A stretch of 64,000 nucleotides of DNA from NCBI GenBank assembly GCA_965220375.1, contig OZ244824.1, positions 1,864,406-1,928,405 on the forward strand. The letters are read 5' to 3'. A model generated the notes under the pieces. The model saw only the letters and a list, made by a program, of their open reading frames with translations. It had not been told where the DNA came from and ran no database searches. Source of the stretch: Dehalococcoidia bacterium (GTDB lineage Bacteria; Chloroflexota; Dehalococcoidia; Lucifugimonadales; JAGWBF01). Shown here piece after piece: positions 1 to 64,000 of the stretch. The position numbers and the translations under genes were made by a program. How positions within the stretch are numbered: position 1 is the first letter of the stretch; each line of letters starts with the position of its first letter.

Positions 1-458
1 GATGCCCCGGTCAAGGCAATGGTGGCAAATACAACGGGAGAGCGCACGATGTCGCCCCCCACCACACTCACCCCATGCCGGTTCCCCAGGTCGGCCATGC
101 CCCCGTAGAAGGCCCGCAGGTCGTCGACGTCGGTTTCGGGAGGAAGGCCAAGGGTCACCAGGGCGTAGAGGCACAGGCCGCCCATGGCCGCGATGTCGCT
201 CACGTTGGCGGCCATGAGCTTCCAGCCCAGGTCGTACCAGGGTGTGGTTTCCCTGGTAAAATGCACCCCCTCGACGACGGTGTCCGTCGTGTACAGGCCG
301 TTGACGCCCGAGGAATGCCAGGCGGCGGCATCGTCCCCTATATCTACGGTTAACTCGAATCCAAAGGGGGAGGAGCTGTCCACGCCTTCCCTGCCGGTGT
401 TGACCACCTCGGTCAGCATGTGGATCAGGCCGAACTCGCCAAGTTCGCTTACCTTCAT
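1..458 (-). CDS. thiL: thiamine-monophosphate kinase, N-terminal part (gene runs off the left edge)
   Basis: Hand translation of the minus strand from ATG (cat at 456-458): MKVSELGEFGLIHMLTEVV..VDIGDDAAAWHS..TTDTVVEGVHFTRE..WYDLGWKLMAANVSDIAAMGG..LPPETDVDDLRAFYGG. These are ThiL / AIR-synthase-related N-domain motifs. It is not in the ORF track because no stop codon lies in the window. Confidence 0.8.
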   Translation of the reverse strand, partial: MKVSELGEFGLIHMLTEVVNTGREGVDSSSPFGFELTVDIGDDAAAWHSSGVNGLYTTDTVVEGVHFTRETTPWYDLGWKLMAANVSDIAAMGGLCLYALVTLGLPPETDVDDLRAFYGGMADLGNRHGVSVVGGDIVRSPVVFATIALTGA

Positions 459-602
459 CAACAGGAATTATAGCTGGCGGCGTCCGCTGGCTCAAGCGGG
501 CCGCCTTGCCTCTGCTGCTTGATGGCTTGTACTTCAGGGAGTCGAGCCAGCGTATATAATGTCTGTGGGCCAAGCAAGGCGGCCCCCTTGGAGAAGAGAC
601 CT

Positions 603-1337
603 ATGCGCATCCTCGTAGTCTCCGATATTCACTCCAACCTGGAAGCCTTCATTGCGGTGCTGGATGATGCAGTCTTCCAGGGAGATATCGACCAGCTGTG
701 GTGCCTGGGAGATACGGTAGGATACGGCCCCGATCCTGGTGAGTGCATACGGCTTATCCGGGAGTTTCCCAGCCACGTCTGCATAGCCGGGAACCATGAT
801 CTCGCCGCCATCGGCAAGATGGGCACCGAGGAGTTCAATCATGCCGCCGCCCATGCCGCCCACTGGACAGCGGCGCAGCTGTCATCTGAGGAGGCGAGCT
901 TTCTTTCGGAGCTGCCCCTGGTGGTGGGTATCGGGAGCTTCACCCTGGTGCACGGCTCCCTTCGTTCCCCTGTTTGGGAGTACCTGATGTCCGCCGAGGC
1001 GGCCGGCGCCACTTTTCAGCGTATGGACACACCCTACTGCCTAGTGGGACACTCCCACATTCCCTTCCTGTGCCGTGAAGGGGGAGAAAAGGGAGGGTTT
1101 GCGCCCTTTCCGATGGACGTCAAGGTCAGCTTGGGAGATGATCGGCTGATAATCAATCCGGGAGGGGTGGGCCAGCCCAGGGACGGGGACCCGAGGCCCA
1201 GCTATATGATTTACGACACCGAAGGGGGGACCATCGAGCGGCGCCGGGTCGCCTACGACATAGACGCCACCCAGGAGAAGATGCGCAGGGCAGGACTGCC
1301 GGGACCGCTGATTGAGCGGCTCCAATACGGGCGGTGA
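603..1337 (+). CDS. metallophosphoesterase family protein (calcineurin-like)
   Basis: ORF 519..1337, with the start moved to ATG 603 (MRILVVSDIHSN). Motifs DIHSN, GDTVGYGP, GNHD and GHSH are typical of the MPP superfamily. Confidence 0.8.
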   Translation: MRILVVSDIHSNLEAFIAVLDDAVFQGDIDQLWCLGDTVGYGPDPGECIRLIREFPSHVCIAGNHDLAAIGKMGTEEFNHAAAHAAHWTAAQLSSEEASFLSELPLVVGIGSFTLVHGSLRSPVWEYLMSAEAAGATFQRMDTPYCLVGHSHIPFLCREGGEKGGFAPFPMDVKVSLGDDRLIINPGGVGQPRDGDPRPSYMIYDTEGGTIERRRVAYDIDATQEKMRRAGLPGPLIERLQYGR

Positions 1338-1431
1338 TCCGGCTCCACCAGCTGTGGCACAAGCAAAGGTGCGCAGGTCCGTACCCAAGGCCTATACCCT
1401 TCCAGACCGGCAGCCGTCAAAGCTGAGATGG

Positions 1432-1460
1432 TTGACAAATGACCCCTCCCTTGTTAGTCT
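1432..1460 (+). promoter_or_regulatory. putative sigma70 promoter for the tRNA-Lys/tRNA-Leu pair
   Basis: TTGACA (1432-1437), 17-nt spacer, TAGTCT (1455-1460), about 45 nt upstream of tRNA-Lys. Confidence 0.4.
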
Positions 1461-1506
1461 CACTACACTTTTGCAAGTAGGATTTGCCTATCTGCGATAT
1501 CGTTGA

Positions 1507-1582
1507 GGCCCGCTAGCTCAACTGGCAGAGCAACGGACTCTTAATCCGTAGGTTCTCGGTTCGACCCCGAGGCGGGTCACCA
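1507..1582 (+). tRNA. tRNA-Lys (anticodon CTT)
   Basis: Cloverleaf read by eye. Acceptor GGCCCGC/GCGGGTC, anticodon arm ACGGA-CTCTTAA-TCCGT, T-loop GGTTCGA, encoded CCA. Confidence 0.9.
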
Positions 1583-1601
1583 AGCTGTTGGAATCCCCCA
1601 A

Positions 1602-1686
1602 GGGGAAGTGTCGGAACTGGTAGACGAGCATGACTTAGGATCATGTGCTGAAAAGCGTGGGAGTTCGAGTCTCCCCTTCCCCACCA
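1602..1686 (+). tRNA. tRNA-Leu (anticodon TAG), long variable arm
   Basis: Acceptor GGGGAAG/CTTCCCC, anticodon arm CATGA-CTTAGGA-TCATG, long variable arm, T-arm GGGAG-TTCGAGT-CTCCC, encoded CCA. Confidence 0.9.
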
Positions 1687-1758
1687 TGAGTGGGTACCAG
1701 GCTGGGTAGTCTGTGGTGAAGCGCTCAGCTTGTATCCTGAAATTTGCGAGGACATTCA

Positions 1759-2745
1759 ATGGCAACCTTGCTGGAGGTCCGGGACCTTAAAACCCACTTC
1801 TTCACCTTCGGTGGAGTGGTCAAGGCTGTGGACGGGGTGTCCTATGACCTGGAAGAAGGGGAAACCCTGGGCTTGGTTGGTGAAAGCGGTTGCGGGAAGA
1901 GTGTGAGCGCCCTGTCGATTATGCGCCTGATTCCGGACCCCCCCGGGAAGATAATCGATGGGGAGATCATCTTCAACGGGCAGGACCTGTTGAAGATGAA
2001 CGACACGCAGATGCGAAGGGTCAGGGGCCATCAGATATCGATGGTATTCCAGGAGCCTATGACCTCTTTGAACCCTGTACTCTCCGTCGAAAGACAGTTG
2101 ACGGAAACCCTTAGGTTGCACCTGGGGATGAACAAAGGGGATGCCGCGAAAGAAGCGGTCCGGCGCTTGGAGCAGGTGGGTATCCCCGATCCCGACAGCC
2201 GGGTTAAGCAGTACCCCCACCAGTTCAGCGGCGGGATGAGGCAAAGGGTGATGATCGCCATGGCCCTAAGCTGCAACCCCCGGCTTATCATTGCCGACGA
2301 GCCTACGACGGCGCTGGACGTTACCATTCAGGCCCAGATACTGGAACTCATGAAGGGCTTGAGCCGGGAGTATGGTGTGGCGCTCGTAGTGATCACCCAT
2401 AACTTGGGAGTGGTGGCCCGATATGCCGACAGGGTAAACATCATGTATGCCGGCAAGATCATAGAGAGGGGCAATGCCCAGGAGATTTACCGGGACCCGA
2501 GACACCCTTACACCCTAGGCTTGCTGAACTCGGTCCCCCGCCTCGACCTGCCCAGGACCGCAAAGCTGGACCCCATCGAGGGACAACCGCCGGACCTGGT
2601 GAACATCCCCATGGGGTGCTCGTTTCGGGAGCGATGCAGGTATTCCATCGACCAATGCGCCGAAGAGGCCCCCGAGCTGGAGCACATCACCGGCGGCCAC
2701 TCTTCGGCGTGCTATGTATCCAAGCAGCTGGCTGCAGCATCCTAA
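1759..2745 (+). CDS. oligopeptide/dipeptide-type ABC transporter ATP-binding protein (OppD/DppD-like)
   Basis: ORF 1744..2745, with ATG 1759 preferred. Walker A GESGCGKS, signature FSGGMRQR, Walker B IIADEPT, C-terminal RHPYTLGLL oligopeptide-type tail with a Cys cluster. Confidence 0.9.
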   Translation: MATLLEVRDLKTHFFTFGGVVKAVDGVSYDLEEGETLGLVGESGCGKSVSALSIMRLIPDPPGKIIDGEIIFNGQDLLKMNDTQMRRVRGHQISMVFQEPMTSLNPVLSVERQLTETLRLHLGMNKGDAAKEAVRRLEQVGIPDPDSRVKQYPHQFSGGMRQRVMIAMALSCNPRLIIADEPTTALDVTIQAQILELMKGLSREYGVALVVITHNLGVVARYADRVNIMYAGKIIERGNAQEIYRDPRHPYTLGLLNSVPRLDLPRTAKLDPIEGQPPDLVNIPMGCSFRERCRYSIDQCAEEAPELEHITGGHSSACYVSKQLAAAS

Positions 2746-2757
2746 GGAGAGCAACCG

Positions 2758-3801
2758 ATGACCCAGCTACAGCAAAATGGGAATGGACAACAAAGCGACC
2801 ACCTGTTGGATGTCCAGGACCTGAAAATGTACTTCCCGGTCACGGCCGGCATTTTCTTCCAGAAAACTGTTGCCAACATCAAGGCAGTGGATGGTGTCAG
2901 CTTCTTTGTCCGAAAAGGTGAAACCCTGGGCTTGGTGGGCGAGAGCGGGTGCGGAAAGACCACCACGGGACGCTGTGTTCTCCAGCTGTATCGCCCCACG
3001 GCGGGCAACATCCTATTCAATGGCGTTAACCTCTGCAAACTGAATAACCGGAGCCTGAGGCCAATGCGGCGGCAGATGCAGATCATATTCCAGGACCCTT
3101 ACAGCTCCCTTAACCCAAGAATGACCGCCGGCGCCATCATAGGAGAACCCCTGGTCGTTCATGGGTTGGCCAAGAGCAAGATTGAATACAAAGAGCGGGT
3201 GGGCGAACTCCTCGATATCGTGGGCTTGAACCGCTACATGGGCGACCGCTTTCCCCATGAGTTCAGTGGTGGGCAGCGCCAGAGGATCGGTGTGGCCCGG
3301 GCCCTCGCCGTCAATCCGGAGTTGATGGTCTGCGATGAGCCGGTATCTGCTCTCGATGTGTCCATCCAAGCCCAGGTGATCAACCTGCTGGAAGACCTGC
3401 AGGAGCAATTCTCCCTGACCTACCTGTTCATCGCCCACGACCTATCAGTGGTTCGCCACATAAGCGACCGGGTCGCGGTAATGTACTTGGGGCACATCGT
3501 GGAGATAGCTGACCGCAACGACATTTATGCTGATCCCCTGCATCCTTACACCAAGGCCCTGCTCTCGGCAGTGCCCATCCCCGACCCGGTTGTAGATGCT
3601 CAGCGGGAGAGGATACTGCTTTCCGGCGAGGTCCCCAGCCCCCTGAATCCCCCGGCAGGTTGCACGTTCCATCCCAGGTGTTCGTCGGTAACCCCTGAGT
3701 GCAAGGAGGAGGTGCCCGAGGTGCGTGAGGTCCAGCCGGGGCACTGGGTTTCCTGCATAAACGTACCGGGTTACGGTACTCCTTCTTATCAGCTGGCGTG
3801 A
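2758..3801 (+). CDS. oligopeptide/dipeptide-type ABC transporter ATP-binding protein (OppF/DppF-like)
   Basis: Walker [10 protein letters not shown], signature FSGGQRQR, Walker [13 protein letters not shown]-terminal LHPYTKALL motif. It starts 12 nt after the preceding ATPase gene. Confidence 0.9.
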
Positions 3802-3872
3802 TCGATGCTGCAGGATGGTTATCTAACAGCCGATAACATCCTTCCCAATTCCTACTCGCCCCGTGCTTCCTG

Positions 3873-5726
3873 ATGGACCCAGAGCGCATACGCAACTTCT
3901 GCATCATCGCCCACATAGACCACGGCAAGTCCACCCTGGCTGACCGTTTCCTTGAGCTGACGGGCACCGTTTCATCCCAGGAGATGAAGGCCCAATTCCT
4001 GGACCAGATGGACCTGGAACGGGAGCGGGGCATCACCATCAAGGGGAAGGCGGTGTGCATGCCCTTCTGGGCTATGGACGGCCAGGAGTACCAGCTGAAC
4101 CTTATCGACACACCGGGCCATGTGGACTTCAGCTACGAAGTTTCCCGCTCCCTGGCTGCTTGTGAAGGGGCGATCCTGGTCGTTGATGCCAGCCAGGGAA
4201 TAGAAGCGCAGACCATCGCCAACTCCTTCCTGGCCATGGAGGCTGACCTAGCCCTGCTACCGGTGATCAACAAGATAGACCTTCCCCAGGCAGAGCCTGA
4301 AAGGGTTGCCGCCGAGCTGACCCAGGTGTTTGGATTCTCGCTCGATGAAATCCTCTTCTCTTCGGCAAAGGATGGCATGGGGGTGGAAGAGGTCCTCCAG
4401 GCGGTGGTCGACAGGGTACCTTCGCCCAAGGGGCGCTCCGACCAGCCGCTGCGGGCCTTGGTCTTTGATTCCGTGTACAACCCATACAAGGGGATTGTTG
4501 CTTACGTCCGGTTGTTCGAGGGGTCGGTGTCCCGAAACGATCCAATCCTTCTGATGTCCACCAATAAAGAGACCGAAGCTATGGAGGTGGGTGTGTTCTC
4601 ACCCCACCCTATGCGGAAGGACACTCTGGAAGCCGGCCAGGTTGGATACATAGCAACGGGCCTGAAGGATGTTCGGGAGTGCAGCGTAGGGGAGACGTTC
4701 ACCCTCGTCGAACGGCAAGCGGCCGAACCCATGCCGGGCTATGTCCCACTCAAACCGATGGTTTTCTCTGGTCTATACCCCGCCGACGGGCAGGAGTTCA
4801 GGACCCTGCGGGCGGCCTTGGAGAAGTTGCAGCTTAACGATGCGGCCCTCACCTTCGAGCCTGAGAACAGCGTTGCATTAGGGTTTGGGCTGAGATGTGG
4901 ATTCCTGGGCCTGCTCCACATGGACATCGTACAGGAAAGGCTGGAGCGTGAGTACGGTCTGGATCTCGTGGCTACTGCCCCCAGCGTCGTTTACAAGGTG
5001 CATCTTACCGATGGAAGCGCTGTGGAAGTAGACACCCCGTCCAAGCTGCCGCCCGTGGGGCAGATCAGGGAGATCCAGGAGCCCTGGCTGGCTATCACGA
5101 TTCTAACTCCCGGTTCCTACATCGGCGCCATAATGGAGCTGATGTCCAAGCGCCGCGGGGAGTTCCGCAGGATGGAATACATCCAGGGGGAAAGCTCCAA
5201 AACGGAAACCCATGATTCCGACGATGAACGAGACCAGGGCTCCCGGGTAATGCTGGAGTACCAGATGCCTCTGGCTGAGCTGCTGGCCGAGTTCTACAAC
5301 CAGCTGAAGTCTCGCACGCAGGGTTATGCCTCTTTGGACTACGTCTTCGACGGCTACCGGGCTGGCCCGCTGGTCAAGCTGGATATTCTCTTGAACCAGG
5401 AAGCCGTCGATGAGCTTTCCCTCATAGTCCACAAAGACAAAGCCTATGCCTACGGCAGGGCCCTGGCGGAAAAACTCCGGGAGGCGATCCCCAGGCAGCT
5501 ATTTGCCGTTCCCATCCAAGCCGCTATTGGGAGCCGGATCATAGCCCGGGAAACGGTCAGGCCCCTTCGGAAGGATGTTCTGGCCAAGTGTTACGGGGGC
5601 GATGTAACGCGAAAGCGCAAGCTGCTGGAGAAGCAAAAAGAGGGGAAGAAGAGGCTCAAGAGGGTAGGGAGAGTGGAGCTTCCCCAAGAAGCGTTCATGG
5701 CCCTGCTGAAGCTGGAGTCCGGCTAG
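3873..5726 (+). CDS. lepA: translation elongation factor 4
   Basis: [28 protein letters not shown] and NKIDL GTPase motifs. The LepA-specific C-terminus is present: [39 protein letters not shown]. Confidence 0.95.
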
Positions 5727-5839
5727 CTCAGGTTGTTTGCCCGCATCTGCTCTGCTACAATCCCAGTTGACCATGCCGGGTAGGTCCCGGCACGCGATGT
5801 ACTGCTGATTCCGCGAGATCTTATTTGGGAGGAGCAGCT

Positions 5840-6619
5840 ATGGCATCCTTCTGGGAAATCCTGAGGATGGAATCGGGTGAGCATCTGGATGATATGCACA
5901 CCTACGTCAGCCAGCCCGACGCGCCGGGAGCCCGTCCGGCAGTGATCGTGGTGCAGGAGATTTTCGGGGTAAGCCCCCACATCCAGGCCATAGCTGACAG
6001 GTTTGCATCGGAGGGCTACTTTGCCGTGGCCCCTGCGATGTTCCATCGCTACAACAACAACGAAGGGGTTAGGGGCACCAACCCCATGTTCAGCTACGGA
6101 GATGAGGATGTCCCCGAACGCAACAAGGCCAGGGAGATGGTTACCGACGACGGTATCGTGCAGGATATCGACACCACCATCGATTGGCTCAAGAGGCATC
6201 CGCGGGTGGAGGGAGAAAACATAGGCATCGTGGGCTTCTGTTTCGGCGGTCGGGTGGTGTACCTGTCGGCCTCGTCTTGCCCCGGCATCAAGGCCGGGTC
6301 CATGTTCTATGGCGGAAACACCATGCGGGCCTTGGGAGATGGCCCATCGGCTTTCGAGAGAACGGCAAACATCGCGTGCCCGGTGATGGGCAACTTCGGG
6401 GAGGAAGACCAGAATCCCAGCCCCGATGATGTGAGCAGGATAGAAGCTGAGCTTCAGAAACACGGCAAGGTGTATGACTTCAAGATGTATGCCGGGGCCG
6501 GCCACGGTTTCTATTGCGACGAGAGGTCCAGCTACCGCAGGGACGCTGCTGAGGATGCCTTTGCCCGCACCTTGGACTGGTTCCAGAAGCACATGTCCCG
6601 GGTGGCGACGGCCGCATAG
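5840..6619 (+). CDS. dienelactone hydrolase family protein
   Basis: ORF 5825..6619, with ATG 5840 preferred (GGGAGGAG RBS upstream). Motifs PAVIVVQEIFGV, nucleophile elbow GFCFGG, GAGHGF. Confidence 0.8.
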   Translation: MASFWEILRMESGEHLDDMHTYVSQPDAPGARPAVIVVQEIFGVSPHIQAIADRFASEGYFAVAPAMFHRYNNNEGVRGTNPMFSYGDEDVPERNKAREMVTDDGIVQDIDTTIDWLKRHPRVEGENIGIVGFCFGGRVVYLSASSCPGIKAGSMFYGGNTMRALGDGPSAFERTANIACPVMGNFGEEDQNPSPDDVSRIEAELQKHGKVYDFKMYAGAGHGFYCDERSSYRRDAAEDAFARTLDWFQKHMSRVATAA

Positions 6620-6728
6620 CGCGCACCGTTCGAGACATGTCCCATGTCGGTGGGGGCGAGGAATGCCAGCATTTGATGTGGTTTCCTGAGACCTCCAGCC
6701 TTACCACACAGGAGCAGGAAGCAAAACT

Positions 6729-8225
6729 ATGACAACACCTGCCGAGGTTCCCACCTATCGAAACTATATCGACGGACGCTGGGTGGAATCAGTTTCAGGG
6801 CGGACCTACACCATTGCCAATCCGGCGCACAAGGACATAGAGCTAGCTTCTTTCCAAGCCTCGGTCCCCGAAGATGCCGAAAAGGCTGTGGAAGCCGCCC
6901 ATCGCGCCCTTCCTGCTTGGGCTGGAATGCCGGCTCCCCAAAGGGCAGGAATACTCTACAGAGCCCTGGAGGTCCTGCGGGCGAGGGGCGACGACATCGC
7001 AAGGGCCATCACCTTGGAGGAAGGGAAACCCCTGGGGGATGCTCAAGGCGAGGTCCGCCGGGCGATGAATATCACCGAGTACTCTGCCGGAGAGGGACGG
7101 CGCCTCTTCGGCTACACAACCCCATCGGAGATTCCCGACACGGTAGCCTATACGACCCGCAGACCCCTGGGAGTGGTGGGCATCATCACCCCTTGGAACT
7201 TCCCCATCGCCATTCCTGCCTGGAAGATCGCTCCGGCCCTTATTTGCGGCAACACCCTCGTGTTTAAGCCGGCTTCTTCCACGCCTATGTCGGCCTCGAT
7301 GTTGGTGGAGGTGTTCGAAGAGGCTGGGCTCCCCCCCGGTGTCCTGAACCTGATCACCGGTCCGGGCGCCTCGGTGGGCAACACCCTGGTATCCCATCCC
7401 CTGGTCAAGGGGATATCTTTCACCGGCTCCACGGAAATCGGCTCCAATATCTACACCGACGGGGCCAAGGGTCTGAAGAAGGTCCAATGCGAGATGGGGG
7501 GCAAGAACGCGGTCATAGTATTGGCCGATGCCGACATGGACAAGACTCTAGGGGGTGTGGTGCAGGGGGCCTTTGGGTCCACGGGACAGAGGTGCACAGC
7601 TACCAGCCGGGTGATAGTGGAGAGTTCCGTTTTCCAGCCCTTCATGGAGCAGCTCATCAACCGTACCAGTGCCCTGAAGATTGGCGATGGGCTGGAACAG
7701 GGCGTGGATGTAAGTCCATTATCCAGTCAATACCAGTTCGACAAGGTCCTGGAGTACATAGGCATCGGGACCGAGGAAGGGGCCAAGCTGGCCTATGGGG
7801 GTCATGCCGTGAGGGGCGACGGCTTTGACGAAGGGTATTACATCGAACCCACCATCTTCACCGATGTTGACCCTTCTATGCGCATTGCCCAGGAAGAGAT
7901 TTTCGGTCCTGTGCTGACGGTGTTCGAAGTCAGGAACCTGGATGAAGCTATCGACATTGCCAACAGCGTGCAGTTTGGGCTGTCATCTTCCATATACACC
8001 AAGGACATAACCCAGGCCTTTCACTACGTGGAACAGGTGGAGGCTGGGATTGTCCACGTCAACGCACCCACTTTGGGAGGAGAGGTCCATCTGCCTTTCG
8101 GAGGACTAAAGGCCTCAGGCGCCGGTACCCGGGAACAGGGTACGGAAGCGGTGAACTTCTTCAGTGAAGTGATTTCCGTGTACATCGATTATGCCGGGGC
8201 GAGGTCCCAAGCCAAGTTCATCTGA
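6729..8225 (+). CDS. NAD(P)-dependent aldehyde dehydrogenase family protein
   Basis: ALDH motifs [19 protein letters not shown] (catalytic Glu), GQRCTA (catalytic Cys), EEIFGPV. Length 498 aa. Confidence 0.9.
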
Positions 8226-8265
8226 TGGGCGGGATTCGCTATCGCTGTGTTTCGCCGCCTTCGAG

Positions 8266-9288
8266 GTGTCCCAGTTGACAGTCCTGCTGATAGTTTCCGA
8301 TAGAACCAGCGTGGGAAAGACCGCCACTGCGGCGGCCATCGTTTCCGAGGTGCTGGCTGGCAACGGAAAGGCCGCCTACTTGAAGCTTTTCCCTGCCCTG
8401 GACCGGCCAGACCCCGACGTGACCTATATCAATGAGCACCTCCTTAGTGGAGATGCGGCCCAGTCTTCAGGGGCCAAGAGGACCGTCGATGGGGGACCGG
8501 GCGAAACAATTGCCCTCGCCGAAAGCCTGTCTGCCGAAGGAAAGATCGTCGTGGCGGAAGGGCCGACCCTGGATTCCTTCCAGGGAGAGCAAATGACCCT
8601 GGTGGACGACATGGTCCGCAACCTGGATTGCAAAGTGTTGTTTGTACAGGGGTATCCGACGACGGAGGTCAGCCCGGCCGCGCCACCCGGCGGAGCGCTT
8701 CTTGGAGAAGGCTTGGTAGGGGTTATCGTAAACATGGTGCCTCCCTACCGGCTCCGCCAACTTGCCGACACCCTGGACCGCAACGGGAATGGCGGTAGGC
8801 CCCATATGTTGGGTGCAATACCTTCCGACCGGACCATGGCATCGGTGACCGTGGGGGAGATAGCCCAGGGCTTGAAGGCACGTTGGGTGATGGGAGAAGA
8901 GAGGGCCGACGTCCTGATTGAGCACTTCCTGGTAGGCGGGAACATCATGGACGGGGGGGACACCTACTTTGGACGACACCAAAATAAGGCTGTGCTGGTG
9001 AGGGGGGACCGCCCGGACATACAGCTGGCGTGCCTGAACACCGAGACAGCTTGCCTCTTGCTCAGCGGAGGGTTTACGCCGAACCAGTATGTTTATCACG
9101 AAGCCGAACAGCAGGATGTTCCCCTGCTGGTCATGGAAGAAGACACCATTGCCTGCGCCGAATTACTGGACGAATTGTTGTCGGCTCCCCCGGTACATCA
9201 CCCAGCCAAGACTCAACGATTCCGGGAGCTGCTCAGGGCACATGCCGACATGGGGTTCCTGCCCCAATTGTTAGAAGGTATTGCGTAG
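8266..9288 (+). CDS. DRTGG-domain / phosphotransacetylase-N-terminal-like protein
   Basis: ORF 8191..9288 overlaps the ALDH end, so GTG 8266 (or TTG 8275) is preferred. It has an N-terminal P-loop-like SDRTSVGKTATA and a C-terminal region with VLVRGDRPDIQLACL..LLLSGG typical of DRTGG domains. The start is uncertain. Confidence 0.55.
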   Translation: MSQLTVLLIVSDRTSVGKTATAAAIVSEVLAGNGKAAYLKLFPALDRPDPDVTYINEHLLSGDAAQSSGAKRTVDGGPGETIALAESLSAEGKIVVAEGPTLDSFQGEQMTLVDDMVRNLDCKVLFVQGYPTTEVSPAAPPGGALLGEGLVGVIVNMVPPYRLRQLADTLDRNGNGGRPHMLGAIPSDRTMASVTVGEIAQGLKARWVMGEERADVLIEHFLVGGNIMDGGDTYFGRHQNKAVLVRGDRPDIQLACLNTETACLLLSGGFTPNQYVYHEAEQQDVPLLVMEEDTIACAELLDELLSAPPVHHPAKTQRFRELLRAHADMGFLPQLLEGIA

Positions 9289-9348
9289 AATATCAAAGAC
9301 AGGTAGAATCTCCCTCTGGGCGCCAAAATCAGACAGGGGGGCAGGTGA

Positions 9349-9717
9349 TTGAATGTACTCGGCATGCACGTGATGGTTGAACTCAAAGAATGCAACCCCA
9401 GCCTTCTGGATGACCTTCCATACATCCGGGAGGCAATGACCCAAGCAGCCAACGCTGCAGGGGCCACGATAATCGGCGAGTCCTTCCATCAGTTCAACCC
9501 CCAAGGTGTTACAGGTATCCTGGCCATTGCTGAATCCCATCTCTGCATACATACCTGGCCCGAATATGGCTATGCGGCCGCCGATGTTTTTACCTGCGGG
9601 GAGTCCTTCGATCCCTCGAAGGCTGCTCGAATACTGGTCGACAAGCTCGAGTCCCGGGACCATTCGTTGACCGAGTATCGCCGGGGAATTCTGACTGAGC
9701 CTGTGGCCAGCGCCTGA
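9349..9717 (+). CDS. speH: S-adenosylmethionine decarboxylase proenzyme (small bacterial/archaeal type)
   Basis: Self-processing site motif AESHLCIHTWPE, and DVFTCG. About 120 aa, immediately upstream of spermidine synthase. TTG 9349 or ATG 9364 could be the start. Confidence 0.85.
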   Translation: MNVLGMHVMVELKECNPSLLDDLPYIREAMTQAANAAGATIIGESFHQFNPQGVTGILAIAESHLCIHTWPEYGYAAADVFTCGESFDPSKAARILVDKLESRDHSLTEYRRGILTEPVASA

Positions 9718-9737
9718 AGCTGGCAGGCCTGCCAAAG

Positions 9738-10673
9738 ATGGAAATCCCGGGCAAATGGCACTTTGAGCTAGTCACCCCCGACATGATGGTGGTCTACCGC
9801 ATCAAGGATATCCTCCACACAGGACGCACCGCATATCAGGCCGTCGACATCATGGACACTGACACCTTTGGACGGTGTCTTGTCCTGGACGGAAAGACAC
9901 AGTCCACCGAGGCGGACGAACACATCTACCATGACTGCCTCGTACATCCAGCGATGCTCTTCCACCCAGCCCCTCGGTCGGTGTTCATCGGCGGTGGTGG
10001 TGAGGGTGCCACTCTCAGGGAAGTCCTTAAGTATCCCGAGGTAGAAAGAGTCACCATGCTGGACCTGGACCCGGAAGTTGTGCAGATGTGCGGGATCCAC
10101 CTTCCCAACCACAACGCGGGTGCGTTCAACAGCCCCAAGCTGGAGCTTCGACATGAAGATGCCCGCGGCTACCTTTCCTCCTGTACCGAGAGATTCGACG
10201 TAATCATCCTCGATCTTGTGGACCCAACCGAGGGAGGCCCGGCTTACCTGCTCTACACCGAGGAGTTCTATGCCCAGGCAAAGGCAAAGCTAAACCCCGG
10301 AGGGGTACTGGTTACTCAAGCTGGCCCCGCAGGATATCTGAACTACACCGAATGTTTCACGGTTATCTCTCGCACCATATCCAGCGTTTTCCCACAGGCT
10401 AATCCTTATTGCGTCTTCGTCCCTGCATTCACTACCCTTTGGGGTTTTGTCCTGGCGTCGTCCGGCAACTCGGATAGACCTCAGCCCACCTCTCTCCCTG
10501 AACAGGAACCTTCTTACATCGACCAACTGGTCCAGGACCGCCTTTCCCAAGAGCTGTCCTACTACGACGGGCTGGCCCATCGCCGCATGTTCTCCCTGCC
10601 AAAGTACCTGCGACAGGGTATCCTGGCTGAAGAACGACTGGTCACTGATAGCTCCCCAGTGTACATGGTCTAA
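9738..10673 (+). CDS. speE: spermidine synthase (polyamine aminopropyltransferase)
   Basis: Motifs LVLDG..Q, VFIGGGGEGATLREVLK, MLDLDPEVV, DVIILDLVDP. Confidence 0.9.
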   Translation: MEIPGKWHFELVTPDMMVVYRIKDILHTGRTAYQAVDIMDTDTFGRCLVLDGKTQSTEADEHIYHDCLVHPAMLFHPAPRSVFIGGGGEGATLREVLKYPEVERVTMLDLDPEVVQMCGIHLPNHNAGAFNSPKLELRHEDARGYLSSCTERFDVIILDLVDPTEGGPAYLLYTEEFYAQAKAKLNPGGVLVTQAGPAGYLNYTECFTVISRTISSVFPQANPYCVFVPAFTTLWGFVLASSGNSDRPQPTSLPEQEPSYIDQLVQDRLSQELSYYDGLAHRRMFSLPKYLRQGILAEERLVTDSSPVYMV

Positions 10674-10688
10674 CCCCTTCTTTGCCCG

Positions 10689-11660
10689 ATGAAGCATCGT
10701 CGCTTCATAGCCTTCGCCATACTCGCAATCCTGGTATTTGCCGGAGTGGCATTCTATGGCGACATCAACGAGACGCTGCACAGGATATATGGGTTCCCCT
10801 TAAAGTATTGGCTGATCGCCCTGGGCCTCGCCTTGGCCAACTATCTGATACGGTGGCTCAGATGGACCTATTACCTTCGGTTGCTGGGGATAAGCATAGG
10901 CCCCGCATCCAGCGCACTCATATTCGCTTCAGGGCTTGCCATGGCCATAAGTCCCGGCCGGCTGGGGGAGTTGACGAAATCCTACTTTCTTAAGGAGCAG
11001 CTGAACATTCCCGTCGCCCGTTCTTCGGCGGCCGTCGTCACCGAACGCTTTACCGACGTAATCGCCGTGCTGCTTCTCAGTACCTGGGGACTGTTTCTTG
11101 TCCCCTATGGCTGGATCGCCTTTCCCATCGTGGTAGCGGGGGCAGGCATGGCGCTGTTCTTCCTAGCTTCTACTTGGGGTGCCAAGGGTCTGAACATGCT
11201 GCCAATACCCCAGGGAGTCAAGTGCTTCCTGGGTACATCAAGGGAAGCCTTTCGGCAGGTGCTGTCCCCAAAGCCGCTGGCGTTGGCGGTGGCGCTGAGC
11301 ATGGTGGCATGGCTGGCTGAGGGCGCGGCCCTGTGGTTCGTGCTCCAGGGTTTGGGGATACCGGCGTCCTTCGGTGCTGCCGTATCCATCTACGCGGCCG
11401 CCACCCTACTGGGAGCATTGACGCTGCTGCCCGGGGGGCTTATAGGCACCGAAGGAAGCATGATAGCATTGTTGCAGCAGCTGAACATCTCGAGCGCCGA
11501 CGCCAGCGCCGGAACGCTCATAATCAGGCTGTGCACGTTGTGGTTCGCCGTAGTCATCGGAGTGTTGGCAATTATGTACCTGTATCTGATGATGTCCAGG
11601 AGAGGCGGCCCCTCCCCTGTGACGGATGGAGCCGAGGAGAGTCTGGTTGATGGCAGCTGA
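10689..11660 (+). CDS. flippase-like (lysylphosphatidylglycerol-synthase TM region / UPF0104) membrane protein
   Basis: Polytopic membrane protein of about 320 aa with the pattern GR.GE..K and LLPGGLIGTEG seen in UPF0104 proteins. Confidence 0.6.
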   Translation: MKHRRFIAFAILAILVFAGVAFYGDINETLHRIYGFPLKYWLIALGLALANYLIRWLRWTYYLRLLGISIGPASSALIFASGLAMAISPGRLGELTKSYFLKEQLNIPVARSSAAVVTERFTDVIAVLLLSTWGLFLVPYGWIAFPIVVAGAGMALFFLASTWGAKGLNMLPIPQGVKCFLGTSREAFRQVLSPKPLALAVALSMVAWLAEGAALWFVLQGLGIPASFGAAVSIYAAATLLGALTLLPGGLIGTEGSMIALLQQLNISSADASAGTLIIRLCTLWFAVVIGVLAIMYLYLMMSRRGGPSPVTDGAEESLVDGS

Positions 11661-12640
11661 TGGCAACATGCCCATCGAGGAGTGGAGGTAGGCGCTTGGC
11701 CGGGTTGCCCAAAGCCCACCACGGAGCAGCTTCTCGCCTGGTGAGTCTGGCCTTGAACTCCCTTCTTTCCGCTCGCCCTGTGCAGTGGACCAAGAGCGTC
11801 ATGGTATTTCTGCCTTTTGCCTTCTCGTTCAACGAGGAGTGGTCCACGGGAGACCTGGGCCGATTCGGCGAGCTTCTGGGCGCAACGGCCCTTGGAGCCG
11901 TGGTGTTCATCGCCCTGTCGGGGGCTGTGTACATCATCAATGACATCTTCGACCGCAAGGGTGACCGGGCCCATCCCAGCAAGAAGCGGCGTCCCATCGC
12001 TTCCGGCTCTCTGCCAGTTGGCGCTGCTATCGGTGTGGCGGTGGTACTTATTGCAGGTTCTATTGCCGGGAGCTATCTGCTAGATATCCGGTTCGGCATC
12101 GTTGCATCGGTGTTCCTTATGCTGAACCTGGCTTACTCGTCCATTATCAAGAGCCTGGTCCTGCTGGACGTTATGCTAGTTGGATCGGGCTATCTGCTGA
12201 GGGTGCTGGGCGGGGCGTTGGTCATCGACGTGGATGTGTCGCCATGGCTCTACACGACCATCGGTTTGGGGGCGCTCTTTATTGCCTTGGGGAAGCGGTA
12301 CAGCGAATTCAAGACCGAGGAGGGCAGCTCCGGCATCCAGCGCTTGGTGCTGCAACGCTACAGCGAACCCCTTCTCTCGCAAATGATCACCGTGACCAGC
12401 ACGGCGACCCTGGTAGCCTACGCCTTGTACACCTTCTCTGCCCCCAATGTGCCCGCCAACCACAGCATGATGCTCACCATCCCCTTTGTTATCTTCGGTT
12501 TGTTCAGGTACCTGTACCTGATTAACCACACCACTGATGCGGAAAGCCCCGAAATGGTGATAATCAAGGACCCGCCCTTGGTGGTGGACCTGCTGCTCTG
12601 GGCGGCAACCACGGGCGCGGTGCTGGCTTTGGGACGCTAA
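11660..12640 (+). CDS. UbiA-family prenyltransferase, decaprenyl-phosphate phosphoribosyltransferase-like
   Basis: NDIFDRKGDRAHPSKKRRPIASG (NDxxDxxxD motif plus the RP.ASG motif of DPPR synthases), multi-TM. The ATG overlaps the upstream stop (TGATG). Confidence 0.7.
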   Translation: MATCPSRSGGRRLAGLPKAHHGAASRLVSLALNSLLSARPVQWTKSVMVFLPFAFSFNEEWSTGDLGRFGELLGATALGAVVFIALSGAVYIINDIFDRKGDRAHPSKKRRPIASGSLPVGAAIGVAVVLIAGSIAGSYLLDIRFGIVASVFLMLNLAYSSIIKSLVLLDVMLVGSGYLLRVLGGALVIDVDVSPWLYTTIGLGALFIALGKRYSEFKTEEGSSGIQRLVLQRYSEPLLSQMITVTSTATLVAYALYTFSAPNVPANHSMMLTIPFVIFGLFRYLYLINHTTDAESPEMVIIKDPPLVVDLLLWAATTGAVLALGR

Positions 12641-12675
12641 AGCCCGACCGGTGGTGGGCGCTCTGGGCAGTAGGG

Positions 12676-13689
12676 TTATGGGGAGAGGGGTGTAGTCGGG
12701 GCCGGCGGGCTCCCGGCAGGACGCCTCTCCAGGATGCCCATCAGGGTGTTTGCCAAGAGTCGGGAGTCGTGGTGAAGGTAAACCCCCGCGGTGAACAGGG
12801 GTTCGTGAACGATGTTCCTTACCAGCTTGCCGCTTTCAGCATCGTCGGTCTCCACTGGGTACTGGCCAAAGGAGCGGTATCTTTCGAGAAGGCGTTCCGG
12901 GTATGGAGCGCTGTTGACGATTAGATAGTCGAGGAGGTCAGAGGTCCCTAAGTACTCCCGTATCAGACCAACAAAGTTGCTGGCCTTGAATCCGTCGGAC
13001 TCGCCGGGCTTGGTCATCAGGTTGCAGATGCATATCTTGGCTGCCTTGGACGCATTGATCGCTTCGGAGATATCTTCCACAAGCAGGTTGGGTAGAATGC
13101 TGGTGTATATGTCGCCCGGTCCCATGATGACTGCGTCGGCTTCCTCGATGGCTTGGATGGCCGGGGGATAAGCATAAGCCTTGGGATTCAGGTAAATGTA
13201 GTCGATGGAAACATCCAAGCTCTCCTGCCGCTCCCCTATTCTTGCCTCGCCTGCCACTTCGGAGCCGTCCTTGAGCCGGGCCACCAGGGAAGAACGGGTC
13301 AGGGTTACGGGGAGCACGTTGCCCCTGATCGACAGCATCTTAGAAGCTTCTTCTATGGCGGTTGCGATGTTGCCGGTTACTTCCGTCAACGCCGTGAGGT
13401 AAAGGTTGCCGAAGCTGTGGCCCTCCAAGCCGTTGCCTGCGCTGAAGCGATAGTCGAAAAGCTGGGCTGTGAGGGCGGGGGAAGGGTCGCTGGATGCCAG
13501 GGCAACCAGGCATTGGCGAATATCTCCCGGTGGCAGAATCCCCAGTTCGTCCCGCAGGCGCCCCGAGCTGCCGCCGCTGTCGGTCATTGCGACAACTGCC
13601 GTCAGGTCGCACTGTTCATGCTTGAGGCCGCTCAAGGTAGCGCGATTGCCGGTGCCGCCGCCGATGACGACGATTTTACGATTGGGCAT
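12676..13689 (-). CDS. YvcK-like gluconeogenesis factor / UPF0052 (CofD-related) protein
   Basis: ORF 12676..13950, with the start moved to ATG 13689 (MPNRKIVVIGGGTGN). Motifs AVVAMTDSGGSSGRLRDELGILPPGDIRQCLVALA. Confidence 0.8.
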   Translation of the reverse strand: MPNRKIVVIGGGTGNRATLSGLKHEQCDLTAVVAMTDSGGSSGRLRDELGILPPGDIRQCLVALASSDPSPALTAQLFDYRFSAGNGLEGHSFGNLYLTALTEVTGNIATAIEEASKMLSIRGNVLPVTLTRSSLVARLKDGSEVAGEARIGERQESLDVSIDYIYLNPKAYAYPPAIQAIEEADAVIMGPGDIYTSILPNLLVEDISEAINASKAAKICICNLMTKPGESDGFKASNFVGLIREYLGTSDLLDYLIVNSAPYPERLLERYRSFGQYPVETDDAESGKLVRNIVHEPLFTAGVYLHHDSRLLANTLMGILERRPAGSPPAPTTPLSP

Positions 13690-13896
13690 GGAAGGAGTTC
13701 CCCCGATACGGACCTTCGCGGCCGGGACAAGAGGTGCAGGCTGCCAAGCTAGGGTCAGTATATTTTTGGGCCTGCGCCAAGTCAAGGTTAAGCACCGAGT
13801 CTGTGTTGTTTCCTTGCCTTGGAAAGGGCTTGGCTCTAGACTGGCATTAAAGGAGGTGGATGTGTCCTGTACCCTGTCGCGGGTGGGGCAGCCGAG

Positions 13897-14877
13897 TTGA
13901 CATATGCAAGGGCGCTGGTCACAGGCGGGGCCGGGTTCATAGGCTCCCATCTTTGCGACGAGCTTCTGGACAGGGGGAATCAGGTCACGGCCGTAGATAA
14001 TCTATCCACGGGCAGCTATGCCAACATCGTCCACCTTGAGGGCAACCCCGGCTTCAGGTTTCTTGAAGCTGACGTGCTGAACAAGGAGGAGCTGGGAGCT
14101 GAGGCGGAGAAGGCCGACGTGATATACCATTTGGCGGCTGCAGTGGGCGTTGGATACATACACAGCCATGGGGTTTCCTCTTTGGAAACTAACGTTGCAG
14201 GGACCAGCAACGTATTGCAGCTGGCCAGCTTCCTTGGCAAAAAAGTTGTCTTGGCCTCCAGTTCCGAGGTGTACGGCAAGTCTCAATCTCTTCCCTACCA
14301 TGAGAGCAGCGATGCGTTGATGGGCCCCACGAGCATTCCCAGGTGGAGCTATGCGTACGCCAAGGCTCTAGATGAATTCATGGCCCTTGCATACCGCAGG
14401 GAACAAGGCCTGCCCATCGTTGTCCTCAGGCTGTTCAACACCGTTGGACCCCGTCAGACGGGGCGCTACGGAATGGTAATGCCGCGATTTGCGAGGCAGG
14501 CAATAGCAGGGGAACCCATCACCGTCTATGGCGACGGGCTTCAGAAGCGCAGTTTTACATATGTGAAAGATGTGGCAGGCGCCATGGCCGATATTGCGGG
14601 AGTGCCCTCCGCCGAAGGGGAAGTGTTCAACGTCGGAAGCACTTCCGAGATAAGCATCTTGGAACTGGCCAAGCTGGTGCGCCAGGTTTCGTGCAGCAGC
14701 TCTGAGATAGTCCGCGTGCCCTTTGCCCAGGTTTACGGAGAGGACTTCGAAGAGCCTGCTCGTCGATTGCCGGCAATCGGCAAGATTCAGGGGTACATCA
14801 GCTATAACCCCACCACCTCTATATCGTCGATGATTGAGAAGGTGGTCGAGATCATCCGTTTGGAAGAAGGCAGGTAG
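13897..14877 (+). CDS. NAD-dependent epimerase/dehydratase (UDP-sugar decarboxylase/epimerase-like SDR)
   Basis: TGGAGFIGSHL Rossmann motif and YAYAK catalytic YxxxK. TTG start at 13897. Confidence 0.8.
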   Translation: MTYARALVTGGAGFIGSHLCDELLDRGNQVTAVDNLSTGSYANIVHLEGNPGFRFLEADVLNKEELGAEAEKADVIYHLAAAVGVGYIHSHGVSSLETNVAGTSNVLQLASFLGKKVVLASSSEVYGKSQSLPYHESSDALMGPTSIPRWSYAYAKALDEFMALAYRREQGLPIVVLRLFNTVGPRQTGRYGMVMPRFARQAIAGEPITVYGDGLQKRSFTYVKDVAGAMADIAGVPSAEGEVFNVGSTSEISILELAKLVRQVSCSSSEIVRVPFAQVYGEDFEEPARRLPAIGKIQGYISYNPTTSISSMIEKVVEIIRLEEGR

Positions 14878-14885
14878 CAGGTACC

Positions 14886-16202
14886 TTGGAGCAGCGGGCG
14901 ACGGAAGGACTGAAGGGCAGAATAGCACACCGTACGGCGAGAGTTTGTGTCGTGGGCCTTGGGTACGTAGGGCTCCCCACGATGGTGGCCATTGCTCGAG
15001 CAGGCTTTGCAACCACCGGCATCGATCTGAATGGGTGGAGAGTGGGAGAGGTGAATGCCGGTCGGAGCTATATAGATGATGTGTCGGATGAAACGCTGGC
15101 TTTCTTGTTGGAGCAAGGGAAGGTCGGAGCTACATCCTTCTATGATGAGGCTGCTGAGAGCGATGTGTTGGTGGTCTGTGTTCCCACGCCAGTTGATGCG
15201 CACAAAGAGCCGGACTTGGCCCCTCTTCAAAGCACAGTTGAGCAGCTCGCTGAACATATGACCGGCGAGCAGCTGCTGCTCCTTCAAAGCACAACCTTTC
15301 CTGGGACTACCGAGGAGGTGGTCCTGCCCCAGCTCCAATCACCTGGCAGGCAGGTGGGCAAAGACTTCTATCTTGCTTTTTCACCGGAGCGCATTGACCC
15401 AGGCAACCAAGCCCACTCTATGACGGATATCCCCAAGGTTGTGGGCGGAGTTACCGGCAGGTGCACCACTATGGCGTCTGCCTTCCTGGAAACCTTTGTA
15501 GATGTGGTGGTCCCGGTTAGCACTCCGCGAGTAGCTGAGATGACAAAGCTGCTGGAGAACGTATTCAGAAGTGTGAACATCGCCCTCGTCAACGAACTAT
15601 CGGAGCTTGGCAATCGCATGGGGATCGATATAAGGGAGGTTATAGAGGCGGCTTCCACCAAGCCCTTCGGTTACATGCCCTTCTATCCTGGCGTGGGGGT
15701 TGGGGGCCACTGCATCCCCGTCGATCCCTTCTATTTGTCGTGGAAAGCCAGGGAGTACGATTTCTACGTCAACTTCATAGACCTGGCGGCCAAGACAAAC
15801 GATAATCGTCCCTACTATGTGGTATCCAAGATCGGAGATGTGCTGGGAGAGCGCGGCAAGACGATCAAGAACACCCGGCTATTGCTGCTGGGGGTGTCCT
15901 TCAAGGAAGACATCCAGGACACGAGGAACTCACCCTCGCTGCAGATAGCGGAAATGCTGGCCCAGCGGGGCGCCGCTGTGACCTACAGCGACGGATATGT
16001 GCCTGAGGTGTTCATAGGAGACCTCAGGCTCGAAAGCATCGATCTGGACGAACGGGTCTTGATGGAGCAAGATGCGGTCGTAGTCCTGGTAGGCCATAGC
16101 TACTACGATTGGCTAAGCATCGTCAATCAGAGTCAGCTGGTCATCGATGCTCGGGGGTCGCTGCGCTCTTTGGGTCCAAAGGCGAACGTAGTGGCAATTT
16201 AG
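14886..16202 (+). CDS. nucleotide-sugar dehydrogenase (UDP-N-acetyl-hexosamine dehydrogenase, WecC/TviB-like)
   Basis: VCVVGLGYVGLP, FSPERIDPGN and GVGGHCIPVDP motifs. Length 438 aa. Confidence 0.85.
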   Translation: MEQRATEGLKGRIAHRTARVCVVGLGYVGLPTMVAIARAGFATTGIDLNGWRVGEVNAGRSYIDDVSDETLAFLLEQGKVGATSFYDEAAESDVLVVCVPTPVDAHKEPDLAPLQSTVEQLAEHMTGEQLLLLQSTTFPGTTEEVVLPQLQSPGRQVGKDFYLAFSPERIDPGNQAHSMTDIPKVVGGVTGRCTTMASAFLETFVDVVVPVSTPRVAEMTKLLENVFRSVNIALVNELSELGNRMGIDIREVIEAASTKPFGYMPFYPGVGVGGHCIPVDPFYLSWKAREYDFYVNFIDLAAKTNDNRPYYVVSKIGDVLGERGKTIKNTRLLLLGVSFKEDIQDTRNSPSLQIAEMLAQRGAAVTYSDGYVPEVFIGDLRLESIDLDERVLMEQDAVVVLVGHSYYDWLSIVNQSQLVIDARGSLRSLGPKANVVAI

Positions 16203-16266
16203 ACGCGTCTCCAAGTGATATAATCTTAGTAGCGATATCTACCGTAACGAGGTTTGCCGCGCGACT

Positions 16267-16863
16267 ATGGGCACAAACGAGTACTTCTATATAGCCATCG
16301 CCTTGTTTGCCAGGTCATTTGTGGGAGCCATCCTGGCCCTTATCTTTGGGGCCTTGGGGTATGTGTCCTGGTTCGGACTGAGGTACCTGCTCTCTGAGTA
16401 TTGGGCGTGGATAATTGCCGAGTGGCACTACGAACTATGGATCGGCGCCGGCGCTGCCGTAGGCGCTTATCTTGCGTGGCTCATCATCCGTCAGGATTTG
16501 GCTGTGCTGACCTTAAAAGCCCCCGAATACGTTTCGGGCCTCCTGAGCAGGGCTTGGGGGAACAGGCCTTCCATCTCCTTACTCAAACCCTTGAGTGAAG
16601 ATTGGGTTGGCAAGTCTATCAGGCTGGTTACCAGTCGATTCTGGGCAACCATCGCCATCTCTGCCATACCGATTATCGCTTTGGGCTTCCTTGGTGCGTG
16701 GGGAGGCTTCGAATGGCAGGAAGGCAAGGGCGTGCCTGCCGGTTACGCATCCCGGATCACGACTCCCCCAATTCAGGCCACCATTTTTGGTGCAGCCCTG
16801 GTTGCGAATGTCGTCCTGTTCGTCCTTGGGGTGATTCACCAGGTGCGAAACCAGGGCAGATAG
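16267..16863 (+). CDS. hypothetical membrane protein
   Basis: 198-aa ORF with 5-6 predicted hydrophobic helices and no recognisable motif. Coding status is inferred from the ORF length and its fit between neighbouring genes. Confidence 0.45.
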   Translation: MGTNEYFYIAIALFARSFVGAILALIFGALGYVSWFGLRYLLSEYWAWIIAEWHYELWIGAGAAVGAYLAWLIIRQDLAVLTLKAPEYVSGLLSRAWGNRPSISLLKPLSEDWVGKSIRLVTSRFWATIAISAIPIIALGFLGAWGGFEWQEGKGVPAGYASRITTPPIQATIFGAALVANVVLFVLGVIHQVRNQGR

Positions 16864-16867
16864 CGAG

Positions 16868-17869
16868 TCACCAGACCGGGGCGACAACCAGCGCTCCCAC
16901 CGCCAAGGTCCCCAACTCCACAGGTATCTGGCTCCACGAGCAGCCCCGGTCGCTGCTGCAATAGATCTTCCCGGAATCGGTGCCGGCATACACCCTGGAC
17001 GGCTCTTCCGGGTCCCAATCGATGGCTACGACCATATCGTCAAGGGAACCGACCTCTTGGACCAGACCCCAGCGCTTTCCTCCATCTTCCGAGCGATAGA
17101 ACTGGGGTTCGGAGCGACCCGCGCTTCTTGACACAGTGACCAGCACCAAGTCGGGGTTATCGTAGGCTGATGCTATGTGCAGGGTATAGGTGCGGCTCAG
17201 CCCGCTGTCCAGTGGCTCCCAGCTTCTGCCGCCATCGTCGCTGCGATAGGGTCCGCGGGCGGTGGCGATGTACACCCGGCCGGGGAGGGAGGGGGCGGGG
17301 TTGATGCAATGAATATCCGGGTCCGGCCCGGTGCACTGTTCCCAGCTCCTGCCCCCATCCGTCGAACGAATGACACCTCCCACCTCGATTCCCGCATACA
17401 GAATGCCTGCGTCGTGGGGCGTCGTCCTCAGGTCGCGGACGTGGGAGTCCCGGGTTTCGGAGTGGAAGGACCATTGACTTGACTCAGGCACTGCCCGGAA
17501 ACCCGGGCAGCTCTCCCAGGTCTCTCCCCCGTCGCAGGACCGGAATACGTCGGCGGGTTCGCTGCCGACGTATAGGGTGTCGGCATCCAAGGAATCGGCC
17601 AGCACACTATGGGCGTAGCTGGTGGGGTAAGAGGGCAAGTTGCGCCAGGTCTGCCCGCCGTCGTCCGTCCGGTACACCCCGGACTCGTAGGCGGCCAGGT
17701 ATGCCCGCTGGGGGTTGGCGTTGGACCAGGAGAAGCGGGATGCAGCATGCTGCAATGGCGTAACCGGTCCCTGGCTCCAGCCATCTTTCCCGCCGGATTC
17801 GAGCAGGGCGCACACCCCATCGTGCATCCCGGCATACAGCTTTCTAGCGCTGCTCTGGGAGGTGGACAT
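16868..17869 (-). CDS. BNR/Asp-box repeat beta-propeller protein (sialidase-fold / Ycf48-like)
   Basis: Six SxDxGxxW Asp-boxes: TDDGGQTW, SCDGGETW, STDGGRSW, SDDGGRSW, SEDGGKRW, SSDRGCSW. The start was moved to ATG 17869 (AAGGAAG RBS). Confidence 0.75.
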   Translation of the reverse strand: MSTSQSSARKLYAGMHDGVCALLESGGKDGWSQGPVTPLQHAASRFSWSNANPQRAYLAAYESGVYRTDDGGQTWRNLPSYPTSYAHSVLADSLDADTLYVGSEPADVFRSCDGGETWESCPGFRAVPESSQWSFHSETRDSHVRDLRTTPHDAGILYAGIEVGGVIRSTDGGRSWEQCTGPDPDIHCINPAPSLPGRVYIATARGPYRSDDGGRSWEPLDSGLSRTYTLHIASAYDNPDLVLVTVSRSAGRSEPQFYRSEDGGKRWGLVQEVGSLDDMVVAIDWDPEEPSRVYAGTDSGKIYCSSDRGCSWSQIPVELGTLAVGALVVAPVW

Positions 17870-18024
17870 GGCAACTTCCTTTCGAGAGGGTGAATTGGAA
17901 AGGCATACCGTTCGGTACCCGCGGGCCGTCATCCAAAAAGAGGGAAGCCAGCATGGAGCAACTGATGGCTGCCCGACGTGCTGGCTTCCGGCTCTTCTTC
18001 GGTTTTGTGGGACCTCGGCTTACT

Positions 18025-18495
18025 CTAGTCGGACACCTCGAAGATGCCCTCGATCTCCACCGGGATGCCATTGGGCAGGCTGCCCATACCCACAGCGGAG
18101 CGGCCGTGCTTCCCGTCCTCACCCCAGAGGCTGATGAATAGGTCCGAGCAGCCGTTGGCAACCTTGGGAGTCTCGCCGAACTCGGGGTCGCAGTTGATCA
18201 TGGACAGCAGTTTCACAACCCGCTTTACCTTGTCCAGGTCCCCGAGTTCTGCCTTGATGTTGGTCAGCAGACTGAGACCCACCGCCTTGGCGGCTTCGTA
18301 GCCCTGCTCAGTGGTCAGGTCCCGTCCTAGCTTGCCCTTCCAGGGTGTCTGGCCTTCGGCCACCCGGGGGCCTGTTCCCGACATGAACAGTAGGTTGCCC
18401 ACACGGACTCCACGGGCGCCAAAGGGACCCGGAGGGCCGGGGGGAAGCAAAGATAGACCCATTCCTTCCAGTTTCTTCTCGATTTCACCTGCCAT
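18025..18495 (-). CDS. RidA/YjgF family protein
   Basis: ORF 18025..18591, with the start moved to ATG 18495 (GGAGGTG RBS). About 155 aa, with a C-terminal PVEIEGIFEV typical of the family. Confidence 0.7.
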   Translation of the reverse strand: MAGEIEKKLEGMGLSLLPPGPPGPFGARGVRVGNLLFMSGTGPRVAEGQTPWKGKLGRDLTTEQGYEAAKAVGLSLLTNIKAELGDLDKVKRVVKLLSMINCDPEFGETPKVANGCSDLFISLWGEDGKHGRSAVGMGSLPNGIPVEIEGIFEVSD

Positions 18496-18731
18496 CGTTA
18501 CACCTCCATGAAAATAGGGTACTCCATTGACGCTCGAAATCTGAGACTCTGACCTCGCGGCATCCAGCCTATGGACCGGACCGAAGGACAACGGCAGTAT
18601 TTTAATTCAAGTGGGAAGGCATGGCAATCCCCTGCGTCGCTGGGGGGCAGCACCCCACTGTACTCTTGAAACGGCACCTTACTGAATGTAAAATCCAGCT
18701 TCAGACTTTCAGGTCAGGCAGGAGGTGCCAG

Positions 18732-20471
18732 ATGCCCCCAAAGGGAATTCCCTCGTACCGCGCCCCATTCATGGGCACCGTCCACATGGTATCTACAGGC
18801 CACTATCTGGCGTCGATGGCCGGCTACCGTATTCTCGAACAGGGTGGAAATGCCATCGATGCAGGCGTGGCTGCAGGTATCTCCTTAAACGTGGTCGTCA
18901 GCGAGCAGACTTCCTTTGGCGGTGTTGCTCCCATCATGGTTTACCGGGCCGACACGGGTCAGGTCAGGACCATCAGCGGTATCGGGCGATGGCCCGCCTC
19001 CACGGACTTGGATGAGTTCAAGAGGGAGCATAAGGGAGCGATCCCCCCAGGCATCGTCCGGACCGTCACCCCAAGCTCCTGCGACGCATGGCTTACCGCC
19101 CTGCAGCAGTTCGGCACGATGACCTTCGAGCAGGTGTCCGCACCAGCCATAGAGCTTGCCGACAAGGGGTTCCCCTGTTCCGTCCGCATGGCGAGGATGA
19201 TCAACCGCCAGCAGGCCTTCATGGGACAGTTCCCCAGCACAGTGGAGGTGTATATGCCCCAGGGCAGACCTCCCAATCCCGGAGAGATTCTCCGCTTGAA
19301 GGACCTGGCGTCAACCTTCAGCAAGATGGTCGAAGAGGAGAGGGCCAACTCTCACAAGGGCCGTGAGGGCGCCATACAGGCCGCCAGGAACCTGTTCTAC
19401 AAGGGAGAGTTGGCGGAAACCATGACCCGCTTCTGCCAGGAGATGGGCGGAAAGCTGACTATGCAAGACATGGCTGAGTTTCATGTGGGTGTGGATGAAC
19501 CTCAAGTAGGGAGCTATAAGGACTACACCCTGTACTCTTGCGGGCCTTGGTGCCAGGGTCCAGCCTTCGTAGAGATGATGCACATCCTCGAGGGATATGA
19601 CATAGAGGCGATGGGGCTGAACTCAGCCCAGTACATCCATACCATCGTGGAGGCTATGAAACTCTCCTTCTCCGATCGCCACGAATACTACGGCGACCCG
19701 GACTTCGAGGATGTTCCCATTGCCGGGCTGCTGTCCAAGTCCTATGCGGAGGAGCGCAGGGCAGCTATCGACCTGAAGAGAGCATGGCCGGAAATGCCTC
19801 CGGCGGGAGACCCATGGCCCCACCAGGGAAGCGTCCGGACCAAGGATCTCCTAGTGGCTGCTGCTCCCAACTATGGCAGACGGGAGATAGACACCAGCTA
19901 CTGTGCCGTGGTGGACCAATGGGGCAACGCCTTTTCGGCTGCCACCAGCGACGGCCCCCACATGAACCCTGTCGTTAAGGGTACGGGCATTGCCCTGAGC
20001 GCCCGGGGAGGCCAGAGCTGGGTGGACGCTGAGCACCCAGCTCGCTTGGGCGCCGGCCGGCGTCCGAGACTTACTCCCCAGGCCGCCATGATCTTCAAGG
20101 ACGGACAGCTTTACATGCCCTTTGGCACCCCCGGCGAAGATATGCAGCTCCAAGCCATGGTGCAGATGTTCCTGAACTTGGCGGAGTTTGGGCTCGATCC
20201 CCAGCAGGCTACCGAGGAGCCCAGGGTGCGCTCCGACAGCTTCCCCCTTACATACCATCCCCATATCTACAAACCTGGGGAACTGGTGCTGGAGGGCAGG
20301 ATTGACGAAGAGGCCGCCCGCGGCCTGGAGGAGTTGGGCCACAAGGTCAACTGGACCGATGATTGGACCATAGACAACGGGGCCATCTCAGCCATTGTCG
20401 TCGACCGGGGGCGGGGCATTCTCATAGGCGGCGCCGATCCTCGCCGGGCAAACTACGCTGTCGGCTGGTAG
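18732..20471 (+). CDS. gamma-glutamyltransferase family protein
   Basis: ORF 18621..20471, with the start moved to ATG 18732 (GGAGG RBS at 18721). Motifs: autoprocessing/nucleophile region DTSYCAVVDQWGNA, GGADPRR. Confidence 0.85.
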   Translation: MPPKGIPSYRAPFMGTVHMVSTGHYLASMAGYRILEQGGNAIDAGVAAGISLNVVVSEQTSFGGVAPIMVYRADTGQVRTISGIGRWPASTDLDEFKREHKGAIPPGIVRTVTPSSCDAWLTALQQFGTMTFEQVSAPAIELADKGFPCSVRMARMINRQQAFMGQFPSTVEVYMPQGRPPNPGEILRLKDLASTFSKMVEEERANSHKGREGAIQAARNLFYKGELAETMTRFCQEMGGKLTMQDMAEFHVGVDEPQVGSYKDYTLYSCGPWCQGPAFVEMMHILEGYDIEAMGLNSAQYIHTIVEAMKLSFSDRHEYYGDPDFEDVPIAGLLSKSYAEERRAAIDLKRAWPEMPPAGDPWPHQGSVRTKDLLVAAAPNYGRREIDTSYCAVVDQWGNAFSAATSDGPHMNPVVKGTGIALSARGGQSWVDAEHPARLGAGRRPRLTPQAAMIFKDGQLYMPFGTPGEDMQLQAMVQMFLNLAEFGLDPQQATEEPRVRSDSFPLTYHPHIYKPGELVLEGRIDEEAARGLEELGHKVNWTDDWTIDNGAISAIVVDRGRGILIGGADPRRANYAVGW

Positions 20472-20593
20472 CCTACCCACCCCTTTCGATCCTTGACGCT
20501 TCTAATGGGCGGTGGGTAGAATGGGCACCTGCGTTGCCAGCTATTCGTCAGCGGTGGGACCCGCATGGTCTTACCTTGTCAAGGAGGAGAGTG

Positions 20594-21028
20594 ATGGTCC
20601 AAGACAGGCGTGCCAGGGTGCCCCAACGAACCATGAACCAGGAGCTTGCCGAGAAGGTGGTCAAGGCCGCCCAGGACAAGGCGGCCGAGCTGGGAATCAC
20701 GATGAGTGTGGCTGTGGTGGATGAGAGCGGCAACATGGTCTATTTCGTCCGGGGCGACACCGCCAGCTTCATCACCTTCGAGACAGCCCGCGGTAAAGCC
20801 ATTATGGCGGCAGGCTTCAGGAGGCCCACCCACGAGATGATGGAAGGTGTGCGCAACAACGTGGCCTTCTGGTCCGGATTGGCGGAAAAGCTGAAGATGC
20901 AGCCCGGCGGGGGAGGTCATCCCCTCACCCTCGATGGATATATTATTGGTGGGGTTGGCTGCGGTGGAGGCATCGGAGAGCAGGATGAGCTTTGCTCCGA
21001 AGCCGGGGCCGAAGCGGTCAACACCTAG
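20594..21028 (+). CDS. GlcG/HbpS-like (DUF336) heme-binding protein
   Basis: ORF 20363..21028, with the start moved to ATG 20594 (AAGGAGGA RBS at 20581). Motifs SVAVVDESGNMVYF.RGD and GGVGCGGG. Confidence 0.7.
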   Translation: MVQDRRARVPQRTMNQELAEKVVKAAQDKAAELGITMSVAVVDESGNMVYFVRGDTASFITFETARGKAIMAAGFRRPTHEMMEGVRNNVAFWSGLAEKLKMQPGGGGHPLTLDGYIIGGVGCGGGIGEQDELCSEAGAEAVNT

Positions 21029-21058
21029 GAACAGACCTCTCAAGACAGGAGTGAAATT

Positions 21059-21934
21059 GTGACTACAACGAAGAAGAAGAGCACCAGGGCCCGGGAAATC
21101 TTCATGCGCAAGGGGAAGCCGGCAGTCCATATGTCGGCGACCTCCGTTGCGGCCGCGAAGCAGCTGGAGCGGGCGGGATTCGAGTATATCTTCATCGGGG
21201 GGGATGCTACCCTCTCTTACATGCTGGGCGTCCCCGGCTCATACCTTGAGCTCTCGGACCGCCTCTGGATAGCCAAGTTCTTCAATGAAGCAGTGGACCT
21301 GCCCGTGCTGGTGGACTGCGACCACCTGGCGCCCCTGGGGGCCATCCACGCAGCCAAGGCCGCCGAAGAGCTTATAAAGCTGGGCATAGCCGGCATGGAC
21401 CTGGATGACCGTGTGCTGCCAACGGGGGCGGACCAGGGCCCCAAGCCCGGCTCAGGCGGCCTGGTCCGGGAACATGTGGTGGACCTGGGAATCCTGCCCA
21501 AAGAGAACATGGTGGACAAGATCAAGGCCATAGTTGAGGTCCGAAACGAACTCGACCCGGATTTCGTCGTTCGGGCGCGCTGCTATGCCCTGGACTCAAA
21601 TATTCCCATACCGGAAGCGGTGGACGCTATGATCGCCTACCGGGATGCGGGGGCGGATGTGCTATACATCGGCTATCCGCCTAGGGATGTGGAGCAGATC
21701 CGCCAGATGGTCAAGGAGATTGATGCTCCCTGCACCTGCCCAGCCTACTTCCTCAGCTACGAGCAGGCTGCCGACATAGGCCTGTGCGAGGTGCGGCATC
21801 CATACTCTCACCTGTTTGCCATGTACTCGGCGGGGTGGGACTTCCTCATGGACTTCCGGCAGCGGGGCGTCCAAGCCATTGCAGACTTCACCGAGAAGAA
21901 CAGGGACAATCCGTATTCGGGAGTCAATCGGTAG
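21059..21934 (+). CDS. isocitrate lyase / PEP mutase superfamily protein (divergent)
   Basis: The overall pattern SA..A..AGF..IFIGG......LG.P, then PVLVDCD and GIAGMDLDD, resembles the ICL/PEPM fold. The usual D.DTGFG and EDQ motifs are altered. GTG start. Confidence 0.45.
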   Translation: MTTTKKKSTRAREIFMRKGKPAVHMSATSVAAAKQLERAGFEYIFIGGDATLSYMLGVPGSYLELSDRLWIAKFFNEAVDLPVLVDCDHLAPLGAIHAAKAAEELIKLGIAGMDLDDRVLPTGADQGPKPGSGGLVREHVVDLGILPKENMVDKIKAIVEVRNELDPDFVVRARCYALDSNIPIPEAVDAMIAYRDAGADVLYIGYPPRDVEQIRQMVKEIDAPCTCPAYFLSYEQAADIGLCEVRHPYSHLFAMYSAGWDFLMDFRQRGVQAIADFTEKNRDNPYSGVNR

Positions 21935-21946
21935 CAGGAGGCAGAC

Positions 21947-22555
21947 ATGAAGATCGCTTTCATCATCTACGACGGCATGACCACCTTGGACTTCCTGGGT
22001 GTGTATGACCCCATCACCCGGTTGAAGACCATGGGGTTCCGCGACGATATCGAGTGGGACATCTGCGCCATCGGCCCCGAGGTGACGGACCAGACGGGGG
22101 ACCTGGTCATCAAGGCCACCAAGGTGAAGCCCAACCTCGCCAACTACGACTTCTTCATAGTCCCCGGCGGTCCCGGCGGGCGGGAAGTTCGCAATAGTCC
22201 CGAATTCAAGGAGTGGATTCTCACCGGCAAGGATGCTCCTTACAAGATGTCCGTCTGCGGGGGCGCCCTGGTGCTGGCGGAGGCGGGATACCTGGAAGGT
22301 AAGCGGGCTACAACCAATCGCAATGCCTTCAAGGCCCTCGAACCCTTTGTCGTCGAAGTGCTGAAGCAGCGAGTGGTAGAAGATGGCGAAGTGATAACGG
22401 CGGGCGGGGTCAGCTCCTCCCTGGACATGGGCTTGTACCTGGTGCACAAGATAGCAGGCCCGGAGGTTATGGAAGAGATCCGGGCCCAGATGGAATACAA
22501 CGGGTTTGAGCATGCCAAGGTGGAGAGCTTCGGCGAGCCGCTGAAGGTAGCCTGA
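21947..22555 (+). CDS. DJ-1/PfpI family protein
   Basis: MKIAFIIYDGMTTLDF, FIVPGG, nucleophile elbow SVCGGALVLA, VITAGGVSSSLD. Confidence 0.8.
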   Translation: MKIAFIIYDGMTTLDFLGVYDPITRLKTMGFRDDIEWDICAIGPEVTDQTGDLVIKATKVKPNLANYDFFIVPGGPGGREVRNSPEFKEWILTGKDAPYKMSVCGGALVLAEAGYLEGKRATTNRNAFKALEPFVVEVLKQRVVEDGEVITAGGVSSSLDMGLYLVHKIAGPEVMEEIRAQMEYNGFEHAKVESFGEPLKVA

Positions 22556-22556
22556 T

Positions 22557-23657
22557 ATAAGCGCCATCCGCGCCGACCAGGTTGGGAGCCTGCTGCGTCC
22601 CCCTGAGCTCCTCCGGGCGCGTAACGACTACAACGACGGCTCTATCACCCTGGACCGGCTCAGGCTTGTGGAAGACGCAGCCGTCCTACAGGTCCTCGAG
22701 GTACAGGAGCGGGCAGGGATGGATGTGGTCACCGACGGGGAGTACCGCAGAGAAGCTTTTATGTCCGAGCTGGCGGAGGCTGTAGAAGGCTTCGCTCCCC
22801 CGGAAGAGTCCGCGCCCATGCGATGGTTCGGCCCCGGTGAAAGCTCCACCCCCACCAGGGTAAGGGTCGTCAATGGGCATCTCAACCCCAAGAGGCGGCT
22901 CACCGCCCACGAGGTCTCCTTTCTCAGGGAGAATGCTCGCAAGCCCTTCAAGGTCACCCTGCCCAGCCCAACTTTCATAGCCCAGGGAGCATTCAAGCCC
23001 GGAGTCACCGACGCTTTCTACCCCACTCCAGACGACCTGCTGTGGGATTTGGTGAGGGTCATAAAAGAAGAGTTGGCCGCGACCATTGACGACGGGGTGG
23101 AATACGTCCAGCTTGATGCTCCCCAGTACACCCGCTACTGCGACCTCGGGCAACGTGAGGAGATGCGCAGCAGAGGCATCGACCCGGACGAAGCTATGGC
23201 TAGGGCAATAGCCGCCGACAGCGAATGCCAGGGAGCCGTCCAGGGGAGGGGTGTGGTCCGGGCTGTGCACATGTGCCGGGGCAATAGCCGCAGCAGGTGG
23301 CGCAGCGAGGGCGGTTACGACCCCATCGCGGAGGTGTTGTTCTCGACCCTGGATGTCGACCGGTTCCTCTTGGAGTACGACTCTGAACGGGCTGGCGGGT
23401 TCGAACCACTGCGCTACATGCCCAAGGGCAAGGATGTGGTGTTGGGGCTGGTAACCACCAAAACGGGCGACCTGGAATCTCGGGACTTGCTGCTGAGGCG
23501 CATCGATGAAGCATCCAAGCACTTCCCCTTGGAGCATCTGGCCATCAGCCCCCAGTGCGGGTTCGCTTCCGAGAGGAATGGGAACCTGCTGACCTGGGAC
23601 GACCAGCAGCGCAAGCTGGAGCTGGTGGCGGAGACGGCGCGGGCGGCCTGGGGCTAG
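22557..23657 (+). CDS. cobalamin-independent methionine synthase (MetE C-terminal domain)-like protein, with no canonical start codon
   Basis: The ORF track begins at GTG 22668, but the same frame is open from 22551 and encodes IRADQVGSLLRPPELLRARNDYNDGSITLDRL, a typical N-terminus of this family. Later motifs are VVTDGEYRR, YVQLDAP, HMCRGN and SPQCGF. Between the in-frame stop at 22548-22550 and this conserved segment the only possible starts are ATA 22557 and ATC 22566. Confidence 0.7.
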   Translation: MSAIRADQVGSLLRPPELLRARNDYNDGSITLDRLRLVEDAAVLQVLEVQERAGMDVVTDGEYRREAFMSELAEAVEGFAPPEESAPMRWFGPGESSTPTRVRVVNGHLNPKRRLTAHEVSFLRENARKPFKVTLPSPTFIAQGAFKPGVTDAFYPTPDDLLWDLVRVIKEELAATIDDGVEYVQLDAPQYTRYCDLGQREEMRSRGIDPDEAMARAIAADSECQGAVQGRGVVRAVHMCRGNSRSRWRSEGGYDPIAEVLFSTLDVDRFLLEYDSERAGGFEPLRYMPKGKDVVLGLVTTKTGDLESRDLLLRRIDEASKHFPLEHLAISPQCGFASERNGNLLTWDDQQRKLELVAETARAAWG

Positions 23658-24616
23658 AGCGCCAACTCGCCCTTAAGAGCAACGAACACCTGGCCTCCCA
23701 CTCGCACGTTCTGCACACGCCCGTCCGCCTTGTCCGCCCTGGTGAAAAGCCGTCCGTTCCGCAACACCCAGACGCCCTGCTCGATGACCACGTCGCTGCC
23801 CGGCTGGGCGACGCCATGTTCCACGATGTACGAGACGAGACACCCGGCGGCGCTGCCCGTGGCGGGGTCTTCTCGCCCGGCGGAAGCAGGCCGGGCATGG
23901 ATGGTGGCATCGCTATTGACAGTCTCCTGACAGAACATGTACAGCCCAAGGTCGGCGACTTCGGGAATCTCTTCCTTGGCTTGGGGTTGAAGCCTGGTGT
24001 TCTTGATGATCTCCAGGGACCTGAGGGGAACGATGACGAAGGGCAGGCCGGTGTTCACGACCTGAACCGGGAGGTCCGGGTCCAGGTCGTCTTCATCCCG
24101 CCCTATGGCCTGCGCCACACCTGCGCGGTCGGTGACTATCGGCCCGAAGACGGGGTCCTGCTGGGTCATCTCCAGCTTCAGACCCCCTCCGGTCCGGTCC
24201 AGGGCAACAGGGATGTCCCCGATGCCCATCTCCAACACAACCTTGTCCTGCAGGTTCTGGGTTTCGGCGACCACGTAGGCGGTGCCGAGGGTGGGGTGGC
24301 CTGCGAAGGGCAGCTCCCGCGTCGTGGTGAAGATACGCACCTTGGCATTTCCGCCATGCTCCGGGGTTTGGAGGAAGGTCGTTTCCGATATGGCCATCTC
24401 TCGCGCTATGGCCTGCATGGTGTCCGTCTCCAGACCGTTGCCGTCCAGGAAAACCGCCAGCTGGTTGCCTTCTCTGGGCCTCAGGGCAAATACATCGACC
24501 CAGAAGAACGACAGGGTATCCTTCCCGGCGCCCGGCGTGTGGGTCGCTGCATGGGCGACCTTTGTGTCGAATCTCTCCTTGACACTTCTTGCGATGCTAT
24601 GGACTAGCTCGAACAT
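23654..24616 (-). CDS. PhzF-family isomerase-like protein
   Basis: ORF 23654..24727, with the start moved to ATG 24616 (AAGGAG RBS). Motifs VDVFA..P..GNQLAVFLD, ETTFL, FAGHPTLG, GREDPATGSAAG. Confidence 0.75.
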   Translation of the reverse strand: MFELVHSIARSVKERFDTKVAHAATHTPGAGKDTLSFFWVDVFALRPREGNQLAVFLDGNGLETDTMQAIAREMAISETTFLQTPEHGGNAKVRIFTTTRELPFAGHPTLGTAYVVAETQNLQDKVVLEMGIGDIPVALDRTGGGLKLEMTQQDPVFGPIVTDRAGVAQAIGRDEDDLDPDLPVQVVNTGLPFVIVPLRSLEIIKNTRLQPQAKEEIPEVADLGLYMFCQETVNSDATIHARPASAGREDPATGSAAGCLVSYIVEHGVAQPGSDVVIEQGVWVLRNGRLFTRADKADGRVQNVRVGGQVFVALKGELAL

Positions 24617-24720
24617 CTCAGCTCCTTCAGGGCAGAATTGTGCTGACACGGCATGAAAATAGCCGACTAGAGGCCTGTCAATTATCTCCACGATCCGGAG
24701 GGCGGTCAATCTAGCGGGGA

Positions 24721-24749
24721 TTGACAATCATACCTTGCGCACCTAGAAT
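24721..24749 (+). promoter_or_regulatory. sigma70-type promoter of amidohydrolase paralog 1
   Basis: TTGACA (24721-24726), 17-nt spacer, TAGAAT (24744-24749), about 70 nt upstream of ATG 24823. Confidence 0.55.
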
Positions 24750-24822
24750 TGGCGGCAAGTGGACCTTGGTTCCCGACCGTTCAAAGAGGTCCATCGGTTG
24801 AATACAGTCGAGGAGGTGTCGC

Positions 24823-26013
24823 ATGCGAGACGGATACAAAGTGATAGACATGGATACCCATGTTCAGCCGTCCATGGAAGTGCTGGCCAAGTATGTCGAG
24901 CCCAGCTTTCGGCCTCGGATGGACGAGCTGAAGCCATACCACAGGGCGCGCACCGGCCCAGACGGGGTCACCCGCACAGGCATAACGGTGGGCGCCATTC
25001 CTTACGACCGCTTCCCGGGGACAACCCCTAAGGCAGAGGATGATAAGGCGACCCCCGGAGGCAGGGGTGCTCTCGATGGCCGGACGGTGGGAATGCACCG
25101 GGCCCAAGCCCACCCGAATGTCGAGCACGAAGATGCTAAAGGGCGCATCGAAGACATGGATCTGGAGGGCAGGGACATAGACTTCATCTTCCCCGGCACC
25201 TGGCCCGCAACCATGACTGGCTGCCCCGACATTACCCTCGGCGAGGGTCTCTATCGTGGGTACCACCACTATATGCGTGCCTACACGGCGGAAGCCCCCG
25301 ACCGTCTGATAAGCTGCCTGCAGGTTACCGCCGGCGACCCGGAGTGGACCATCTCCGAGATCAAGGAGTTCGCCAACGACAAATGGGTCGGCGCAGTATG
25401 GGTGCACCTCCCCGAGGGCATTCCTGTGGACCATCCCAACCTGGAGCCTGTTTGGGCGACCATGAACGACCTGGACCTGCCTTTGGTGCACCACAGCTTC
25501 TTCATGGAGCCCCCCTACTTCCCCGGCTACAGAGACATCTGGGGCAACACCGTCGTAGCCCGCACGGCAGCCCATCCTTGGGGTGCTGCCCGGCTGTCGG
25601 CCTACCTCATCCTTTCCGGCATTTTCGACCGCTACCCCAACATGCGCTGCGCAGTGTCTGAGGTGGGTCATGGCTGGCTTCCTAACTGGCTCATCCGCCT
25701 CGGCTTCAACAAGAGCTACGTATCGGGAGTGACCCCGGACCTGAAGTACACGCCCATCGAGTATGCCCAGATGGGACGCTTCCGGTGCGCCGCCGAACCC
25801 TTCGAAGGTGCGGCTATGACCAAGGCTTGCGTGGACATACTGGGCGAGGACTGCCTGATGCACCAGTCCGACTACCCCCACGGGCAGGCTTGGTTCCCGG
25901 AGACGGCCAAGGAGGTTATCGACTGGGACTTCTGGTCGCAGCCCAAGTACGGGAAGCGCGCGCTCCAGAAGCATATGTACGATAATGCAGCAGAGTTCCT
26001 GCGCATGAGCTAA
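24823..26013 (+). CDS. amidohydrolase-2 (ACMSD/LigW-type metal-dependent hydrolase) family protein, paralog 1 of 4
   Basis: MRDGYKVIDMDTHV N-terminus, HHSFF, GHGWLPNW, MHQSDYPHG. Length 396 aa. Confidence 0.8.
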   Translation: MRDGYKVIDMDTHVQPSMEVLAKYVEPSFRPRMDELKPYHRARTGPDGVTRTGITVGAIPYDRFPGTTPKAEDDKATPGGRGALDGRTVGMHRAQAHPNVEHEDAKGRIEDMDLEGRDIDFIFPGTWPATMTGCPDITLGEGLYRGYHHYMRAYTAEAPDRLISCLQVTAGDPEWTISEIKEFANDKWVGAVWVHLPEGIPVDHPNLEPVWATMNDLDLPLVHHSFFMEPPYFPGYRDIWGNTVVARTAAHPWGAARLSAYLILSGIFDRYPNMRCAVSEVGHGWLPNWLIRLGFNKSYVSGVTPDLKYTPIEYAQMGRFRCAAEPFEGAAMTKACVDILGEDCLMHQSDYPHGQAWFPETAKEVIDWDFWSQPKYGKRALQKHMYDNAAEFLRMS

Positions 26014-26037
26014 ACGCAGGATAACCGATGATTCCTG

Positions 26038-26071
26038 GGAAGGGGACGCCATTAGCGTCCCCTTCCTTTTT
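26038..26071 (+). terminator. intrinsic terminator after amidohydrolase 1
   Basis: 12-bp stem GGAAGGGGACGC / GCGTCCCCTTCC, 5-nt loop, followed by TTTTT. Confidence 0.75.
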
Positions 26072-26073
26072 CC

Positions 26074-26102
26074 TTGACAGCCCAAGCCCACGCCCATACA
26101 AT
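26074..26102 (+). promoter_or_regulatory. sigma70-type promoter of amidohydrolase paralogs 2-4
   Basis: TTGACA (26074-26079), 17-nt spacer, TACAAT (26097-26102), directly after the terminator. Confidence 0.5.
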
Positions 26103-26184
26103 TGGCCGCAAGGCAGGCAAGTCTGGCGAGTTCCCTATGGCACACAGCCTGTAACATCTACAGTGAATGGCAGGGAGGCGACAC

Positions 26185-27366
26185 GTGCGAGACGGCTACA
26201 AAATCATAGATATGGACACCCATGTAAACCCCGCCCATGAAGTGCTGGAAAAATACATGGAACCCAGCTTCCGGCCCCGGCAGCCCGAGTTCAAGCCCTA
26301 CCTGCGGGTCAGGGAGATCAGCGGCGTTACCTCATCGGGCATCAGCTTCGGAGCGATACCATTTGACCGGTTTCCGGGAACGGCCCCCTCGGAAGATGAT
26401 GACAAGCCCAAGCCCGGAGGGCGCTCGGCCCTGGAGGGCCGGGCTGGCAACACCCACCGGCATCCGACTCAGCCGGCCGTCCAGGAAGAGAACTCCGTAG
26501 GACGCCTGCATGACATGGACCTGGAGGGCAGGGACATCGACTACATAATCCCCGGCACATGGGCCACGACGATTACGGGCATCGAAGACGTCAGCTTGGC
26601 CGAGGGAATGTACGCCGCCTACCACAACTACATTCAGGAGTACACCTCCCCCGATTCCAGTCGGCTCAAGAGCGCCATCCAGGTGCCCGGCGCCGACCCG
26701 GAGTGGGCCATCTCCGAGATTAAGAAGTGGAGCAACGCTCCTTGGGCAGTGGCGGTGTGGGTGCATCTTAAGGAGGGTCTTCCCATCGACGACCCCACCC
26801 TCTACCCCATCTGGGATGTGGTCAACGACCTGGACCTCCCGTACATCCACCACAGCTTCTTTTTCGAGCCACCCTACTTCCCGGGCTACCGGGATATCTG
26901 GGGCAACACCGTGGTGGCCCGCTCGGCCGCCCATCCCTGGGGCGCAGCCCGCCTCTTCTCTTACGTGATCCTCTCCGGGATGCTGGACCGGTACCCCAAC
27001 CTTCGCTTCGGCGCCATGGAAGTGGGGCATGGCTGGCTTCCCAACTGGCTCATCCGCCTGGGCTTCAACAAGAGCTACGTTTCGGGTGTGACCCCGGACC
27101 TGAAGTACACCCCCATCGAGTACGCCCAGATGGGCAGGGTTGCCTGCGGGTGTGAGCCTTTTGAAGGTCCCGCCATGACCAAAGCAGTGATCGAGATACT
27201 GGGCGAGGACTGCCTCATGCACCAGTCCGACTACCCTCACGGGCAGGCATGGTTCCCGGAGACGGCCAAGGAGGTCATGGAGTGGGACATCTGGGGAGAG
27301 CTGGGGAAGGATGCCCTCAAGAAGCATATGTACGATAACGCCGCGAGCTTCCTTCGCCTGAGCTAG
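26185..27366 (+). CDS. amidohydrolase-2 family protein, paralog 2 of 4
   Basis: ORF 26167..27366, with GTG 26185 preferred (VRDGYKIIDMDTHV, GGGAGG RBS). Same motif set as paralog 1. Confidence 0.8.
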   Translation: MRDGYKIIDMDTHVNPAHEVLEKYMEPSFRPRQPEFKPYLRVREISGVTSSGISFGAIPFDRFPGTAPSEDDDKPKPGGRSALEGRAGNTHRHPTQPAVQEENSVGRLHDMDLEGRDIDYIIPGTWATTITGIEDVSLAEGMYAAYHNYIQEYTSPDSSRLKSAIQVPGADPEWAISEIKKWSNAPWAVAVWVHLKEGLPIDDPTLYPIWDVVNDLDLPYIHHSFFFEPPYFPGYRDIWGNTVVARSAAHPWGAARLFSYVILSGMLDRYPNLRFGAMEVGHGWLPNWLIRLGFNKSYVSGVTPDLKYTPIEYAQMGRVACGCEPFEGPAMTKAVIEILGEDCLMHQSDYPHGQAWFPETAKEVMEWDIWGELGKDALKKHMYDNAASFLRLS

Positions 27367-27400
27367 AACAAGGTGCGCAACACCCTAAGGTAGGTGCATC

Positions 27401-28585
27401 ATGAGAGATGGCTACAAGGTCATCGATATGGATACCCATGTGAACCCCGACTTTACGGTTCTGGAGAAGTTCGTCGAGCCCAGCTTCCGTCCCCGACTGG
27501 AAGATCTTGCTCCCTACATTCGCCAGAGGCAGGCGGTTGAGGGAGGCAGCAGAAAAAGCCTGAGCATCGGACCTGTGCGCTTCAATCGCTTCCCTGGGAC
27601 GGCGCCAGATGCCAGCGATGCCGCGGCGGTAGTGGGAGGCCGTGACGCCTTGGAAGGCAGGACCACCAGCCAGCACAGGGCCAAAGTGCAGCCCGATACC
27701 CAGGATGAGAACGCCGAAGGACGCATCCACGATATGGATATCGAGGGCCGGGATATCGACATGATATTCCCAACCCAGTGGGTGTCCACCATGACAGCCC
27801 TGGATGACGTCACCCTTACCCATGGGCTCTATCGGGCATACCACAACTACATGCAGTCCTACACCTCCATAGCCCCCGATCGTCTCAAGAGCGAGATACA
27901 GGTCCCCGGGTCCGATCCTGAGTGGGCTGTATCGGAGATCAAGAGATGGGGGAACGAGAAGTGGGTGGCAGGGGTTTGGATACATCTGAAAGAAGGGCTG
28001 CCCATAGATGATCCATCCATAGACCCCGTCTTTGCCACCATGAACGACATGGACCTGCCCCTGGTGCATCATAGCTTCTTCTTCGAGCCACCCTACTTCC
28101 CAGGCTACAAGGATATCTGGGGTAACACAGTGGTGGCCCGCAGCGCAGCCCATCCTTGGGGCGCTGCCAGGCTGGGGGCTTACATCATCCTGTCGGGGCT
28201 GTTCGACAGGTACCCCAATCTGCGGTTCGCAACATCGGAGACGGGGCACGGCTGGCTGCCCAACTGGGTGATCCGCCTGGGCTTCAATAAGAGCTACGTA
28301 AGCGGTGTAACACCGGACCTGAAGTACACACCCCTGGAGTATTGCCAGATGGGGCGCTGGGTGTGCGCCGCCGAGCCTTTCGAAGGTCCCGCCATGACCA
28401 AGGCATGTATCGAGGTCCTGGGTGAGGACTGCCTGATGCACCAGTCGGACTATCCCCACGGCGAATGCTGGTGGCCCGAGACGGCGAAAGAGGTCATGGA
28501 GTGGAACTTCTGGCCCGAGTTCAGCTCGGCGGCCCTGACAAAGCACATGTCGGGCAATGCGGAGAAGTTTCTGAGACTGGCCTGA
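27401..28585 (+). CDS. amidohydrolase-2 family protein, paralog 3 of 4
   Basis: MRDGYKVIDMDTHV, HHSFFFEPPYFPGYKDIWGN, GHGWLPNW, MHQSDYPHG. It lies 34 nt after paralog 2. Confidence 0.8.
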   Translation: MRDGYKVIDMDTHVNPDFTVLEKFVEPSFRPRLEDLAPYIRQRQAVEGGSRKSLSIGPVRFNRFPGTAPDASDAAAVVGGRDALEGRTTSQHRAKVQPDTQDENAEGRIHDMDIEGRDIDMIFPTQWVSTMTALDDVTLTHGLYRAYHNYMQSYTSIAPDRLKSEIQVPGSDPEWAVSEIKRWGNEKWVAGVWIHLKEGLPIDDPSIDPVFATMNDMDLPLVHHSFFFEPPYFPGYKDIWGNTVVARSAAHPWGAARLGAYIILSGLFDRYPNLRFATSETGHGWLPNWVIRLGFNKSYVSGVTPDLKYTPLEYCQMGRWVCAAEPFEGPAMTKACIEVLGEDCLMHQSDYPHGECWWPETAKEVMEWNFWPEFSSAALTKHMSGNAEKFLRLA

Positions 28586-28654
28586 GATATAGGGGCTCCG
28601 AGCGCGGAGCAGGGAATACCTGGTCAAACCGGAAAATAGCACAGGAGGCGTAAG

Positions 28655-29836
28655 TTGAGAGACGGTTACAAGATCATAGATATGGATACCCATGTGAACC
28701 CAGCAATGGAGGTCCTGGAGAAATACGTGGAGCCCAGCTTCCGTTCCCGGATAGAGGAGCTTAAGCCCTTCTATCGTGTGCGGACGAACCCCGATGGCAG
28801 CACCCGCAGCGGCATCACCGTCGGCGCTATCCCCTTTGACCGCTTCCCCGGCACTGCCCCCAAGTCGGACGACGATAAGGCAGTTGCCGGTGGCAGGAGC
28901 GCCCTGGAAGGCCGTACCGTCAGCCAGCACCGGGCAAAGGCCCATGCAGGCGTCGATGAAGAGAACTCCGCCGATCGCCTGATCGACATGGACCTGGAGG
29001 GCCGGGACATCGACTTCATCTTCCCCGGGACCTGGGCAACCACCATAACCGGCTTGGACGATGTCACCCTGAGCGAGGGCCTCTACCGGGGCTATCACAA
29101 CTACATGGACACCTTCACTGCCGTGAACACCGACCGCTTGAAGACCGCCATACAGGTGCCGGGCATAGACCCGGAGTGGGCAGTGTCGGAGATCAAGCAC
29201 TGGGGCAACTCGCCATGGGCGGCGGCAGTTTGGGTCCACCTGAAGGAAGGTCTTCCCATAGATGACCCTTCCTTGGAGCCGGTATTCGCCGCTATCAATG
29301 ACCTTAACCTGCCCCTGGTGCACCACAGCTTCTTCTTCGAGCCTCCCTACTTCCCTGGCTACAAGGATATCTGGGGCAACACTGTGGTCGCCCGCACGGC
29401 AGCCCATCCTTGGGGAGCAGCCAGGCTGTTCGCCTATGTGATCCTGTCGGGGATGCTGGACCGCTATCCTAACCTGCGCTTCGGTACCGCTGAGGTGGGG
29501 CACGGCTGGCTTCCCAACTGGCTCATCCGCTTGGGCTTCAACAAGAGCTACGTATCCGGCGTGACCCCGGACCTGAAGTACACGCCCATCGAGTATGCCC
29601 AGATGGGGCGGGTGGTATGCGCCGCCGAGCCCTTCGAGGGTCCTGCCATGACCAGGGCTTGTGTCGAAATACTGGGTGAGGACTGCCTCATGCACCAGTC
29701 CGACTATCCCCATGGCCAGGCGTGGTTCCCGGAGACGGCCAAGGAGGTCATGGAGTGGGATATATGGGGCGATTTCGGCAAGGATGCCCTCAAGAAGCAT
29801 ATGTATGACAATGCCTCCTCATTCCTGAGGCTGTAG
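28655..29836 (+). CDS. amidohydrolase-2 family protein, paralog 4 of 4
   Basis: TTG start (LRDGYKIIDMDTHV) with a GGAGG RBS. The C-terminal half is nearly identical to paralog 2. Confidence 0.8.
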   Translation: MRDGYKIIDMDTHVNPAMEVLEKYVEPSFRSRIEELKPFYRVRTNPDGSTRSGITVGAIPFDRFPGTAPKSDDDKAVAGGRSALEGRTVSQHRAKAHAGVDEENSADRLIDMDLEGRDIDFIFPGTWATTITGLDDVTLSEGLYRGYHNYMDTFTAVNTDRLKTAIQVPGIDPEWAVSEIKHWGNSPWAAAVWVHLKEGLPIDDPSLEPVFAAINDLNLPLVHHSFFFEPPYFPGYKDIWGNTVVARTAAHPWGAARLFAYVILSGMLDRYPNLRFGTAEVGHGWLPNWLIRLGFNKSYVSGVTPDLKYTPIEYAQMGRVVCAAEPFEGPAMTRACVEILGEDCLMHQSDYPHGQAWFPETAKEVMEWDIWGDFGKDALKKHMYDNASSFLRL

Positions 29837-29874
29837 GTTTGGCGGCATAAATCGTCGCCTGAATGTGGGCAATT

Positions 29875-29913
29875 AGAGGGCCGGGCTTCTCAGAAGCCCG
29901 GCCCTCTGTATTT
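29875..29913 (+). terminator. intrinsic terminator after the amidohydrolase array
   Basis: 14-bp stem AGAGGGCCGGGCTT / AAGCCCGGCCCTCT, 5-nt loop, followed by GTATTTGT. Confidence 0.65.
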
Positions 29914-29955
29914 GTGCGCTGCCGGCAGAGTCTCTTCCGGGTCAGCACCGGCTTG

Positions 29956-29985
29956 TTGACAAATAGAACATAAGTTCTGTAACAT
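29956..29985 (+). promoter_or_regulatory. sigma70-type promoter of imuB-dnaE2
   Basis: TTGACA (29956-29961), 18-nt spacer, TAACAT (29980-29985). The spacer contains the LexA box. Confidence 0.5.
29965..29978. promoter_or_regulatory. LexA (SOS/Cheo-type) box AGAACATAAGTTCT
   Basis: Perfect palindromic arms AGAAC-N4-GTTCT (the GAAC-N4-GTTC core of the Gram-positive/Chloroflexi-type SOS box) between the -35 and -10 boxes, upstream of a typical SOS mutagenesis cassette. Confidence 0.65.
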
Positions 29986-30023
29986 CATCTGCCCAGCCAC
30001 CCGGCCTGGACCAAGGAGCTTCT

Positions 30024-31472
30024 ATGAAGGCGGCGTGTGTCCTTGTCACTCATCTCAGGGCAAAGGCTGAGATAAGACGGCATCCCCATCTGAAGGACAA
30101 GCCCTTCCTGCTGGTGGGCCGCAGCTCAGCAGGGGGGAGGGCGCTGGTGGTGGACAGCTCACCGTGCGCCCCGGCAGAGGCCGGCATGACCTTGGAGGAG
30201 GCTATGTCACGTCATGCAAGCGCGGTCGTGCTGGATGCCGATGAGCCCCACTACCGGCAGATATTCTCCAGGATGCTCACCGCCCTGCAGAGGGTGAGCG
30301 ATCGCGTCGAGGGGTCCGATCTCGGCACTGCCTATGTGCGGCTGGATGGCTTGGAAGGGCTGTACCACGGTGAGGCCGGCGCTGTGTCAGCTTTAATGAA
30401 CGCACTCCCACCACACCTGGCGCCTCGTATCGGTGTGGCTGATGCCAAGTTTCCTGCCATGGTCGCAGCCCGCATATGCGAACCCCGCAGGGCCTTCAAG
30501 GTCCCCGACGATGTCAAGGCTTTCCTTGGGCCCCGCTCTATCGACCTGCTCCCCATCTCCGTCGATGTGAAAAGGGAGATGCGCCAGCTCGGCCTGCACA
30601 CCATGGGGGCGGTCGCATCCATGAGCAGGCATATGCTGACGGACCGCTTTGGGCATAGCGGCGGACGGGCATGGGACCTCTGCAACGGGAGCGATGATAG
30701 CCCCGTTGTTCCCATGGCAGCCGAGGAGCCAATAGTCGAGCACATCTCGCTCCCATTTCCTTCATCCTCTATCCAGACCCTCTTTGCGGCAGTCGATACC
30801 CTTCTCAAGAGGGGATATGCCAGGCGTGAGATGAAGGGCAGGTGCGTGAGCAAGGCAGACCTCCGGTGCTCTGCCTACGGTGCGTCCCCTTGGGATAAAC
30901 CGGTGGCCTTCAAACAGCCGGCGGGCACATGGGAGAGGGCGTCCCTTGCTGTGAAAGGGCGGGTCCAGTTGGACCCGCCGGCCATTCCCGTGGAGGATGT
31001 GACCCTTACCCTGTCGGGTTTCACAGGGGAGTCGGGTGTCCAGATGGGCCTGCTGGATGGTGTAAAGGAGGGCAGGGAGCGTCAGGTAGTGGAGGTGGAC
31101 CGGCGATTGAGGTCGCAGGAGGGGGGAAGCTACGCCCTGTACAAGGTGGCGCAGGTTGCACCCTGGCATCCCGCCTTAGAGACGCGCTTCCTGCAGATGC
31201 CCGTGGATCCGTCGGGAAGAGATGCTGTCAGGCCGTTCAATACGCCGATACCTGTGCAGGTACGGGAGGGGCCGGAGGGCCAGCCCGTGTCTGTGCAGAT
31301 CGAGAATTACTGGCGCTCGGTGGTCGGCATAGCGGATGAATGGAGCTTCCACCTGTGGTGGCTGCCGAAGCCTGTGGACCGTACCTACTATCGTATCGAT
31401 TCCAACGATGGCAGCCGGCTCACCCTGTTCCGGGACAGGTACAACGGCCGATGGTTCCGACAGCGTGGATGA
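30024..31472 (+). CDS. imuB: ImuB-like Y-family DNA polymerase homolog (catalytically inactive type)
   Basis: Y-family-like N-terminus, but with CVLVTHLRAKAE in place of the catalytic D.D.FFA.VE motif. It lies directly upstream of, and overlaps, dnaE2. AAGGAG RBS before ATG 30024. Confidence 0.7.
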   Translation: MKAACVLVTHLRAKAEIRRHPHLKDKPFLLVGRSSAGGRALVVDSSPCAPAEAGMTLEEAMSRHASAVVLDADEPHYRQIFSRMLTALQRVSDRVEGSDLGTAYVRLDGLEGLYHGEAGAVSALMNALPPHLAPRIGVADAKFPAMVAARICEPRRAFKVPDDVKAFLGPRSIDLLPISVDVKREMRQLGLHTMGAVASMSRHMLTDRFGHSGGRAWDLCNGSDDSPVVPMAAEEPIVEHISLPFPSSSIQTLFAAVDTLLKRGYARREMKGRCVSKADLRCSAYGASPWDKPVAFKQPAGTWERASLAVKGRVQLDPPAIPVEDVTLTLSGFTGESGVQMGLLDGVKEGRERQVVEVDRRLRSQEGGSYALYKVAQVAPWHPALETRFLQMPVDPSGRDAVRPFNTPIPVQVREGPEGQPVSVQIENYWRSVVGIADEWSFHLWWLPKPVDRTYYRIDSNDGSRLTLFRDRYNGRWFRQRG

Positions 31473-34400
31473 GACCTGCCCCGCCTCTTCCGGCTACGTC
31501 GAGCTTCATGCCAAGAGCTTCTATTCCTTTGGCATGGGAGCGTCCCACACCCATGAGCTGCTGGCCCAAGCCAAGGAGTACGCTTACCCGGCCTTGGCCC
31601 TGACCGATGTGAACCTCTGCGGGGCGTTGGAGTTCGCGAGGCTTGCCGGCAGCTTGGAAGTTGGACCAATCACCGGCGGCGAGATCACCCTGGATGATGG
31701 CTCGAGGGTCACCCTCCTGGCTGAGACGCCGGCCGGCTATTCCAACATCTCCCGCCTGTTCACCCTTGCCAATGCTGTGGACCGCAGGGAGCCGAAGCTC
31801 GATCCCATCCACCTGTCGGAGCACTCCCAGGGGGTCATTCTGCTGGCGGGGGGACGGCACGGGCAGCTCTCCCGGTTGGCGGCCGGAGGCCGTCCGGGGG
31901 AGGCCCGCGGGCTTCTGAAAAGGTACATGGACTGGTATGGGCCAGGATCGGTGTACGTCGAGCTTCAGCGCAACTTCCTACAGGGAGACGCCGTGCGCAA
32001 CCGGGAGCTGCTGAAGCTTGCCAGGGACGCCGGCGCACCGGTGGTTGCCACCAACGATGTTCATTATCATCATCCAAAGCGCTGTCGGCTCCAGCATGCG
32101 CTGGCGGCTGCGAAGCTCAACACCACCATCGATCGGGCTTTGCCCCATATCTGTCCCAACGATCATCTTTGCTTGAAGCCCCAAGGGGAGATGGTGAGAC
32201 TCTTCGCCGATTGCCCGGAAGCTGTCTCCAACACCCTCCGCATCGCTGAGCGTTGCACCTTCAACCTCAGCAAAGACCTTGGCTACTCGCTGCCCGAGCC
32301 GGCGGTGCCCGGTGAGTACACCCCTGACAGCTTTTTGCAAAGGCTGTGCTATGAAGCTGCTGCCCGGCGGTACGAAGGCGTTGTGCCCCGGCGGGTTGAG
32401 GAGCGCCTCCAAGAAGAGTTCGGGCTGATCGAGAGGCTTAACCTGGCGGGCTTCCTGTTGCTCTATAGAGAGATCGTTATGATAGCCCAGCGGATCATGG
32501 AGGAGCGCGGCCTGACAAGCCCGGAGACGCCGTTGGAGGAGAAGCCTCCCGGACGGGGTCGCGGCTCTTCGGTGGCGCTGCTGGTCGGATACCTCATCGG
32601 CGTCAGCCACGTGGACCCCCTGAGGTGGGACCTCACCTTGGAGCGGTTCATATCCGAAGACATGAAGATGTTGCCGGACATCGACCTGGACTTTCCTCGA
32701 GGTCTCAGGGATGAGCTTATCGAGAGGGTGCACCGCCACTTCGGCCCGGAGTACGCTGTGCTGGCTGGGGCTATCGCCACCTACAGCGTGAAGGGAATCA
32801 TCCAGGATCTGGGCAAAGCCCTGGGGCTTCCCCAGGAGCAGCTTAGCCTGCTCTCCAAGCGGCTCCACTCCCACGACGCAGCCGACCTGCGGGCGGAGAT
32901 GACGGAGCTGCCGGGCTTTCGAGACAAGGTGAATGCCCCGGGGTGGCGCGACCTGCTGGACCTCGCTCCTCAGCTGATGGATGCCCCCAAGGGATTGGGC
33001 CAGCATATCGGCGGCTTGGTGCTTAGCTGTTCTCCCATTCCCAGGATGGTCCCCATAAGGGCAAGCGCTATGGATGGCCGGTTCATAATGGACTGGAACA
33101 AGGACAGCGTGGCTGATGCCGGGTTTGCTAAGATCGATATTCTCTCTCTGCCGGTGCTGGACCAGATAGAAGAAGCGCTAGACCTAGTGGAGGCAAGGGA
33201 GGGCGTACGACCGGACTTGAGCACGATAGACCCGGAGGACCCCAGCGTGTACGACATGATAAACGAGGGCATGTCCAAGGGGGTCTTTCTGCTCCAATCG
33301 CCAGCGCAGCTGAAGATGGGTCAGAGGTTGAGGTCACGCAACCTGCTGGACCTGGCCTACCAGGTTGCGCTTATCCGGCCCGGAGTGGGCACCCAGGGCA
33401 GTGCGGTGTCCCAGTTCGTCGAGCGATACAGGCGGGGGGCGGAATGGGAGTACGACCATCCCCTGGAAAGACGGGCCCTGGAGCGGGGCTACGGGGTCAT
33501 CGTTTGGCAGGAACAGGTTGTGCAGCTCATACAGGATGTGGCGGATATGACGGCGGCGGAGGCCGACGAGGTCCGCCGCGCCTTTGCCAAGCCCAACAGT
33601 GGGCACCTTATCGCCATGCACTGGCGGAGATTCCTGGAGGGCGCGCGACGAAAGGGCATCTCCGAGGAGACCGCAAAGAAGATATTCGGCAAGATCAATG
33701 GCCACTACATGTTCCCGGAGTCCCACTCCCATGCCTTCGCCGTCACCGCTTACCAGGCTGCATGGCTCAAGCGCTACTACCCGTTGGAGTTTTTCATCGC
33801 CCTGATGAACAACCAGCCGATGGGGTTCTACCCGATGGAGACGCTGAAACAGGATGCCCGGCGCTTCGGTGTTCCTTTCCTGAATCCCTGTGTAAACAGA
33901 AGCCGGGCGATGTGCGCCCCCGAAGAGAACTCGGTACGCCTGGGTCTCCGGTTTATCGAAGATATTGGGTCGGAATCGGCGAAGCTAATCGTGGAAGAGA
34001 GGGGGCGTGGGGGCCCCTATGCAAGCGGGAGCGACCTTGTGCAACGGACGGGGGTAAAGCCTCTGGCGGTGCGCTCGCTGGTGATGGCCGGAGCCTTTGA
34101 CAGCATTACGAAAAACCGCAGGGAGGCCCTGTGGGAGGCGGGTCTCCACCTTCGTCCGATGAAGAAGGGACAGATGGTGCTGCCCATATCTACGGAGGAC
34201 AGCGTGCCGGAGATGAGGGACTTCTCCGATGTTGAGAAGATGCGATGGGAGTACGCGACAATGGGGGTCTATCCCAGGGGACACCTGATGGAGTTTGTGC
34301 GACCCAGCCTGGACCGCAATGTGCTGGCCACTGCGGAGATGGAACAATGCGGAGAAGCTGAAGAGATTATCGTTGCCGGCTGGCCGGTGGCAAGGCAACA

Positions 34401-34632
34401 CCCTCGCGGGCGAGATGGCACGGTGTTTGTGACCATCGAGGATGAAACGGGCGATGCCCAGGTAATCATTTGGCGCGACCTGTTCGCCAAACATCGCAGG
34501 GAGCTGGCGAGCCAGGTGATCCAGGTGGCGGGTTACGTATCCCGGTGGGATGGCATGACCAACGTGATAGCGACGGATGTGAAAGCCATCCCTTCAGGCG
34601 TTGCCATGCCGCCCTCCCACGACTGGCGTTAA
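31465..34632 (+). CDS. dnaE2: error-prone DNA polymerase III alpha-like subunit
   Basis: PHP domain start YVELHAKSFYSFGMGAS. Pol III alpha motifs DIDLDF, GKALG, GLGQHIGG, FAKIDILSL, YQVALIRPG, YGVIVWQEQV, ESHSHAF. OB-fold tail. GTG 31465 overlaps the imuB stop (GTGGATGA); the ORF-track start 31336 would overlap imuB by 137 nt. Confidence 0.85.
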   Translation: MDETCPASSGYVELHAKSFYSFGMGASHTHELLAQAKEYAYPALALTDVNLCGALEFARLAGSLEVGPITGGEITLDDGSRVTLLAETPAGYSNISRLFTLANAVDRREPKLDPIHLSEHSQGVILLAGGRHGQLSRLAAGGRPGEARGLLKRYMDWYGPGSVYVELQRNFLQGDAVRNRELLKLARDAGAPVVATNDVHYHHPKRCRLQHALAAAKLNTTIDRALPHICPNDHLCLKPQGEMVRLFADCPEAVSNTLRIAERCTFNLSKDLGYSLPEPAVPGEYTPDSFLQRLCYEAAARRYEGVVPRRVEERLQEEFGLIERLNLAGFLLLYREIVMIAQRIMEERGLTSPETPLEEKPPGRGRGSSVALLVGYLIGVSHVDPLRWDLTLERFISEDMKMLPDIDLDFPRGLRDELIERVHRHFGPEYAVLAGAIATYSVKGIIQDLGKALGLPQEQLSLLSKRLHSHDAADLRAEMTELPGFRDKVNAPGWRDLLDLAPQLMDAPKGLGQHIGGLVLSCSPIPRMVPIRASAMDGRFIMDWNKDSVADAGFAKIDILSLPVLDQIEEALDLVEAREGVRPDLSTIDPEDPSVYDMINEGMSKGVFLLQSPAQLKMGQRLRSRNLLDLAYQVALIRPGVGTQGSAVSQFVERYRRGAEWEYDHPLERRALERGYGVIVWQEQVVQLIQDVADMTAAEADEVRRAFAKPNSGHLIAMHWRRFLEGARRKGISEETAKKIFGKINGHYMFPESHSHAFAVTAYQAAWLKRYYPLEFFIALMNNQPMGFYPMETLKQDARRFGVPFLNPCVNRSRAMCAPEENSVRLGLRFIEDIGSESAKLIVEERGRGGPYASGSDLVQRTGVKPLAVRSLVMAGAFDSITKNRREALWEAGLHLRPMKKGQMVLPISTEDSVPEMRDFSDVEKMRWEYATMGVYPRGHLMEFVRPSLDRNVLATAEMEQCGEAEEIIVAGWPVARQHPRGRDGTVFVTIEDETGDAQVIIWRDLFAKHRRELASQVIQVAGYVSRWDGMTNVIATDVKAIPSGVAMPPSHDWR

Positions 34633-34767
34633 GAGGTCGAGACTGGACATTTATTGGAGAATGTGGCATTCTAATACTTGCCCATAAAGGAGCCCCGGGC
34701 CTGTGCATTAGCAGCCCGCCGGGGTCCTTGCGAACAGCAAAATCTCATAAGCTGGAGGCGTTAAATA

Positions 34768-35577
34768 GTGGCAACAGCAATCAAAACGCGAACCAAGGCA
34801 GACATTATTCCCCCAGCAGGGGTTTATCGGTATTCAGACATGAACCCCACCGAGGTCAAGATCAAGGGCCACAACGGCGATGAGATCCCCGCGTACCTGA
34901 TACGCCCTGAGGAAGAGGGTGTTTTCCCCGGCGTAGTGTTCCCCCATGGCATTCATGGTACCGAGGAGCACGTCAAGGATGTCGCCCGCCGCTTGGCCCT
35001 CTTCGGGTACGTATCCATAATGCCTGCCCTGTACACACGAAGCGGCTTTCGCTCCATCGAGGAGCTGGACCATGATATGGCCCCCGCGGGCGCTGCCCTC
35101 AGGAGTAGGCCCCATGCCCAAGCAGATGGCGACATGCAGGGAGCTCTCGACTACCTGAGTAGCCTCGACTGCGTGGACAGCGACAGGATCGGCATTATCG
35201 GCTTCTGTTCCGGCGGCACGGTTGCACTGTCCTTTGCTTCTGCCACCAAGGACGCAAAGGTAGTGATATCCTGCTACCCAAACAACGCCATAAACCCCAC
35301 CGACGCCAACCCCGTCCCCGTCGTGGACCGCATAAAGGACATCGCCTGCCCCATCTTGCTGATCTCAGGCGTGGAAGATGCCAACCCAACCCCCGAGGAT
35401 ATGGGGAAGATCGAAGCGGAGCTGAGAAGAGCCGGGAAGACTGTGGAGGCCCATGGGTTGAATGAAGCGGCCCATGCCTTCTTCTCCGATTCCCGGGACT
35501 CTTACAGGCCCGAAGCCGCCCATATCGCATGGGGGTACATACTGGACTGGCTTGCCAAGTACTTGAAGTACGCCTAA
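34768..35577 (+). CDS. dienelactone hydrolase family protein (second copy in the window)
   Basis: GVVFPHGIHG, nucleophile elbow GFCSGG, AAHAFF. GTG start. Confidence 0.75.
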   Translation: MATAIKTRTKADIIPPAGVYRYSDMNPTEVKIKGHNGDEIPAYLIRPEEEGVFPGVVFPHGIHGTEEHVKDVARRLALFGYVSIMPALYTRSGFRSIEELDHDMAPAGAALRSRPHAQADGDMQGALDYLSSLDCVDSDRIGIIGFCSGGTVALSFASATKDAKVVISCYPNNAINPTDANPVPVVDRIKDIACPILLISGVEDANPTPEDMGKIEAELRRAGKTVEAHGLNEAAHAFFSDSRDSYRPEAAHIAWGYILDWLAKYLKYA

Positions 35578-35590
35578 CGGCGCTGATACA

Positions 35591-35640
35591 GGACAACCTA
35601 TCGAGACCTCAGAGGCCACTCTGAGGTCTCGATACTGTCC
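35591..35640 (+). terminator. long hairpin after the DLH gene (possible terminator, no U-tract)
   Basis: 13-bp perfect stem ATCGAGACCTCAG / CTGAGGTCTCGAT, extended by GGACA / TGTCC. No T-run follows. Confidence 0.4.
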
Positions 35641-35656
35641 GGGATTCTCCAAATCG

Positions 35657-35685
35657 TTGACAGTATGGGCAAGTTATGGTACATT
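35657..35685 (+). promoter_or_regulatory. sigma70-type promoter of the ABC permease pair
   Basis: TTGACA (35657-35662), 17-nt spacer, TACATT (35680-35685). This implies a leader of about 175 nt before ATG 35869. Confidence 0.45.
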
Positions 35686-35868
35686 CCCGCCCAATACGAG
35701 CTAGCTTGACTAGCCTCGCCCTGGGCAAGAAATCACCTGCTCGTGAGCGTCGCTGGAAGGGTTGATCATCGGGTCCCTACCCTAAAAAGCGAGCGAAGCA
35801 GGGACCAGAGACCACCCAGCGGGTGTGAAGAATACGGGAAACCTATACAAAAGGGCTGAGGGCTTTCT

Positions 35869-36810
35869 ATGCGAAACTACATGATCAGGCGGTCAGCCCA
35901 CTCTGTATTCATAGTGCTCGGCCTAATGGCCCTATTGTTCTTCATGATCCACATTCTCGGGGATCCTGTCGCGCTTCAGCTTCCCGATGATGCCACCCAA
36001 GCGCAGGTAGAGGCGCTGAGCAAGAAACTCGGCTATGACAAGCCCCTATATACTAGGTTCGTGGACTTCTACTGGGGACTGCTAAGGTTTGACTTCGGGA
36101 CCTCCTTGCGTAACGGCGTCCCGGCAATGCAGCAGGTGAGAGAGAAGTTGCCGAACACAGCGTACCTTGCTGTCGCGGTGTGGGCTATCGGAATGATCGG
36201 TGTCCCCATTGGGGTGGTTGCCGCCCAGAGACCCAGGTCGCTTTTTGACAGGTCAGTCAACTTCCTGACCTTTGCGGCCATCTCCATCCCAGGTTTCTGG
36301 CTGGCCTTGATGCTGATACTGATCTTTGCTGTTTGGTTTAGATTACTACCTACATCGGGGTTCAAGGATTTCCCTTGGGACACCGGCTGGGAAAGCATAA
36401 GGTACCTGATACTGCCGGTTATTGCCCTGTCCCCCAACGTGATTGCGAGGAACGCGCAGATTACCCGCGCCACCATGTTGGATGAGATGGGTAAGCAGTA
36501 CGTTGCCACTGCCCGGGCTAAGGGACTCTCAGAACGTACGGTCCAGTATGGCCACGTGATGAAGAACGCTGCTATTGCCATCGTAACCGTTATGGGCGAC
36601 GAACTTGCCCTCTACATGAACGGCTCCACGGTGGTGGAGGTTATATTCGCATGGCCGGGGCTGGGCCTGTTGATCATCCAGGGCATCAACGACCGAGACC
36701 TGCCGGTCGTTACTGCGTCGATATTCATAATAGTGCTGATCGTGATGATCATTAATCTGGCGGTAGATGTCCTGTACACCTATCTAGACCCTCGGATCAG
36801 CTACAAGTAG
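35869..36810 (+). CDS. Opp/Dpp-type ABC transporter permease (DppB/OppB-like)
   Basis: 313 aa, 6 TM. N-terminal MIRR..HSVFIVLG pattern and an EAA-like loop ATARAKGLSERTV typical of DppB/OppB. Confidence 0.85.
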   Translation: MRNYMIRRSAHSVFIVLGLMALLFFMIHILGDPVALQLPDDATQAQVEALSKKLGYDKPLYTRFVDFYWGLLRFDFGTSLRNGVPAMQQVREKLPNTAYLAVAVWAIGMIGVPIGVVAAQRPRSLFDRSVNFLTFAAISIPGFWLALMLILIFAVWFRLLPTSGFKDFPWDTGWESIRYLILPVIALSPNVIARNAQITRATMLDEMGKQYVATARAKGLSERTVQYGHVMKNAAIAIVTVMGDELALYMNGSTVVEVIFAWPGLGLLIIQGINDRDLPVVTASIFIIVLIVMIINLAVDVLYTYLDPRISYK

Positions 36811-36856
36811 CCCAGGTCAAGGCCGTAGGCGGCGGAATCCGAAGTCGGGGTAAGCA

Positions 36857-37870
36857 ATGAGACAAATCGGAGCGGTTGCTGCAAATTCCGGAGTGCCAGC
36901 GAAGCTGGCAGCCTTCTATAGGCACTCGTTGGTACAGTCTTTGCTGTCCGACAGGATTACGCTGCTGGCAGGTCTCTTCATCGTTCTTGTGGTGGTAGCA
37001 TCAATCTTTGCCCCCTGGGTTGCTCCCTATTCTGACGACGGTGGGGGATCAAACCAGTCCCTACACCTGCGCCACGAACCCCCTCTTTCCGACGACTTGA
37101 CGGTGAACAGGCAGGGTGAATTGGTAGATGCCTATCCTGAAGGCAGCAGGTTCTTTGTCCTGGGTACCGACCACCTTGGCCGGGATATGGTAAGCAGGCT
37201 TATCTACGGTGGTCGAATCTCCCTGGCGGTAGCGTTTTCCGGGGTAGTGATAGCATCTGCCATCGGGGTCTTCCTGGGCTTGGTTGCGGGATACTATAAG
37301 GGACTCCTCGATGATGTTATCATGAGAGTTGTGGATGTGTTCATGTCGGTGCCATCCCTCCTCATGGCCCTCATGATCCTATATATCTTGGGCCCCAGCT
37401 TTACAAACATCATATTGGTGTTTGCCATCAGCAGGTGGATGCTTTATTGCCGGGTATCCAGGGGAGTGGTGTTGTCCCTGCGGGAAACGGCTTTCGTCGA
37501 TTCGGCGCGGGCGATAGGGTGCAGCGACGGAAGGATCCTGGTCCGCCATATCTTGCCTAACCTGATCACTCCCATCTTGACTCTGGGAGCCTTGGATGTT
37601 CCCAGGATCATCCTGACGGAAGCCAGCCTCAGCTTCCTGGGATTTGGTATCCAGCCTCCCGATTCGTCATGGGGTCTCATGCTCAACCAGGGCCGGGAGT
37701 ACATCACCAGCGCTTGGTGGGTCGTCACGGAGCCTGGCGTTGCAATATTCCTCACAGCGCTGAGCTTCAACCTCTTCGGAATCTGGATGCGGGGCGTCAG
37801 CGACCCCTTGCAGAGATGGCGCTGGATGAGGTTGACCAGAGAGGCCCGAGCAGCGGGGATCCGCTATTAG
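36857..37870 (+). CDS. Opp/Dpp-type ABC transporter permease (DppC/OppC-like)
   Basis: LGTDHLGRDMVSRLIYGGRISL motif and EAA loop VDSARAIGCSDGRILVRHILPN typical of DppC/OppC. Confidence 0.85.
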   Translation: MRQIGAVAANSGVPAKLAAFYRHSLVQSLLSDRITLLAGLFIVLVVVASIFAPWVAPYSDDGGGSNQSLHLRHEPPLSDDLTVNRQGELVDAYPEGSRFFVLGTDHLGRDMVSRLIYGGRISLAVAFSGVVIASAIGVFLGLVAGYYKGLLDDVIMRVVDVFMSVPSLLMALMILYILGPSFTNIILVFAISRWMLYCRVSRGVVLSLRETAFVDSARAIGCSDGRILVRHILPNLITPILTLGALDVPRIILTEASLSFLGFGIQPPDSSWGLMLNQGREYITSAWWVVTEPGVAIFLTALSFNLFGIWMRGVSDPLQRWRWMRLTREARAAGIRY

Positions 37871-37882
37871 ACCAAAGATTAG

Positions 37883-37929
37883 CTACAAATTAAAAGGCCC
37901 CCAAATGCTGGGGGCCTTTTAATTTGTAG
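37883..37929. terminator. bidirectional intrinsic terminator (perfect 20-bp inverted repeat)
   Basis: CTACAAATTAAAAGGCCCCC, 7-nt loop, GGGGGCCTTTTAATTTGTAG. GC-rich inner stem flanked by A-run and T-run, between the convergent permease gene and the tRNA genes. Confidence 0.8.
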
Positions 37930-37976
37930 TGTTTATGTGTGACGGAGCGGAGCTCTTGTCCTTGGGGAACACGGCT

Positions 37977-38051
37977 TGGAGCGGAAGATGGGATTCGAAC
38001 CCACGACCCTCTCCTTGGCAAGGAGATGCTCTACCACTGAGCCACTTCCGC
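37977..38051 (-). tRNA. tRNA-Gly (anticodon GCC)
   Basis: The reverse complement GCGGAAGTGGCTCAGTGGTAGAGCATCTCCTTGCCAAGGAGAGGGTCGTGGGTTCGAATCCCATCTTCCGCTCCA folds as a cloverleaf. Encoded CCA. Confidence 0.9.
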
Positions 38052-38055
38052 ACGC

Positions 38056-38130
38056 TGGTGCCGAGGGTCGGAATCGAACCAACGACACGTGGATTTTCAG
38101 TCCACTGCTCTACCTCTGAGCTACCTCGGC
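38056..38130 (-). tRNA. tRNA-Phe (anticodon GAA)
   Basis: The reverse complement GCCGAGGTAGCTCAGAGGTAGAGCAGTGGACTGAAAATCCACGTGTCGTTGGTTCGATTCCGACCCTCGGCACCA folds as a cloverleaf. Confidence 0.9.
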
Positions 38131-38174
38131 GGTAACCGCTGGTCCCATTCAAGGTGTTCCAGGCAGACACAGGT

Positions 38175-38203
38175 ATTATATCCACACCCTGTGAGTTTTT
38201 CAA
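38175..38203 (-). promoter_or_regulatory. sigma70-type promoter of tRNA-Phe/tRNA-Gly
   Basis: On the minus strand: TTGAAA, 17-nt spacer, TATAAT, about 45 nt upstream of tRNA-Phe. Confidence 0.6.
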
Positions 38204-38302
38204 CTTGGGATAGCTTCAGCCTGCGTATCGGTGTAAAATACGCCTTCAACTCTCTATTTCTTGAGATGGGTCCGAGTCCAACATATCTCGAAAGAGTGGA
38301 TC

Positions 38303-40066
38303 ATGACTACTTTCATGGGACAAGAGACCACCATAAAGACCGAAGTAGGTGTGGCGGTCCCGATGCGGGATGGTGTCGTCCTGCACGCTGATGTCTATCG
38401 TCCGGAATCCGATGCTAAGCGTCCAGTCCTTTTACAACGTACACCATATAACAAGAATATGCCCCCAGCGCGGACAGCCGCCTTAGATGCCCTTAGAGCA
38501 GCATCCCACGGGTACGCTGTGGTGGTCCAGGACACCAGGGGCAGGTACTCCTCCGGTGGAGAGTTTTATCCTTTCCGGCACGAGATCGAGGATGGGTACG
38601 ATACGGTGGAGTGGTGTGCATCCCAGCCCTGGAGCACGGGAAAGGTGGGAATGTTCGGGCGCTCCTACGTAGGCGCCACTCAATGGTTGGCTGCCTTGAG
38701 CGGTCACCCAGCCCTGGCCGCTATTGCTCCCGGGCTGACCGCCTCGGACTACCACGAAGGCTGGACGTACCAGGGTGGAGCTATGGCATGGGGGTTTGCC
38801 GTCTCCTGGACTCTCAGCGCCTTGACCATGGCCAATCTTGGCAACATATCCCGGAACAACGATGTCCCGGCGGGCACCCGTGAAAGGCTCTTGGAAGCTA
38901 TAGACAATATGGAGGAGAGTTTCAAATTCCTCCCCCCAAAGGACTTCCCTCATCTCCAGGGGGGACTTGCCGACTATTTCTACGATTGGATAGCCCACAA
39001 CCGGCCCGACGACTATTGGGGCCATTGGAGGATCGAAGACCATCATCGGCGTCTGAACGTGGCTGTATTCAACATCGCTGGATGGCACGATATATTCTTG
39101 AAGGGCAGCTTGCGTAACTTCCGCGGAATGAGGGAAGAGGGGGCAACCGAAGATGTCCGCTCCAAGCAGAGGCTGATTGTCGGGCCCTGGCACCACGCCA
39201 CGCCCGGCCCCGAGGTTTCCGGAGAGGTCTATTTTGGCTTGATGGCGAGCGATGTTGCGGTGGACATGAACGCACAGCATCTACGCTTCTTTGATCGATG
39301 GTTGAAGGGGACCGAAAACAACCTGGAGTCCGAGCCTCCGGTGCGTATCTTCGTTATGGGGGAAAACCGCTGGCGGGATGAAAACGAATGGCCCTTGGAG
39401 CGCACCCAGTACATCCCGTACTACCTCCATAGCGAAGGCCGAGCCAACGAGGCTTCCGGGGATGGCTCATTGTCCACGATGGCGTGCGGGTCTGAACCGC
39501 CGGACGTCTATGTGTACGACCCCAGGTGTCCCGTCCCGACAAGGGGAGGCGGGCTTTGCTGTTCTAATGGCTTCTTGCCAGGAGGAGCCTTCGACCAAGG
39601 GGAGATCGAATCAAGACCAGACGTGCTGGTCTTTACCTCTTCTCCCATGACGTCAAGCATGGAGGTCACAGGCCCAGTTTCCCTAGTGCTGTACGCATCC
39701 AGCTCTGCCGTTGACACCGATTTCACAGCCAAGCTTGTGGATGTTGCTCCCTGCGGATGTGCCCGGAACTTGACCGATGGCATAATCAGGGCCCGTTACC
39801 GGGACTCATTGTCCGAACCGAGCTTCATCGAACCGGGCAAGGTCTATAAGTACGAGGTCGATCTTGTGGCCACGAGCAACGTGTTTTTGCCCGGACATAG
39901 TATTCGGCTTGAGGTATCCAGCAGCAACTTTCCCCGCTTTGACCGCAATCCCAACACAGGGGGCGAACCTTCGGAGGAAGCTGAGCTAAAGCCCGCCCTC
40001 CAGACCATTGTTCACGATGCCCAGCGGCCTTCACACTTGGTGATGCCGGTGATCCCCAGGGAGTGA
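38303..40066 (+). CDS. CocE/NonD family hydrolase (X-Pro dipeptidyl-peptidase S15-like)
   Basis: ORF 38261..40066, with ATG 38303 preferred. Motifs MRDGVVLHADVYRP, PVLLQRTPYNK, GMFGRSYVG (nucleophile Ser). The C-terminal beta-sandwich ends with ..SSSNFPRFDRNPNTG. Confidence 0.85.
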   Translation: MTTFMGQETTIKTEVGVAVPMRDGVVLHADVYRPESDAKRPVLLQRTPYNKNMPPARTAALDALRAASHGYAVVVQDTRGRYSSGGEFYPFRHEIEDGYDTVEWCASQPWSTGKVGMFGRSYVGATQWLAALSGHPALAAIAPGLTASDYHEGWTYQGGAMAWGFAVSWTLSALTMANLGNISRNNDVPAGTRERLLEAIDNMEESFKFLPPKDFPHLQGGLADYFYDWIAHNRPDDYWGHWRIEDHHRRLNVAVFNIAGWHDIFLKGSLRNFRGMREEGATEDVRSKQRLIVGPWHHATPGPEVSGEVYFGLMASDVAVDMNAQHLRFFDRWLKGTENNLESEPPVRIFVMGENRWRDENEWPLERTQYIPYYLHSEGRANEASGDGSLSTMACGSEPPDVYVYDPRCPVPTRGGGLCCSNGFLPGGAFDQGEIESRPDVLVFTSSPMTSSMEVTGPVSLVLYASSSAVDTDFTAKLVDVAPCGCARNLTDGIIRARYRDSLSEPSFIEPGKVYKYEVDLVATSNVFLPGHSIRLEVSSSNFPRFDRNPNTGGEPSEEAELKPALQTIVHDAQRPSHLVMPVIPRE

Positions 40067-40150
40067 TGGGGACGAGAAGGCTTGCGCTCGATCTATAAAA
40101 GGGGAGTCTCGGGAAGAGAACAGCAATGAGCGCGGGGCCCAGGGAATGAT

Positions 40151-40249
40151 ATGCAGCTGCACCAATGGTTTTTGATAGCCGGGATGATAGCCGCAGGCCT
40201 GCTCTTGGCCACCCTGATAATGTGCCGGTCCCGAGGGCTGCCCCTGTGA
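40151..40249 (+). CDS. possible 32-aa single-TM micro-protein (speculative)
   Basis: ATG 40151 to TGA 40247-40249 encodes MQLHQWFLIAGMIAAGLLLATLIMCRSRGLPL. Weak GGGAA RBS; a terminator hairpin follows. It is below the ORF-track size cutoff. Confidence 0.25.
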   Translation: MQLHQWFLIAGMIAAGLLLATLIMCRSRGLPL

Positions 40250-40255
40250 AAGCGC

Positions 40256-40283
40256 GCACCCCGTTCTCTGAGGAACGGGGTGC
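40256..40283. terminator. hairpin between convergent genes (possible bidirectional terminator)
   Basis: 11-bp stem GCACCCCGTTC / GAACGGGGTGC with a 6-nt loop. Weak T-tract on the minus side only. Confidence 0.5.
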
Positions 40284-40298
40284 TATGGCGTCGTCGGC

Positions 40299-41180
40299 TT
40301 AGGTCCTCACACCATCCAGGATCCTCACGACCTGCTCGGTTGACACCAGGTGCTTGTGCAAGCCCATAGCCCGTGGGGAAAAGCCCAAGGCCAGCCCTAC
40401 AAGCTGGGGAAGATGGAGGATCGGCAGGTCGATGTCCCTCTCCTTGTGCCTGGCTGCATCGCCCTGTTTACCGTCCAGCTCCAGGTGGCAAAGGGGGCAT
40501 GGGGTAACGATGCAATCCGCTCCCTTGTCCTTGGCCTCCAGGGTGTGGTCGCCGCACATGGCCAGGGAGTTCTCTTCGCTGGCCGAAAGTATGGGGAATC
40601 CACAGCACTTGCCCTTCCCGGAGGTGTTTACCACCTCGCCTCCCAGGGTCTCGATGGTCTTTTCCAGCACCGTTTTGCGTCCCTCGAATCCCTTGGGCAC
40701 CATCAGCTCAGGTGGGCGGCGCAGGTAGCAGCCATAGAATGACGCAATTTTCAGGCCTTCCAGCGGATGGACCACCAGCTCTTTCAGATTGTCCAGGCCG
40801 AAATCTTCATCCAGTATCCACAGAAAGTGCTTTACATCTACCGTCCCGTCGTATCTGAGTCCCTCTGACGCCAAGTATTCCCGGTTGATGCGGTCCCGAT
40901 ACTCAGGGTCGGACTGCAGCCGGTGGTTAGCTTGGGTGAAGGTGCCCTGGCAGGTGCTGCAGATGGTCATCATGGTCATACCCATCTTTTCGACCTTGGC
41001 CAAGGTGCGGGCGTTTACAGGGTCGGAGACCTCCTGGCTCAGGACGCCTGCGCCGCTGCAACCCACATCATTCAGCTCCACCAGCTCTATATTCAGCATG
41101 TCGGCAACCATCTTGGCGGCCGGGTACAGTTCGGGGCATCCGCCCTTTGAGACGCAGCCTGGGAAGAATGCGTAAGCCAT
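40299..41180 (-). CDS. HdrB-like CCG-domain subunit of succinate dehydrogenase/fumarate reductase (SdhE/SdhC of type-E enzymes)
   Basis: ORF 40299..41198, with ATG 41180 preferred; it overlaps the sdhB stop (TAATG). Two cysteine-rich CCG-type regions: FFPGC....GGCPE..., CSTCQG, and PCPLCHLELD. Confidence 0.7.
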   Translation of the reverse strand: MAYAFFPGCVSKGGCPELYPAAKMVADMLNIELVELNDVGCSGAGVLSQEVSDPVNARTLAKVEKMGMTMMTICSTCQGTFTQANHRLQSDPEYRDRINREYLASEGLRYDGTVDVKHFLWILDEDFGLDNLKELVVHPLEGLKIASFYGCYLRRPPELMVPKGFEGRKTVLEKTIETLGGEVVNTSGKGKCCGFPILSASEENSLAMCGDHTLEAKDKGADCIVTPCPLCHLELDGKQGDAARHKERDIDLPILHLPQLVGLALGFSPRAMGLHKHLVSTEQVVRILDGVRT

Positions 41181-42136
41181 TAGTCCTTCTCCTCCCACGT
41201 ATCGAAGATGCGCTTGATGCGGTCACGCCCTTCCCGCTTCTCGTGCAGGAAGTAGGGAAGGGGCCTCTTGCCCTTCCGAAATGCCTTAATGGCCAGTGGG
41301 ACCTGCTTGAGCTGACCCTTGATGTTGGTCAACCCTTCGGTCTCGATTGCCAGCCTGGCTTCATCCAGCCAGCCGTCGTTTTTGACCGACTTGGCGAAGC
41401 TCCGATAGTGGTTGCGGACCGTAGGAATGCCGGCATTTGCCTTTATGGCCTTGTTGCGCAGTGCAAAGATGCGCTCGGTGGGATCGATCTCCTTGGGACA
41501 GTGCTCGCTGGCTTCATAGCAGTGACAACAGTCCCACATACCGTTCTTTTCGCTAAGGTTATTGAGACGCTCCTCCGTCCGGTTGTCACGGGGATCGAAG
41601 ACCGTCCTGTAGGCCTTGGTCAAAGCGAGGGGACCGGCGAACTTGCGGTCCACCACCATCGTGCTGCATCCCTCATCGCACAGCCAACACATGGTGCAGC
41701 TCATAACCTTACGCAGGTCCTGTACAACCTTATTGGGCACGACATGCTCTTTGTCGGGGGCCTTCTGATCGGTCTCGATCCAGGGCTCCACCGCCTTGTA
41801 CTTGTCGTAAACCCAGAAGTCCAGGTCGTACATCATGTCTTTGGTAGTGCTGATCAGACGGACTGGCTCGACACTGATGGTGCCCTCGTTCTGGGCTGCG
41901 CCAACCGTGGTGGTGCAGGCCACCCGGTTGCGACGGCTGATACGCATGGTGCAGTCGCCGCAGAAACCGCTTCGGCAGCTCCCTCGGAAGGCCATGGTGC
42001 TATCCTGCTCCTCCTTGACCTGCATGAGGGCATCCAGCACTGTAGCACCTTCATCGATCTCCACAGGATATTCCTGAAAGTCCCCTTTGCTGCCATTGCC
42101 GGGACTGGACCTGTAAAACTTCAGATTAATTTCCAT
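41180..42136 (-). CDS. sdhB: succinate dehydrogenase/fumarate reductase iron-sulfur subunit
   Basis: 2Fe-2S motif CRSGFCGDC......C plus two Cys clusters (CTMCWLCDEGC, CCHCYEASEHCP). It lies directly downstream of the flavoprotein subunit. Confidence 0.8.
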   Translation of the reverse strand: MEINLKFYRSSPGNGSKGDFQEYPVEIDEGATVLDALMQVKEEQDSTMAFRGSCRSGFCGDCTMRISRRNRVACTTTVGAAQNEGTISVEPVRLISTTKDMMYDLDFWVYDKYKAVEPWIETDQKAPDKEHVVPNKVVQDLRKVMSCTMCWLCDEGCSTMVVDRKFAGPLALTKAYRTVFDPRDNRTEERLNNLSEKNGMWDCCHCYEASEHCPKEIDPTERIFALRNKAIKANAGIPTVRNHYRSFAKSVKNDGWLDEARLAIETEGLTNIKGQLKQVPLAIKAFRKGKRPLPYFLHEKREGRDRIKRIFDTWEEKD

Positions 42137-42181
42137 GAACCCACCCCTCTTTGAAACTCTGCTTGGATAAAGAAGACCGTT

Positions 42182-43849
42182 CTAAGGCTGCCACTGGGTA
42201 ATGGTGACCGGCTTGGTGGATACCTCCGGACCTTCCGGGCCAGCGGTTGCTATGGTGTGTTGCAGCCAGTTGGCATCATCTCTCTCGGGCATGTCGCTGC
42301 GTTGGTGGGCCCCTCGGCTCTCCTGGCGAGCAGCAGCGCACATGGCCATAACATGGGCCGCGTCGAGCATGTTGGCCAACTCAAGGTATGTCGGAAGGGA
42401 TGGATTGTAAGGCCCGCCTACGTTGGGCACCCCAATCTGCATGTATCGTTCCTTCATATCATGGATGGCACCTATCGTTTCCTCCAGGGACGCCCCACCG
42501 CGCCGTATGCCCATGCTGGTCTGCAGCGTCTGGTTCAACTGCTTACGGATGGAGCCTATGGAGTCGGAGCCTCCATTTCTCGATGCGAGGCTCCGGGCAT
42601 ACTCTTCCTGGTCTGACAGCAGAGATGAAGGCGCTTCGGCGCTGCTGACTGAGCGGGAGTTGCCGGCAGCCGCCTCGCCTGCCCGCCTGCCGAACACTAT
42701 GCAGTCCAGCATTGAGTTTCCTGCCAGCCGACCGGCGCCATGAGCGCCCGAACAAGCTGATTCTCCTGCCGCGTACAGGCCCGCCACGGCAGTGGCTCCT
42801 TGGGCGTCCACTTGTATGCCCCCCATGGGCCTGTGAGCGGCCGGCTGGACCGGCACCAGGTCCTTGGTGATGTCAATTCCAAGGTGGGTCTTTACCAGGA
42901 ACTTGGTTTCGGGGAGCCTGTCGTCTATTCGGTCCTTGTCCAGGTGCCGAAAATCCAGGAAGACACATTCATCTTCGCCCCGGCCTTCGCGTATCTCCGA
43001 ATCTATGGCTTGGGCGCACAATTCCCTGCCTTCCAGCTCAGGGGTTTGCCCAGTATCCGATGAATAGGTTGACATAAAGCGTTCACCGGCTGCATTGACC
43101 AGGAAAGCGCCCTCTCCCCGGGCAGCCTCGCTGACAACCAGACCCTTCCCCTTCAGGGTGGTGGGGTGGTACTGCACCATCTCCATGTCCATAAGGGGCG
43201 CGCCGGCGCGGTATGCCATCGCCACCCCGTCGGCTGTGCTGAAGAATGCGGAGGTGCTGGTGGCGAAGAGCCGGCCTATGCCCCCTGTAGCAATCACTGT
43301 GGACTTGGAGTTCAACGCTTCCAGCTTGCCGGCGGCGAGGTCATAGGCGATGACGCCGCAGCAGGCGCCGTCAACTACCATCAGGGAGACGGCATGCCAT
43401 TCGTCGTAGGTGGCTATGCCCATCCGCAGAACGTTCTCATACAGCACTTGCAGGACGATATGCCCCGCCGAATCGCCGACGTAGCATGTACGGGGCTGGG
43501 ATGACCCGCCGAAGGGCATCACGTCGATAAGCCCGTCCTGGTCCCTGCTGAATGGCACCCCCATATGCTCCAGCAGGATGACATCCTGGCGTGCATCCTG
43601 GCAAAGGGCTTCGACGACATCCTGGTCCCCGAGGTAAGCGCCGGCCTTTATCGTATCTTCTGCGTGGGACTGCCAAGAGTCGCCGGACTTGATGGCTGCG
43701 TTTATGCCGCTGTGAGCACCCGAGGACTGGCTTCGCAGTGGATGTATCTTGGACACCAGCCCTACATCCACCCCTGCCGCCTTGGCAGCTAACGCGGCCC
43801 GCATCCCTGCTAAGCCGCCTCCGATTATTAGGACATCATGGTATGGCAT
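42182..43849 (-). CDS. sdhA: succinate dehydrogenase/fumarate reductase flavoprotein subunit
   Basis: FAD motif DVLIIGGGLAGMRAA, SQSSGAHSGINAA, MVQYHPT, GLYAAGE, ESRGAHQR. Confidence 0.85.
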   Translation of the reverse strand: MPYHDVLIIGGGLAGMRAALAAKAAGVDVGLVSKIHPLRSQSSGAHSGINAAIKSGDSWQSHAEDTIKAGAYLGDQDVVEALCQDARQDVILLEHMGVPFSRDQDGLIDVMPFGGSSQPRTCYVGDSAGHIVLQVLYENVLRMGIATYDEWHAVSLMVVDGACCGVIAYDLAAGKLEALNSKSTVIATGGIGRLFATSTSAFFSTADGVAMAYRAGAPLMDMEMVQYHPTTLKGKGLVVSEAARGEGAFLVNAAGERFMSTYSSDTGQTPELEGRELCAQAIDSEIREGRGEDECVFLDFRHLDKDRIDDRLPETKFLVKTHLGIDITKDLVPVQPAAHRPMGGIQVDAQGATAVAGLYAAGESACSGAHGAGRLAGNSMLDCIVFGRRAGEAAAGNSRSVSSAEAPSSLLSDQEEYARSLASRNGGSDSIGSIRKQLNQTLQTSMGIRRGGASLEETIGAIHDMKERYMQIGVPNVGGPYNPSLPTYLELANMLDAAHVMAMCAAARQESRGAHQRSDMPERDDANWLQHTIATAGPEGPEVSTKPVTITQWQP

Positions 43850-43897
43850 CGCAGCCCCTTGGAGTTGAGTTGTCCCTATTGGAACATTGACAGCGTG

Positions 43898-43913
43898 CCA
43901 ATTATAGAATTGG
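43898..43913. promoter_or_regulatory. inverted repeat CCAATT-N4-AATTGG overlapping the sdh -10 box (candidate operator)
   Basis: 6-bp perfect arms centred on the -10 hexamer. It is nested inside an outer 8-bp inverted repeat TTGACAGC (43887-43894) / GCTGTCAA (43922-43929). Confidence 0.35.
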
Positions 43914-43929
43914 CCTCTATAGCTGTCAA
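43901..43929 (-). promoter_or_regulatory. consensus sigma70 promoter of the sdhA-sdhB-CCG operon
   Basis: On the minus strand: TTGACA, 17-nt spacer, TATAAT, about 50 nt upstream of the sdhA ATG. Confidence 0.6.
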
Positions 43930-43992
43930 TTGAGGGAGCGTGGCCGCTGTAACTGGTGACGACATTGAAGGGTTGTCAGTGGACAGGTGCGC

Positions 43993-44021
43993 TTGACATG
44001 GATGTCAACGGATAGTACACT
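43993..44021 (+). promoter_or_regulatory. sigma70-type promoter of the P-loop kinase gene
   Basis: TTGACA (43993-43998), 17-nt spacer, TACACT (44016-44021). Confidence 0.45.
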
Positions 44022-44086
44022 CCCGCACTGTGTTTGCTATCCGTAGCACCGCGTAAACCCAGCCTCGTTCAGTCCGGGGTTAGAGA

Positions 44087-44731
44087 ATGCAGGACCGACA
44101 TTCTCCTCAAACAGGACCCGTCTCCAGGGACCCCAATGCCAGCCCTCCGATCATACTGCTTGGAGGCGCATCTGGAACGGGGAAGACAACCATTGGCAAC
44201 CTCTTGATCAAAGAACTGGGGTTGTCCCACCACCTGAGCACGGGGTTCATACGCTCATCCATTGCCCACCTGCTGCCCGAGAAGGAGAACCTCCTTCTTC
44301 AGAAGCACACCTACGATGCCTGCGAAGCTCTCCTTAACGGGGTCACCAATGGCAGAAGTCCATTGTTGGAGGGAGCTATTCAGCAAAGCCTCTTGCTTAA
44401 GCCTGCTATCGAGTCGTGCATCAGAAGAGCCAGTCGGGAGGGGATTGGGATGGTGGTGGAGGGAAGTCACTTCATACCAGGCATACTCGATCCGGTCTCC
44501 CTGGGAGCCGATGTGATGTGCATCTTGGACGTTCCCGACCGGAGAGAGCTAACCCAGCGCGCCCACAGCCAGAACCATGCCAAGAGGGCCCTTTCTGAAG
44601 AGCAGAGCCAACGTCTTGGCGAGCTGCAGGAAGCAATCTTGTTGAGAGCCAGGGAGAGCGGGGACCCTATAGTTGTGAACGACGACATTGATGCGGCCAT
44701 CACCAAGATCAAGTCCCTGCTAGGTATGTAA
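44087..44731 (+). CDS. P-loop kinase, 2-phosphoglycerate-kinase-like (COG2074-type)
   Basis: IILLGGASGTGKTTIGNLL..LGLSHHLSTGFIRS and GMVVEGSHFIPG resemble 2-PGK-like ATPases. Confidence 0.55.
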   Translation: MQDRHSPQTGPVSRDPNASPPIILLGGASGTGKTTIGNLLIKELGLSHHLSTGFIRSSIAHLLPEKENLLLQKHTYDACEALLNGVTNGRSPLLEGAIQQSLLLKPAIESCIRRASREGIGMVVEGSHFIPGILDPVSLGADVMCILDVPDRRELTQRAHSQNHAKRALSEEQSQRLGELQEAILLRARESGDPIVVNDDIDAAITKIKSLLGM

Positions 44732-44775
44732 CAGTCCGACTCTCGGCGGCGTGGGAAGGGTCAGGTTTCCAGCTT

Positions 44776-44851
44776 TGGCGCGCCCGGCAGGACTCGAACC
44801 CGCAACCCCTGGGTCCGAAGCCCAGTGCTCTATCCATTGAGCTACGGACGC
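44776..44851 (-). tRNA. tRNA-Arg (anticodon TCG)
   Basis: The reverse complement GCGTCCGTAGCTCAATGGATAGAGCACTGGGCTTCGGACCCAGGGGTTGCGGGTTCGAGTCCTGCCGGGCGCGCCA folds as a cloverleaf. Encoded CCA. Confidence 0.9.
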
Positions 44852-44893
44852 GTTTTTAAGCCCGAGGTCATGATTCCGATGCAGGATTCCTGT

Positions 44894-44971
44894 TGGGGTG
44901 AGCGGTGGGATTCGAACCCACGATCTCCTGAGCCACAGTCAGGCGCCTTGGACCCCTTGGCTACGCTCACC
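44894..44971 (-). tRNA. tRNA-His (anticodon GTG, with G-1)
   Basis: The reverse complement G-GTGAGCGTAGCCAAGGGGTCCAAGGCGCCTGACTGTGGCTCAGGAGATCGTGGGTTCGAATCCCACCGCTCACCCCA. The extra 5' G is typical of tRNA-His. Confidence 0.9.
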
Positions 44972-44999
44972 ATGCCTAAGGCTGGCCTGCACAAATGGT

Positions 45000-45028
45000 A
45001 GTCTAAGTAATATCCCTTCTACAGTCAA
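45000..45028 (-). promoter_or_regulatory. putative promoter of tRNA-His/tRNA-Arg
   Basis: On the minus strand: TTGACT, 17-nt spacer, TAGACT, immediately after the pepA stop and about 30 nt upstream of tRNA-His. Confidence 0.45.
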
Positions 45029-46546
45029 TCATTGACCCTTGCCGGCCAGGTCCAGGGTTAGATCGACGAGGGTGCGGGTTGGGACGCCCGTACCGCCTTT
45101 AACGACGTATCCGCTCTCCTCGCTGCTTAGGAAGGTCCCAGCGATGTCCAGGTGCACCCATGGCGTGTCTCCGACGAACTCAGCGAGGAACTGGGCGGCG
45201 GTGATAGAGCCGGCAGGTCTTCCCCCAACATTCTTGATGTCCGCAACGTTGCTCTTGAGCTGCTCCTTGTATTCATCGTACATGGGAAGCTGCCATATCC
45301 TCTCCCCCGATGCTTGCCCTGCCCTTGTTACCTCGTCCATCAGCTCTTGGTTGTTGGTCATGGCGCCGCTGCAAGCGTGCCCCAAGGCAACAATGATCGC
45401 CCCCGTAAGAGTAGCTACGTCCACCAGCCGGGTGATTCCCATCTCTTGCGCATAATGTAGGGCATCGCAGAGCACAAGACGACCCTCGGCGTCGGTGTTG
45501 ATGACCTCGATGGTCTTGCCGCTCATGCTGCGCACCACATCGCCGGGTCTTTGCGCCGACCCTCCGGGCATATTCTCCGTCGCGGCGACCATGCCCGTCA
45601 CGTTGATTTTCGGCTTTAATTGACTGATGGCTTGCATCGCCGCGATAACCGATGCCCCACCGGCCATGTCGCCCTTCATGTCTTCCATGTTGGCAGCCGG
45701 CTTGATAGAGATTCCCCCGGTATCGAAGGTGATGCCCTTGCCGATCAGGCCCAGGTTGTTGGATGGATTGTCCGGGTCCCCGTCGTACTTGAGGACGATC
45801 AGCTTTGGGGGTTCGTCGCTGCCTTGGGCAACTCCGAGAAAAGCGCCCATGCCCATCTGCTTCATGTCTTCGCGGTCGATAACCTGCAGCTCCAGCTCGT
45901 ACTCTTCGGACACTTGGCGGGCGGCATCGGACATGCGGGTGGGAGTCATCACGTTGGCGGGTTCGTTCACCATATCCCTTGCCAGCATTGCCGCTTCGGC
46001 GATGATCCTGCCGCGCTCTAGGCCATCCTCTAAGCTGGAGACCTTGTCTTGGTCCGACTCCATTACCAGAAGCTCATCCATGTCCTTGGCGTTTTCTTCG
46101 GCATTCTTGGTGAGGTAGGTCTTGAAACGATAAAGACCCAGGATGCTGCCCTCCGCCAGGCCCTGTCCCGCGTCTGCCGTATCCAGCCCGCCTATTCCGG
46201 ACCCATGGGCGATGGTTGCCGCCCTTCGTATGTCCAGCTTGCGGAGATACCGGCAGGCGGCTCCCATGGTCTTACGGACAACTTCAACGTCGAATTCGTC
46301 GGATTTCCCCAGCCCCAGCACAACGACCCTCGCCGACGGAATCTTGCCGAAGGTGTGAATGAGGGTAGTCTCGCCCTTCTTGCCCTTGATTTCCCCGTCC
46401 TTGATGAGCTGGGTGATAGCTCCATCCAGGGCCTTATCTACAGCCCCGGTTGCTCCTCCGGGGGCTTCCACGCCCTCGAAGAGGTTCACGATGATGGCGG
46501 GAGCATCCACCTGTGTTATATCGCCTTGGACTACTTTGACTTCCAC
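45029..46546 (-). CDS. pepA: leucyl aminopeptidase (M17 family)
   Basis: M17 motifs GKGITFDTGGISIKP, NTDAEGRL, MKGDMAGGA. The start is set at GTG 46546, which follows the AAGGAGGA RBS. Alternative starts are ATG 46579 and TTG 46585. Confidence 0.9.
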   Translation of the reverse strand: MEVKVVQGDITQVDAPAIIVNLFEGVEAPGGATGAVDKALDGAITQLIKDGEIKGKKGETTLIHTFGKIPSARVVVLGLGKSDEFDVEVVRKTMGAACRYLRKLDIRRAATIAHGSGIGGLDTADAGQGLAEGSILGLYRFKTYLTKNAEENAKDMDELLVMESDQDKVSSLEDGLERGRIIAEAAMLARDMVNEPANVMTPTRMSDAARQVSEEYELELQVIDREDMKQMGMGAFLGVAQGSDEPPKLIVLKYDGDPDNPSNNLGLIGKGITFDTGGISIKPAANMEDMKGDMAGGASVIAAMQAISQLKPKINVTGMVAATENMPGGSAQRPGDVVRSMSGKTIEVINTDAEGRLVLCDALHYAQEMGITRLVDVATLTGAIIVALGHACSGAMTNNQELMDEVTRAGQASGERIWQLPMYDEYKEQLKSNVADIKNVGGRPAGSITAAQFLAEFVGDTPWVHLDIAGTFLSSEESGYVVKGGTGVPTRTLVDLTLDLAGKGQ

Positions 46547-47178
46547 GCTTCCTCCTTTGCAGATGAGTCGTATATCCATTGACAAGCTTCACGCGCTACC
46601 TGTTCGATGATGGGGAATATGTCCCTGGATGTGTCCAGCACGTAGTGTTGTCGAGGAATCCGTTCCACGCTGGACCGCATCTTCATATACACACCCCAGT
46701 CGGCATCGGATTTGTCTTCCCTTGAGTCGGTTTTTTCGCGCCGCTCCAGCCGCTCCCTCACCACCGAGGGAGGGGCTGTTACCATGACCAGGATGAGCTT
46801 GGCCCGGCTCCGCTCCGCAATCCCGTAGAGGACCTGCCGGTTCCGCTCAATAAGATTTGTGGCATCGATGAGCACGGAGATGTTTCTTTGGAGCAGTTCC
46901 TCTGCCAAGGCATGGAGGGCCGCGAAGGTCCGGGCACTTTCCCAAGGCACGTAGGTAGGCTCCGGGAGCAGCGCCTTCCGAATCGCATCGCTCTCCAGGA
47001 CCAGAATTGGGCACCGGGAGCTCAGCTGCTCGGCGAAGTGGGACTTCCCCGTGCCGGGAAGCCCTGAAAGCACAACCATGACCGGGGTGGCCGACATAGC
47101 TGGCAACGCAGGCAGTCCCGGCATCAGGCGGGCTACATCCTTTGAAGTAGTCGAATCCTTTGCTGCTGACCGCTGCAT
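46531..47178 (-). CDS. P-loop ATPase / predicted kinase (AAA_33-like)
   Basis: Walker A SGLPGTGKS and LIDATN. About 190-215 aa. The start is uncertain: ATG 47178, 47124 and 47097 are all possible. Confidence 0.6.
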   Translation of the reverse strand: MQRSAAKDSTTSKDVARLMPGLPALPAMSATPVMVVLSGLPGTGKSHFAEQLSSRCPILVLESDAIRKALLPEPTYVPWESARTFAALHALAEELLQRNISVLIDATNLIERNRQVLYGIAERSRAKLILVMVTAPPSVVRERLERREKTDSREDKSDADWGVYMKMRSSVERIPRQHYVLDTSRDIFPIIEQVAREACQWIYDSSAKEEAWKSK

Positions 47179-47197
47179 AGGTGATAACCTGGCTGCC

Positions 47198-48109
47198 CTA
47201 TTGGGCTTCTAGCCTGGGTGGTGGCGCACTGCCGGCCAAGGGCGATTCTTCCTCGGGGAAGAAGGCCAGCCCCACGACGCCCGGGCCCAGGTGGGCACCC
47301 ATGACGGGGGTAAATTCGCTGATGATGACGTCGCGGCAGGTCATCTGCCCGGAGAGGCGGTCCCGCAGCTCCTCCGCGTCCTTGGGAGCGTTGGCGTGCA
47401 TAATATTCATGTGCACAGCATGTTCGCCCACCCTCGATTTGGCCAGCTCCACCAGTTTCCTGATGCCGCCGCTCCGGCTCCGCAGCTTGCCTATCACCTT
47501 GGCCTCTCCCAAGCTCAGCTCGGCGACGGGCCTTATCCCCAGGATGGACCCTGCCCAAGCGGCAACCTTGGGGACGCGGCCGCCCCTCTTGAGATACTCC
47601 AGGGTCTCGACGTATGCCAGGAGGGTTACCTTGGGGACCAAGCGTTGAATGGCATCGGCGGTCTGCTCCAGGGTGTCGCCACGCTGCACCCGCTGCGCCG
47701 CTTCCAGGGCGATGAGGCCATGGGCGCCCGCCGCTGCCTTGCTGTCAAGCACGACGATCTCGCCACCCTCCTCCGTTCTTGCCATCTCGGCAGCGGCGCA
47801 GGCGGAATCGTAGGCTGAGCTGAGGTTGCCTGCAACGGTTATGCAGATGAGGTCGTCGGCTGTGGACCGGGCTTCCCGGAACGCCGCGAGGAAGGCCGCC
47901 GGAGGTGGGGCCGCCGTGGTTGGCGCTACGCCGTCCTTCTCCATGAGCTTGTAGAAGGAGGCCGGACTTATATCGATGCCATCTTGGTACGAGTGGTCAT
48001 TGAAGATAAGCTGATGGGGAACAACGTGGATGTCCCATTTGTGAAGATGGTCAGCGGGCAAACAGCTGCTGCTATCTACTACAACAGCTATCTTTCGTTG
48101 GGAGACCAA
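47198..48109 (-). CDS. DegV family (fatty-acid-binding) protein
   Basis: KIAVVVDSSSCLP N-terminus, ITVAGNLSSAYDSA, GGRV, and the GPGVVGLAFF C-terminal pattern typical of DegV. Confidence 0.8.
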   Translation of the reverse strand: MVSQRKIAVVVDSSSCLPADHLHKWDIHVVPHQLIFNDHSYQDGIDISPASFYKLMEKDGVAPTTAAPPPAAFLAAFREARSTADDLICITVAGNLSSAYDSACAAAEMARTEEGGEIVVLDSKAAAGAHGLIALEAAQRVQRGDTLEQTADAIQRLVPKVTLLAYVETLEYLKRGGRVPKVAAWAGSILGIRPVAELSLGEAKVIGKLRSRSGGIRKLVELAKSRVGEHAVHMNIMHANAPKDAEELRDRLSGQMTCRDVIISEFTPVMGAHLGPGVVGLAFFPEEESPLAGSAPPPRLEAQ

Positions 48110-49095
48110 TGGGTGGTCCCTTCCTCGACACTATCCATGGGGATATAGGAAGGTTCGGGGTCATTCAACCTGGATTGGAGCAAGACGGGACTAATTATGA
48201 ATGCGACGGATGCTATGGCGATGAGGGTTATGGTCAGCAAGCCAAAGCTGAAGGGAATGGCTGCCATGGTAACGATTATCAGGACGCCGGTGGCGGCCGT
48301 CAGCAGACCTATCTTCAAGAAGCGGTGCCCCACCTTCATGAATACCGCCGTGGTAATGGCCAGGGCCAGGAACACCATCGCGCGGTCCCCATCGGTCTCC
48401 TGGAATCTTGGCGAATGGTCGGCGAATATGCCTCCCTGCCAGTTGAGGAATAGTATCCACGACGTCAGGAATGGGAAGGGGAGAGCGGTCAATGATGCCA
48501 AGAGCCAGTCCTGCTTCACCACCTTGATAACCACCCGGGCCATGATCCACAGGGAGAAGGGCACGTAGGCTATGAGGAGGATGAAGATGGGAGTGCTGAA
48601 AGGCAGCGCGCCCGTGGTCAGGAAGCTGTAGGCGCCATAGGCCAGAGCCGCAAGGGACAGGAGCCAGGACAGGGCAGGGCCGGTTATGGAGTAGCCCAGC
48701 CAGGTATATGCCCAATTGGGCCTTCCCTGCCTCCATGCCCGGAGGGCGACGACGCTAACGCCCATCAGAAGCACAGCGACGAGAATGTGGTAAGTCCACA
48801 GGTGGAGCGCAAACAGGGACGCCAGGAGCAGGTGGGGGAGGGTGGCGAGAAGAATATCGCCCCAGGAACCCCGGCTATGCACCGAGTACATATCCTTGGC
48901 GATCAGGTCCGGGTGTCCCAGGTCCTGGACCGCCCTGGAAAGAGCCTCCCGGTAGGTAAGGCCCTCCTGCTCCAGCTCCCTCACCTTCTCTTCCAGGTGG
49001 GTCCGGAGCTCAAGCACAACCTCTTTATTGGTATGGGGGTCCAGCTTCAGCTTGTGCGTGATGCTCTGGAGGTAGCCTTGGAGTTCCGCTTCCAA
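48088..49095 (-). CDS. membrane protein with an N-terminal DUF1700-like soluble helix domain (PadR-associated)
   Basis: N-terminal about 70 aa (LQGYLQSITHKL....EVVLELRTHLEEKVRELEQEGLT..EAL...G.P) followed by 7-8 TM helices. It lies directly downstream of the padR gene, a common pairing. Confidence 0.55.
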   Translation of the reverse strand: MEAELQGYLQSITHKLKLDPHTNKEVVLELRTHLEEKVRELEQEGLTYREALSRAVQDLGHPDLIAKDMYSVHSRGSWGDILLATLPHLLLASLFALHLWTYHILVAVLLMGVSVVALRAWRQGRPNWAYTWLGYSITGPALSWLLSLAALAYGAYSFLTTGALPFSTPIFILLIAYVPFSLWIMARVVIKVVKQDWLLASLTALPFPFLTSWILFLNWQGGIFADHSPRFQETDGDRAMVFLALAITTAVFMKVGHRFLKIGLLTAATGVLIIVTMAAIPFSFGLLTITLIAIASVAFIISPVLLQSRLNDPEPSYIPMDSVEEGTTHWSPNER

Positions 49096-49116
49096 TCCCC
49101 TTCTCCTTGGGGTGGG

Positions 49117-49449
49117 TTACTGGGCTTGCGCCAACATTATGGAGTTGACGGCTGAAGAGAACCGCGCCCATTCCCGGAGCCGTTCCTTCAAGACCCCTTC
49201 ACCCTTCGCAGTGATGTGGTAGTACCTGCGGGGTACCCCTGTGGAGGCTTCGCCCCATACGCCGTCAACCCATCCCGCCTTTTCCAGCCTGTGGAGGGCA
49301 GGGTAAAGCGTACCCTCCTTGAACTGGAAATACCCTTCGCTTCGGCTCTCTATCTCTTTCACGATCTGATAGCCGTACATCGGCTTCTCCGTAAGGAGAA
49401 AGAGCAGGAGGGTTTCGGTGTTGCCTTTTAGCAGTTCTTTGTGGTACAT
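49117..49449 (-). CDS. PadR family transcriptional regulator
   Basis: ETLLLFLL...PMYGYQIVKEIE..S.G.F.FKEGTLYPALHRLEKAGWV is the canonical PadR winged-helix signature. Confidence 0.9.
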   Translation of the reverse strand: MYHKELLKGNTETLLLFLLTEKPMYGYQIVKEIESRSEGYFQFKEGTLYPALHRLEKAGWVDGVWGEASTGVPRRYYHITAKGEGVLKERLREWARFSSAVNSIMLAQAQ

Positions 49450-49547
49450 CTTGGCGCTGTCCGCGGTAGGTCTCCAGTGATTGTAGCTTCCCGAACCTTG
49501 CCGGTCAACTTGCCCTGCGGTCTATGCCAATTGACCTCCCAATGGCC

Positions 49548-49799
49548 TCATAGGCGGCTGACCGCGACGCTCAGCAGAATGAGCAGGAAGATCGCGATCA
49601 TGGGCGCAATATCGAACATCCCCAGCCTCGGCACTATCCGGCGCAAAGGCCCCAGGATTGGCTCCGTTATCTGGTAGATGATGGCCACCAGGGGATGGTT
49701 GGTGGCGCCGATAGGGAACCAGGACAGGATCGACCGCGCAAAGATGGCAAAGATAAGGACGAGAATGAAGGTTTCCAGGAAGAACCTTATGAACTCCAA
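49548..49799 (-). CDS. yggT: YggT family membrane protein
   Basis: 83 aa, 2 TM. ILSWFP....HPLV..IYQITEP.L.P.RR..P..G..D.SP matches the YggT signature. Downstream of proC, as in many genomes. Confidence 0.8.
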   Translation of the reverse strand: MEFIRFFLETFILVLIFAIFARSILSWFPIGATNHPLVAIIYQITEPILGPLRRIVPRLGMFDIAPMIAIFLLILLSVAVSRL

Positions 49800-50602
49800 C
49801 GATGCCCACCCAGTTCTACCGCCCTTCTGTAAGCAGCAATTACGGCGTTATTTATGCTGGACCTGAACCCCCCGTCCTCCAGCTCCAGCAGGGCCTCCAC
49901 GGTCGTGCCCCCCGGCGATGTGACCATGTTCCTCAGCTCGGCGGGGTGCTTCCCCGTCTCCACTGCCAGCCTGACGCTGCCCAGCACCGTCTGAAGAGCC
50001 ATCGCCAGGGCCATATCCCTGGGCAGGCCGATGTGCACCCCGGCATCGGTGAGCGACTCGATGAACATGAAGACGTAGGCGGGGCCGCTGGCGCTCAGGG
50101 CTGTCGCCATGTCCAGGTACTTCTCGTCGGAGACGTATATCTCCCGGCCCATGGTCCCCAGTATGGACGCCGTCATGCGCCTTGCTTCATCATCGACCTG
50201 GGGCGAGCAGGTCCAGACCGTCATGCCTTCCCCTATCTGGGAGGGGGTGTTGGGCATCACCCTGATCACCTTGGCGTGGTTCAGGCCGTCGATGATGGTT
50301 GACATAGGCGTTCCAGCGACTATGGACAGGACGACCTGCTCCGGCTGAAGCGCGCCCCTGAGCTGCCCCAGGGCATCCGGCAGGTTCTGGGGCTTGATGG
50401 CCAGCACGACCAGGTCGCAGCCGGCCGTCGCCTCCCCGTTGTTGCCCGTCGTATGTACGCCGAACCTGCTCTCCAGGATGCTCCGGCGCTCTGCCACCGG
50501 CTCGCCGACGCAGATGCCCTCCGCCTCCACAACGCCCTTGGACAGGGCGCCTCCGATGATCGCCTCCGCCATGACCCCGCCGCCTATGAAGGCCAGTCTC
50601 AT
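49787..50602 (-). CDS. proC: pyrroline-5-carboxylate reductase
   Basis: ORF 49787..50668, with ATG 50602 preferred; it overlaps the pdxA stop (ATGA). Motifs MRLAFIGGGVMAEAI, VVLAIKPQ, VIRVMPNTP, SPGGTT. Confidence 0.9.
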   Translation of the reverse strand: MRLAFIGGGVMAEAIIGGALSKGVVEAEGICVGEPVAERRSILESRFGVHTTGNNGEATAGCDLVVLAIKPQNLPDALGQLRGALQPEQVVLSIVAGTPMSTIIDGLNHAKVIRVMPNTPSQIGEGMTVWTCSPQVDDEARRMTASILGTMGREIYVSDEKYLDMATALSASGPAYVFMFIESLTDAGVHIGLPRDMALAMALQTVLGSVRLAVETGKHPAELRNMVTSPGGTTVEALLELEDGGFRSSINNAVIAAYRRAVELGGHRWSS

Positions 50603-51666
50603 AGTTGCCCCATGGCTGTCGAAGCTATTGGCGCGGCCCCAGCGTCGGGCAGACCCTGGCCTGTGCACAGCAGCGTTGCCGCCCTGACAGCCTGGACCAT
50701 GCTGACGCTGGAGGCGATACCCTGGCCGGCGATGTCGAAGGCTGTGCCGTGGTCAACGGACGTCCTCACAAAGGGAAGCCCCAGGTTGGCCGTGATGCTC
50801 TCCTCGAAGCCATGCACCTTCACGGGGATGTGGCCCTGGTCGTGGTACATCGCCAGCACCACATCATACGCCCCGTCGATGGCCTGGTGAAAGATGCTGT
50901 CCGCCGGGACAGGCCCGACCGCCTTTATGCCCTTCCGCCGGGCATCCTCCACGGCGGGGCTTATCTCCTCAGCCTCCTCGTTGCCTATGAGGCCCCCGTC
51001 GCTGGCATGGGGATTCAGCGCCGCCACGCCTATTCGCGGGCTGGGAATGCCCCACTTGGCGAAGGTGTCGTGGGTGAGCTCCAGCTTGCCCAGTATCCTT
51101 TCCCTTGTCACATAGTCGCAGGCTATCCTGAGTGACCGGTGGGTTGTCAGGTGCACCACCCACAGGCCCTTTGTCATCAGCATGGTCGCCACATCCGGCG
51201 CGCCCGTCAGCTCCTGGAGCAGCTCCATGTGCCCGATGGACGTGTACCCCGCCAAGCTGGCCGCCTCCTTGTTCACCGGCGCCGTGGCGATTGCATCTAT
51301 CTCCCCCGCCAGCGCCAGCCGGCCTGCCTCGGAGACCCACTCCATGCAGGCCCGGCCGCACACCGCCGAGATCTTCCCGACCGTTATATCTTCAGGGTTG
51401 AGGTTATGGGGATCGATGATATCCACCTGCCCGGCCTCATGCCCCCCAGCCCTGGCCGACTCCACCTCCCGCACCCTCAGCGCCGCCCCCGCGTGCCTCG
51501 CCGCCTGCTCCATAGCCCAGGCGCTTCCTATTACCACGGGGCGGCAGATGGCATAGACATCCCCGGAAGCCAGCGCCTTCGCGACCACCTCAGGGCCGAT
51601 GCCGCAGGGGTCCCCCATGGTTATAGCTATCGTGGGCCTGGCCGTATTGTCGATGTGGCTCGTCAT
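50599..51666 (-). CDS. pdxA: 4-hydroxythreonine-4-phosphate dehydrogenase
   Basis: ORF 50599..51807, with ATG 51666 preferred, 1 nt after the nrdJ stop. Motifs IAITMGDPCGIGPEV, GHMELL, LNPHASDGG, YHDQGHIP, VRTSVDHGTAFDIAG. Confidence 0.9.
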   Translation of the reverse strand: MTSHIDNTARPTIAITMGDPCGIGPEVVAKALASGDVYAICRPVVIGSAWAMEQAARHAGAALRVREVESARAGGHEAGQVDIIDPHNLNPEDITVGKISAVCGRACMEWVSEAGRLALAGEIDAIATAPVNKEAASLAGYTSIGHMELLQELTGAPDVATMLMTKGLWVVHLTTHRSLRIACDYVTRERILGKLELTHDTFAKWGIPSPRIGVAALNPHASDGGLIGNEEAEEISPAVEDARRKGIKAVGPVPADSIFHQAIDGAYDVVLAMYHDQGHIPVKVHGFEESITANLGLPFVRTSVDHGTAFDIAGQGIASSVSMVQAVRAATLLCTGQGLPDAGAAPIASTAMGQL

Positions 51667-51667
51667 G

Positions 51668-54271
51668 CTAGCCACACTTGTTCCAGCCGCAGGAGGCGCA
51701 CAGCAGGCAGCCCTCCTGGTATGCCACGGGCGCATTGCAGTCCGGGCACCGGGTGCGGGGCATGCTCCCCGACAGGTCCCAGGCTTGGCGCTTGTCCGTC
51801 GCTGCAAACAGCTTCAGCTGGGAGCCGTCTATAGGCTCGTGGTTCACCGCCGCCGAGACCCTGCGCTCCAGGGCCAGCGCCACAGCATCGGGGGCCGAGC
51901 GCACCAGGGTGCCGTTGTCCCATGCCGGGCAGCAGGTGATCCCCTTGAGCTGGCTGACCACCTCCCGGATGTCCACTCCCGAGCGCAGGGCCAGCGACAC
52001 CAGCCGGGATATAGCCTCAAGCTGGGCCGAATCGCACCCGCCCGCCTTGCCCAGGGTGGAGAACACCTCGAAGGGCATCTGGCTCTCATCGAAGTTGATG
52101 GTGATGTACATCGTCCCGTGCCCCGTCTTCACCCGCTCGGTGATGCCCTGCATCTCCGCCGGACGCTCCCTCGGGGAGAGGGTGCTGCCTGTGCCGGCGG
52201 CGTCCTCAACCTCCGGCTCGCTGTGGGTCTCGCCCGTGCTCAGCACCTGGTTCTCCTTGCTCCCGTCCCGGTATATGGTTATCCCCTTGCAGCCCATCTT
52301 GTACGCAAGGGTGTAGGCGTCCGCTATATCTTCCTTGGTGGCGTCATGGGGAAAGTTGATGGTCTTGGACACCGCGTTGTCCGTGTGTTTCTGGAATGCA
52401 GCCTGCATCCTCACGTGCCACTCGGGGCTGATGTCGTGGGAGGTTGCGAACAGCTCTTTGACCCAGCCGGGCACCGCCCCATTCATCTCGTGCAGGCTGC
52501 CCTTGTGGGCCAGCTCCTCCATCAGCTCCATGGAGTAGAAGCCCTCGTGCTTGGCCACAGCCTCGAAGATGGAGTTGCCCTCCACCAGCAGCGTGTTGTC
52601 CATCACGTTGCGCACATAGCTCAGGGCAAACAGGGGCTCTATCCCGCTGGAGCAGCCCGCGATGATGCTGATGGTCCCCGTGGGCGCTATGGTCGTCGGC
52701 GCCGAGTTGCGCATCCTGGGGCCGTCCGGCCGGTCATATATGCTCCCCGGCCATGCGGGGAACGTCCCCCGTCTCTCCGCCAGCTCCGCCGAAGCTTGGT
52801 GGGCCTTGTGTCGGATGAAGGTCATTATCTCCTCGGCCACACCCAGGGCGGCCTCCGAGGCGTATGGAACACCCAGCTGGATCAGCAGGTCGGCAAAGCC
52901 CATGACCCCCAGCCCTATGCGCCGGGTCTTCTTGCTCATATCTTCGATGGCAGGTATGGGATAGTCGTTCATGTCGATGACGTTTTCCAGGGTATGAACG
53001 GCCACGGAGATCACCCCGTCCATCTTCTCCCAGTCTATGCCGATGCCGTCGCCTGTGCTGCGCACCATCTGGGACAGGTTCACCGATCCCAGGTTGCACG
53101 ACTCATAGGGGAGCAGGGGCTGCTCTCCGCAGGGGTTGGTGCTCTCGATGACACCCAGCTTCGGCGTCGGATTGTCCCTGTTGATGCGGTCCAGGAAGAC
53201 TATGCCCGGGTCCCCCGTCTTCCACGCCATCTCCACCAGCAGCTCGAACACCTCCCGGGCGTTCAGCCGCCCCTCGACCCTGCCGTTGCGGGGATTCACC
53301 AGGTCGTACTCCTCGTCCTTGTCCACCTTGCCCATGAACTCTTCGGTGACGGCGACGGAGATGTTGAAGTTGGAGATGCTGTGCCCGTCCTCCTTGGAGG
53401 TTATGAACCTGAGGATATCCGGGTGGTTCACCCGCAGGATGCCCATGTTGGCGCCCCGCCGGGTGGAACCCTGCTTCACAGCCTCGGTGGCCCCGTCGAA
53501 GGCCCGCATGAAGCTCACCGGGCCGCTGGCGACACCGCCCGTGGAACCCACGATGTCCCCCTCGGGCCGCAGGCGGCTGAAGGCGAAGCCCGTGCCCCCG
53601 CCGCTCTTCTGCACCAGGGTCGCCTGCTTCACCGTCTCGAAGATCGCCTCCATGGAGTCCTCGACGGGCAGGACGAAGCAGGCGGAGAGCATCTGCAGCT
53701 CCCTGCCGGCGTTCATCAGCGTCGGTGAGTTGGGAAGGTAGTCAAGGGATGCCATCGCCCGGTAGAACCCTTCCTCGGTGGCCTGCACCTCTTCTTCCGT
53801 GGCCCCGTACAGCCGGTCCGCCTGGGCCAGGTTGTGGGCCACCCGCCTGAACATCTCGTCGGGCTTCTCGATGACCTTCCCCTCCCGGTCCTTGGCCAGG
53901 TAGCGACGCTCCAGCACCACCCGGGAGTTCTCGCTCATGCTCCGGGCGCTTGCGACCATCTCTTCCAGGTCGCCCGAAGCCTCCAGGGCCCTCTTCACCC
54001 GGCTCCGCACTTCCGCTGTGCTTGGACTATAACCATGTTCCGCGCCTGGACTATGACCATGCTCCGCGCCAGGACTGTTCCCATGCTCCGCGCCAGGACT
54101 GTTCCCATGCTCCGTGCCAGGACTGTTCCCATGCTCCGTGCCTGGGCTATGACTATGTTCCGTGCCAGGAATGTTCCCATGTTCCGTGCCTGGACTGTTC
54201 CCATGTTCCGCGCCAGGACTGTTCCCATGTTCTGTGCCAGGACTATAACCATGTTCGATATTGGCCGTCAT
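51668..54271 (-). CDS. nrdJ: adenosylcobalamin-dependent (class II) ribonucleotide reductase with an N-terminal octapeptide-repeat extension
   Basis: RNR motifs SENSRVVLERRYL, NSPTLMNAG, SACFV, GGGTGFAFSRLRP, NPCGEQPL..YESCNLGS, TIAPTGT. C-terminal zinc ribbon CPDCNAPV...CLLCASCGWNKC. ATG 54271 has a GGAG RBS 5 nt upstream. Residues 6-85 are ten (T/A)EHGNSPG repeats. Confidence 0.9.
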   Translation of the reverse strand: MTANIEHGYSPGTEHGNSPGAEHGNSPGTEHGNIPGTEHSHSPGTEHGNSPGTEHGNSPGAEHGNSPGAEHGHSPGAEHGYSPSTAEVRSRVKRALEASGDLEEMVASARSMSENSRVVLERRYLAKDREGKVIEKPDEMFRRVAHNLAQADRLYGATEEEVQATEEGFYRAMASLDYLPNSPTLMNAGRELQMLSACFVLPVEDSMEAIFETVKQATLVQKSGGGTGFAFSRLRPEGDIVGSTGGVASGPVSFMRAFDGATEAVKQGSTRRGANMGILRVNHPDILRFITSKEDGHSISNFNISVAVTEEFMGKVDKDEEYDLVNPRNGRVEGRLNAREVFELLVEMAWKTGDPGIVFLDRINRDNPTPKLGVIESTNPCGEQPLLPYESCNLGSVNLSQMVRSTGDGIGIDWEKMDGVISVAVHTLENVIDMNDYPIPAIEDMSKKTRRIGLGVMGFADLLIQLGVPYASEAALGVAEEIMTFIRHKAHQASAELAERRGTFPAWPGSIYDRPDGPRMRNSAPTTIAPTGTISIIAGCSSGIEPLFALSYVRNVMDNTLLVEGNSIFEAVAKHEGFYSMELMEELAHKGSLHEMNGAVPGWVKELFATSHDISPEWHVRMQAAFQKHTDNAVSKTINFPHDATKEDIADAYTLAYKMGCKGITIYRDGSKENQVLSTGETHSEPEVEDAAGTGSTLSPRERPAEMQGITERVKTGHGTMYITINFDESQMPFEVFSTLGKAGGCDSAQLEAISRLVSLALRSGVDIREVVSQLKGITCCPAWDNGTLVRSAPDAVALALERRVSAAVNHEPIDGSQLKLFAATDKRQAWDLSGSMPRTRCPDCNAPVAYQEGCLLCASCGWNKCG
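54017..54256 (-). repeat. 10 x 24-bp in-frame tandem repeat at the nrdJ 5' end
   Basis: Units such as CGCGCCAGGACTGTTCCCATGCTC (plus strand). All are exactly 24 nt with no indels. They encode EHGYSPGT, EHGNSPGA, EHGNSPGT, EHGNIPGT, EHSHSPGT, EHGNSPGT, EHGNSPGA, EHGNSPGA, EHGHSPGA, EHGYSPST. Confidence 0.95.
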
Positions 54272-54289
54272 TGATACTCCAGTCTCCCC

Positions 54290-55385
54290 TCCCTGTTTCC
54301 GTCCTCGCGTACCCCGTCACTCCCGCGAAAGCGGGAGTCTCCCTCCCTGCGTCCGTTCGCCGCCTACCCCTAAGGATCCCCTTCCGTTCGCCGCCTACCC
54401 CTAAGGATCCCCTTCCGTTCGCCGCCTACCCCTAAGGATCCCCTTCCGTCCGATCATCCTGAGGGAACTCGAAGGACCTGAGCTTGTCGAAGGACCCTTC
54501 GAGGGCCTCAGGGCAGGGCCGGACACAGCCTCCGTCACTCCCGCGGAAGCGGGAGTCTACGCCCCCGCCGTTCCCGCCCTCGCCCTCTACCTTACTAACA
54601 ATGCCTTTATTAAAATTGCGCTCGGCCCTCACGCCAACCCCTCCCTGCGTCCCCCTGCCCGATCCCCCATTCCCATATTCCCGTTCCCCCAGCCCCCCCC
54701 TCCGTTCGCCGCCTACCCCTAAGGATCCCCTTCCGTTCGTCCTGAGGGAACTCGAAGGACCTGAGCCCGTCGAAGGACCCTTCGAGGGCCTCAGGGCAGG
54801 GCCGGACACAGCCTCCCTGTCCCAACCTCCGTCACTCCCGCGGAAGCGGGAGTCTACGCCCCAGCCGTTCCCGCCCTCGCCCTCTACCTTACTAACAATG
54901 CCTTTATTAAAATTGCGCTCGGCTCTCACGCCAACCTCCCCTGCGTCCCCCTGCCCGTTCGCCGCGTACCCCTGTCCGTTCCCCGCCTACCCCCTGTCCA
55001 TTCGCCGCCTACCCCTAAGGATCCCCTTCCGTTCGATCATCCTGAGGCACTCGAAGGACCTGAGCTTGTCCAAGGACCCTTCGCCCAGACTCAGGACAGG
55101 GCCGGAAACAGCCGTTCCCGCCCTCGCCCTCGCCCTCTACCTTACTAACAATGTCTTTATTAGAATTGCGCTCGGCCCTCACGCCAACCCCTCCCGGCGT
55201 GCCCCCTGCCCATTCGCCGCCTACCCCTAACGATCCCCCTCCGTCCGATCATCCTGAGGGAACCCGAAGGACCTGAGCTTGTCGAAGGAGAACGGAGGGG
55301 GATCTGGCTCAATGCGGGCTGACAGAGAGGCTGCGTCGAAGGGCCCTTCGGCAGGCTCAGGACAGGGCCGGACACAGCGGGTCTG
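54290..55385. repeat. repeat island A1 between nrdJ and nrdR: three tandem units of about 250-300 bp built from CCGTTCG-type hairpin modules
   Basis: The marker CTTACTAACAATG(C/T)CTTTATTA(A/G)AATTGCGCTCGG occurs at 54591, 54888 and 55141. Each unit also carries CCGCCTACCCCTAAGGATCCCCTTCCGT, TCCTGAGGGAACTCGAAGGACCTGAGCTTGTCGAAGGACCCTTCG..CAGGGCCGGACACAGCC. Two units carry ACTCCCGC-GGAA-GCGGGAGT hairpins, and a third copy with a GAAA loop lies at 54329. Confidence 0.9.
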
Positions 55386-55389
55386 TCCT

Positions 55390-55848
55390 TTAAGCATCCG
55401 CCGTCTCCCCCCGCAGGTCCCGCACAACCTCCTCGAAGCTCTCGATATCCTGGAAGTCGCGGTAAACGCTGGCGAACCGCACGTAGGCCACCCGGTCCAG
55501 CGCCCGGAGACGCTCCATCACCAAGCGCCCCAGCGCGTTGGAGTGGATCTCCACGTTGCCGAAATCGTGCAGCCGGGCTTCGATGTCCGCCACCATATCC
55601 TCTATATTATCATAGGAGATGGGACGCTTGGCGCAGGCGCGGACGATGCCGTCCCGCAGCTTCTCCCTGCTGAACTCCTCCCGCCGGCTGTCGTTCTTGA
55701 CCACCAGCAGCGCGGGAAGATGCACCTTCTCATAGGTGGTGAAACGGAGCCCGCAGCGGGCGCACTCCCGCCGCCGGCGGATGCTGTTCTCCGTCGTGCG
55801 GGAATCGATCACCTTGGAGTCAGCATATGCGCAATATGGACACTGCAT
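55390..55848 (-). CDS. nrdR: transcriptional repressor NrdR
   Basis: MQCPYCAYADSKVIDSR...RRRRECARCGLRFTTYE zinc ribbon plus an ATP-cone (REEFSREKL..GI..AC.KRP). Length 152 aa. Confidence 0.95.
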   Translation of the reverse strand: MQCPYCAYADSKVIDSRTTENSIRRRRECARCGLRFTTYEKVHLPALLVVKNDSRREEFSREKLRDGIVRACAKRPISYDNIEDMVADIEARLHDFGNVEIHSNALGRLVMERLRALDRVAYVRFASVYRDFQDIESFEEVVRDLRGETADA

Positions 55849-55854
55849 CGATCA

Positions 55855-56165
55855 CCACCCCCTCCCCGTCTCCGTTCGCCCAGCCCCCCTCCGTCCGATC
55901 ATCCTGAGGCCCTCGAAGGACCTGAGGCCCTCGAAGGAGAACGGACAGGGCCGGACACAGCCACCCTCATAATTACCACCCGGTCCGTCCGATCATCCTG
56001 AGGCCCTCGAAGGACCCTTCGACAAGCTCAGGACAGGGCCGGACCCAGCCACCCTCATAATTACCACCCGGTCCGTCCGATCATCCTGAGGCCCTCGAAG
56101 GACCTGAGGCCCTCGAAGGACCTGAGGCCCTCGAAGGGGAACGGACAGGGCCGGGCACAGCCGGA
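55855..56165. repeat. repeat island A2 between the nrdR start and its NrdR-box promoter
   Basis: Three copies of CCGTCCGATCATCCTGAGGCCCTCGAAGGACC... modules. CCACCCTCATAATTACCACCCGGTCCGTCCGATCATCCTGAGGCCCTCGAAGGA occurs at about 55961 and 56050. Confidence 0.85.
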
Positions 56166-56199
56166 AGGCCAGCCACCTTTGGATTCAGGGCTATGTTCA

Positions 56200-56246
56200 G
56201 CACTATATGTTGTGTTGGCACAAAACAAAACCACAATATTTCGTAT
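56200..56246. promoter_or_regulatory. tandem NrdR boxes
   Basis: Box 1 is gCACTATATGTTGTGt (56200-56215) and box 2 is cCACAATATTTCGTAt (56231-56246). Both resemble the acaCwAtATaTwGtgt NrdR consensus. Their centres are about 31 bp apart (three helical turns), and they lie just downstream of the minus-strand promoter. Confidence 0.55.
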
Positions 56247-56257
56247 AGCGGGCTATG

Positions 56258-56287
56258 ATTATTGGCAAATGTTCAGCCAATTGTCAA
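56258..56287 (-). promoter_or_regulatory. putative sigma70 promoter driving nrdR (and possibly nrdJ)
   Basis: On the minus strand: TTGACA (56287-56282), 18-nt spacer, AATAAT (56263-56258). It sits in a locally AT-richer unique segment between repeat islands. Confidence 0.45.
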
Positions 56288-56329
56288 GCGCCAAGAGTCC
56301 GAACTTTCACCCCATTTCCTCCCCATTCC

Positions 56330-57150
56330 CGCCCGCATTGAGCCAGCTCCCCTTCCGTTCGCCCACCCTCCCCTATGTTCGTTCGCCCTGAGGCTCTCGA
56401 AGGGCGTGTCCTGAGCCGCGTCCCCGGCCCTGTCCTGAGCCGGGGCGAAGGATCCTTCGACAAGCTCAGGACGAACGGGGCGTGTACGCAGCGAGCGAGG
56501 GGGTGTACGCAGCGAGCGGGGGGCCTCCCCCCTGGGCCCTCCCCCCGGCCCGGCGCTCAGCCCGTCCCCATCCCCGTTCCCCCACCCTCCCCCACCCCCG
56601 TTCGCCCTGAGGCTCTCGAAGGGCGTGTCCTGAGCCGCGTCCCCGGCCCTGTCCTGAGCCGGGGTGAAGGATCCTTCGACAAGCTCAGGACGAACGGAAG
56701 GGGATCCTTAGGGGTAGGCGGGGAGCGGACAGCCGGACCAGGCGAGGGAGCGCTTGAGTTCCCCTCATCCTAACCTTCTCCCACCAGCGGCCCCACCCCC
56801 GTTCGCCCTGAGGCTCTCGAAGGGCGTGTCCTGAGCCGCGTCCCCGGCCCTGTCCTGAGCCTGTCGAAGGGCCTGTCCTGAGCCTGCCCTGAGCCTGTCG
56901 AAGGGCCTAACCTGGCTCTGTGTCCGGCCCTGTCCTGAGCCTGCCCTGAGCCTGCCCTGAGCTTGTCGAAGGGCTTGTCGAAGGCCCTACTCCTGGGCTT
57001 CTGTCCCAGGGGGGCCTTTGCCTAACCTGGCTCTGTGTCTGGCCCTGTCCTGAGCCGCGTCCCCGTTCTCCTTCGACAAGCTCAGGACGAACGGAAGGGA
57101 ATCCTTAGGGGTCGGAGGCGAACGGGTGTGTTTGGACCTGTCCTGAGGCA
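56330..57150. repeat. repeat island A3 (divergent intergenic region between nrdR and the cadherin-like gene)
   Basis: Units of about 215 bp recur at about 56381, 56598 and 56798. Each is CCGTTCGCCCTGAGGCTCTCGAAGGGCGTGTCCTGAGCCGCGTCCCCGGCCCTGTCCTGAGCCGGGG(C/T)GAAGGATCCTTCGACAAGCTCAGGACGAACGG, an inverted pair forming a hairpin of about 100 nt. There are also GTCCTGAGCCTGCCCTGAGC mini-tandems and a 21-bp duplication GTGTACGCAGCGAGCG(A/G)GGGG. Confidence 0.9.
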
Positions 57151-57234
57151 CTCGAAGGAGCGCCCGTTGGTATAATGAACGGGCATGTGTTCGCCCCGGC
57201 GGGAGAATTGGCCCAACTTTGCGCCCTACAGGTC

Positions 57235-57263
57235 TTGAATAGCATATTGACTGATGGTATATA
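57235..57263 (+). promoter_or_regulatory. putative promoter of the cadherin-like/collagen-like operon
   Basis: TTGAAT (57235-57240), 17-nt spacer ending in TGG (extended -10), TATATA (57258-57263), in an AT-richer unique segment. This implies a leader of about 470 nt. Confidence 0.4.
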
Positions 57264-57738
57264 CATGGTGTAGAAATACAGGCGGAGCGCATCTGCCTGT
57301 AGTTAGGACAACACAGGTTTGCCAACAGATAGAAAATTGCTGAGACAGGGAATAGTAACCGCACCCAAGGACTACCTTGATATCGTTGCGCCTGCCGGTC
57401 TCCCGGTCCCCTTCGATTTCACTCAGGGCGAATGGGGGGCTAGGCTGGGCAGGAGCGGCGGGTTACGCTGATCATGGAACTTGAAGTGAGAAACGCCTTT
57501 GGCGGCATGGTCCCGCACAGGCCGGCCGGTCCGCCGGGAAGGCCGTGTGCGAGGCTGCGCACGTTTCTTTCGAGAAGCCTCTTTCGGGAATGCCGTCAAC
57601 GCTTTGGAAGGTGCTTACCTGGGGGAGGGGAGATGGTATCGAACAGAAGCCCTTAGTCCATAGCTTACAAGCTTTCTTAGAGATACACGCGGACGCGTGG
57701 TGCACAAGGAAATCCAGTACATAGGAGAGGTGTGCAAT

Positions 57739-60700
57739 ATGGATACAATTTTCAAGGGCTTGGCAAACAAGTGGATGGTACTGGCCCTGCTCCTGGTTGC
57801 GCTGGGAGCGGTGCTGACTATCACCCTGCTGCCCGCCGGGGCGCAGAACGGCGGCGATGCCATCGAGTTCCCGGAAAACAGTGACGAAACCATAGCCTAC
57901 TTCACTGCGGTGGACCCCGAGGGCGGGACGGCCAGTTGGGCTAATGATCCTTTGTCCGGGACCGACGAGGGCGCTTTCAACTTCGACAAGGATACGGGTG
58001 CGCTGAGCTTCAAGAGCGAGCCCGACTTCGAGTCCCCAACGGACGAAGATGGGACGTCCCCGTCCACAGCCGAGGCCGGGGACAACATCTACGAGGTGGT
58101 CTTGACGGCGACCGACGGCACCGCGACGATGACCGAGGTTGTCATGGTTAAGGTCACCAACGAGAACGAGAAGGCGACGACCGTGCTAGAGCTGTCGCTG
58201 GTGCAGCCTCGGGAGGGAGACTTCATAACCGTCGTGTACGCCGACAAAGTGGGGAACCCCTACGTGGATGCTGCCGGCGTAGAAAACACATCCATCGTGG
58301 ACCCCGACGGAGACAAAGGGGAAGTTCCTCCCATAAATGCAGAGGATGCTAATGCAGCCAAGATGAACATTACCGAGATGGATGATACCGAGGATCCTCC
58401 TGTCGAGTTGGTGACCTGGCAGTGGTACCGTGGGTCGAGCCGGGCTGGACCTTGGACGGAGATTCCTGGGCCCAACGCCAAGAAGAAGAGCTACGATGTT
58501 GTGGACGACGACAAGGACAAATACCTGATGGTGGTCGCGACATACGAAGACGCACACGGGCCGAACAAGATGCTGGAAGCGGTTTCCAAGTACCCCACCA
58601 TTAAGCTGGTGGCTGACTATAAGACCCCCGTGTTCCCCGACTTTGATCCAAGCACTAGCCCCACCCCCATAGATGGGCCGACCGAGGAGGTCGCCGACGG
58701 GACAACAGGTCAGGCGAATGTAGGAAGCCTGGTGCTTGCCAGCGGTGACACGATCGAGCGAGGGGAGCGGCCCACCTACTACCTGGTGGCGACCGACGAT
58801 TCCCTACCACATGCCGACATGTTCCAGATTGATCGGGCTACCGGCCAGGTTAAGGTGGGCATAGGCAAGACGCTGAATCCGGCGAGCGATTCGGGAAGAC
58901 CAGCAAGCGATCAACTAGCCAACCCAGGTGCGCCAGTTGGTGGATACATGGTCACCATCAAGATCAACGACGGCAAGGACGACTACGATGCAGTTGGCCG
59001 CGTCGAACGCACAGTCGGAACAGTCCCCGACGCCGAATATGATAGCTCGACGTCCATGACGATTACGGTGACCGAGGAGGATGAGGCCCCGATATTCACC
59101 ATGGGTGAGACGGCCTATGACTACTCCGAGAATAAGCGGGAAGCCGATGACAGCGCCGATGACCTTAATGTGGCCAACTTTGTGGCCTACGACCCCGAAG
59201 GAGATGCTCCGGCTATCACCCTGTCCGGCCCGGATGTGCGCAAGTTCGCTACCGAGGGAGCTACCAACGTTCTGACCGACGGTACGACTCCCGGTGCTCT
59301 GAGCTTCGTTGCTAGCACCCCGCGAGTTGCTGGCGACCAGCCGGACTTTGAGAATCCGGAGGATGCGAACGAGGACGGGGTGTACGAAGTAACGGTGACC
59401 GCAACCTCGGGTTCGAAGACCAACCCCCTAAGCGTGAGGGTGACGGTGACAAACGCTCAGGACCCAGGAGAGGTGTCCTTGAGCGCGAGACAGCCGAGGA
59501 TCGGGGTGCCGATAAGCGCAATGGTTGTCTCGGACGAAGACGGCGACGTGAGCGGGCTGCGGTGGCAGTGGTCGGCAACCAGAGAACTTCCAGATGATTG
59601 TTTGGCCGCCACTCTTGAGGCCCTTAATGACGACGAGGAAAATCCCAGGTGGCAAACTGCGAAGGGTGATGGGACGAGGACGGCCACCTACACTCCGCAG
59701 ACCGCCGACGATGGCAAGTGCCTGAGGGCGACGGCGATGTACACCGATCCGGCAGGGTCTACGAACACCGCCGAAGTGTCGGCTCTACGGGCCGAGAAGG
59801 CGCGGAACCTGTCGCCGATGTTCATGGACGAAAACGATGATGCGGATGGCATCCAGATCAAGACGAGGTACGTGATCGAGCCTTCGGGTGCAGGCGAAGA
59901 TGTTGAGATTACTGCAAACATAGATGAGGGCAGGCAGGTCGTCGCAGGTCGTGATGGTGCCGTCAGCACTGCAGACGCAGACCCCAACGCCGACCGAATA
60001 GTCGCCACAGACCTCCTCGACGAGGAGACGGCGGACGACGACGCCATAGAGTACAGCCTGAGCGGGGCCGACGCGAGGTACTTCAATATTTACTCCGTTG
60101 CAGAGCATTCCGTAGACGACCCCTTTGATTCTACGGACACCACTCAGACAACCAACGCCGGCCAGATATGGGTGAAGCCTGGGGTGAACCTGGACTTTGA
60201 GACCCGGCGCACATACAGGGTCATGGTCACGGCCAAGGACCTTGCTGACGACGATGAGTCGAGGAACGACCCGTCGGTATGGGTGGAGATCAAGGTTGTG
60301 AACGCCGAGGAGCCGCCGGAGATCATGCGGGGCAGGCTGGCAGTGGAAGGCGTGCCTCTGGTTGAGCACGACAGCATGAGCACGGACGACGTGGGCGAGT
60401 ACAGGGCTGTAGGCGTGGACGCGCCTGGTGCCGAGTGGAGCCTGTCGGGTGCCGACATGGATGACTTCAGCATCAGCGCGGGCGGTGTCCTGACCTTCAA
60501 CAACCCGCCCAACATCAACAACTCGATGGACGACAACAATGACAACGTTTACATGGTTACGGTCGTGGCCACCAACGGCGACAGCATAGATTCCCTGGAT
60601 GTCACAGTCACCGTCGGAAGGGCGGCTGAAGCCGCCCCAGACCCGACCTCGCTGGACGATTTCGACCCCGATCAGAGGTTCGACCTCAACGGTGACGGGA

Positions 60701-60765
60701 CAGTGGATGATAGTGAGGTCAGGGCGGTCCTCAGGGAGTACTTCGCGGACAATCCAGGCAACTAG
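57739..60765 (+). CDS. secreted cadherin-repeat protein with a C-terminal EF-hand/dockerin-like Ca-binding module
   Basis: ORF 57697..60765, with ATG 57739 preferred (AGGAGAGG RBS). Signal peptide MDTIFKGLANKWMVLALLLVALGAVLTITLLPAGAQ. Repeated cadherin-like modules end in PDFE(S/N)P.D..(D/N)..Y(E/M)V.(L/V)TAT.G (FESPTDEDG..IYEVVLTATDG, FENPEDANEDGVYEVTVTATSG, NNSMDDNNDNVYMVTVVATNG, LDFETRRTYRVMVTAKD). The C-terminus has DLNGDGTVDDSE. Confidence 0.8.
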   Translation: MDTIFKGLANKWMVLALLLVALGAVLTITLLPAGAQNGGDAIEFPENSDETIAYFTAVDPEGGTASWANDPLSGTDEGAFNFDKDTGALSFKSEPDFESPTDEDGTSPSTAEAGDNIYEVVLTATDGTATMTEVVMVKVTNENEKATTVLELSLVQPREGDFITVVYADKVGNPYVDAAGVENTSIVDPDGDKGEVPPINAEDANAAKMNITEMDDTEDPPVELVTWQWYRGSSRAGPWTEIPGPNAKKKSYDVVDDDKDKYLMVVATYEDAHGPNKMLEAVSKYPTIKLVADYKTPVFPDFDPSTSPTPIDGPTEEVADGTTGQANVGSLVLASGDTIERGERPTYYLVATDDSLPHADMFQIDRATGQVKVGIGKTLNPASDSGRPASDQLANPGAPVGGYMVTIKINDGKDDYDAVGRVERTVGTVPDAEYDSSTSMTITVTEEDEAPIFTMGETAYDYSENKREADDSADDLNVANFVAYDPEGDAPAITLSGPDVRKFATEGATNVLTDGTTPGALSFVASTPRVAGDQPDFENPEDANEDGVYEVTVTATSGSKTNPLSVRVTVTNAQDPGEVSLSARQPRIGVPISAMVVSDEDGDVSGLRWQWSATRELPDDCLAATLEALNDDEENPRWQTAKGDGTRTATYTPQTADDGKCLRATAMYTDPAGSTNTAEVSALRAEKARNLSPMFMDENDDADGIQIKTRYVIEPSGAGEDVEITANIDEGRQVVAGRDGAVSTADADPNADRIVATDLLDEETADDDAIEYSLSGADARYFNIYSVAEHSVDDPFDSTDTTQTTNAGQIWVKPGVNLDFETRRTYRVMVTAKDLADDDESRNDPSVWVEIKVVNAEEPPEIMRGRLAVEGVPLVEHDSMSTDDVGEYRAVGVDAPGAEWSLSGADMDDFSISAGGVLTFNNPPNINNSMDDNNDNVYMVTVVATNGDSIDSLDVTVTVGRAAEAAPDPTSLDDFDPDQRFDLNGDGTVDDSEVRAVLREYFADNPGN

Positions 60766-60812
60766 CCCCAAGAGCGGATGTGTGACGGATACACAGATGA
60801 GGAGGAAGCAGA

Positions 60813-61817
60813 TTGGTTAGGAGCATAACAAAACTACCACCGCTCTTGTTGGCAGCCCTCGTGGCGCTGGGGCTGGTCATGGCGGTCGGGCTCTGGCTTC
60901 CGGGCCAAGCCGGCGCGCAAGCAAACATGAACGAAAGGTCCTTCAACGCAACGGAGGTTATGCCTGGGGCAGAGGTGATGGTCACCATCGAGCACACCAT
61001 AGGCAGTGGTATGGGGGGGCAGATAGTAGAGAACCTGCCCCCGGGATTCGAGTACGTGGCGGAATCGGCTACCAGCGCCGACGAACCGGTAATCAGCGGG
61101 TCGGTGACCACGGGGCGGACGCTCACATTCACCCTGTTCAATGAGCCGGACCCCGTCAGCTATACGGTGACGGCCTCCGACGAGGAGATCGCCCATACCT
61201 TTGAGGGCAGCGTAAGTGTCTTCGGCGGGGAGGGCGGCGATATCGGCGGCGCTGCCGAAGTGACCGTCGCGGCCGATGCGCCGGAAGTCACTCCCACCGA
61301 AGAACCCGGCCCTATGAATACCCCTACCCCCGCTGGGCCTCGTGGACCTCGCGGTCGGACGGGGGACACGGGTGACACCGGGCCCCAAGGTGAGCAGGGT
61401 ATCCAGGGCGTTCCCGGACCCCCAGGCAACCCCGGAGCCTCCGGCATGGCCGGAGCCCCCGGTGAACCCGGAGCCCAGGGCGAACAGGGTATCCAGGGCG
61501 AACCGGGAGCCAAGGGTGACCCGGGCGACAACGGCGATCCGGGCGAGCCAGGAGCCATGGGTGACCCAGGTGAAGCGGGAGCCAAGGGCGACCCCGGCGA
61601 CCCGGGGGCCAAGGGCGACCAGGGATCCCAGGGTGACCCTGGAGATGACGGCGACCAAGGCGCCAAGGGCGATACCGGCGCCAAGGGTGATGCCGGCGAT
61701 GTCGGCCCCGAAGGAGCCTCTGGAGGCGCCGGACTGGGCATCATCGCGCTGATCATCGCCATCGTGGCGGTGGTCGTAGCAGGTGGAGGCGTGTTCCTCG
61801 CCAACTCCCGTCGCTAG
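60813..61817 (+). CDS. membrane-anchored collagen-triple-helix-repeat surface protein
   Basis: TTG start preceded by a GAGGAGGA RBS. Signal peptide ..LVMAVGLWLPGQAGAQA. N-terminal globular domain of about 130 aa (..IVENLPPGFEYV..). Pro/Thr linker. About 44 uninterrupted G-X-Y triplets. C-terminal TM helix LGIIALIIAIVAVVVAGGGVFLA followed by NSRR. Confidence 0.85.
   Translation: MVRSITKLPPLLLAALVALGLVMAVGLWLPGQAGAQANMNERSFNATEVMPGAEVMVTIEHTIGSGMGGQIVENLPPGFEYVAESATSADEPVISGSVTTGRTLTFTLFNEPDPVSYTVTASDEEIAHTFEGSVSVFGGEGGDIGGAAEVTVAADAPEVTPTEEPGPMNTPTPAGPRGPRGRTGDTGDTGPQGEQGIQGVPGPPGNPGASGMAGAPGEPGAQGEQGIQGEPGAKGDPGDNGDPGEPGAMGDPGEAGAKGDPGDPGAKGDQGSQGDPGDDGDQGAKGDTGAKGDAGDVGPEGASGGAGLGIIALIIAIVAVVVAGGGVFLANSRR
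61335..61730 (+). repeat. collagen-like G-X-Y coding repeat (about 44 triplets)
   Basis: GPRGPRGRTGDTGDTGPQGEQGIQGVPGPPGNPGASG....GAKGDAGDVGPEGASGGAG has Gly at every third residue without interruption. Confidence 0.95.
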
Positions 61818-61837
61818 CGCAATAGCATAGACTAAGT

Positions 61838-63345
61838 AGTCAGACACGGGCTGGTGGACGTAATCCGCCAGCCCGTGTCCGTTCGCGGGAACAGACCCCC
61901 GTTCGTCCTGAGCTTGTCGAAGGACCCTTCGCCCCGGCTCACGACAGGGCCGGACACAGACCTAAGGACCCCCCCCCCCCGTTCGCCCTGAGGCCCTCGA
62001 AGGGTAGCGGGAACAAAATCCCGTTCGTCCTGAGCTTGTCGAAGGAGAGCGGAGGGAACCCGGAAGGACAGATGGGAACAGATACTAAGTAATCAGACAC
62101 GGGCTGGTGGACACAACCACCAGCCCGTCGCCTTCCCCCCCGCATCCCCCGTCTGCGGGAACAGAGCCCCGTTCGCCCACCCCCCATTTCCCCGTTCGCC
62201 CTGAGGCCCTCGAAGGGGAAGGATGGGGGGGAATTAATGAAAGTCCGTTCGTCCTGAGCTTGTCGAAGGGTAGCGGACAGGCCGGACACAGACCTAAGGA
62301 TCCCCTTCCGTTCGCCCCGTCCCCATTTCCCCGTTCGTCCTGAGCTTGTCGAAGGACCCTTCGCCCTAGCTCACGACAGGGCCGGACACAGACCTAAGGA
62401 CCCCCCCCCCGTTCGCCCCGCCCCATTTCCCCGTTCCCTGCCTACCCCTCCGTTCGCCCACCCCACATAGTCCGTTCGCCCCGTCCCCATTTCCCCGTTC
62501 GTCCTGAGCTTGTCGAAGGACCCTTCGCCCCGGCTCAGGGCAGGGCCGGACACAGACCTGCCCGTCAGCTTCTCGGTGTCCTCCGTTGCTGCTTCGAGTG
62601 CCTCAGCACGAACGGAGGCCTACGCCCCAGGGTTAGGCAAAGGTCTGCGGTGTCCGCCGTTCCCCACCCCCTATTTCCCCGTTCGTCCTGAGGCCCTCGA
62701 AGGGGAAGGATGGGGGGAATTAATGAAAGTCCGTTCGTCCTGAGCTTGTCGAAGGAGAACGGACAGGCCGGACACAGACCTAAGGACCCCCTCCGTTCGC
62801 CCTGAGGCCCTCGAAGGGGACAGGGCCGGACACAGGAGCAAGGTAATCAGACACGGGCTGGTGGACACAATCCGCCAGCCCGTGTCCGTTCGTGGGAACA
62901 GAGCCCCGTTCGCCCACCCCCCATTTCCCCGTTCGTCCTGAGCTTGTCGAAGGATCCTTCGCCCCGGCTCAGACCTGCCCTTCGGCTTCGCGTGGGGCCC
63001 CCGTTCTGCTTCGAGGGCCTCAGGGCGAACGGAGGACGTGCGCCCCAGGGTTAGGCAAAGGTCTGCGGTGTCCGCCGTTCCCCTTTTGCCCCGGCTGTGT
63101 GTCCGCCCACCCCCCCACTGCTGTGACCGTTCGCCCTCCCCTCTCCGTTCGTCCTGAGCTTGTCGAAGGACCCTTCGACCCGGCTCACGACAGGGCTGGA
63201 CACAGACCTAAGGATCCCCTTCCGTCCACCCCCTCCCCCCATTTCCGTTCGCCCACCTACCCCTCCGTTCGCCCTCCCCACATAGTCCGCTCGCCCTCCC
63301 CCATTTCCCCGTTCGTCCTGAGCTTGTCGAAGGAGAACGGAGAGT
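61838..63345. repeat. repeat island B between the collagen-like gene and the GIY-YIG gene
   Basis: More than 25 CCGTTCG heptamers. There are many copies of CCGTTCGTCCTGAGCTTGTCGAAGGACCCTTCGCCCCGGCTCA(C/G)GACAGGGCCGGACACAGACCTAAGGA, CCCCATTTCCCCGTTCG, GTTGCTGCTTCGAG(T/G)GCCTCAG(C/G)(A/G)CGAACGGAGG and GCCCCAGGGTTAGGCAAAGGTCTGCGGTGTCCGCCGTTCCCC in shuffled order. Poly-C tracts lie at 61969-61980 and 62401-62410. Confidence 0.9.
61843..61879 (+). terminator. 12-bp-stem hairpin after the collagen-like gene (terminator-like, no U-tract); first of three copies
   Basis: GACACGGGCTGG, 13 nt, CCAGCCCGTGTC. The same module with its 5' flank (T)AAGTAATCA recurs at about 62096-62130 and 62850-62886. Confidence 0.45.
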
Positions 63346-63379
63346 GGCCAGAGCTGGAGATGATATACTCTGCTCCAAC

Positions 63380-63676
63380 ATGCCCTTTTGGATGTACATA
63401 CTTCGTTGCGCTAACGGCTCATATTACACTGGCCATACCGATGCCTTGGAGCGTCGGATCGCCGAGCATGAGTCGGGGGCATACGCAGGGTACGTATCAA
63501 GGAGACGCCCTGTAACCTTGGCATTTGCCCAGGAGTTCTCCACGCGAGAAGAGGCTTTGGCCGCAGAAAGTCGGGTGAAGGGATGGTCTCGCCCCAAGAA
63601 AGAGGCGCTCATGCGAGGGGACTGGCAGGCGTTGGTTGCCCTGTCGGGGCGACGCACTCCCGAGGGGCTAGCCTAG
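63380..63676 (+). CDS. GIY-YIG nuclease superfamily protein (small YhbQ/UPF0213-like)
   Basis: ORF 63344..63676, with ATG 63380 preferred. MPFWMYILRCANGSYYTGHTDALERRIAEHESG...RRPVTLAFAQEF.TREEALAAESRVKGWSRPKKEAL is the canonical single-domain GIY-YIG pattern. Confidence 0.85.
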   Translation: MPFWMYILRCANGSYYTGHTDALERRIAEHESGAYAGYVSRRRPVTLAFAQEFSTREEALAAESRVKGWSRPKKEALMRGDWQALVALSGRRTPEGLA

Positions 63677-63689
63677 ACGTCCATCGCAT

Positions 63690-64000
63690 ACGGGATTGCC
63701 CCATGTCCGTTCCTCATTCGACTCGGCGGTGTCCGTTCGCCCCCTCCCCATATTCCTGTTGGCCCCTCCACGCGGCTGTGTCCGTTCGTCCTGAGCTTGT
63801 CGAAGGACCCTTCGCCCCGGCTCAGAACAGGGCCGGATACACGCCAGGCCCTTCGAGGTAGCTCGGACATGCCCTTCGGCTTCCCGGTGTCCTCCGTTGC
63901 TGCTTCGAGTGCCTCAGCACGAACGGAGGACGATGGACCTGGGGGCCGTCTCAAGACATGCCCCTACTCCCCCTCCGTTCGTCTTTTCACGCGGCTATGT
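63690..64000. repeat. repeat island C (continues beyond the right edge)
   Basis: The same modules recur: GTCCGTTCGTCCTGAGCTTGTCGAAGGACCCTTCGCCCCGGCTCAGAACAGGGCCGGATACAC and GTTGCTGCTTCGAGTGCCTCAGCACGAACGGAGG. Confidence 0.85.

Follow-up and report, generated by a model that had tools for sequence, protein, structure and literature searches.

Hairpin-repeat islands around nrdR and a small GIY-YIG nuclease cassette in an uncultured Dehalococcoidia genome: a probable relative of the Ssn/SRM system

Repeat islands around nrdR and the neighboring surface-protein genes

We analyzed a 64,000-nucleotide stretch of a Dehalococcoidia bacterium genome (GCA_965220375.1 OZ244824.1:1864406-1928405), referred to below as the window, with positions counted from its first letter. 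The genes of interest are nrdJ and nrdR, cadherin-like and collagen-like surface-protein genes on the plus strand (57697..61817; Pfam Cadherin and Collagen) bracketed by two islands of short repeats, and a small nuclease gene inside the second island. A first-pass annotation of positions 54290-57150 had described dense modular hairpin repeats around nrdR. Self-BLAST of the window confirms them: repeated DNA makes up about 1.9 kb, or 66% of this interval and 79% of its non-coding part, and only the annotated figure of about 2.2 kb was slightly high. The nrdJ-nrdR spacer (54272-55389) is 92% repeated and positions 55849-57160 are 66% repeated. The repeated fraction of bases 1-51000 is 5%, all of it paralogous genes.

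The repeats are organized at several levels. An 88-nt period is repeated 2.4 times at 55890-56104, 124-nt blocks recur at spacings of 219 and 201 nt, and 126-nt blocks recur at spacings of 297 and 253 nt, in agreement with the higher-order tandem units annotated previously. Shorter tandems of 31 nt (3.2 copies at 100% identity) and 18 nt (2.0 and 2.9 copies) are also present. Inverted pairs of up to 47 nt with 89-96% complementarity show that the units occur in both orientations, as had been stated. The local density of these non-coding, modular units is indeed unusually high, at about 6-7 units per kb of island compared with a median of 0.25 per kb around matches in 120 other species, and units are found in at least three separate intergenic regions of the window.

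The first part of this region, island A1 (54272..55389, no strand assigned; repeat families D3, D5, D6 and D8), takes up the nrdJ-nrdR spacer from end to end; its composite blocks have 126-nt cores and are made of hairpin units and lineage-specific modules. The island also carries three copies of an AT-rich segment and three copies of a hairpin resembling the neisserial NTS, CGTCACTCCCGCGAAAGCGGGAGTCTCC (the 'H' module; 54315..54342 on the plus strand, with further copies at 54533-54560 and 54830-54857). A second array (55849..56164, no strand assigned) occupies the nrdR 5' leader and consists of three composite units of about 88-94 nt, within which 18-nt hairpin-unit tandems lie at 55903-55938 and 56085-56137. 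The adjoining segment (56165..56335, minus strand) is unique and belongs to no repeat family. It contains a promoter-like site for nrdR, TTGACA-18-AATAAT (56287-56258, minus strand; 11 of 12 consensus positions), and two NrdR-box-like sites (56200-56215 and 56231-56246); the 64 kb contain no further site of this type. The segment is conserved in all strains as well as in the sister species L176. The annotation held that the nrdR ORF and this segment of about 170 bp are spared, and they are (0% and 3% repeated, respectively); its broader statement that gene and promoter boundaries are respected is correct for the ORFs and the box segment but overlooks that the leader array sits between the promoter and boxes and the nrdR ATG.

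Further downstream is a 99-bp inverted doublet of MITE-like size (56380..56478, plus strand, with a second copy at 56599-56697; repeat family D7), composed of a forward unit CGTTCGCCCTGAGGCTCTCGAAGGGCG, a 46-nt core and a reverse unit TCCTTCGACAAGCTCAGGACGAACGG, with 54 nt between the mapped unit cores. This composite recurs many times in strains L001 and L002. In a third doublet (56800..57094, plus strand; end motifs at 56800-56826 and 57069-57094), unit fragments repeated in tandem with periods of 11, 23 and 34 nt (tandems at 56807-56979) have expanded the interior to about 240 nt. A solo unit precedes the cadherin-like gene (57401..57436, minus strand); it was found by regular expression, is matched weakly by the covariance model (E = 0.34) and is common to all four strains compared. 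The second island begins at 61898, downstream of the collagen-like gene, and continues to the window end; in the part designated island B (61898..63342, plus strand) there are some 15 hairpin units, almost every one of them on the plus strand, and lineage-specific modules are included here as well. The 3' stem-loop of the collagen-like gene (-20.3 kcal/mol, z -7.2) is present in three copies (61840-61880, 62093-62130 and 62847-62886).

The core hairpin unit

The core module is a 35-nt hairpin of the form CCGTTCG-NCC-TGAG-loop-TCGAA-GGN-CGAACGG. A non-palindromic flank, the head (CCGTTCG or CCGCTCA; overall CCG(T/C)T(C)(G/A)), varies very little and gives the hairpin an orientation. Next to it is a stem of 4 bp whose pairs covary and which reaches about 10 bp in around half of the copies. 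The internal region that follows, GAG...TCGA, is invariant, and tandem G.A/A.G pairs are possible within it; a G-C pair closes it, together with either a short loop or an additional hairpin. The four stem pairs that adjoin this region (9-27, 10-26, 11-25 and 12-24) show 43 double-change cells where 12 are expected, and their covariation score of 0.325 exceeds the 0.149 of shuffled alignments (reached in 0 of 500) and the values obtained when the partner is slid (at most 0.16). This covariation is independent evidence that the form probably recognized is a folded hairpin whose internal region does not vary.

When folded as DNA, a single unit gives -6.6 kcal/mol (z -2.5), the inverted doublet -15.7 kcal/mol (z -3.1) and an 86-nt unit -19.1 kcal/mol (z -3.4); two further constructs reach just z -1.4. 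The hairpin potential that had been annotated is therefore real but moderate. The NTS-like hairpin at 54315..54342 folds at -9.8 kcal/mol (z -4.5).

A covariance model trained only on units from other organisms has 37 matches in the window. Their positions all fall within 54477-63927, and E is below 1e-6 for 13; the remaining 54 kb give one marginal match. Within the 64 kb, to which this count is confined, none of the 37 falls in a family-supported gene. Rfam covariance models matched just tRNAs in the window at the gathering threshold, with matches at chance level at E up to 5.

The unit brackets a GIY-YIG nuclease gene

The nuclease gene (63380..63676, plus strand) encodes a 98-aa single-domain Ssn-like protein, residues 3-74 of which correspond to the Pfam GIY-YIG domain (PF01541, E = 3.4e-18); no second domain was found, and NCBIfam contains no model for this protein. 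Its homologs fall into 2081 clusters. The sole solved relatives are the UPF0213 proteins 1zg2 and 1ywl in the PDB (E about 2e-14); its identity to YhbQ of E. coli is 37%. The stand-alone, Slx1-like UPF0213/YhbQ/YazA proteins have homologous minimal GIY-YIG domains. No units flank yhbQ in E. coli, whereas the clade described here is set apart by flanking hairpins that are usually present.

In the window, the left flanking hairpin (63308..63342, plus strand; covariance model 42.4 bits, E = 5e-08) ends 37 nt before the nuclease ATG, and a -10-like sequence conserved in comparison with loci L224 and L225, GATATACT, lies in between. On the right, comparison with the intact terminal repeats of L224 identifies an eroded remnant, GTCCGTTCCTCATTCGACTCGGCGG (63705..63729, plus strand), and covariance-model matches at 63781-63815 (plus strand) and 63893-63927 (minus strand) mark further units past this end. 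The cassette thus spans 63308-63729, about 6 kb downstream of the nrdR repeat region, with an intact left unit and an eroded right one. The nuclease allele of strain L002 has three non-synonymous and no synonymous differences together with a C-terminal frameshift; these changes and the eroded right unit suggest that the window gene may be decaying.

The same arrangement is found in many phyla, as a cassette of about 450 bp in which two inverted units bracket a gene for a single-domain GIY-YIG nuclease of about 98 aa. The annotation had seen no structure that combines terminal inverted repeats with a transposase; this needs correction, since the core module is the terminal inverted repeat of the nuclease cassette, of which the window has one copy. 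The 99-bp doublets have the architecture of the cassette without its ORF. Among 34 metagenomic homologs with at least 46% identity and both flanks available, 18 have inward-facing inverted units on each flank and 27 have a unit on one flank or both, against a background of 0.23 units per kb. Intact cassettes were observed in L018 (31-bp perfect terminal repeats), L224 (37-bp perfect terminal repeats), L225 and L226. A Sphingomonas replicon carries such a cassette. Every cassette found, across several phyla, encloses a GIY-YIG nuclease; protein clades and unit types co-cluster weakly. No target-site duplications flank the L224, L225 and L018 cassettes or the doublets, and no empty site was seen; for this reason mobility of the cassette is unproven.

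Distribution and strain variation

An exact 20-mer of the unit occurs in at least 120 stretches of species-genome DNA from many phyla, and in L224 the unit is found in four separate intergenic regions within 12 kb. The first-pass annotation had treated the whole module vocabulary as one family. The CCTGAG..TCGAAGG hairpin is indeed widespread, but CCTAAGGATCCCC, GGCCGGACACAG and other modules are absent from 1.4 Mb of other loci and are filler specific to this Dehalococcoidia lineage.

Islands with the same vocabulary occupy the same loci in three further assemblies from two samples, with unique anchors conserved. The strain comparison that had been proposed reveals differences in copy number: the composite leader units of about 88-94 nt number one in L002, three in the window and four in L003 and L001, and 18-nt unit runs vary from 2 to 7 copies across the four strains. 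Flanking genes of these strains are 96-99% identical despite the differences in array length. The bracketed surface-protein genes are 80-84% identical or unalignable between strains, compared with 96-98.6% for flanking housekeeping genes. An rve-family insertion sequence (IS), whose ends are unrelated 56-nt inverted repeats, lies within island B of strain L001. In the sister species L176 there are no composite leader units, about 50 nt separate the end of the box segment from the nrdR ATG, and the nrdR-nrdJ gap is only 47 bp. The islands are insertions specific to this lineage and occupy the nrdR 5' leader, the spacer of the nrdR-nrdJ operon and the region downstream of the surface-protein cassette. 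Tandem and segmental duplication enlarged them and took local filler along; the segmental part is shown by the duplicated 3' stem-loop of the collagen-like gene and by the lineage-specific modules. Of the two possibilities originally posed, a dispersed family and a local duplication, both are true: there is a second island and the unit is found elsewhere, and the density is mainly a product of duplication.

Relationship to the Ssn/SRM system

The closest relative that we could identify, one the annotation had left out of account, is the Ssn/SRM system (Chenal et al., Nat Commun 2025, PMC11893778), in which single-stranded-DNA nucleases are associated with SRM/NTS hairpin repeats. It has been studied mainly in Neisseria, where the NTS is part of dRS3, a repeat of the neisserial intergenic mosaic elements (PMC11893778). 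Both systems have a single-domain GIY-YIG protein of about 94-98 aa (98 aa here) with no DNA-binding domain, encoded between inverted hairpin repeats with an oriented and conserved 5' head. In both, the repeats occur across phyla, Sphingomonas included. As far as the 64 kb indicate, the repeats here also appear to be extragenic and to cluster, as in that system, beside genes for surface proteins with unusual divergence between strains. The proportions of flanked homologs are also similar, at 53% on both sides and 79% on at least one side here, and 42% and 71% for Ssn homologs (PMC11893778). An NTS-like hairpin, CGTCACTCCCGCGAAAGCGGGAGTC, is likewise present in island A1.

The two systems differ in several respects. 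The main unit has the head CCGTTCG, whereas that of Ssn/SRM is CGTCA, and its stem is interrupted by the invariant GAG/TCGA (with potential tandem G.A pairs), whereas the NTS stem is perfect. Head-to-tail 18-nt runs and hypervariable higher-order arrays are a further difference, as is the host, a member of the Dehalococcoidia (Chloroflexota). The published SRM search string, HGTCWYN(0-2)YYVSBRHN(0-5)WNVSBRGN(0-2)RNCYNB, has no match in the main unit or its variants, and none near the nuclease ORF at any of the 52 metagenomic homolog loci searched. It is matched by the NTS-like hairpin at 54315-54342 alone, the two sister copies of which are off by one position. By architecture, therefore, the repeats and the nuclease match Ssn/SRM, with single-stranded-DNA cleavage as the putative activity here, and the hairpin appears to be a sequence variant of the Ssn/SRM kind that is missed by the published motif.

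In sum, the islands are made of solo units, ORF-less inverted doublets and tandem unit runs, and we consider it likely that the region around nrdR is one of two Ssn-related hairpin-repeat islands in this uncultured Dehalococcoidia genome.

Alternative explanations

Pneumococcal BOX elements and VNTR minisatellites have a modular vocabulary, a variable number of internal modules and copy-number differences between strains, and the arrays described here are alike in these respects. The region could be a purely local minisatellite, generated by slippage and unequal recombination, next to a GIY-YIG gene that is incidental and has no functional link to it. Strain differences at the 18-nt, roughly 88-nt and 200-300-nt levels, co-amplification of lineage-specific filler with the 3' stem-loop, and the degraded appearance of the local nuclease copy all agree with such an origin. 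Yet a model built from foreign units recovers the unit, which is therefore not local; the exact 20-mer is found in many phyla, the nuclease gene is flanked far above background, and several intergenic regions are occupied both here and near L224. Duplication thus explains the density of the repeats but not the origin of the unit, and BOX and VNTR families are not known to have an associated nuclease cassette, unlike the units here. We regard a purely local minisatellite as improbable. That collapsed or chimeric repeats created the islands during assembly has next to no probability: repeat arrays are error-prone in assemblies and one related contig has just 3x coverage, but four independent assemblies agree on island positions, vocabulary and unique anchors, and contig names indicate 37x (a circular 2.64-Mb contig) and 26x coverage. 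Selection of the units as RNA-level elements (a leader or attenuator, an mRNA stabilizer or a ribozyme) for nrdR/nrdJ control would fit the positions of two arrays, one in the nrdR 5' leader and the other in the former nrdR-nrdJ operon spacer, and the 352-nt leader folds slightly better than its shuffles (z -2.3). We find this very unlikely given the lack of Rfam matches, the occurrence of units in both orientations and in untranscribed-looking contexts, their placement around the nuclease gene as inverted DNA repeats, and the inactivity of the characterized SsnA on RNA (PMC11893778). Variation of the leader array from one to four units between strains also disfavors a tuned regulatory structure.

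The REP/BIME- or MITE-like nature proposed in the first-pass annotation is correct in spirit, but the annotation missed the partner GIY-YIG gene, and neither a GTAG/CGTC head nor a Y1 transposase accompanies the units. Bacterial MITEs resemble the 99-bp doublets in size, in their terminal inverted repeats and in being non-coding elements that mirror a longer gene-carrying one, and the IS of L001 could in principle point to a classical MITE family derived from a DDE-type IS of this genome and mobilized by it in trans. However, this IS is the only one seen and its inverted repeats are unrelated, the GIY-YIG nuclease is the only gene found bracketed by units in several phyla, no strand-transfer activity is known for the nuclease of the parent element, and no target-site duplication was seen, all of which makes derivation from an IS highly improbable. 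A REP/BIME (REPIN) family served by a RAYT elsewhere in the genome would likewise comprise short extragenic palindromes, paired as inverted doublets and grouped in mosaic clusters, together with an enzyme gene between two inverted repeats and a single-stranded-DNA hairpin as the form probably recognized; the analogy was drawn by the Ssn authors themselves (PMC11893778). But the enzyme in every cassette found here is a GIY-YIG nuclease and a RAYT is an HUH Y1 transposase, the units lack the conserved GTAG or CGTC head of REP families, and none of the GTAG/CGTC families in the survey of PMC3733652, as given in its text, includes their sequences. Moreover, RAYT/REPIN inheritance is described as mostly vertical (10.1101/2022.05.22.493013), whereas a near-identical 20-mer is shared across phyla here. 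Service by a RAYT therefore seems barely credible.

Proposed mechanism and significance

By analogy with SsnA of Neisseria and Wolbachia (PMC11893778), one strand of a unit would fold whenever DNA becomes single-stranded during replication, repair or foreign-DNA uptake. The nuclease would then bind the folded unit and cut a few bases 5' of the hairpin, as in the characterized system (PMC11893778), which would shorten or break recombination substrates; exchange and diversification of the bracketed genes could be modulated as a result. More speculatively, nuclease-made breaks and hairpin-induced slippage might drive the expansion and contraction of the arrays; their growth by duplication requires no nuclease.

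A bolder reading is that the CCGTTCG/TGAG...TCGAA hairpin, together with its clade of GIY-YIG nucleases, is a separate selfish element that is still active, moves between phyla and proliferates within genomes through nuclease breaks at single-stranded hairpins, which host replication or repair then fixes. We hold this to be possible but doubtful. If it were true, an Ssn-type nuclease would act in a transposase-like manner without strand-transfer chemistry, and hypervariable arrays such as that in the nrdR leader would be a by-product.

The likely relationship to Ssn/SRM would extend that system to the Chloroflexota and to a hairpin type outside the published motif. Since the motif misses a hairpin present in at least 120 stretches, censuses of SRM may be underestimates. 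In practical terms, short-read assemblies break at islands of this kind and spurious ORFs arise from them, and new pairs of nuclease and hairpin are candidate single-stranded-DNA tools. For the organism itself, the near-identical strains are a natural experiment in which repeats within a gene leader and within an operon spacer expand and contract; the bracketing of fast-diverging surface-protein genes by repeat islands parallels the pattern in Neisseria.

Repeat content of the region around nrdR

The class II ribonucleotide reductase gene nrdJ (51668-54271, minus strand) and nrdR (55390-55848, minus strand) are separated by a spacer of 1.1 kb, and a further 1.85 kb of non-coding DNA lies between nrdR and a cadherin-like gene (57697-60765, plus strand). 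A collagen-like gene (60813-61817, plus strand) follows, and the DNA from there to the window end is non-coding except for one small ORF (63380-63676, about 98 aa), which encodes a GIY-YIG nuclease. NrdJ shares 90% identity with a protein assigned by name to a Dehalococcoidia MAG, which places the host among the uncultured Dehalococcoidia. The first-pass annotation had described the interval 54290-57150 as a dense mosaic of hairpin repeats of a CCGTTCG family; we confirm this observation, and its interpretation is partly supported. Self-comparison shows that the interval does consist mostly of repeats, although they amount to about 1.9 kb of 2.86 kb rather than the proposed 2.2 kb or so; sequence repeated within the window covers 92% of the spacer between nrdJ and nrdR and 66% of positions 55849-57160. 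The repeats were said to respect the nrdR ORF and its promoter, and in the same comparison 0% of the ORF and 3% of the segment 56165-56335 are repeated. Within this segment lie a promoter close to consensus, on the same strand as nrdR, and the sole two NrdR-box-like sites of the 64 kb. The claimed higher-order periods were recovered as an 88-nt period in 2.4 copies and as block spacings of 219/201 nt and 297/253 nt, and the region also contains perfect tandem repeats of 31 nt and 18 nt.

Two of the proposed modules are forms of one hairpin unit of 35 nt with a CCGTTCG head and an invariant GAG...TCGA interior. The module CCGTTCG(Y)CCTGAG..TCGAAGG is its forward form and CCCTTCG..GCTCAGGAC its reverse form; the other modules are local filler. 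Both orientations occur, as reported, and the units fold as hairpins in DNA with moderate z-scores (-1.4 to -3.4). The putative nested hairpin of 55 nt is indeed an inverted repeat, a doublet of a forward and a reverse unit; doublets with the architecture of the nuclease cassette described below, lacking an ORF, lie at 56380-56478, 56599-56697 and 56800-57094 (the last with an expanded interior). The family is dispersed rather than confined to one locus: its motifs recur in a second island, which starts at about 61.9 kb and continues as far as the window end, and regex and covariance-model scans found none in the first 51 kb of the window.

Several features of the coding sequences should be mentioned here. 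The longest nrdJ ORF carries at its 5' end an in-frame 24-nt tandem repeat (54033-54256, 9.3 copies, 85% matches) that would encode (EHGNSPGT)n if translated. This ORF is 867 aa long, versus 776 and 775 aa as called in two other strains' assemblies (L001 and L002); the gap may come partly from a differing start call, although L001 is shorter within the aligned part as well. ORFs of 66-248 aa cross the repeat islands on both strands between 54432 and 56773 (for example 54484-55230 and 56375-56773, both on the plus strand). Similar ORFs have been gene-called in L001-L003, with no match in Pfam, and we consider the ORFs crossing the islands most likely spurious. Stretches of about 480 bp common to adjacent large ORFs at 25153-29805, found by self-BLAST, reflect gene paralogy and have no relation to the hairpin repeats.

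The unit is a conserved hairpin

Covariation was examined in 41 units that adjoin nuclease genes of other organisms and that were picked by their left flank alone. Four pairs beside the invariant GAG...TCGA covary: one is found as U-A, C-G, G-C or U-G with zero mismatches in 40 sequences, and two others alternate between C-G and G-C. The stem shows 43 double-change cells where 12 are expected, and its covariation score of 0.325 exceeds both that of shuffles (0.149, with 0.325 attained by 0 of 500) and that obtained by sliding the partner (0.16 at most). In about half of the 41 units the stem extends to CCGTTCG/CGAACGG. On the evidence of this covariation, the unit is a hairpin selected for pairing. 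A covariance model trained only on units of other organisms returned 37 matches in the window (13 at E < 1e-6, 29 on the plus strand), every one of them within the two islands.

The unit is widespread. Exact copies of the 20-mer GTCCTGAGCTTGTCGAAGGA are present in at least 120 DNA stretches of species-representative genomes, with hosts among the matches listed that include Sphingomonadales, Dehalococcoidia, Anaerolineae, Acidobacteriota, Bacteroidota, Verrucomicrobiota, Planctomycetota, Nitrospirales and candidate phyla. IMG/VR contains it too, in 45 stretches from 44 distinct contigs predicted to be viral (L179-L223); these stretches may be phage DNA or host flanks.

Association with a GIY-YIG nuclease gene

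In several loci containing GTCCTGAGCTTGTCGAAGGA, two inverted units bracket an ORF of about 98 aa that is homologous to the window ORF (63380-63676); the inverted pair of Altererythrobacter fulvus is perfect over 31 bp, and a Sphingomonas replicon likewise carries a GIY-YIG gene between units. The window protein has 2081 homologous clusters, and its nearest solved structures are UPF0213 proteins. Among 34 metagenomic homologues with at least 46% identity and both flanks available, inward-facing units are present on both sides in 18 and on at least one side in 27, on a background of 0.23 units per kb in these loci. The two closest homologues (78% and 69% identity) each lie in an intact cassette some 450 bp long, and one of these cassettes has perfect terminal repeats of 37 bp. 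No flanking units of the CCGTTCG type were found for homologues below 46% identity, and none flank E. coli yhbQ. These genomic neighborhoods establish a link between the unit and the nuclease gene at the level of sequence. Protein identity is 0.61-0.65 within unit loop types versus 0.57 between them, a weak signal of co-evolution.

In the window itself the right terminal unit of the nuclease gene is eroded. The alleles of the window and of L002 differ by 3 non-synonymous and 0 synonymous substitutions, and a 1-nt deletion in L002 causes a frameshift that changes the last ~8 residues. Because of this erosion and these changes, the local nuclease copy may be decaying.

Two related loci deserve mention. 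On the Sphingomonas replicon (Sphingomonas parapaucimobilis, NZ_CP155752.1, L226:882-1821) the unit-flanked GIY-YIG gene lies directly downstream of nrdR, in the order glyA, hypothetical gene, nrdR, GIY-YIG gene, RNA methyltransferase gene; the annotated GIY-YIG ORF extends into the right-hand unit, and the position beside nrdR may be a coincidence or a preferred site. The locus of the 78%-identical nuclease (L224; contig_11, ERZ25069382) has about 22 model matches spread over four distinct intergenic islands in 12 kb, and a cadherin-domain gene is found near it too.

Strain variation and growth of the islands

NrdR is identical in three other assemblies (L001-L003), whose housekeeping genes are 96-98.6% identical to those of the window. 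Copy-number variation between strains, which the first-pass annotation had proposed to look for, is apparent among these near-identical strains, whose islands vary both in length and in order. The stretch from the NrdR boxes to the nrdR start codon holds one composite unit in L002, three in the window and four each in L003 and L001; measured from where the promoter segment begins, the ATG is 284 bp away in L002, 496 bp in the window and 642 bp in L003, and the 18-nt runs in the L001 leader reach seven copies. A sister species whose NrdJ is 90% identical has about 50 nt between the end of the homologous promoter/box segment and the nrdR ATG; its nrdR-nrdJ gap is 47 bp, ftsA-ftsZ instead lie upstream of nrdR, and the covariance model found no unit in 18 kb. 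On this comparison, the arrays were inserted recently, into the leader of a gene and the spacer of an operon. Lineage-specific insertion and between-strain variation are both shown by these comparisons. The cadherin-like and collagen-like genes (57697-61817), which the islands bracket, share 80-84% identity across strains or fail to align altogether. A search with a translated repeat for further islands of this species found none. Within the L001 equivalent of the island downstream of the collagen-like gene (island B) there is an rve-family (DDE) insertion sequence (L001:573-1862) with 56-nt imperfect inverted repeats, whose termini bear no relation to the hairpin units.

The remaining vocabulary of the islands, namely CCTAAGGATCCCC, AGGGCCGGACACAG, TTCGCCGCCTACCCC, an AT-rich segment and the 3' stem-loop of the collagen-like gene, is missing from 1.4 Mb of other loci and is lineage-specific filler that was co-amplified. 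The 3' stem-loop is present threefold in island B, which is direct evidence of segmental duplication, and the sequence record shows islands that grew by duplication. The AT-rich 35-nt segment CTTACTAACAATGCCTTTATTAAAATTGCGCTCGG occurs three times in the nrdR-nrdJ spacer (54591-54625, 54888-54922 and 55141-55175), in two of the three copies with an NTS-like hairpin, resembling a Neisseria repeat discussed below, about 35 nt upstream. No sigma-70-like promoter was detected in this segment, which could be left over from sequence that once lay upstream of nrdJ.

Relation to known repeat systems

The first-pass annotation had likened the repeats to REP/BIME or MITE elements. This part of its interpretation does not hold, as the defining features of both REP/RAYT and IS-derived MITEs are absent; neither target-site duplications nor empty sites were found. 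A hammerhead-like ribozyme was also considered, and the CUGAG...UCGAA core proved only superficially alike, with no match to a hammerhead model; Rfam searches, whether at the gathering threshold or with the E-value limit relaxed to 5, returned only tRNAs and chance matches. A defence or phage origin of the nuclease was rejected, with no match in PADLOC, PHROGs or NCBIfam, and so was carriage by phages, as none of the 45 IMG/VR stretches has a nuclease gene beside GTCCTGAGCTTGTCGAAGGA.

The literature on the unit or cassette offered mostly nothing relevant beyond a survey of the GIY-YIG superfamily (PMC1564403) and the description of the Ssn/SRM system (Chenal et al. 2025, PMC11893778). The Ssn nucleases (CDD cd10448) consist of a single GIY-YIG domain, about 94 aa in all, and have genes flanked by hairpin repeats, called NTS in Neisseria and SRM generally (PMC11893778). 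Binding of SsnA to the hairpin requires single-stranded DNA; the enzyme cuts one strand upstream of the hairpin, is inactive on duplex DNA and on RNA, and reduces integration of repeat-bearing transforming DNA (PMC11893778). SRM repeats cluster near surface-protein genes, and the authors consider the arrangement insertion-sequence-like and reminiscent of REP/RAYT (PMC11893778). The present case has the same architecture, and the nrdJ-nrdR spacer (island A1) contains three NTS-like hairpins, one of which fits the published SRM string. However, the dominant unit does not fit that string, nor do the units at any of the 52 homologue loci; its head differs, and its stem is interrupted by the invariant GAG/TCGA whereas the NTS stem is perfect. 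By analogy, we regard the islands and the cassette as a variant of the known Ssn/SRM kind of system.

If the nuclease acts like its published homologues, the folded unit strand would be recognised and cut in single-stranded DNA, and cutting would affect recombination of the flanked genes. More speculatively, nuclease cuts and slippage at hairpins might drive the changes in the arrays. The islands and cassette probably represent a new sequence variant of the system that was described in 2025 and extend it to a new host lineage; their arrays are unusually dense and unstable.

Follow-up and report, generated by a model that had tools for sequence, protein, structure and literature searches.

A conserved gene pair for a cadherin-like protein and a membrane-rooted collagen-like stalk in a sponge-associated Dehalococcoidia bacterium

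We found, in an uncultured Dehalococcoidia bacterium associated with sponges, a conserved unit of two genes that encode a secreted cadherin-like protein (gene 1) and a membrane-rooted collagen-like stalk (gene 2). The window, by which we mean the whole 64,000-nucleotide stretch of DNA that was analysed, holds this unit at positions 57739–61817, and all the sequence features that an earlier note had listed for the interval proved to be correctly placed. That note had fixed beforehand which checks could refute its interpretation (HMM searches, co-transcription and co-occurrence); all were run and none did so. Its suggestion of host association is supported by transcripts of close relatives in sponge metatranscriptomes and by the presence of sponge-specific taxa in the genome scan that gave the relatives of gene 1; the label ‘eukaryote-like’ applies to fold and motifs alone: the relatives are all bacterial (308 homologues of gene 1) and the GC content is unremarkable. 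We propose, with slightly better than even confidence, that the pair assembles non-covalently, and in a calcium-dependent way, into a surface coat or adhesin in which the tail of gene 1 docks on the head of gene 2.

Architecture and transcription of the gene pair

Gene 1 (57739–60765, + strand) runs from an ATG at 57739, with a ribosome-binding site (GGAGAGG) 8 nt upstream, to a TAG at 60763–60765, and encodes a secreted, highly acidic protein of 1008 AA (193 D+E vs. 68 K+R). Its signal peptide, as read from the sequence (57739–57843, + strand; residues 1–35), is a hydrophobic N-terminus ending in PAGA-Q that is conserved across 20 orthologues, and cleavage is predicted after A-G-A because of the A-x-A rule. 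The signal of gene 2 ends in GQAGAQA; the two signals thus do share AGAQ, and this motif is no more than Gln placed after an A-x-A signal-peptidase site. As the earlier note stated, gene 1 has no membrane anchor: its C-terminus lacks a hydrophobic segment. Pfam Cadherin matches gene 1 above its cut-off (45.9 vs. 28.8 bits, from two stretches), and the best PDB matches of its AlphaFold2 model (mean pLDDT 67.5; Foldseek) are multi-EC cadherin ectodomains, including protocadherin 8.1 EC1-6 at E 8e-20. The claim that the protein is built of cadherin-like repeats stands for about five of its seven globular domains; the other two (residues ~146–295 and ~576–690) are of a ‘WQW’ beta-sandwich type, unlike cadherin, and have no Pfam match.

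The C-terminal tail of gene 1 (60619–60762, + strand), our candidate docking module, comprises a linker, an EF-hand loop and one amphipathic helix. The canonical 12-residue loop DLNGDGTVDDSE (60682–60717) precedes the helix, which AlphaFold2 predicts at residues 991–1004, and is kept in 19 of 19 full-length orthologues. Pfam EF-hand families reach 20–21 bits on the isolated tail, which is under threshold; a profile of the long-form tail found only EF-hand proteins in the PDB, with E-values of 1e-9 to 1e-5 against canonical Ca-binding EF-hands. Pfam Dockerin did not match the tail and no dockerin stood among the best 60 PDB matches of the profile, and we classify the tail by sequence as an EF-hand, not a dockerin. 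The long form is a duplicated module (loop-helix, spacer, helix), and the tail is shortened in the clade of the window to one helix vs. two.

The two genes are separated by exactly 47 nt (60766–60812, + strand), with a GAGGAGG at 60799–60805, 7 nt before the TTG start of gene 2 at 60813, in agreement with the spacing and strong ribosome-binding site described before. The gap holds no terminator-like site, and co-transcription is supported by single RNA-derived contigs from sponge metatranscriptomes that link the 3′ end of gene 1 to gene 2 across the gap (X7 record 12 and X9 record 27); these contigs may contain DNA, and their source is related strains, not the very genome studied here. The bin covering the collagen and membrane segments of gene 2 has the highest RNA depth of all protein-coding bins across 44–64 kb. 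Upstream, RNA contigs cover the conserved 5′ leader of the operon (57194–57738, + strand) from 57367; this leader contains an invariant 11-bp hairpin (CCTCTTTCGGG / CCTGGGGGAGG), for which alignment and fold give only three compensatory pairs.

Gene 2 (60813–61817, + strand) encodes a type I membrane protein of 334 AA, and a six-way orthologue alignment accompanies its ORF; the TTG start is retained in all orthologues. The order that had been described, namely signal peptide, head, Pro/Thr linker (PEVTPTEEPGPMNTPTPA), G-X-Y run, membrane helix and NSRR, was found in full. The head (60915–61283, + strand; about residues 38–157), the proposed receptor of the EF-hand tail, is modelled as a 9-strand beta-sandwich (AlphaFold2 pLDDT 90.4). 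Its Foldseek matches include a CLIPPER adhesin domain, AgI/II C-domains and many cohesins; the latter account for some 20 of the first 50 PDB matches, at TM-scores (0.47–0.6) lower than those of the streptococcal AgI/II C-domains (0.70–0.73), and the Cohesin HMM did not match the head. Canonical copies of the head reach 27 bits with Pfam DUF11 (cut-off 24.6). The head is a divergent DUF11-like member, with a weakly cohesin-like fold, of a family of 2455 representative clusters.

The collagen-like region (61335–61739, + strand; residues 175–309) consists of 45 consecutive, uninterrupted G-X-Y triplets, 43 of which precede the hydrophobic stretch, in line with the earlier count of about 44, and it matches Pfam Collagen at E 1e-21 (76.9 bits vs. 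a cut-off of 27.2), so that cadherin and collagen domains both score above their Pfam cut-offs. Asp occupies 15/45 X positions and Pro 13/45 Y positions. If wound into a triple helix, the stalk would be ~37 nm long, given the collagen rise of 0.286 nm per residue; a stable triple helix is putative here, as Pro lies mostly at Y with no known hydroxylase. The C-terminal membrane helix, read from the sequence (GLGIIALIIAIVAVVVAGGGVFLA; 61734–61814, + strand), is followed by a putatively cytoplasmic NSRR, and no sorting-signal model scored above cut-off on gene 2. Long minus-strand ORFs over gene 2 (e.g. 60834–61847) are shadow ORFs that arise from its GC-rich collagen repeat.

Strain-level replacement and flanking repeats

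The earlier note took the locus to be accessory or recombination-prone. Recombination is strongly supported; the locus itself is core but hypervariable, not accessory, and occupies one and the same position in every close relative. Within gene 1, a hypervariable core (57923–60316, + strand) is replaced in conspecific strains by alleles too divergent for blastn, with no similarity detected to L004 over 57923–60316 or to L003 over 57923–60747, and with sliding-window identity of 31–73% over the variable core. The gene 1 protein is 74% identical to the window in L002, about 44% in L003 and 48% in L004, L003 and L004 being from the same sample. In the genes that flank the locus, by contrast, the DNA of nrdR is 98.3–99.3% identical between the window, L002, L003 and L004 and that of RNR 95–98%, and the 5′ leader of the window is 94–99% identical to theirs, despite the replaced gene body behind it. 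The gene 1 allele of the window recurs in L001, at 82% DNA identity and in a different genomic context, and the collagen-like region shares 93% identity with L002 and L004 and only 50% with L001. We reasoned that the body of gene 1, and less so the head, are probably swapped between strains by homologous recombination that would use as anchors the conserved 5′ leader plus signal peptide on one side and the conserved collagen and membrane-helix segment on the other. These would be the outward-facing parts of the structure, and the variation points to selection by phages or host.

The operon is indeed bracketed by repeat islands, which are real and local: 24 of 24 copies of the core GTTCGYCCTGAGSYYBTCGAAGG lie on its two sides (55.9–57.1 kb and 61.9–63.8 kb), with none expected by chance. 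The upstream island (55897–57092) is made up of short repeats, interspersed and built on a common core, and the downstream island (61825–63943) encloses a GIY-YIG gene (63344–63676).

Pairing across Dehalococcoidia and the proposed assembly

Both genes occur together at every orthologous locus examined, as co-occurrence would have it, with a gap of 47–50 nt (n=8), and the adjacency and the TTG start persist down to 40% identity of gene 1. Across Dehalococcoidia, large proteins with an EF-hand tail are directly followed by a head-bearing gene at about 29 of 34 assessable loci, such a gene being undetected at 5, whereas none of ~22 cadherin-like proteins with a C-terminal hydrophobic anchor of their own has a head partner (Fisher p ~2e-11, for loci that are not phylogenetically independent). 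The partner genes carry 1–9 head domains and usually end in a membrane anchor. Of the 150 best representatives of the head family, 67 terminate in a membrane helix and a basic tail, 10 have collagen stalks and 10 carry an EF-hand tail at their own end; the collagen stalk is only one among several stalk types in relatives. At L050, a tailed cargo is followed by a protein with four heads and a tail and then by one with four heads and a membrane helix, an arrangement known from the adaptor and anchoring scaffoldins of cellulosomes. Head and tail also occur within one chain (P0177, P0241), and therefore both could be generic modules with other partners.

These results suggest that the gene 2 head probably holds the gene 1 tail. 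Gene 2 would be exported with its C-terminal helix kept in the cytoplasmic membrane and NSRR inside the cell; three chains would wind through their G-X-Y triplets into a collagen-type triple helix, holding three DUF11-like beta-sandwich heads off the cell. Gene 1 would be exported as an acidic rod of ~970 residues, with seven beta-sandwich domains, mostly cadherin-like, and no anchor, and its calcium-loaded tail would dock onto the gene 2 head, akin to dockerin on cohesin or the SlaA canopy on SlaB stalks. The cell would thereby be coated with cadherin-like rods on collagen stalks, which may serve in attachment to sponge matrix or to other cells, and/or as an outer protective coat.

The main rival, which we regard as possible but clearly less probable, is that the pair is chiefly a two-component S-layer and not an adhesin, gene 1 forming a calcium-dependent lattice (canopy) and gene 2 trimers the membrane pillars that set a pseudo-periplasmic space. 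S-layer genes typically show strain-level replacement, as this locus does. The layout of gene 2 is SlaB-like (signal, beta-sandwich head(s), trimeric stalk, C-terminal helix) and its secreted partner is large and beta-rich; the S-layer proteins SbsB and Sap stand at ranks 35–45 of the gene 1 structural matches; in relatives, a few kb separate the operon from ftsZ-ftsA; RNA depth is relatively high; and one such locus per genome was seen in the clade of the window. The class moreover includes lineages without peptidoglycan: Dehalococcoides has an S-layer-like wall and no peptidoglycan, and the dcw genes were lost in Dehalococcoidales and SAR202 (PMC10608941). However, the adaptors and the scaffolds of 4–9 heads in relatives are more in keeping with a display scaffold than with a lattice pillar, and several genomes have 2–3 such loci (e.g. 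L026, L030, L069 on one contig). Moreover, this reading overlaps with the coat or adhesin that we prefer, since the two assume one mechanism of assembly and disagree only on what it serves.

It is unlikely, in our judgement, that the two proteins are co-expressed without binding each other, with gene 2 acting as a stand-alone Scl-type ‘lollipop’ adhesin, possibly engaging the collagen-rich sponge matrix, and gene 1 being released or otherwise retained, its tail serving folding, calcium sensing or another surface component. Gene 2 does have the head-collagen-anchor order of Scl1 and Scl2 (PMC8968730), with weak NCBIfam Scl/Lcl matches from its collagen part, the tail sequence is that of an ordinary EF-hand, head and tail can share one polypeptide, and five tail proteins have no adjacent head partner; yet the split between tails with a head partner and own anchors without one would be difficult to account for if nothing linked the two in function, the order of the genes and the length of their gap are conserved, multi-head scaffolds and adaptors occur, and gene 1 has no other retention signal. 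Finally, the notion that the ORFs are either an artefact of repetitive, GC-rich DNA or pseudogenes decaying in a region full of repeats, to which dense flanking repeats and long opposite-strand shadow ORFs might lead, deserves almost no credence and is rejected, as comparative data refute it: intact orthologues in at least eight genomes with conserved starts and ribosome-binding sites, hundreds of homologues, significant HMM matches, a confident head model, and transcription.

Comparison with known systems

Collagens XIII/XVII, MARCO and SR-A are single-pass membrane proteins with a collagen triple-helix ectodomain and a distal globular part, a plan that gene 2 resembles; they are type II proteins with an N-terminal anchor, whereas gene 2, a type I protein, has a signal peptide and is anchored at its C-terminus, and no sequence relationship extends beyond G-X-Y. 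Gene 1 belongs to the pool of cadherin-domain proteins that are enriched in the genomes of sponge symbionts, its relatives coming from Dehalococcoidia MAGs beside sponge-specific taxa; the work that reported this pool counted domains and made no mention of an EF-hand tail, partner gene, collagen stalk or strain replacement. With Scl1/Scl2, BclA, Lcl and Bucl, gene 2 shares a globular head, charged uninterrupted G-X-Y and a C-terminal anchor (PMC8968730). Unlike these, its collagen runs directly into a membrane helix without LPXTG or wall-spanning repeats, its head is DUF11-like, it has a dedicated partner gene, Asp is favoured in X and Pro in Y (Pro in X and Thr in Y in Scl), and NCBIfam Scl2/SclB gives 67 bits against a cut-off of 325.

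In SlaA/SlaB of Sulfolobales, as here, a large beta-rich secreted protein goes with a smaller head-stalk-membrane-helix partner, and the SlaB stalk holds the outer protein tens of nm clear of the membrane (PMC6911244). The SlaB stalk is an alpha-helical coiled coil, whereas ours is of the G-X-Y collagen type; the two systems use unrelated domain families, our host is bacterial, relatives have multi-head scaffolds, and any lattice here is putative. Cellulosomes differ in that Pfam Dockerin and Cohesin do not match our pair, the tail profile finds EF-hand proteins, cohesins match the head at modest TM-scores, a cadherin-like rod takes the place of an enzyme as cargo, a membrane helix, here on a collagen stalk, replaces SLH or sortase as anchor, and docking would be by analogy. 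The likeness is nevertheless one of plan: a cargo with a short C-terminal calcium-loop-plus-helix module, a partner with 1–9 tandem beta-sandwich modules and a cell anchor, adaptors with both module types in one protein (L050 gene 2, P0250), and many cohesins among the fold matches of the head. Cohesin-dockerin display also has non-cellulosomal versions, in archaea and in ANME consortia, and a part in cell-cell contact has been proposed for such uses before (PMC9012536).

Products of the two genes

We found that gene 1 (57739-60765, + strand; ATG start with GGAGAGG 8 nt upstream, 1008 codons) and gene 2 (60813-61817, + strand; TTG start 7 nt after GAGGAGG, 334 codons) are separated by exactly 47 nt and that the GAGGAGG before gene 2 is a strong ribosome-binding site, as the earlier note had described. 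The AGAQ motif that it had seen at both signal ends is also there (PAGA/Q at the end of the hydrophobic N-terminal signal of gene 1, GQAGAQA in gene 2). The minus-strand ORFs across gene 2 are shadows of its G-X-Y repeat, not genes.

The gene 1 protein is strongly acidic (193 Asp+Glu vs. 68 Lys+Arg, composition count), and its C-terminus is not hydrophobic, in agreement with the claim that it has no anchor of its own. Its proposed cadherin repeats are supported by Pfam Cadherin PF00028, which scored 45.9 bits over the whole of gene 1 in two stretches (cut-off 28.8), the individual domains falling below the cut-off when scored alone (25 and 18 bits). The AlphaFold2 model is all-beta with ~7 globular domains (mean pLDDT 67.5), and its top Foldseek matches in the PDB are multi-EC cadherin ectodomains (E 8e-20 to 1e-11), among them protocadherin 8.1 EC1-6 (E 8e-20), desmoglein and N-cadherin. 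VTxxDExPxF and LDFETRRTY, tested as acidic EC linker motifs (DxNDN/DxE..P.F, LDxE), are unchanged in 20 gene 1 orthologues; no Pfam family matched the domains at ~146-295 and ~576-690, which carry a W-Q-W motif and are two of the seven.

Gene 1 ends in ...RFDLNGDGTVDDSEVRAVLREYFADNPGN, where a perfect EF-hand loop of 12 residues precedes a helix (residues 991-1004, AlphaFold2), the two together being referred to here as the tail; the loop itself, DLNGDGTVDDSE, is an exact fit to the canonical D-x-[DN]-x-[DN]-G-x-[ILV]-x-x-x-E. In isolation, this single, unpaired hand scored 20-21 bits with Pfam EF-hand_1, _5 and _6, under their cut-offs of 25-26. A profile of 26 tails matched classical EF-hand proteins among PDB sequences (E 1e-9 to 1e-5; secretagogin, GCAP3 and ALG-2 at E 1e-9 to 1e-6), its best 60 PDB sequences being EF-hand proteins only, with no dockerin among them, and five tails gave no match to the Dockerin families at E up to 10. 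In relatives, a long-form tail reads YDANDNGxIDRxEVIxAINDYLFG, an 8-12 residue spacer and EVIxLINLYLFG, with a degenerate second loop; the tail in the window is shorter, with one loop and one helix where the long form has a second similar helix.

Gene 2 has, behind its signal, a head of ~120 residues that is predicted to fold into a nine-strand beta-sandwich (pLDDT 90.4), followed by a Pro/Thr linker and an uninterrupted run of 45 consecutive G-X-Y triplets (the earlier count was about 44), with Asp in 15 X positions and Pro in 13 Y positions. Pfam Collagen PF01391 scored 76.9 bits on gene 2 (cut-off 27.2, E 1e-21), which upholds the proposed collagen assignment. The collagen region passes directly into a membrane helix and then NSRR. 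None of the exosortase, archaeosortase and rhombosortase signal HMMs (PEP-CTERM, PGF-CTERM, GlyGly-CTERM and others) reached its cut-off on this C-terminus, the best being GPS-CTERM (13.3 bits vs. 28); LPXTG is absent from the gene 2 sequence, and the LPXTG_anchor model did not match its C-terminus. Membership of Scl1/Scl2 was rejected (NCBIfam NF038329/NF038330, 67.2 vs. 325 bits and 63.4 vs. 400, collagen part only), the Scl, Lcl and HxsA NCBIfam matches all being far under cut-off and due to G-X-Y composition. Pfam and NCBIfam scans of the operon proteins returned no S-layer families, SLH included.

The head in the window has diverged too far to match Pfam, and canonical heads from relatives scored 27.0, 24.2 and 16.3 bits against Pfam DUF11 (PF01345/TIGR01451; cut-off 24.6, one of the three narrowly above). 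We link the window head to these canonical DUF11-like copies because an HMM built from six window-clade heads scores them at E 1e-180 to 1e-15; PF01345 is already assigned, by precomputed annotation, to many of the head-profile matches. Foldseek PDB matches of the window head were all modest (CLIPPER adhesin domain, E 5e-5). Cohesins made up ~20 of the top 50 (E 1e-4 to 2e-3, TM 0.47-0.6, rmsd 5-7 A), and the best TM values belonged to streptococcal AgI/II C-domains (0.70-0.73), a better fit than cohesins. The Cohesin HMM matched neither the window head nor the canonical heads of relatives, and cohesin and dockerin membership of head and tail was rejected at the sequence level for want of any HMM or profile match.

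Strain-level variation, surroundings and transcription of the operon

The neighbours of the operon are housekeeping genes (M17 aminopeptidase, DegV, P5C reductase, PdxA, class II ribonucleotide reductase (RNR) and NrdR) and its site is conserved in relatives, which rules out a mobile island. A recent eukaryotic origin is unsupported, since the homologues are all bacterial and the GC content is like that of the neighbourhood. An alignment of gene 1 orthologues searched against one genome per species matched almost only 'MAG: Dehalococcoidia bacterium' records, beside the sponge-specific taxa Ca. Poriferisodalis and Ca. Spongiisociaceae; the closest relatives' genomes are 2.3-2.6 Mb.

Among the window and three strains that are near-identical to it outside the operon (L002, L003 and L004, the last two from one sample), the flanking nrdR is 98.3-99.3% identical in DNA and 100% in protein, and the RNR gene is 95-98% identical. 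Gene 1 protein identity to the window is 74% in L002, ~44% in L003 and 48% in L004, and blastn found no similarity over 57923-60316 vs. L004 and 57923-60747 vs. L003. Conservation is high at both ends of the cassette, the 5' end (leader and signal peptide, 57194-57923) being at least 94% identical and the 3' end (collagen and membrane-helix segment, 61473-61800) 96-97%. The collagen part of gene 2 is 93% identical to L002 and L004 and 50% to L001, a locus in another genomic context that has only 57572-61000 in common with the window (at 82%) and whose gene 1 is nevertheless the closest to the window's (79%). These alignments show that alleles of the cassette are replaced among co-existing strains through recombination between its conserved ends. 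Replacement of this kind is typical where phage or host selection acts on exposed surface structures, and because alleles are sharply replaced between strains that are 98-99% identical elsewhere, the operon is a likely target of such selection. Of the earlier suggestion of an accessory or recombination-prone locus, allele replacement bears out the second part, whereas the conserved site speaks against the first.

Repeat islands (55897-57092 and 61901-63806) flank the operon on both sides, as had been noticed, with 24 copies of a 23-nt core, GTTCGYCCTGAGSYYBTCGAAGG, sitting inside larger repeat families of 55-125 nt. The core occurs nowhere else in the 64-kb window, all 24 copies flanking the operon, and the islands have no match in Rfam. 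Nearly all downstream copies are on the + strand, and the operon in L003 is flanked by the same repeats. Inside the downstream island lies a gene for a 110-aa GIY-YIG nuclease domain (63344-63676); a GIY-YIG gene is also found downstream of the operon in the related locus L006.

The ~270-nt leader upstream of gene 1 (57470-57738) is conserved in two sub-clades, and is covered by RNA contigs; within it are an 11-bp hairpin that does not vary (CCTCTTTCGGG...CCTGGGGGAGG) and, at 57544-57563, a stem resembling a terminator. That it acts as a regulatory RNA is possible but unproven, because only 3 compensatory pairs support a structured RNA.

The operon is transcribed: contigs that resemble the locus at 85-99% occur in four 'sponge metagenome' metatranscriptomes, and two of these contigs (X7 record 12, 1338 nt; X9 record 27, 1029 nt) lead from the 3' end of gene 1 across the gap into gene 2, as expected from the co-transcription proposed earlier, the contigs being from related strains with DNA carry-over possible. 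The gap between the genes holds no terminator-like site, and a sigma-70 promoter scan returned no site. The collagen/TM part of gene 2 is the deepest protein-coding bin in 44-64 kb (contig depth 29-69 vs. 0-11), depth being a rough guide only, as it pools lineages sharing a segment.

Three further features of the window were recorded. At 30024-34632, a DnaE2-type paralogue of DNA polymerase III alpha comes directly after an ImuB-like gene (IMS family), which is the usual error-prone polymerase cassette. An X-Pro dipeptidyl-peptidase of the S15 family (38261-40066) may be relevant for the use of proline-rich collagen-derived peptides in a sponge. Nine tandem 24-nt units (53970-54280) lie at the 5' end of the long ORF holding the class II RNR, whose true start may be downstream of this repeat because its Pfam domains begin at residue 112.

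Pairing of tail-bearing and head-bearing genes

Seven related loci (L001, L002, L004, L005, L006, L009 and L010; gene 1 identity from 79% down to 40%) carry a 312-356-aa gene 47-50 nt 3' of the gene 1 orthologue, always with the gene 2 architecture, a TTG start and 40-54 collagen triplets; L003 has the same gene pair on a frameshifted contig of 3x coverage. Used as a single-sequence query, the N-terminal 174 aa of gene 2 matched just four proteins because of a word-index limit, whereas HMM and alignment queries found hundreds. With the head HMM, we identified ~20 further Dehalococcoidia loci in which the ORF directly 3' of a cadherin-like gene carries 1-9 tandem heads (nine in L059; four in L012, L013, L022, L050, L054 and L065). 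Most of the complete head-bearing ORFs end in a membrane helix and a basic tail, and their heads are borne on collagen stalks in L013 (67 triplets) and L022 (28 triplets) and on Pro/Thr linkers in others. The tail-bearing proteins upstream of them are 1000-2350 aa and have the long-form tail.

A head-domain gene adjoins 29 of 34 tail-bearing Dehalococcoidia proteins (complete ORFs with downstream room; L003, L004 and the three-gene locus L026 are included though missed by the pattern) vs. 0 of ~22 cadherin-like proteins with their own hydrophobic anchor (..LLIALLLDVTVALSAGxxLQRxTFRR), so that the two arrangements are complementary (Fisher p ~2e-11, a value inflated by the common ancestry of the loci). 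Very large cadherin-like proteins of Dehalococcoidia (1700-3400 aa) that end in this conserved hydrophobic sequence, with no EF-hand tail and no downstream head gene, make up a second class; on the basis of ORF ends it comprises L024, L027, L029, L032-L035, L039, L041, L044, L045, L048, L051, L055, L064, L071 and L072.

Heads and a tail also occur within one protein, in gene 2 of L050, in L060 and in P0177, P0241 and P0250 from the representative protein library. In L050 (5800-15118) three genes lie in a row: the first encodes a tail-bearing cadherin-like protein of 1560 aa, and the next two encode four-head proteins, one of 674 aa that also has its own tail and then one of 713 aa that has a membrane anchor. 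This hierarchy resembles that of adaptor and anchoring scaffoldins. The head family counts 2455 clusters among 1.84 billion representative proteins (804 at E 1e-30), and its best 150 representatives include 67 with a membrane anchor at the end, 10 with collagen and 10 with a tail; one library protein, P0284, has 31 stretches matching the head profile in 4832 aa.

Three-gene variants are found in L026, L028, L030, L069, L015 and L025. Their first gene is cadherin-like with a tail; the second (840-1110 aa) has one N-terminal head and many Ig-like domains, with the ending ..CxNEGxENEDCWNQISIP in four loci and a similar one in L015; the third (~230-290 aa) combines a Met-rich head with 24-34 G-X-Y triplets and a membrane helix. 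At least two kinds of head are thus carried by membrane-anchored collagen stalks.

We reasoned that gene 2, after signal cleavage, would be a type I membrane protein, three chains of which would trimerise via the collagen region, without hydroxyproline, into a ~37-nm rod (a collagen triple helix rises 0.286 nm per residue) presenting three heads, and that gene 1 would be a secreted rod that docks onto a head through its calcium-loaded tail. We tentatively propose that Dehalococcoidia, a class in which many members are sponge symbionts and some probably lack a wall, have an unrecognised calcium-dependent display system of EF-hand 'plugs' and DUF11-like 'sockets', with anchoring scaffolds that bear 1-9 sockets on Pro/Thr or collagen stalks, adaptor scaffolds, and cadherin-like cargo that may serve as a strain-specific, recombination-shuffled coat for host or cell contact and phage evasion. 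The same assembly could instead build an S-layer, with gene 1 as canopy and gene 2 as pillar, differing in role and not in mechanism. This layout is closely like Sulfolobus SlaA/SlaB (PMC6911244) and would suit a class in which Dehalococcoidales and SAR202 have lost peptidoglycan genes (PMC10608941), but the multi-head scaffolds and several loci per genome in relatives favour a display system, and we consider an S-layer rather unlikely. It is quite improbable that the two proteins do not bind at all, gene 2 being an Scl-like adhesin and gene 1 an unrelated secreted protein, as this would leave the mutually exclusive anchoring patterns unexplained. An artefactual origin of the two ORFs is excluded.

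Relevance and relation to known systems

Cadherin domains are enriched in sponge symbionts (PMC8163846), and how such proteins are retained on symbiont cells when they lack an anchor has so far been unaddressed; the operon offers a testable answer in the form of a dedicated gene for a membrane-rooted partner. If true, this would be a first view, at the molecular level, of how uncultured Dehalococcoidia build their outer envelope, and the new plug-and-socket pair would be an extra module set for surface display engineering. The operon alleles are also a practical strain marker. Our literature search found no description of an EF-hand tail paired with a DUF11-like partner, of a fusion between collagen stalk and membrane helix, or of the strain-level cassette behaviour.

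Bacterial collagen-like lollipop proteins are already known (PMC8968730), and gene 2 differs from those reviewed there in that its predicted triple-helix stalk is fused directly to a membrane helix. Sulfolobus SlaA/SlaB shares the canopy-plus-pillar layout proposed for the gene 1/gene 2 pair. Cohesin-dockerin pairs are likewise known outside cellulosomes (PMC9012536); the tail and head appear to resemble them in layout, although sequence membership fails and the head fold matches are modest, and, with binding suggested by genomic context, the proposed plug and socket would be analogous to cohesin-dockerin with no detectable sequence relation.
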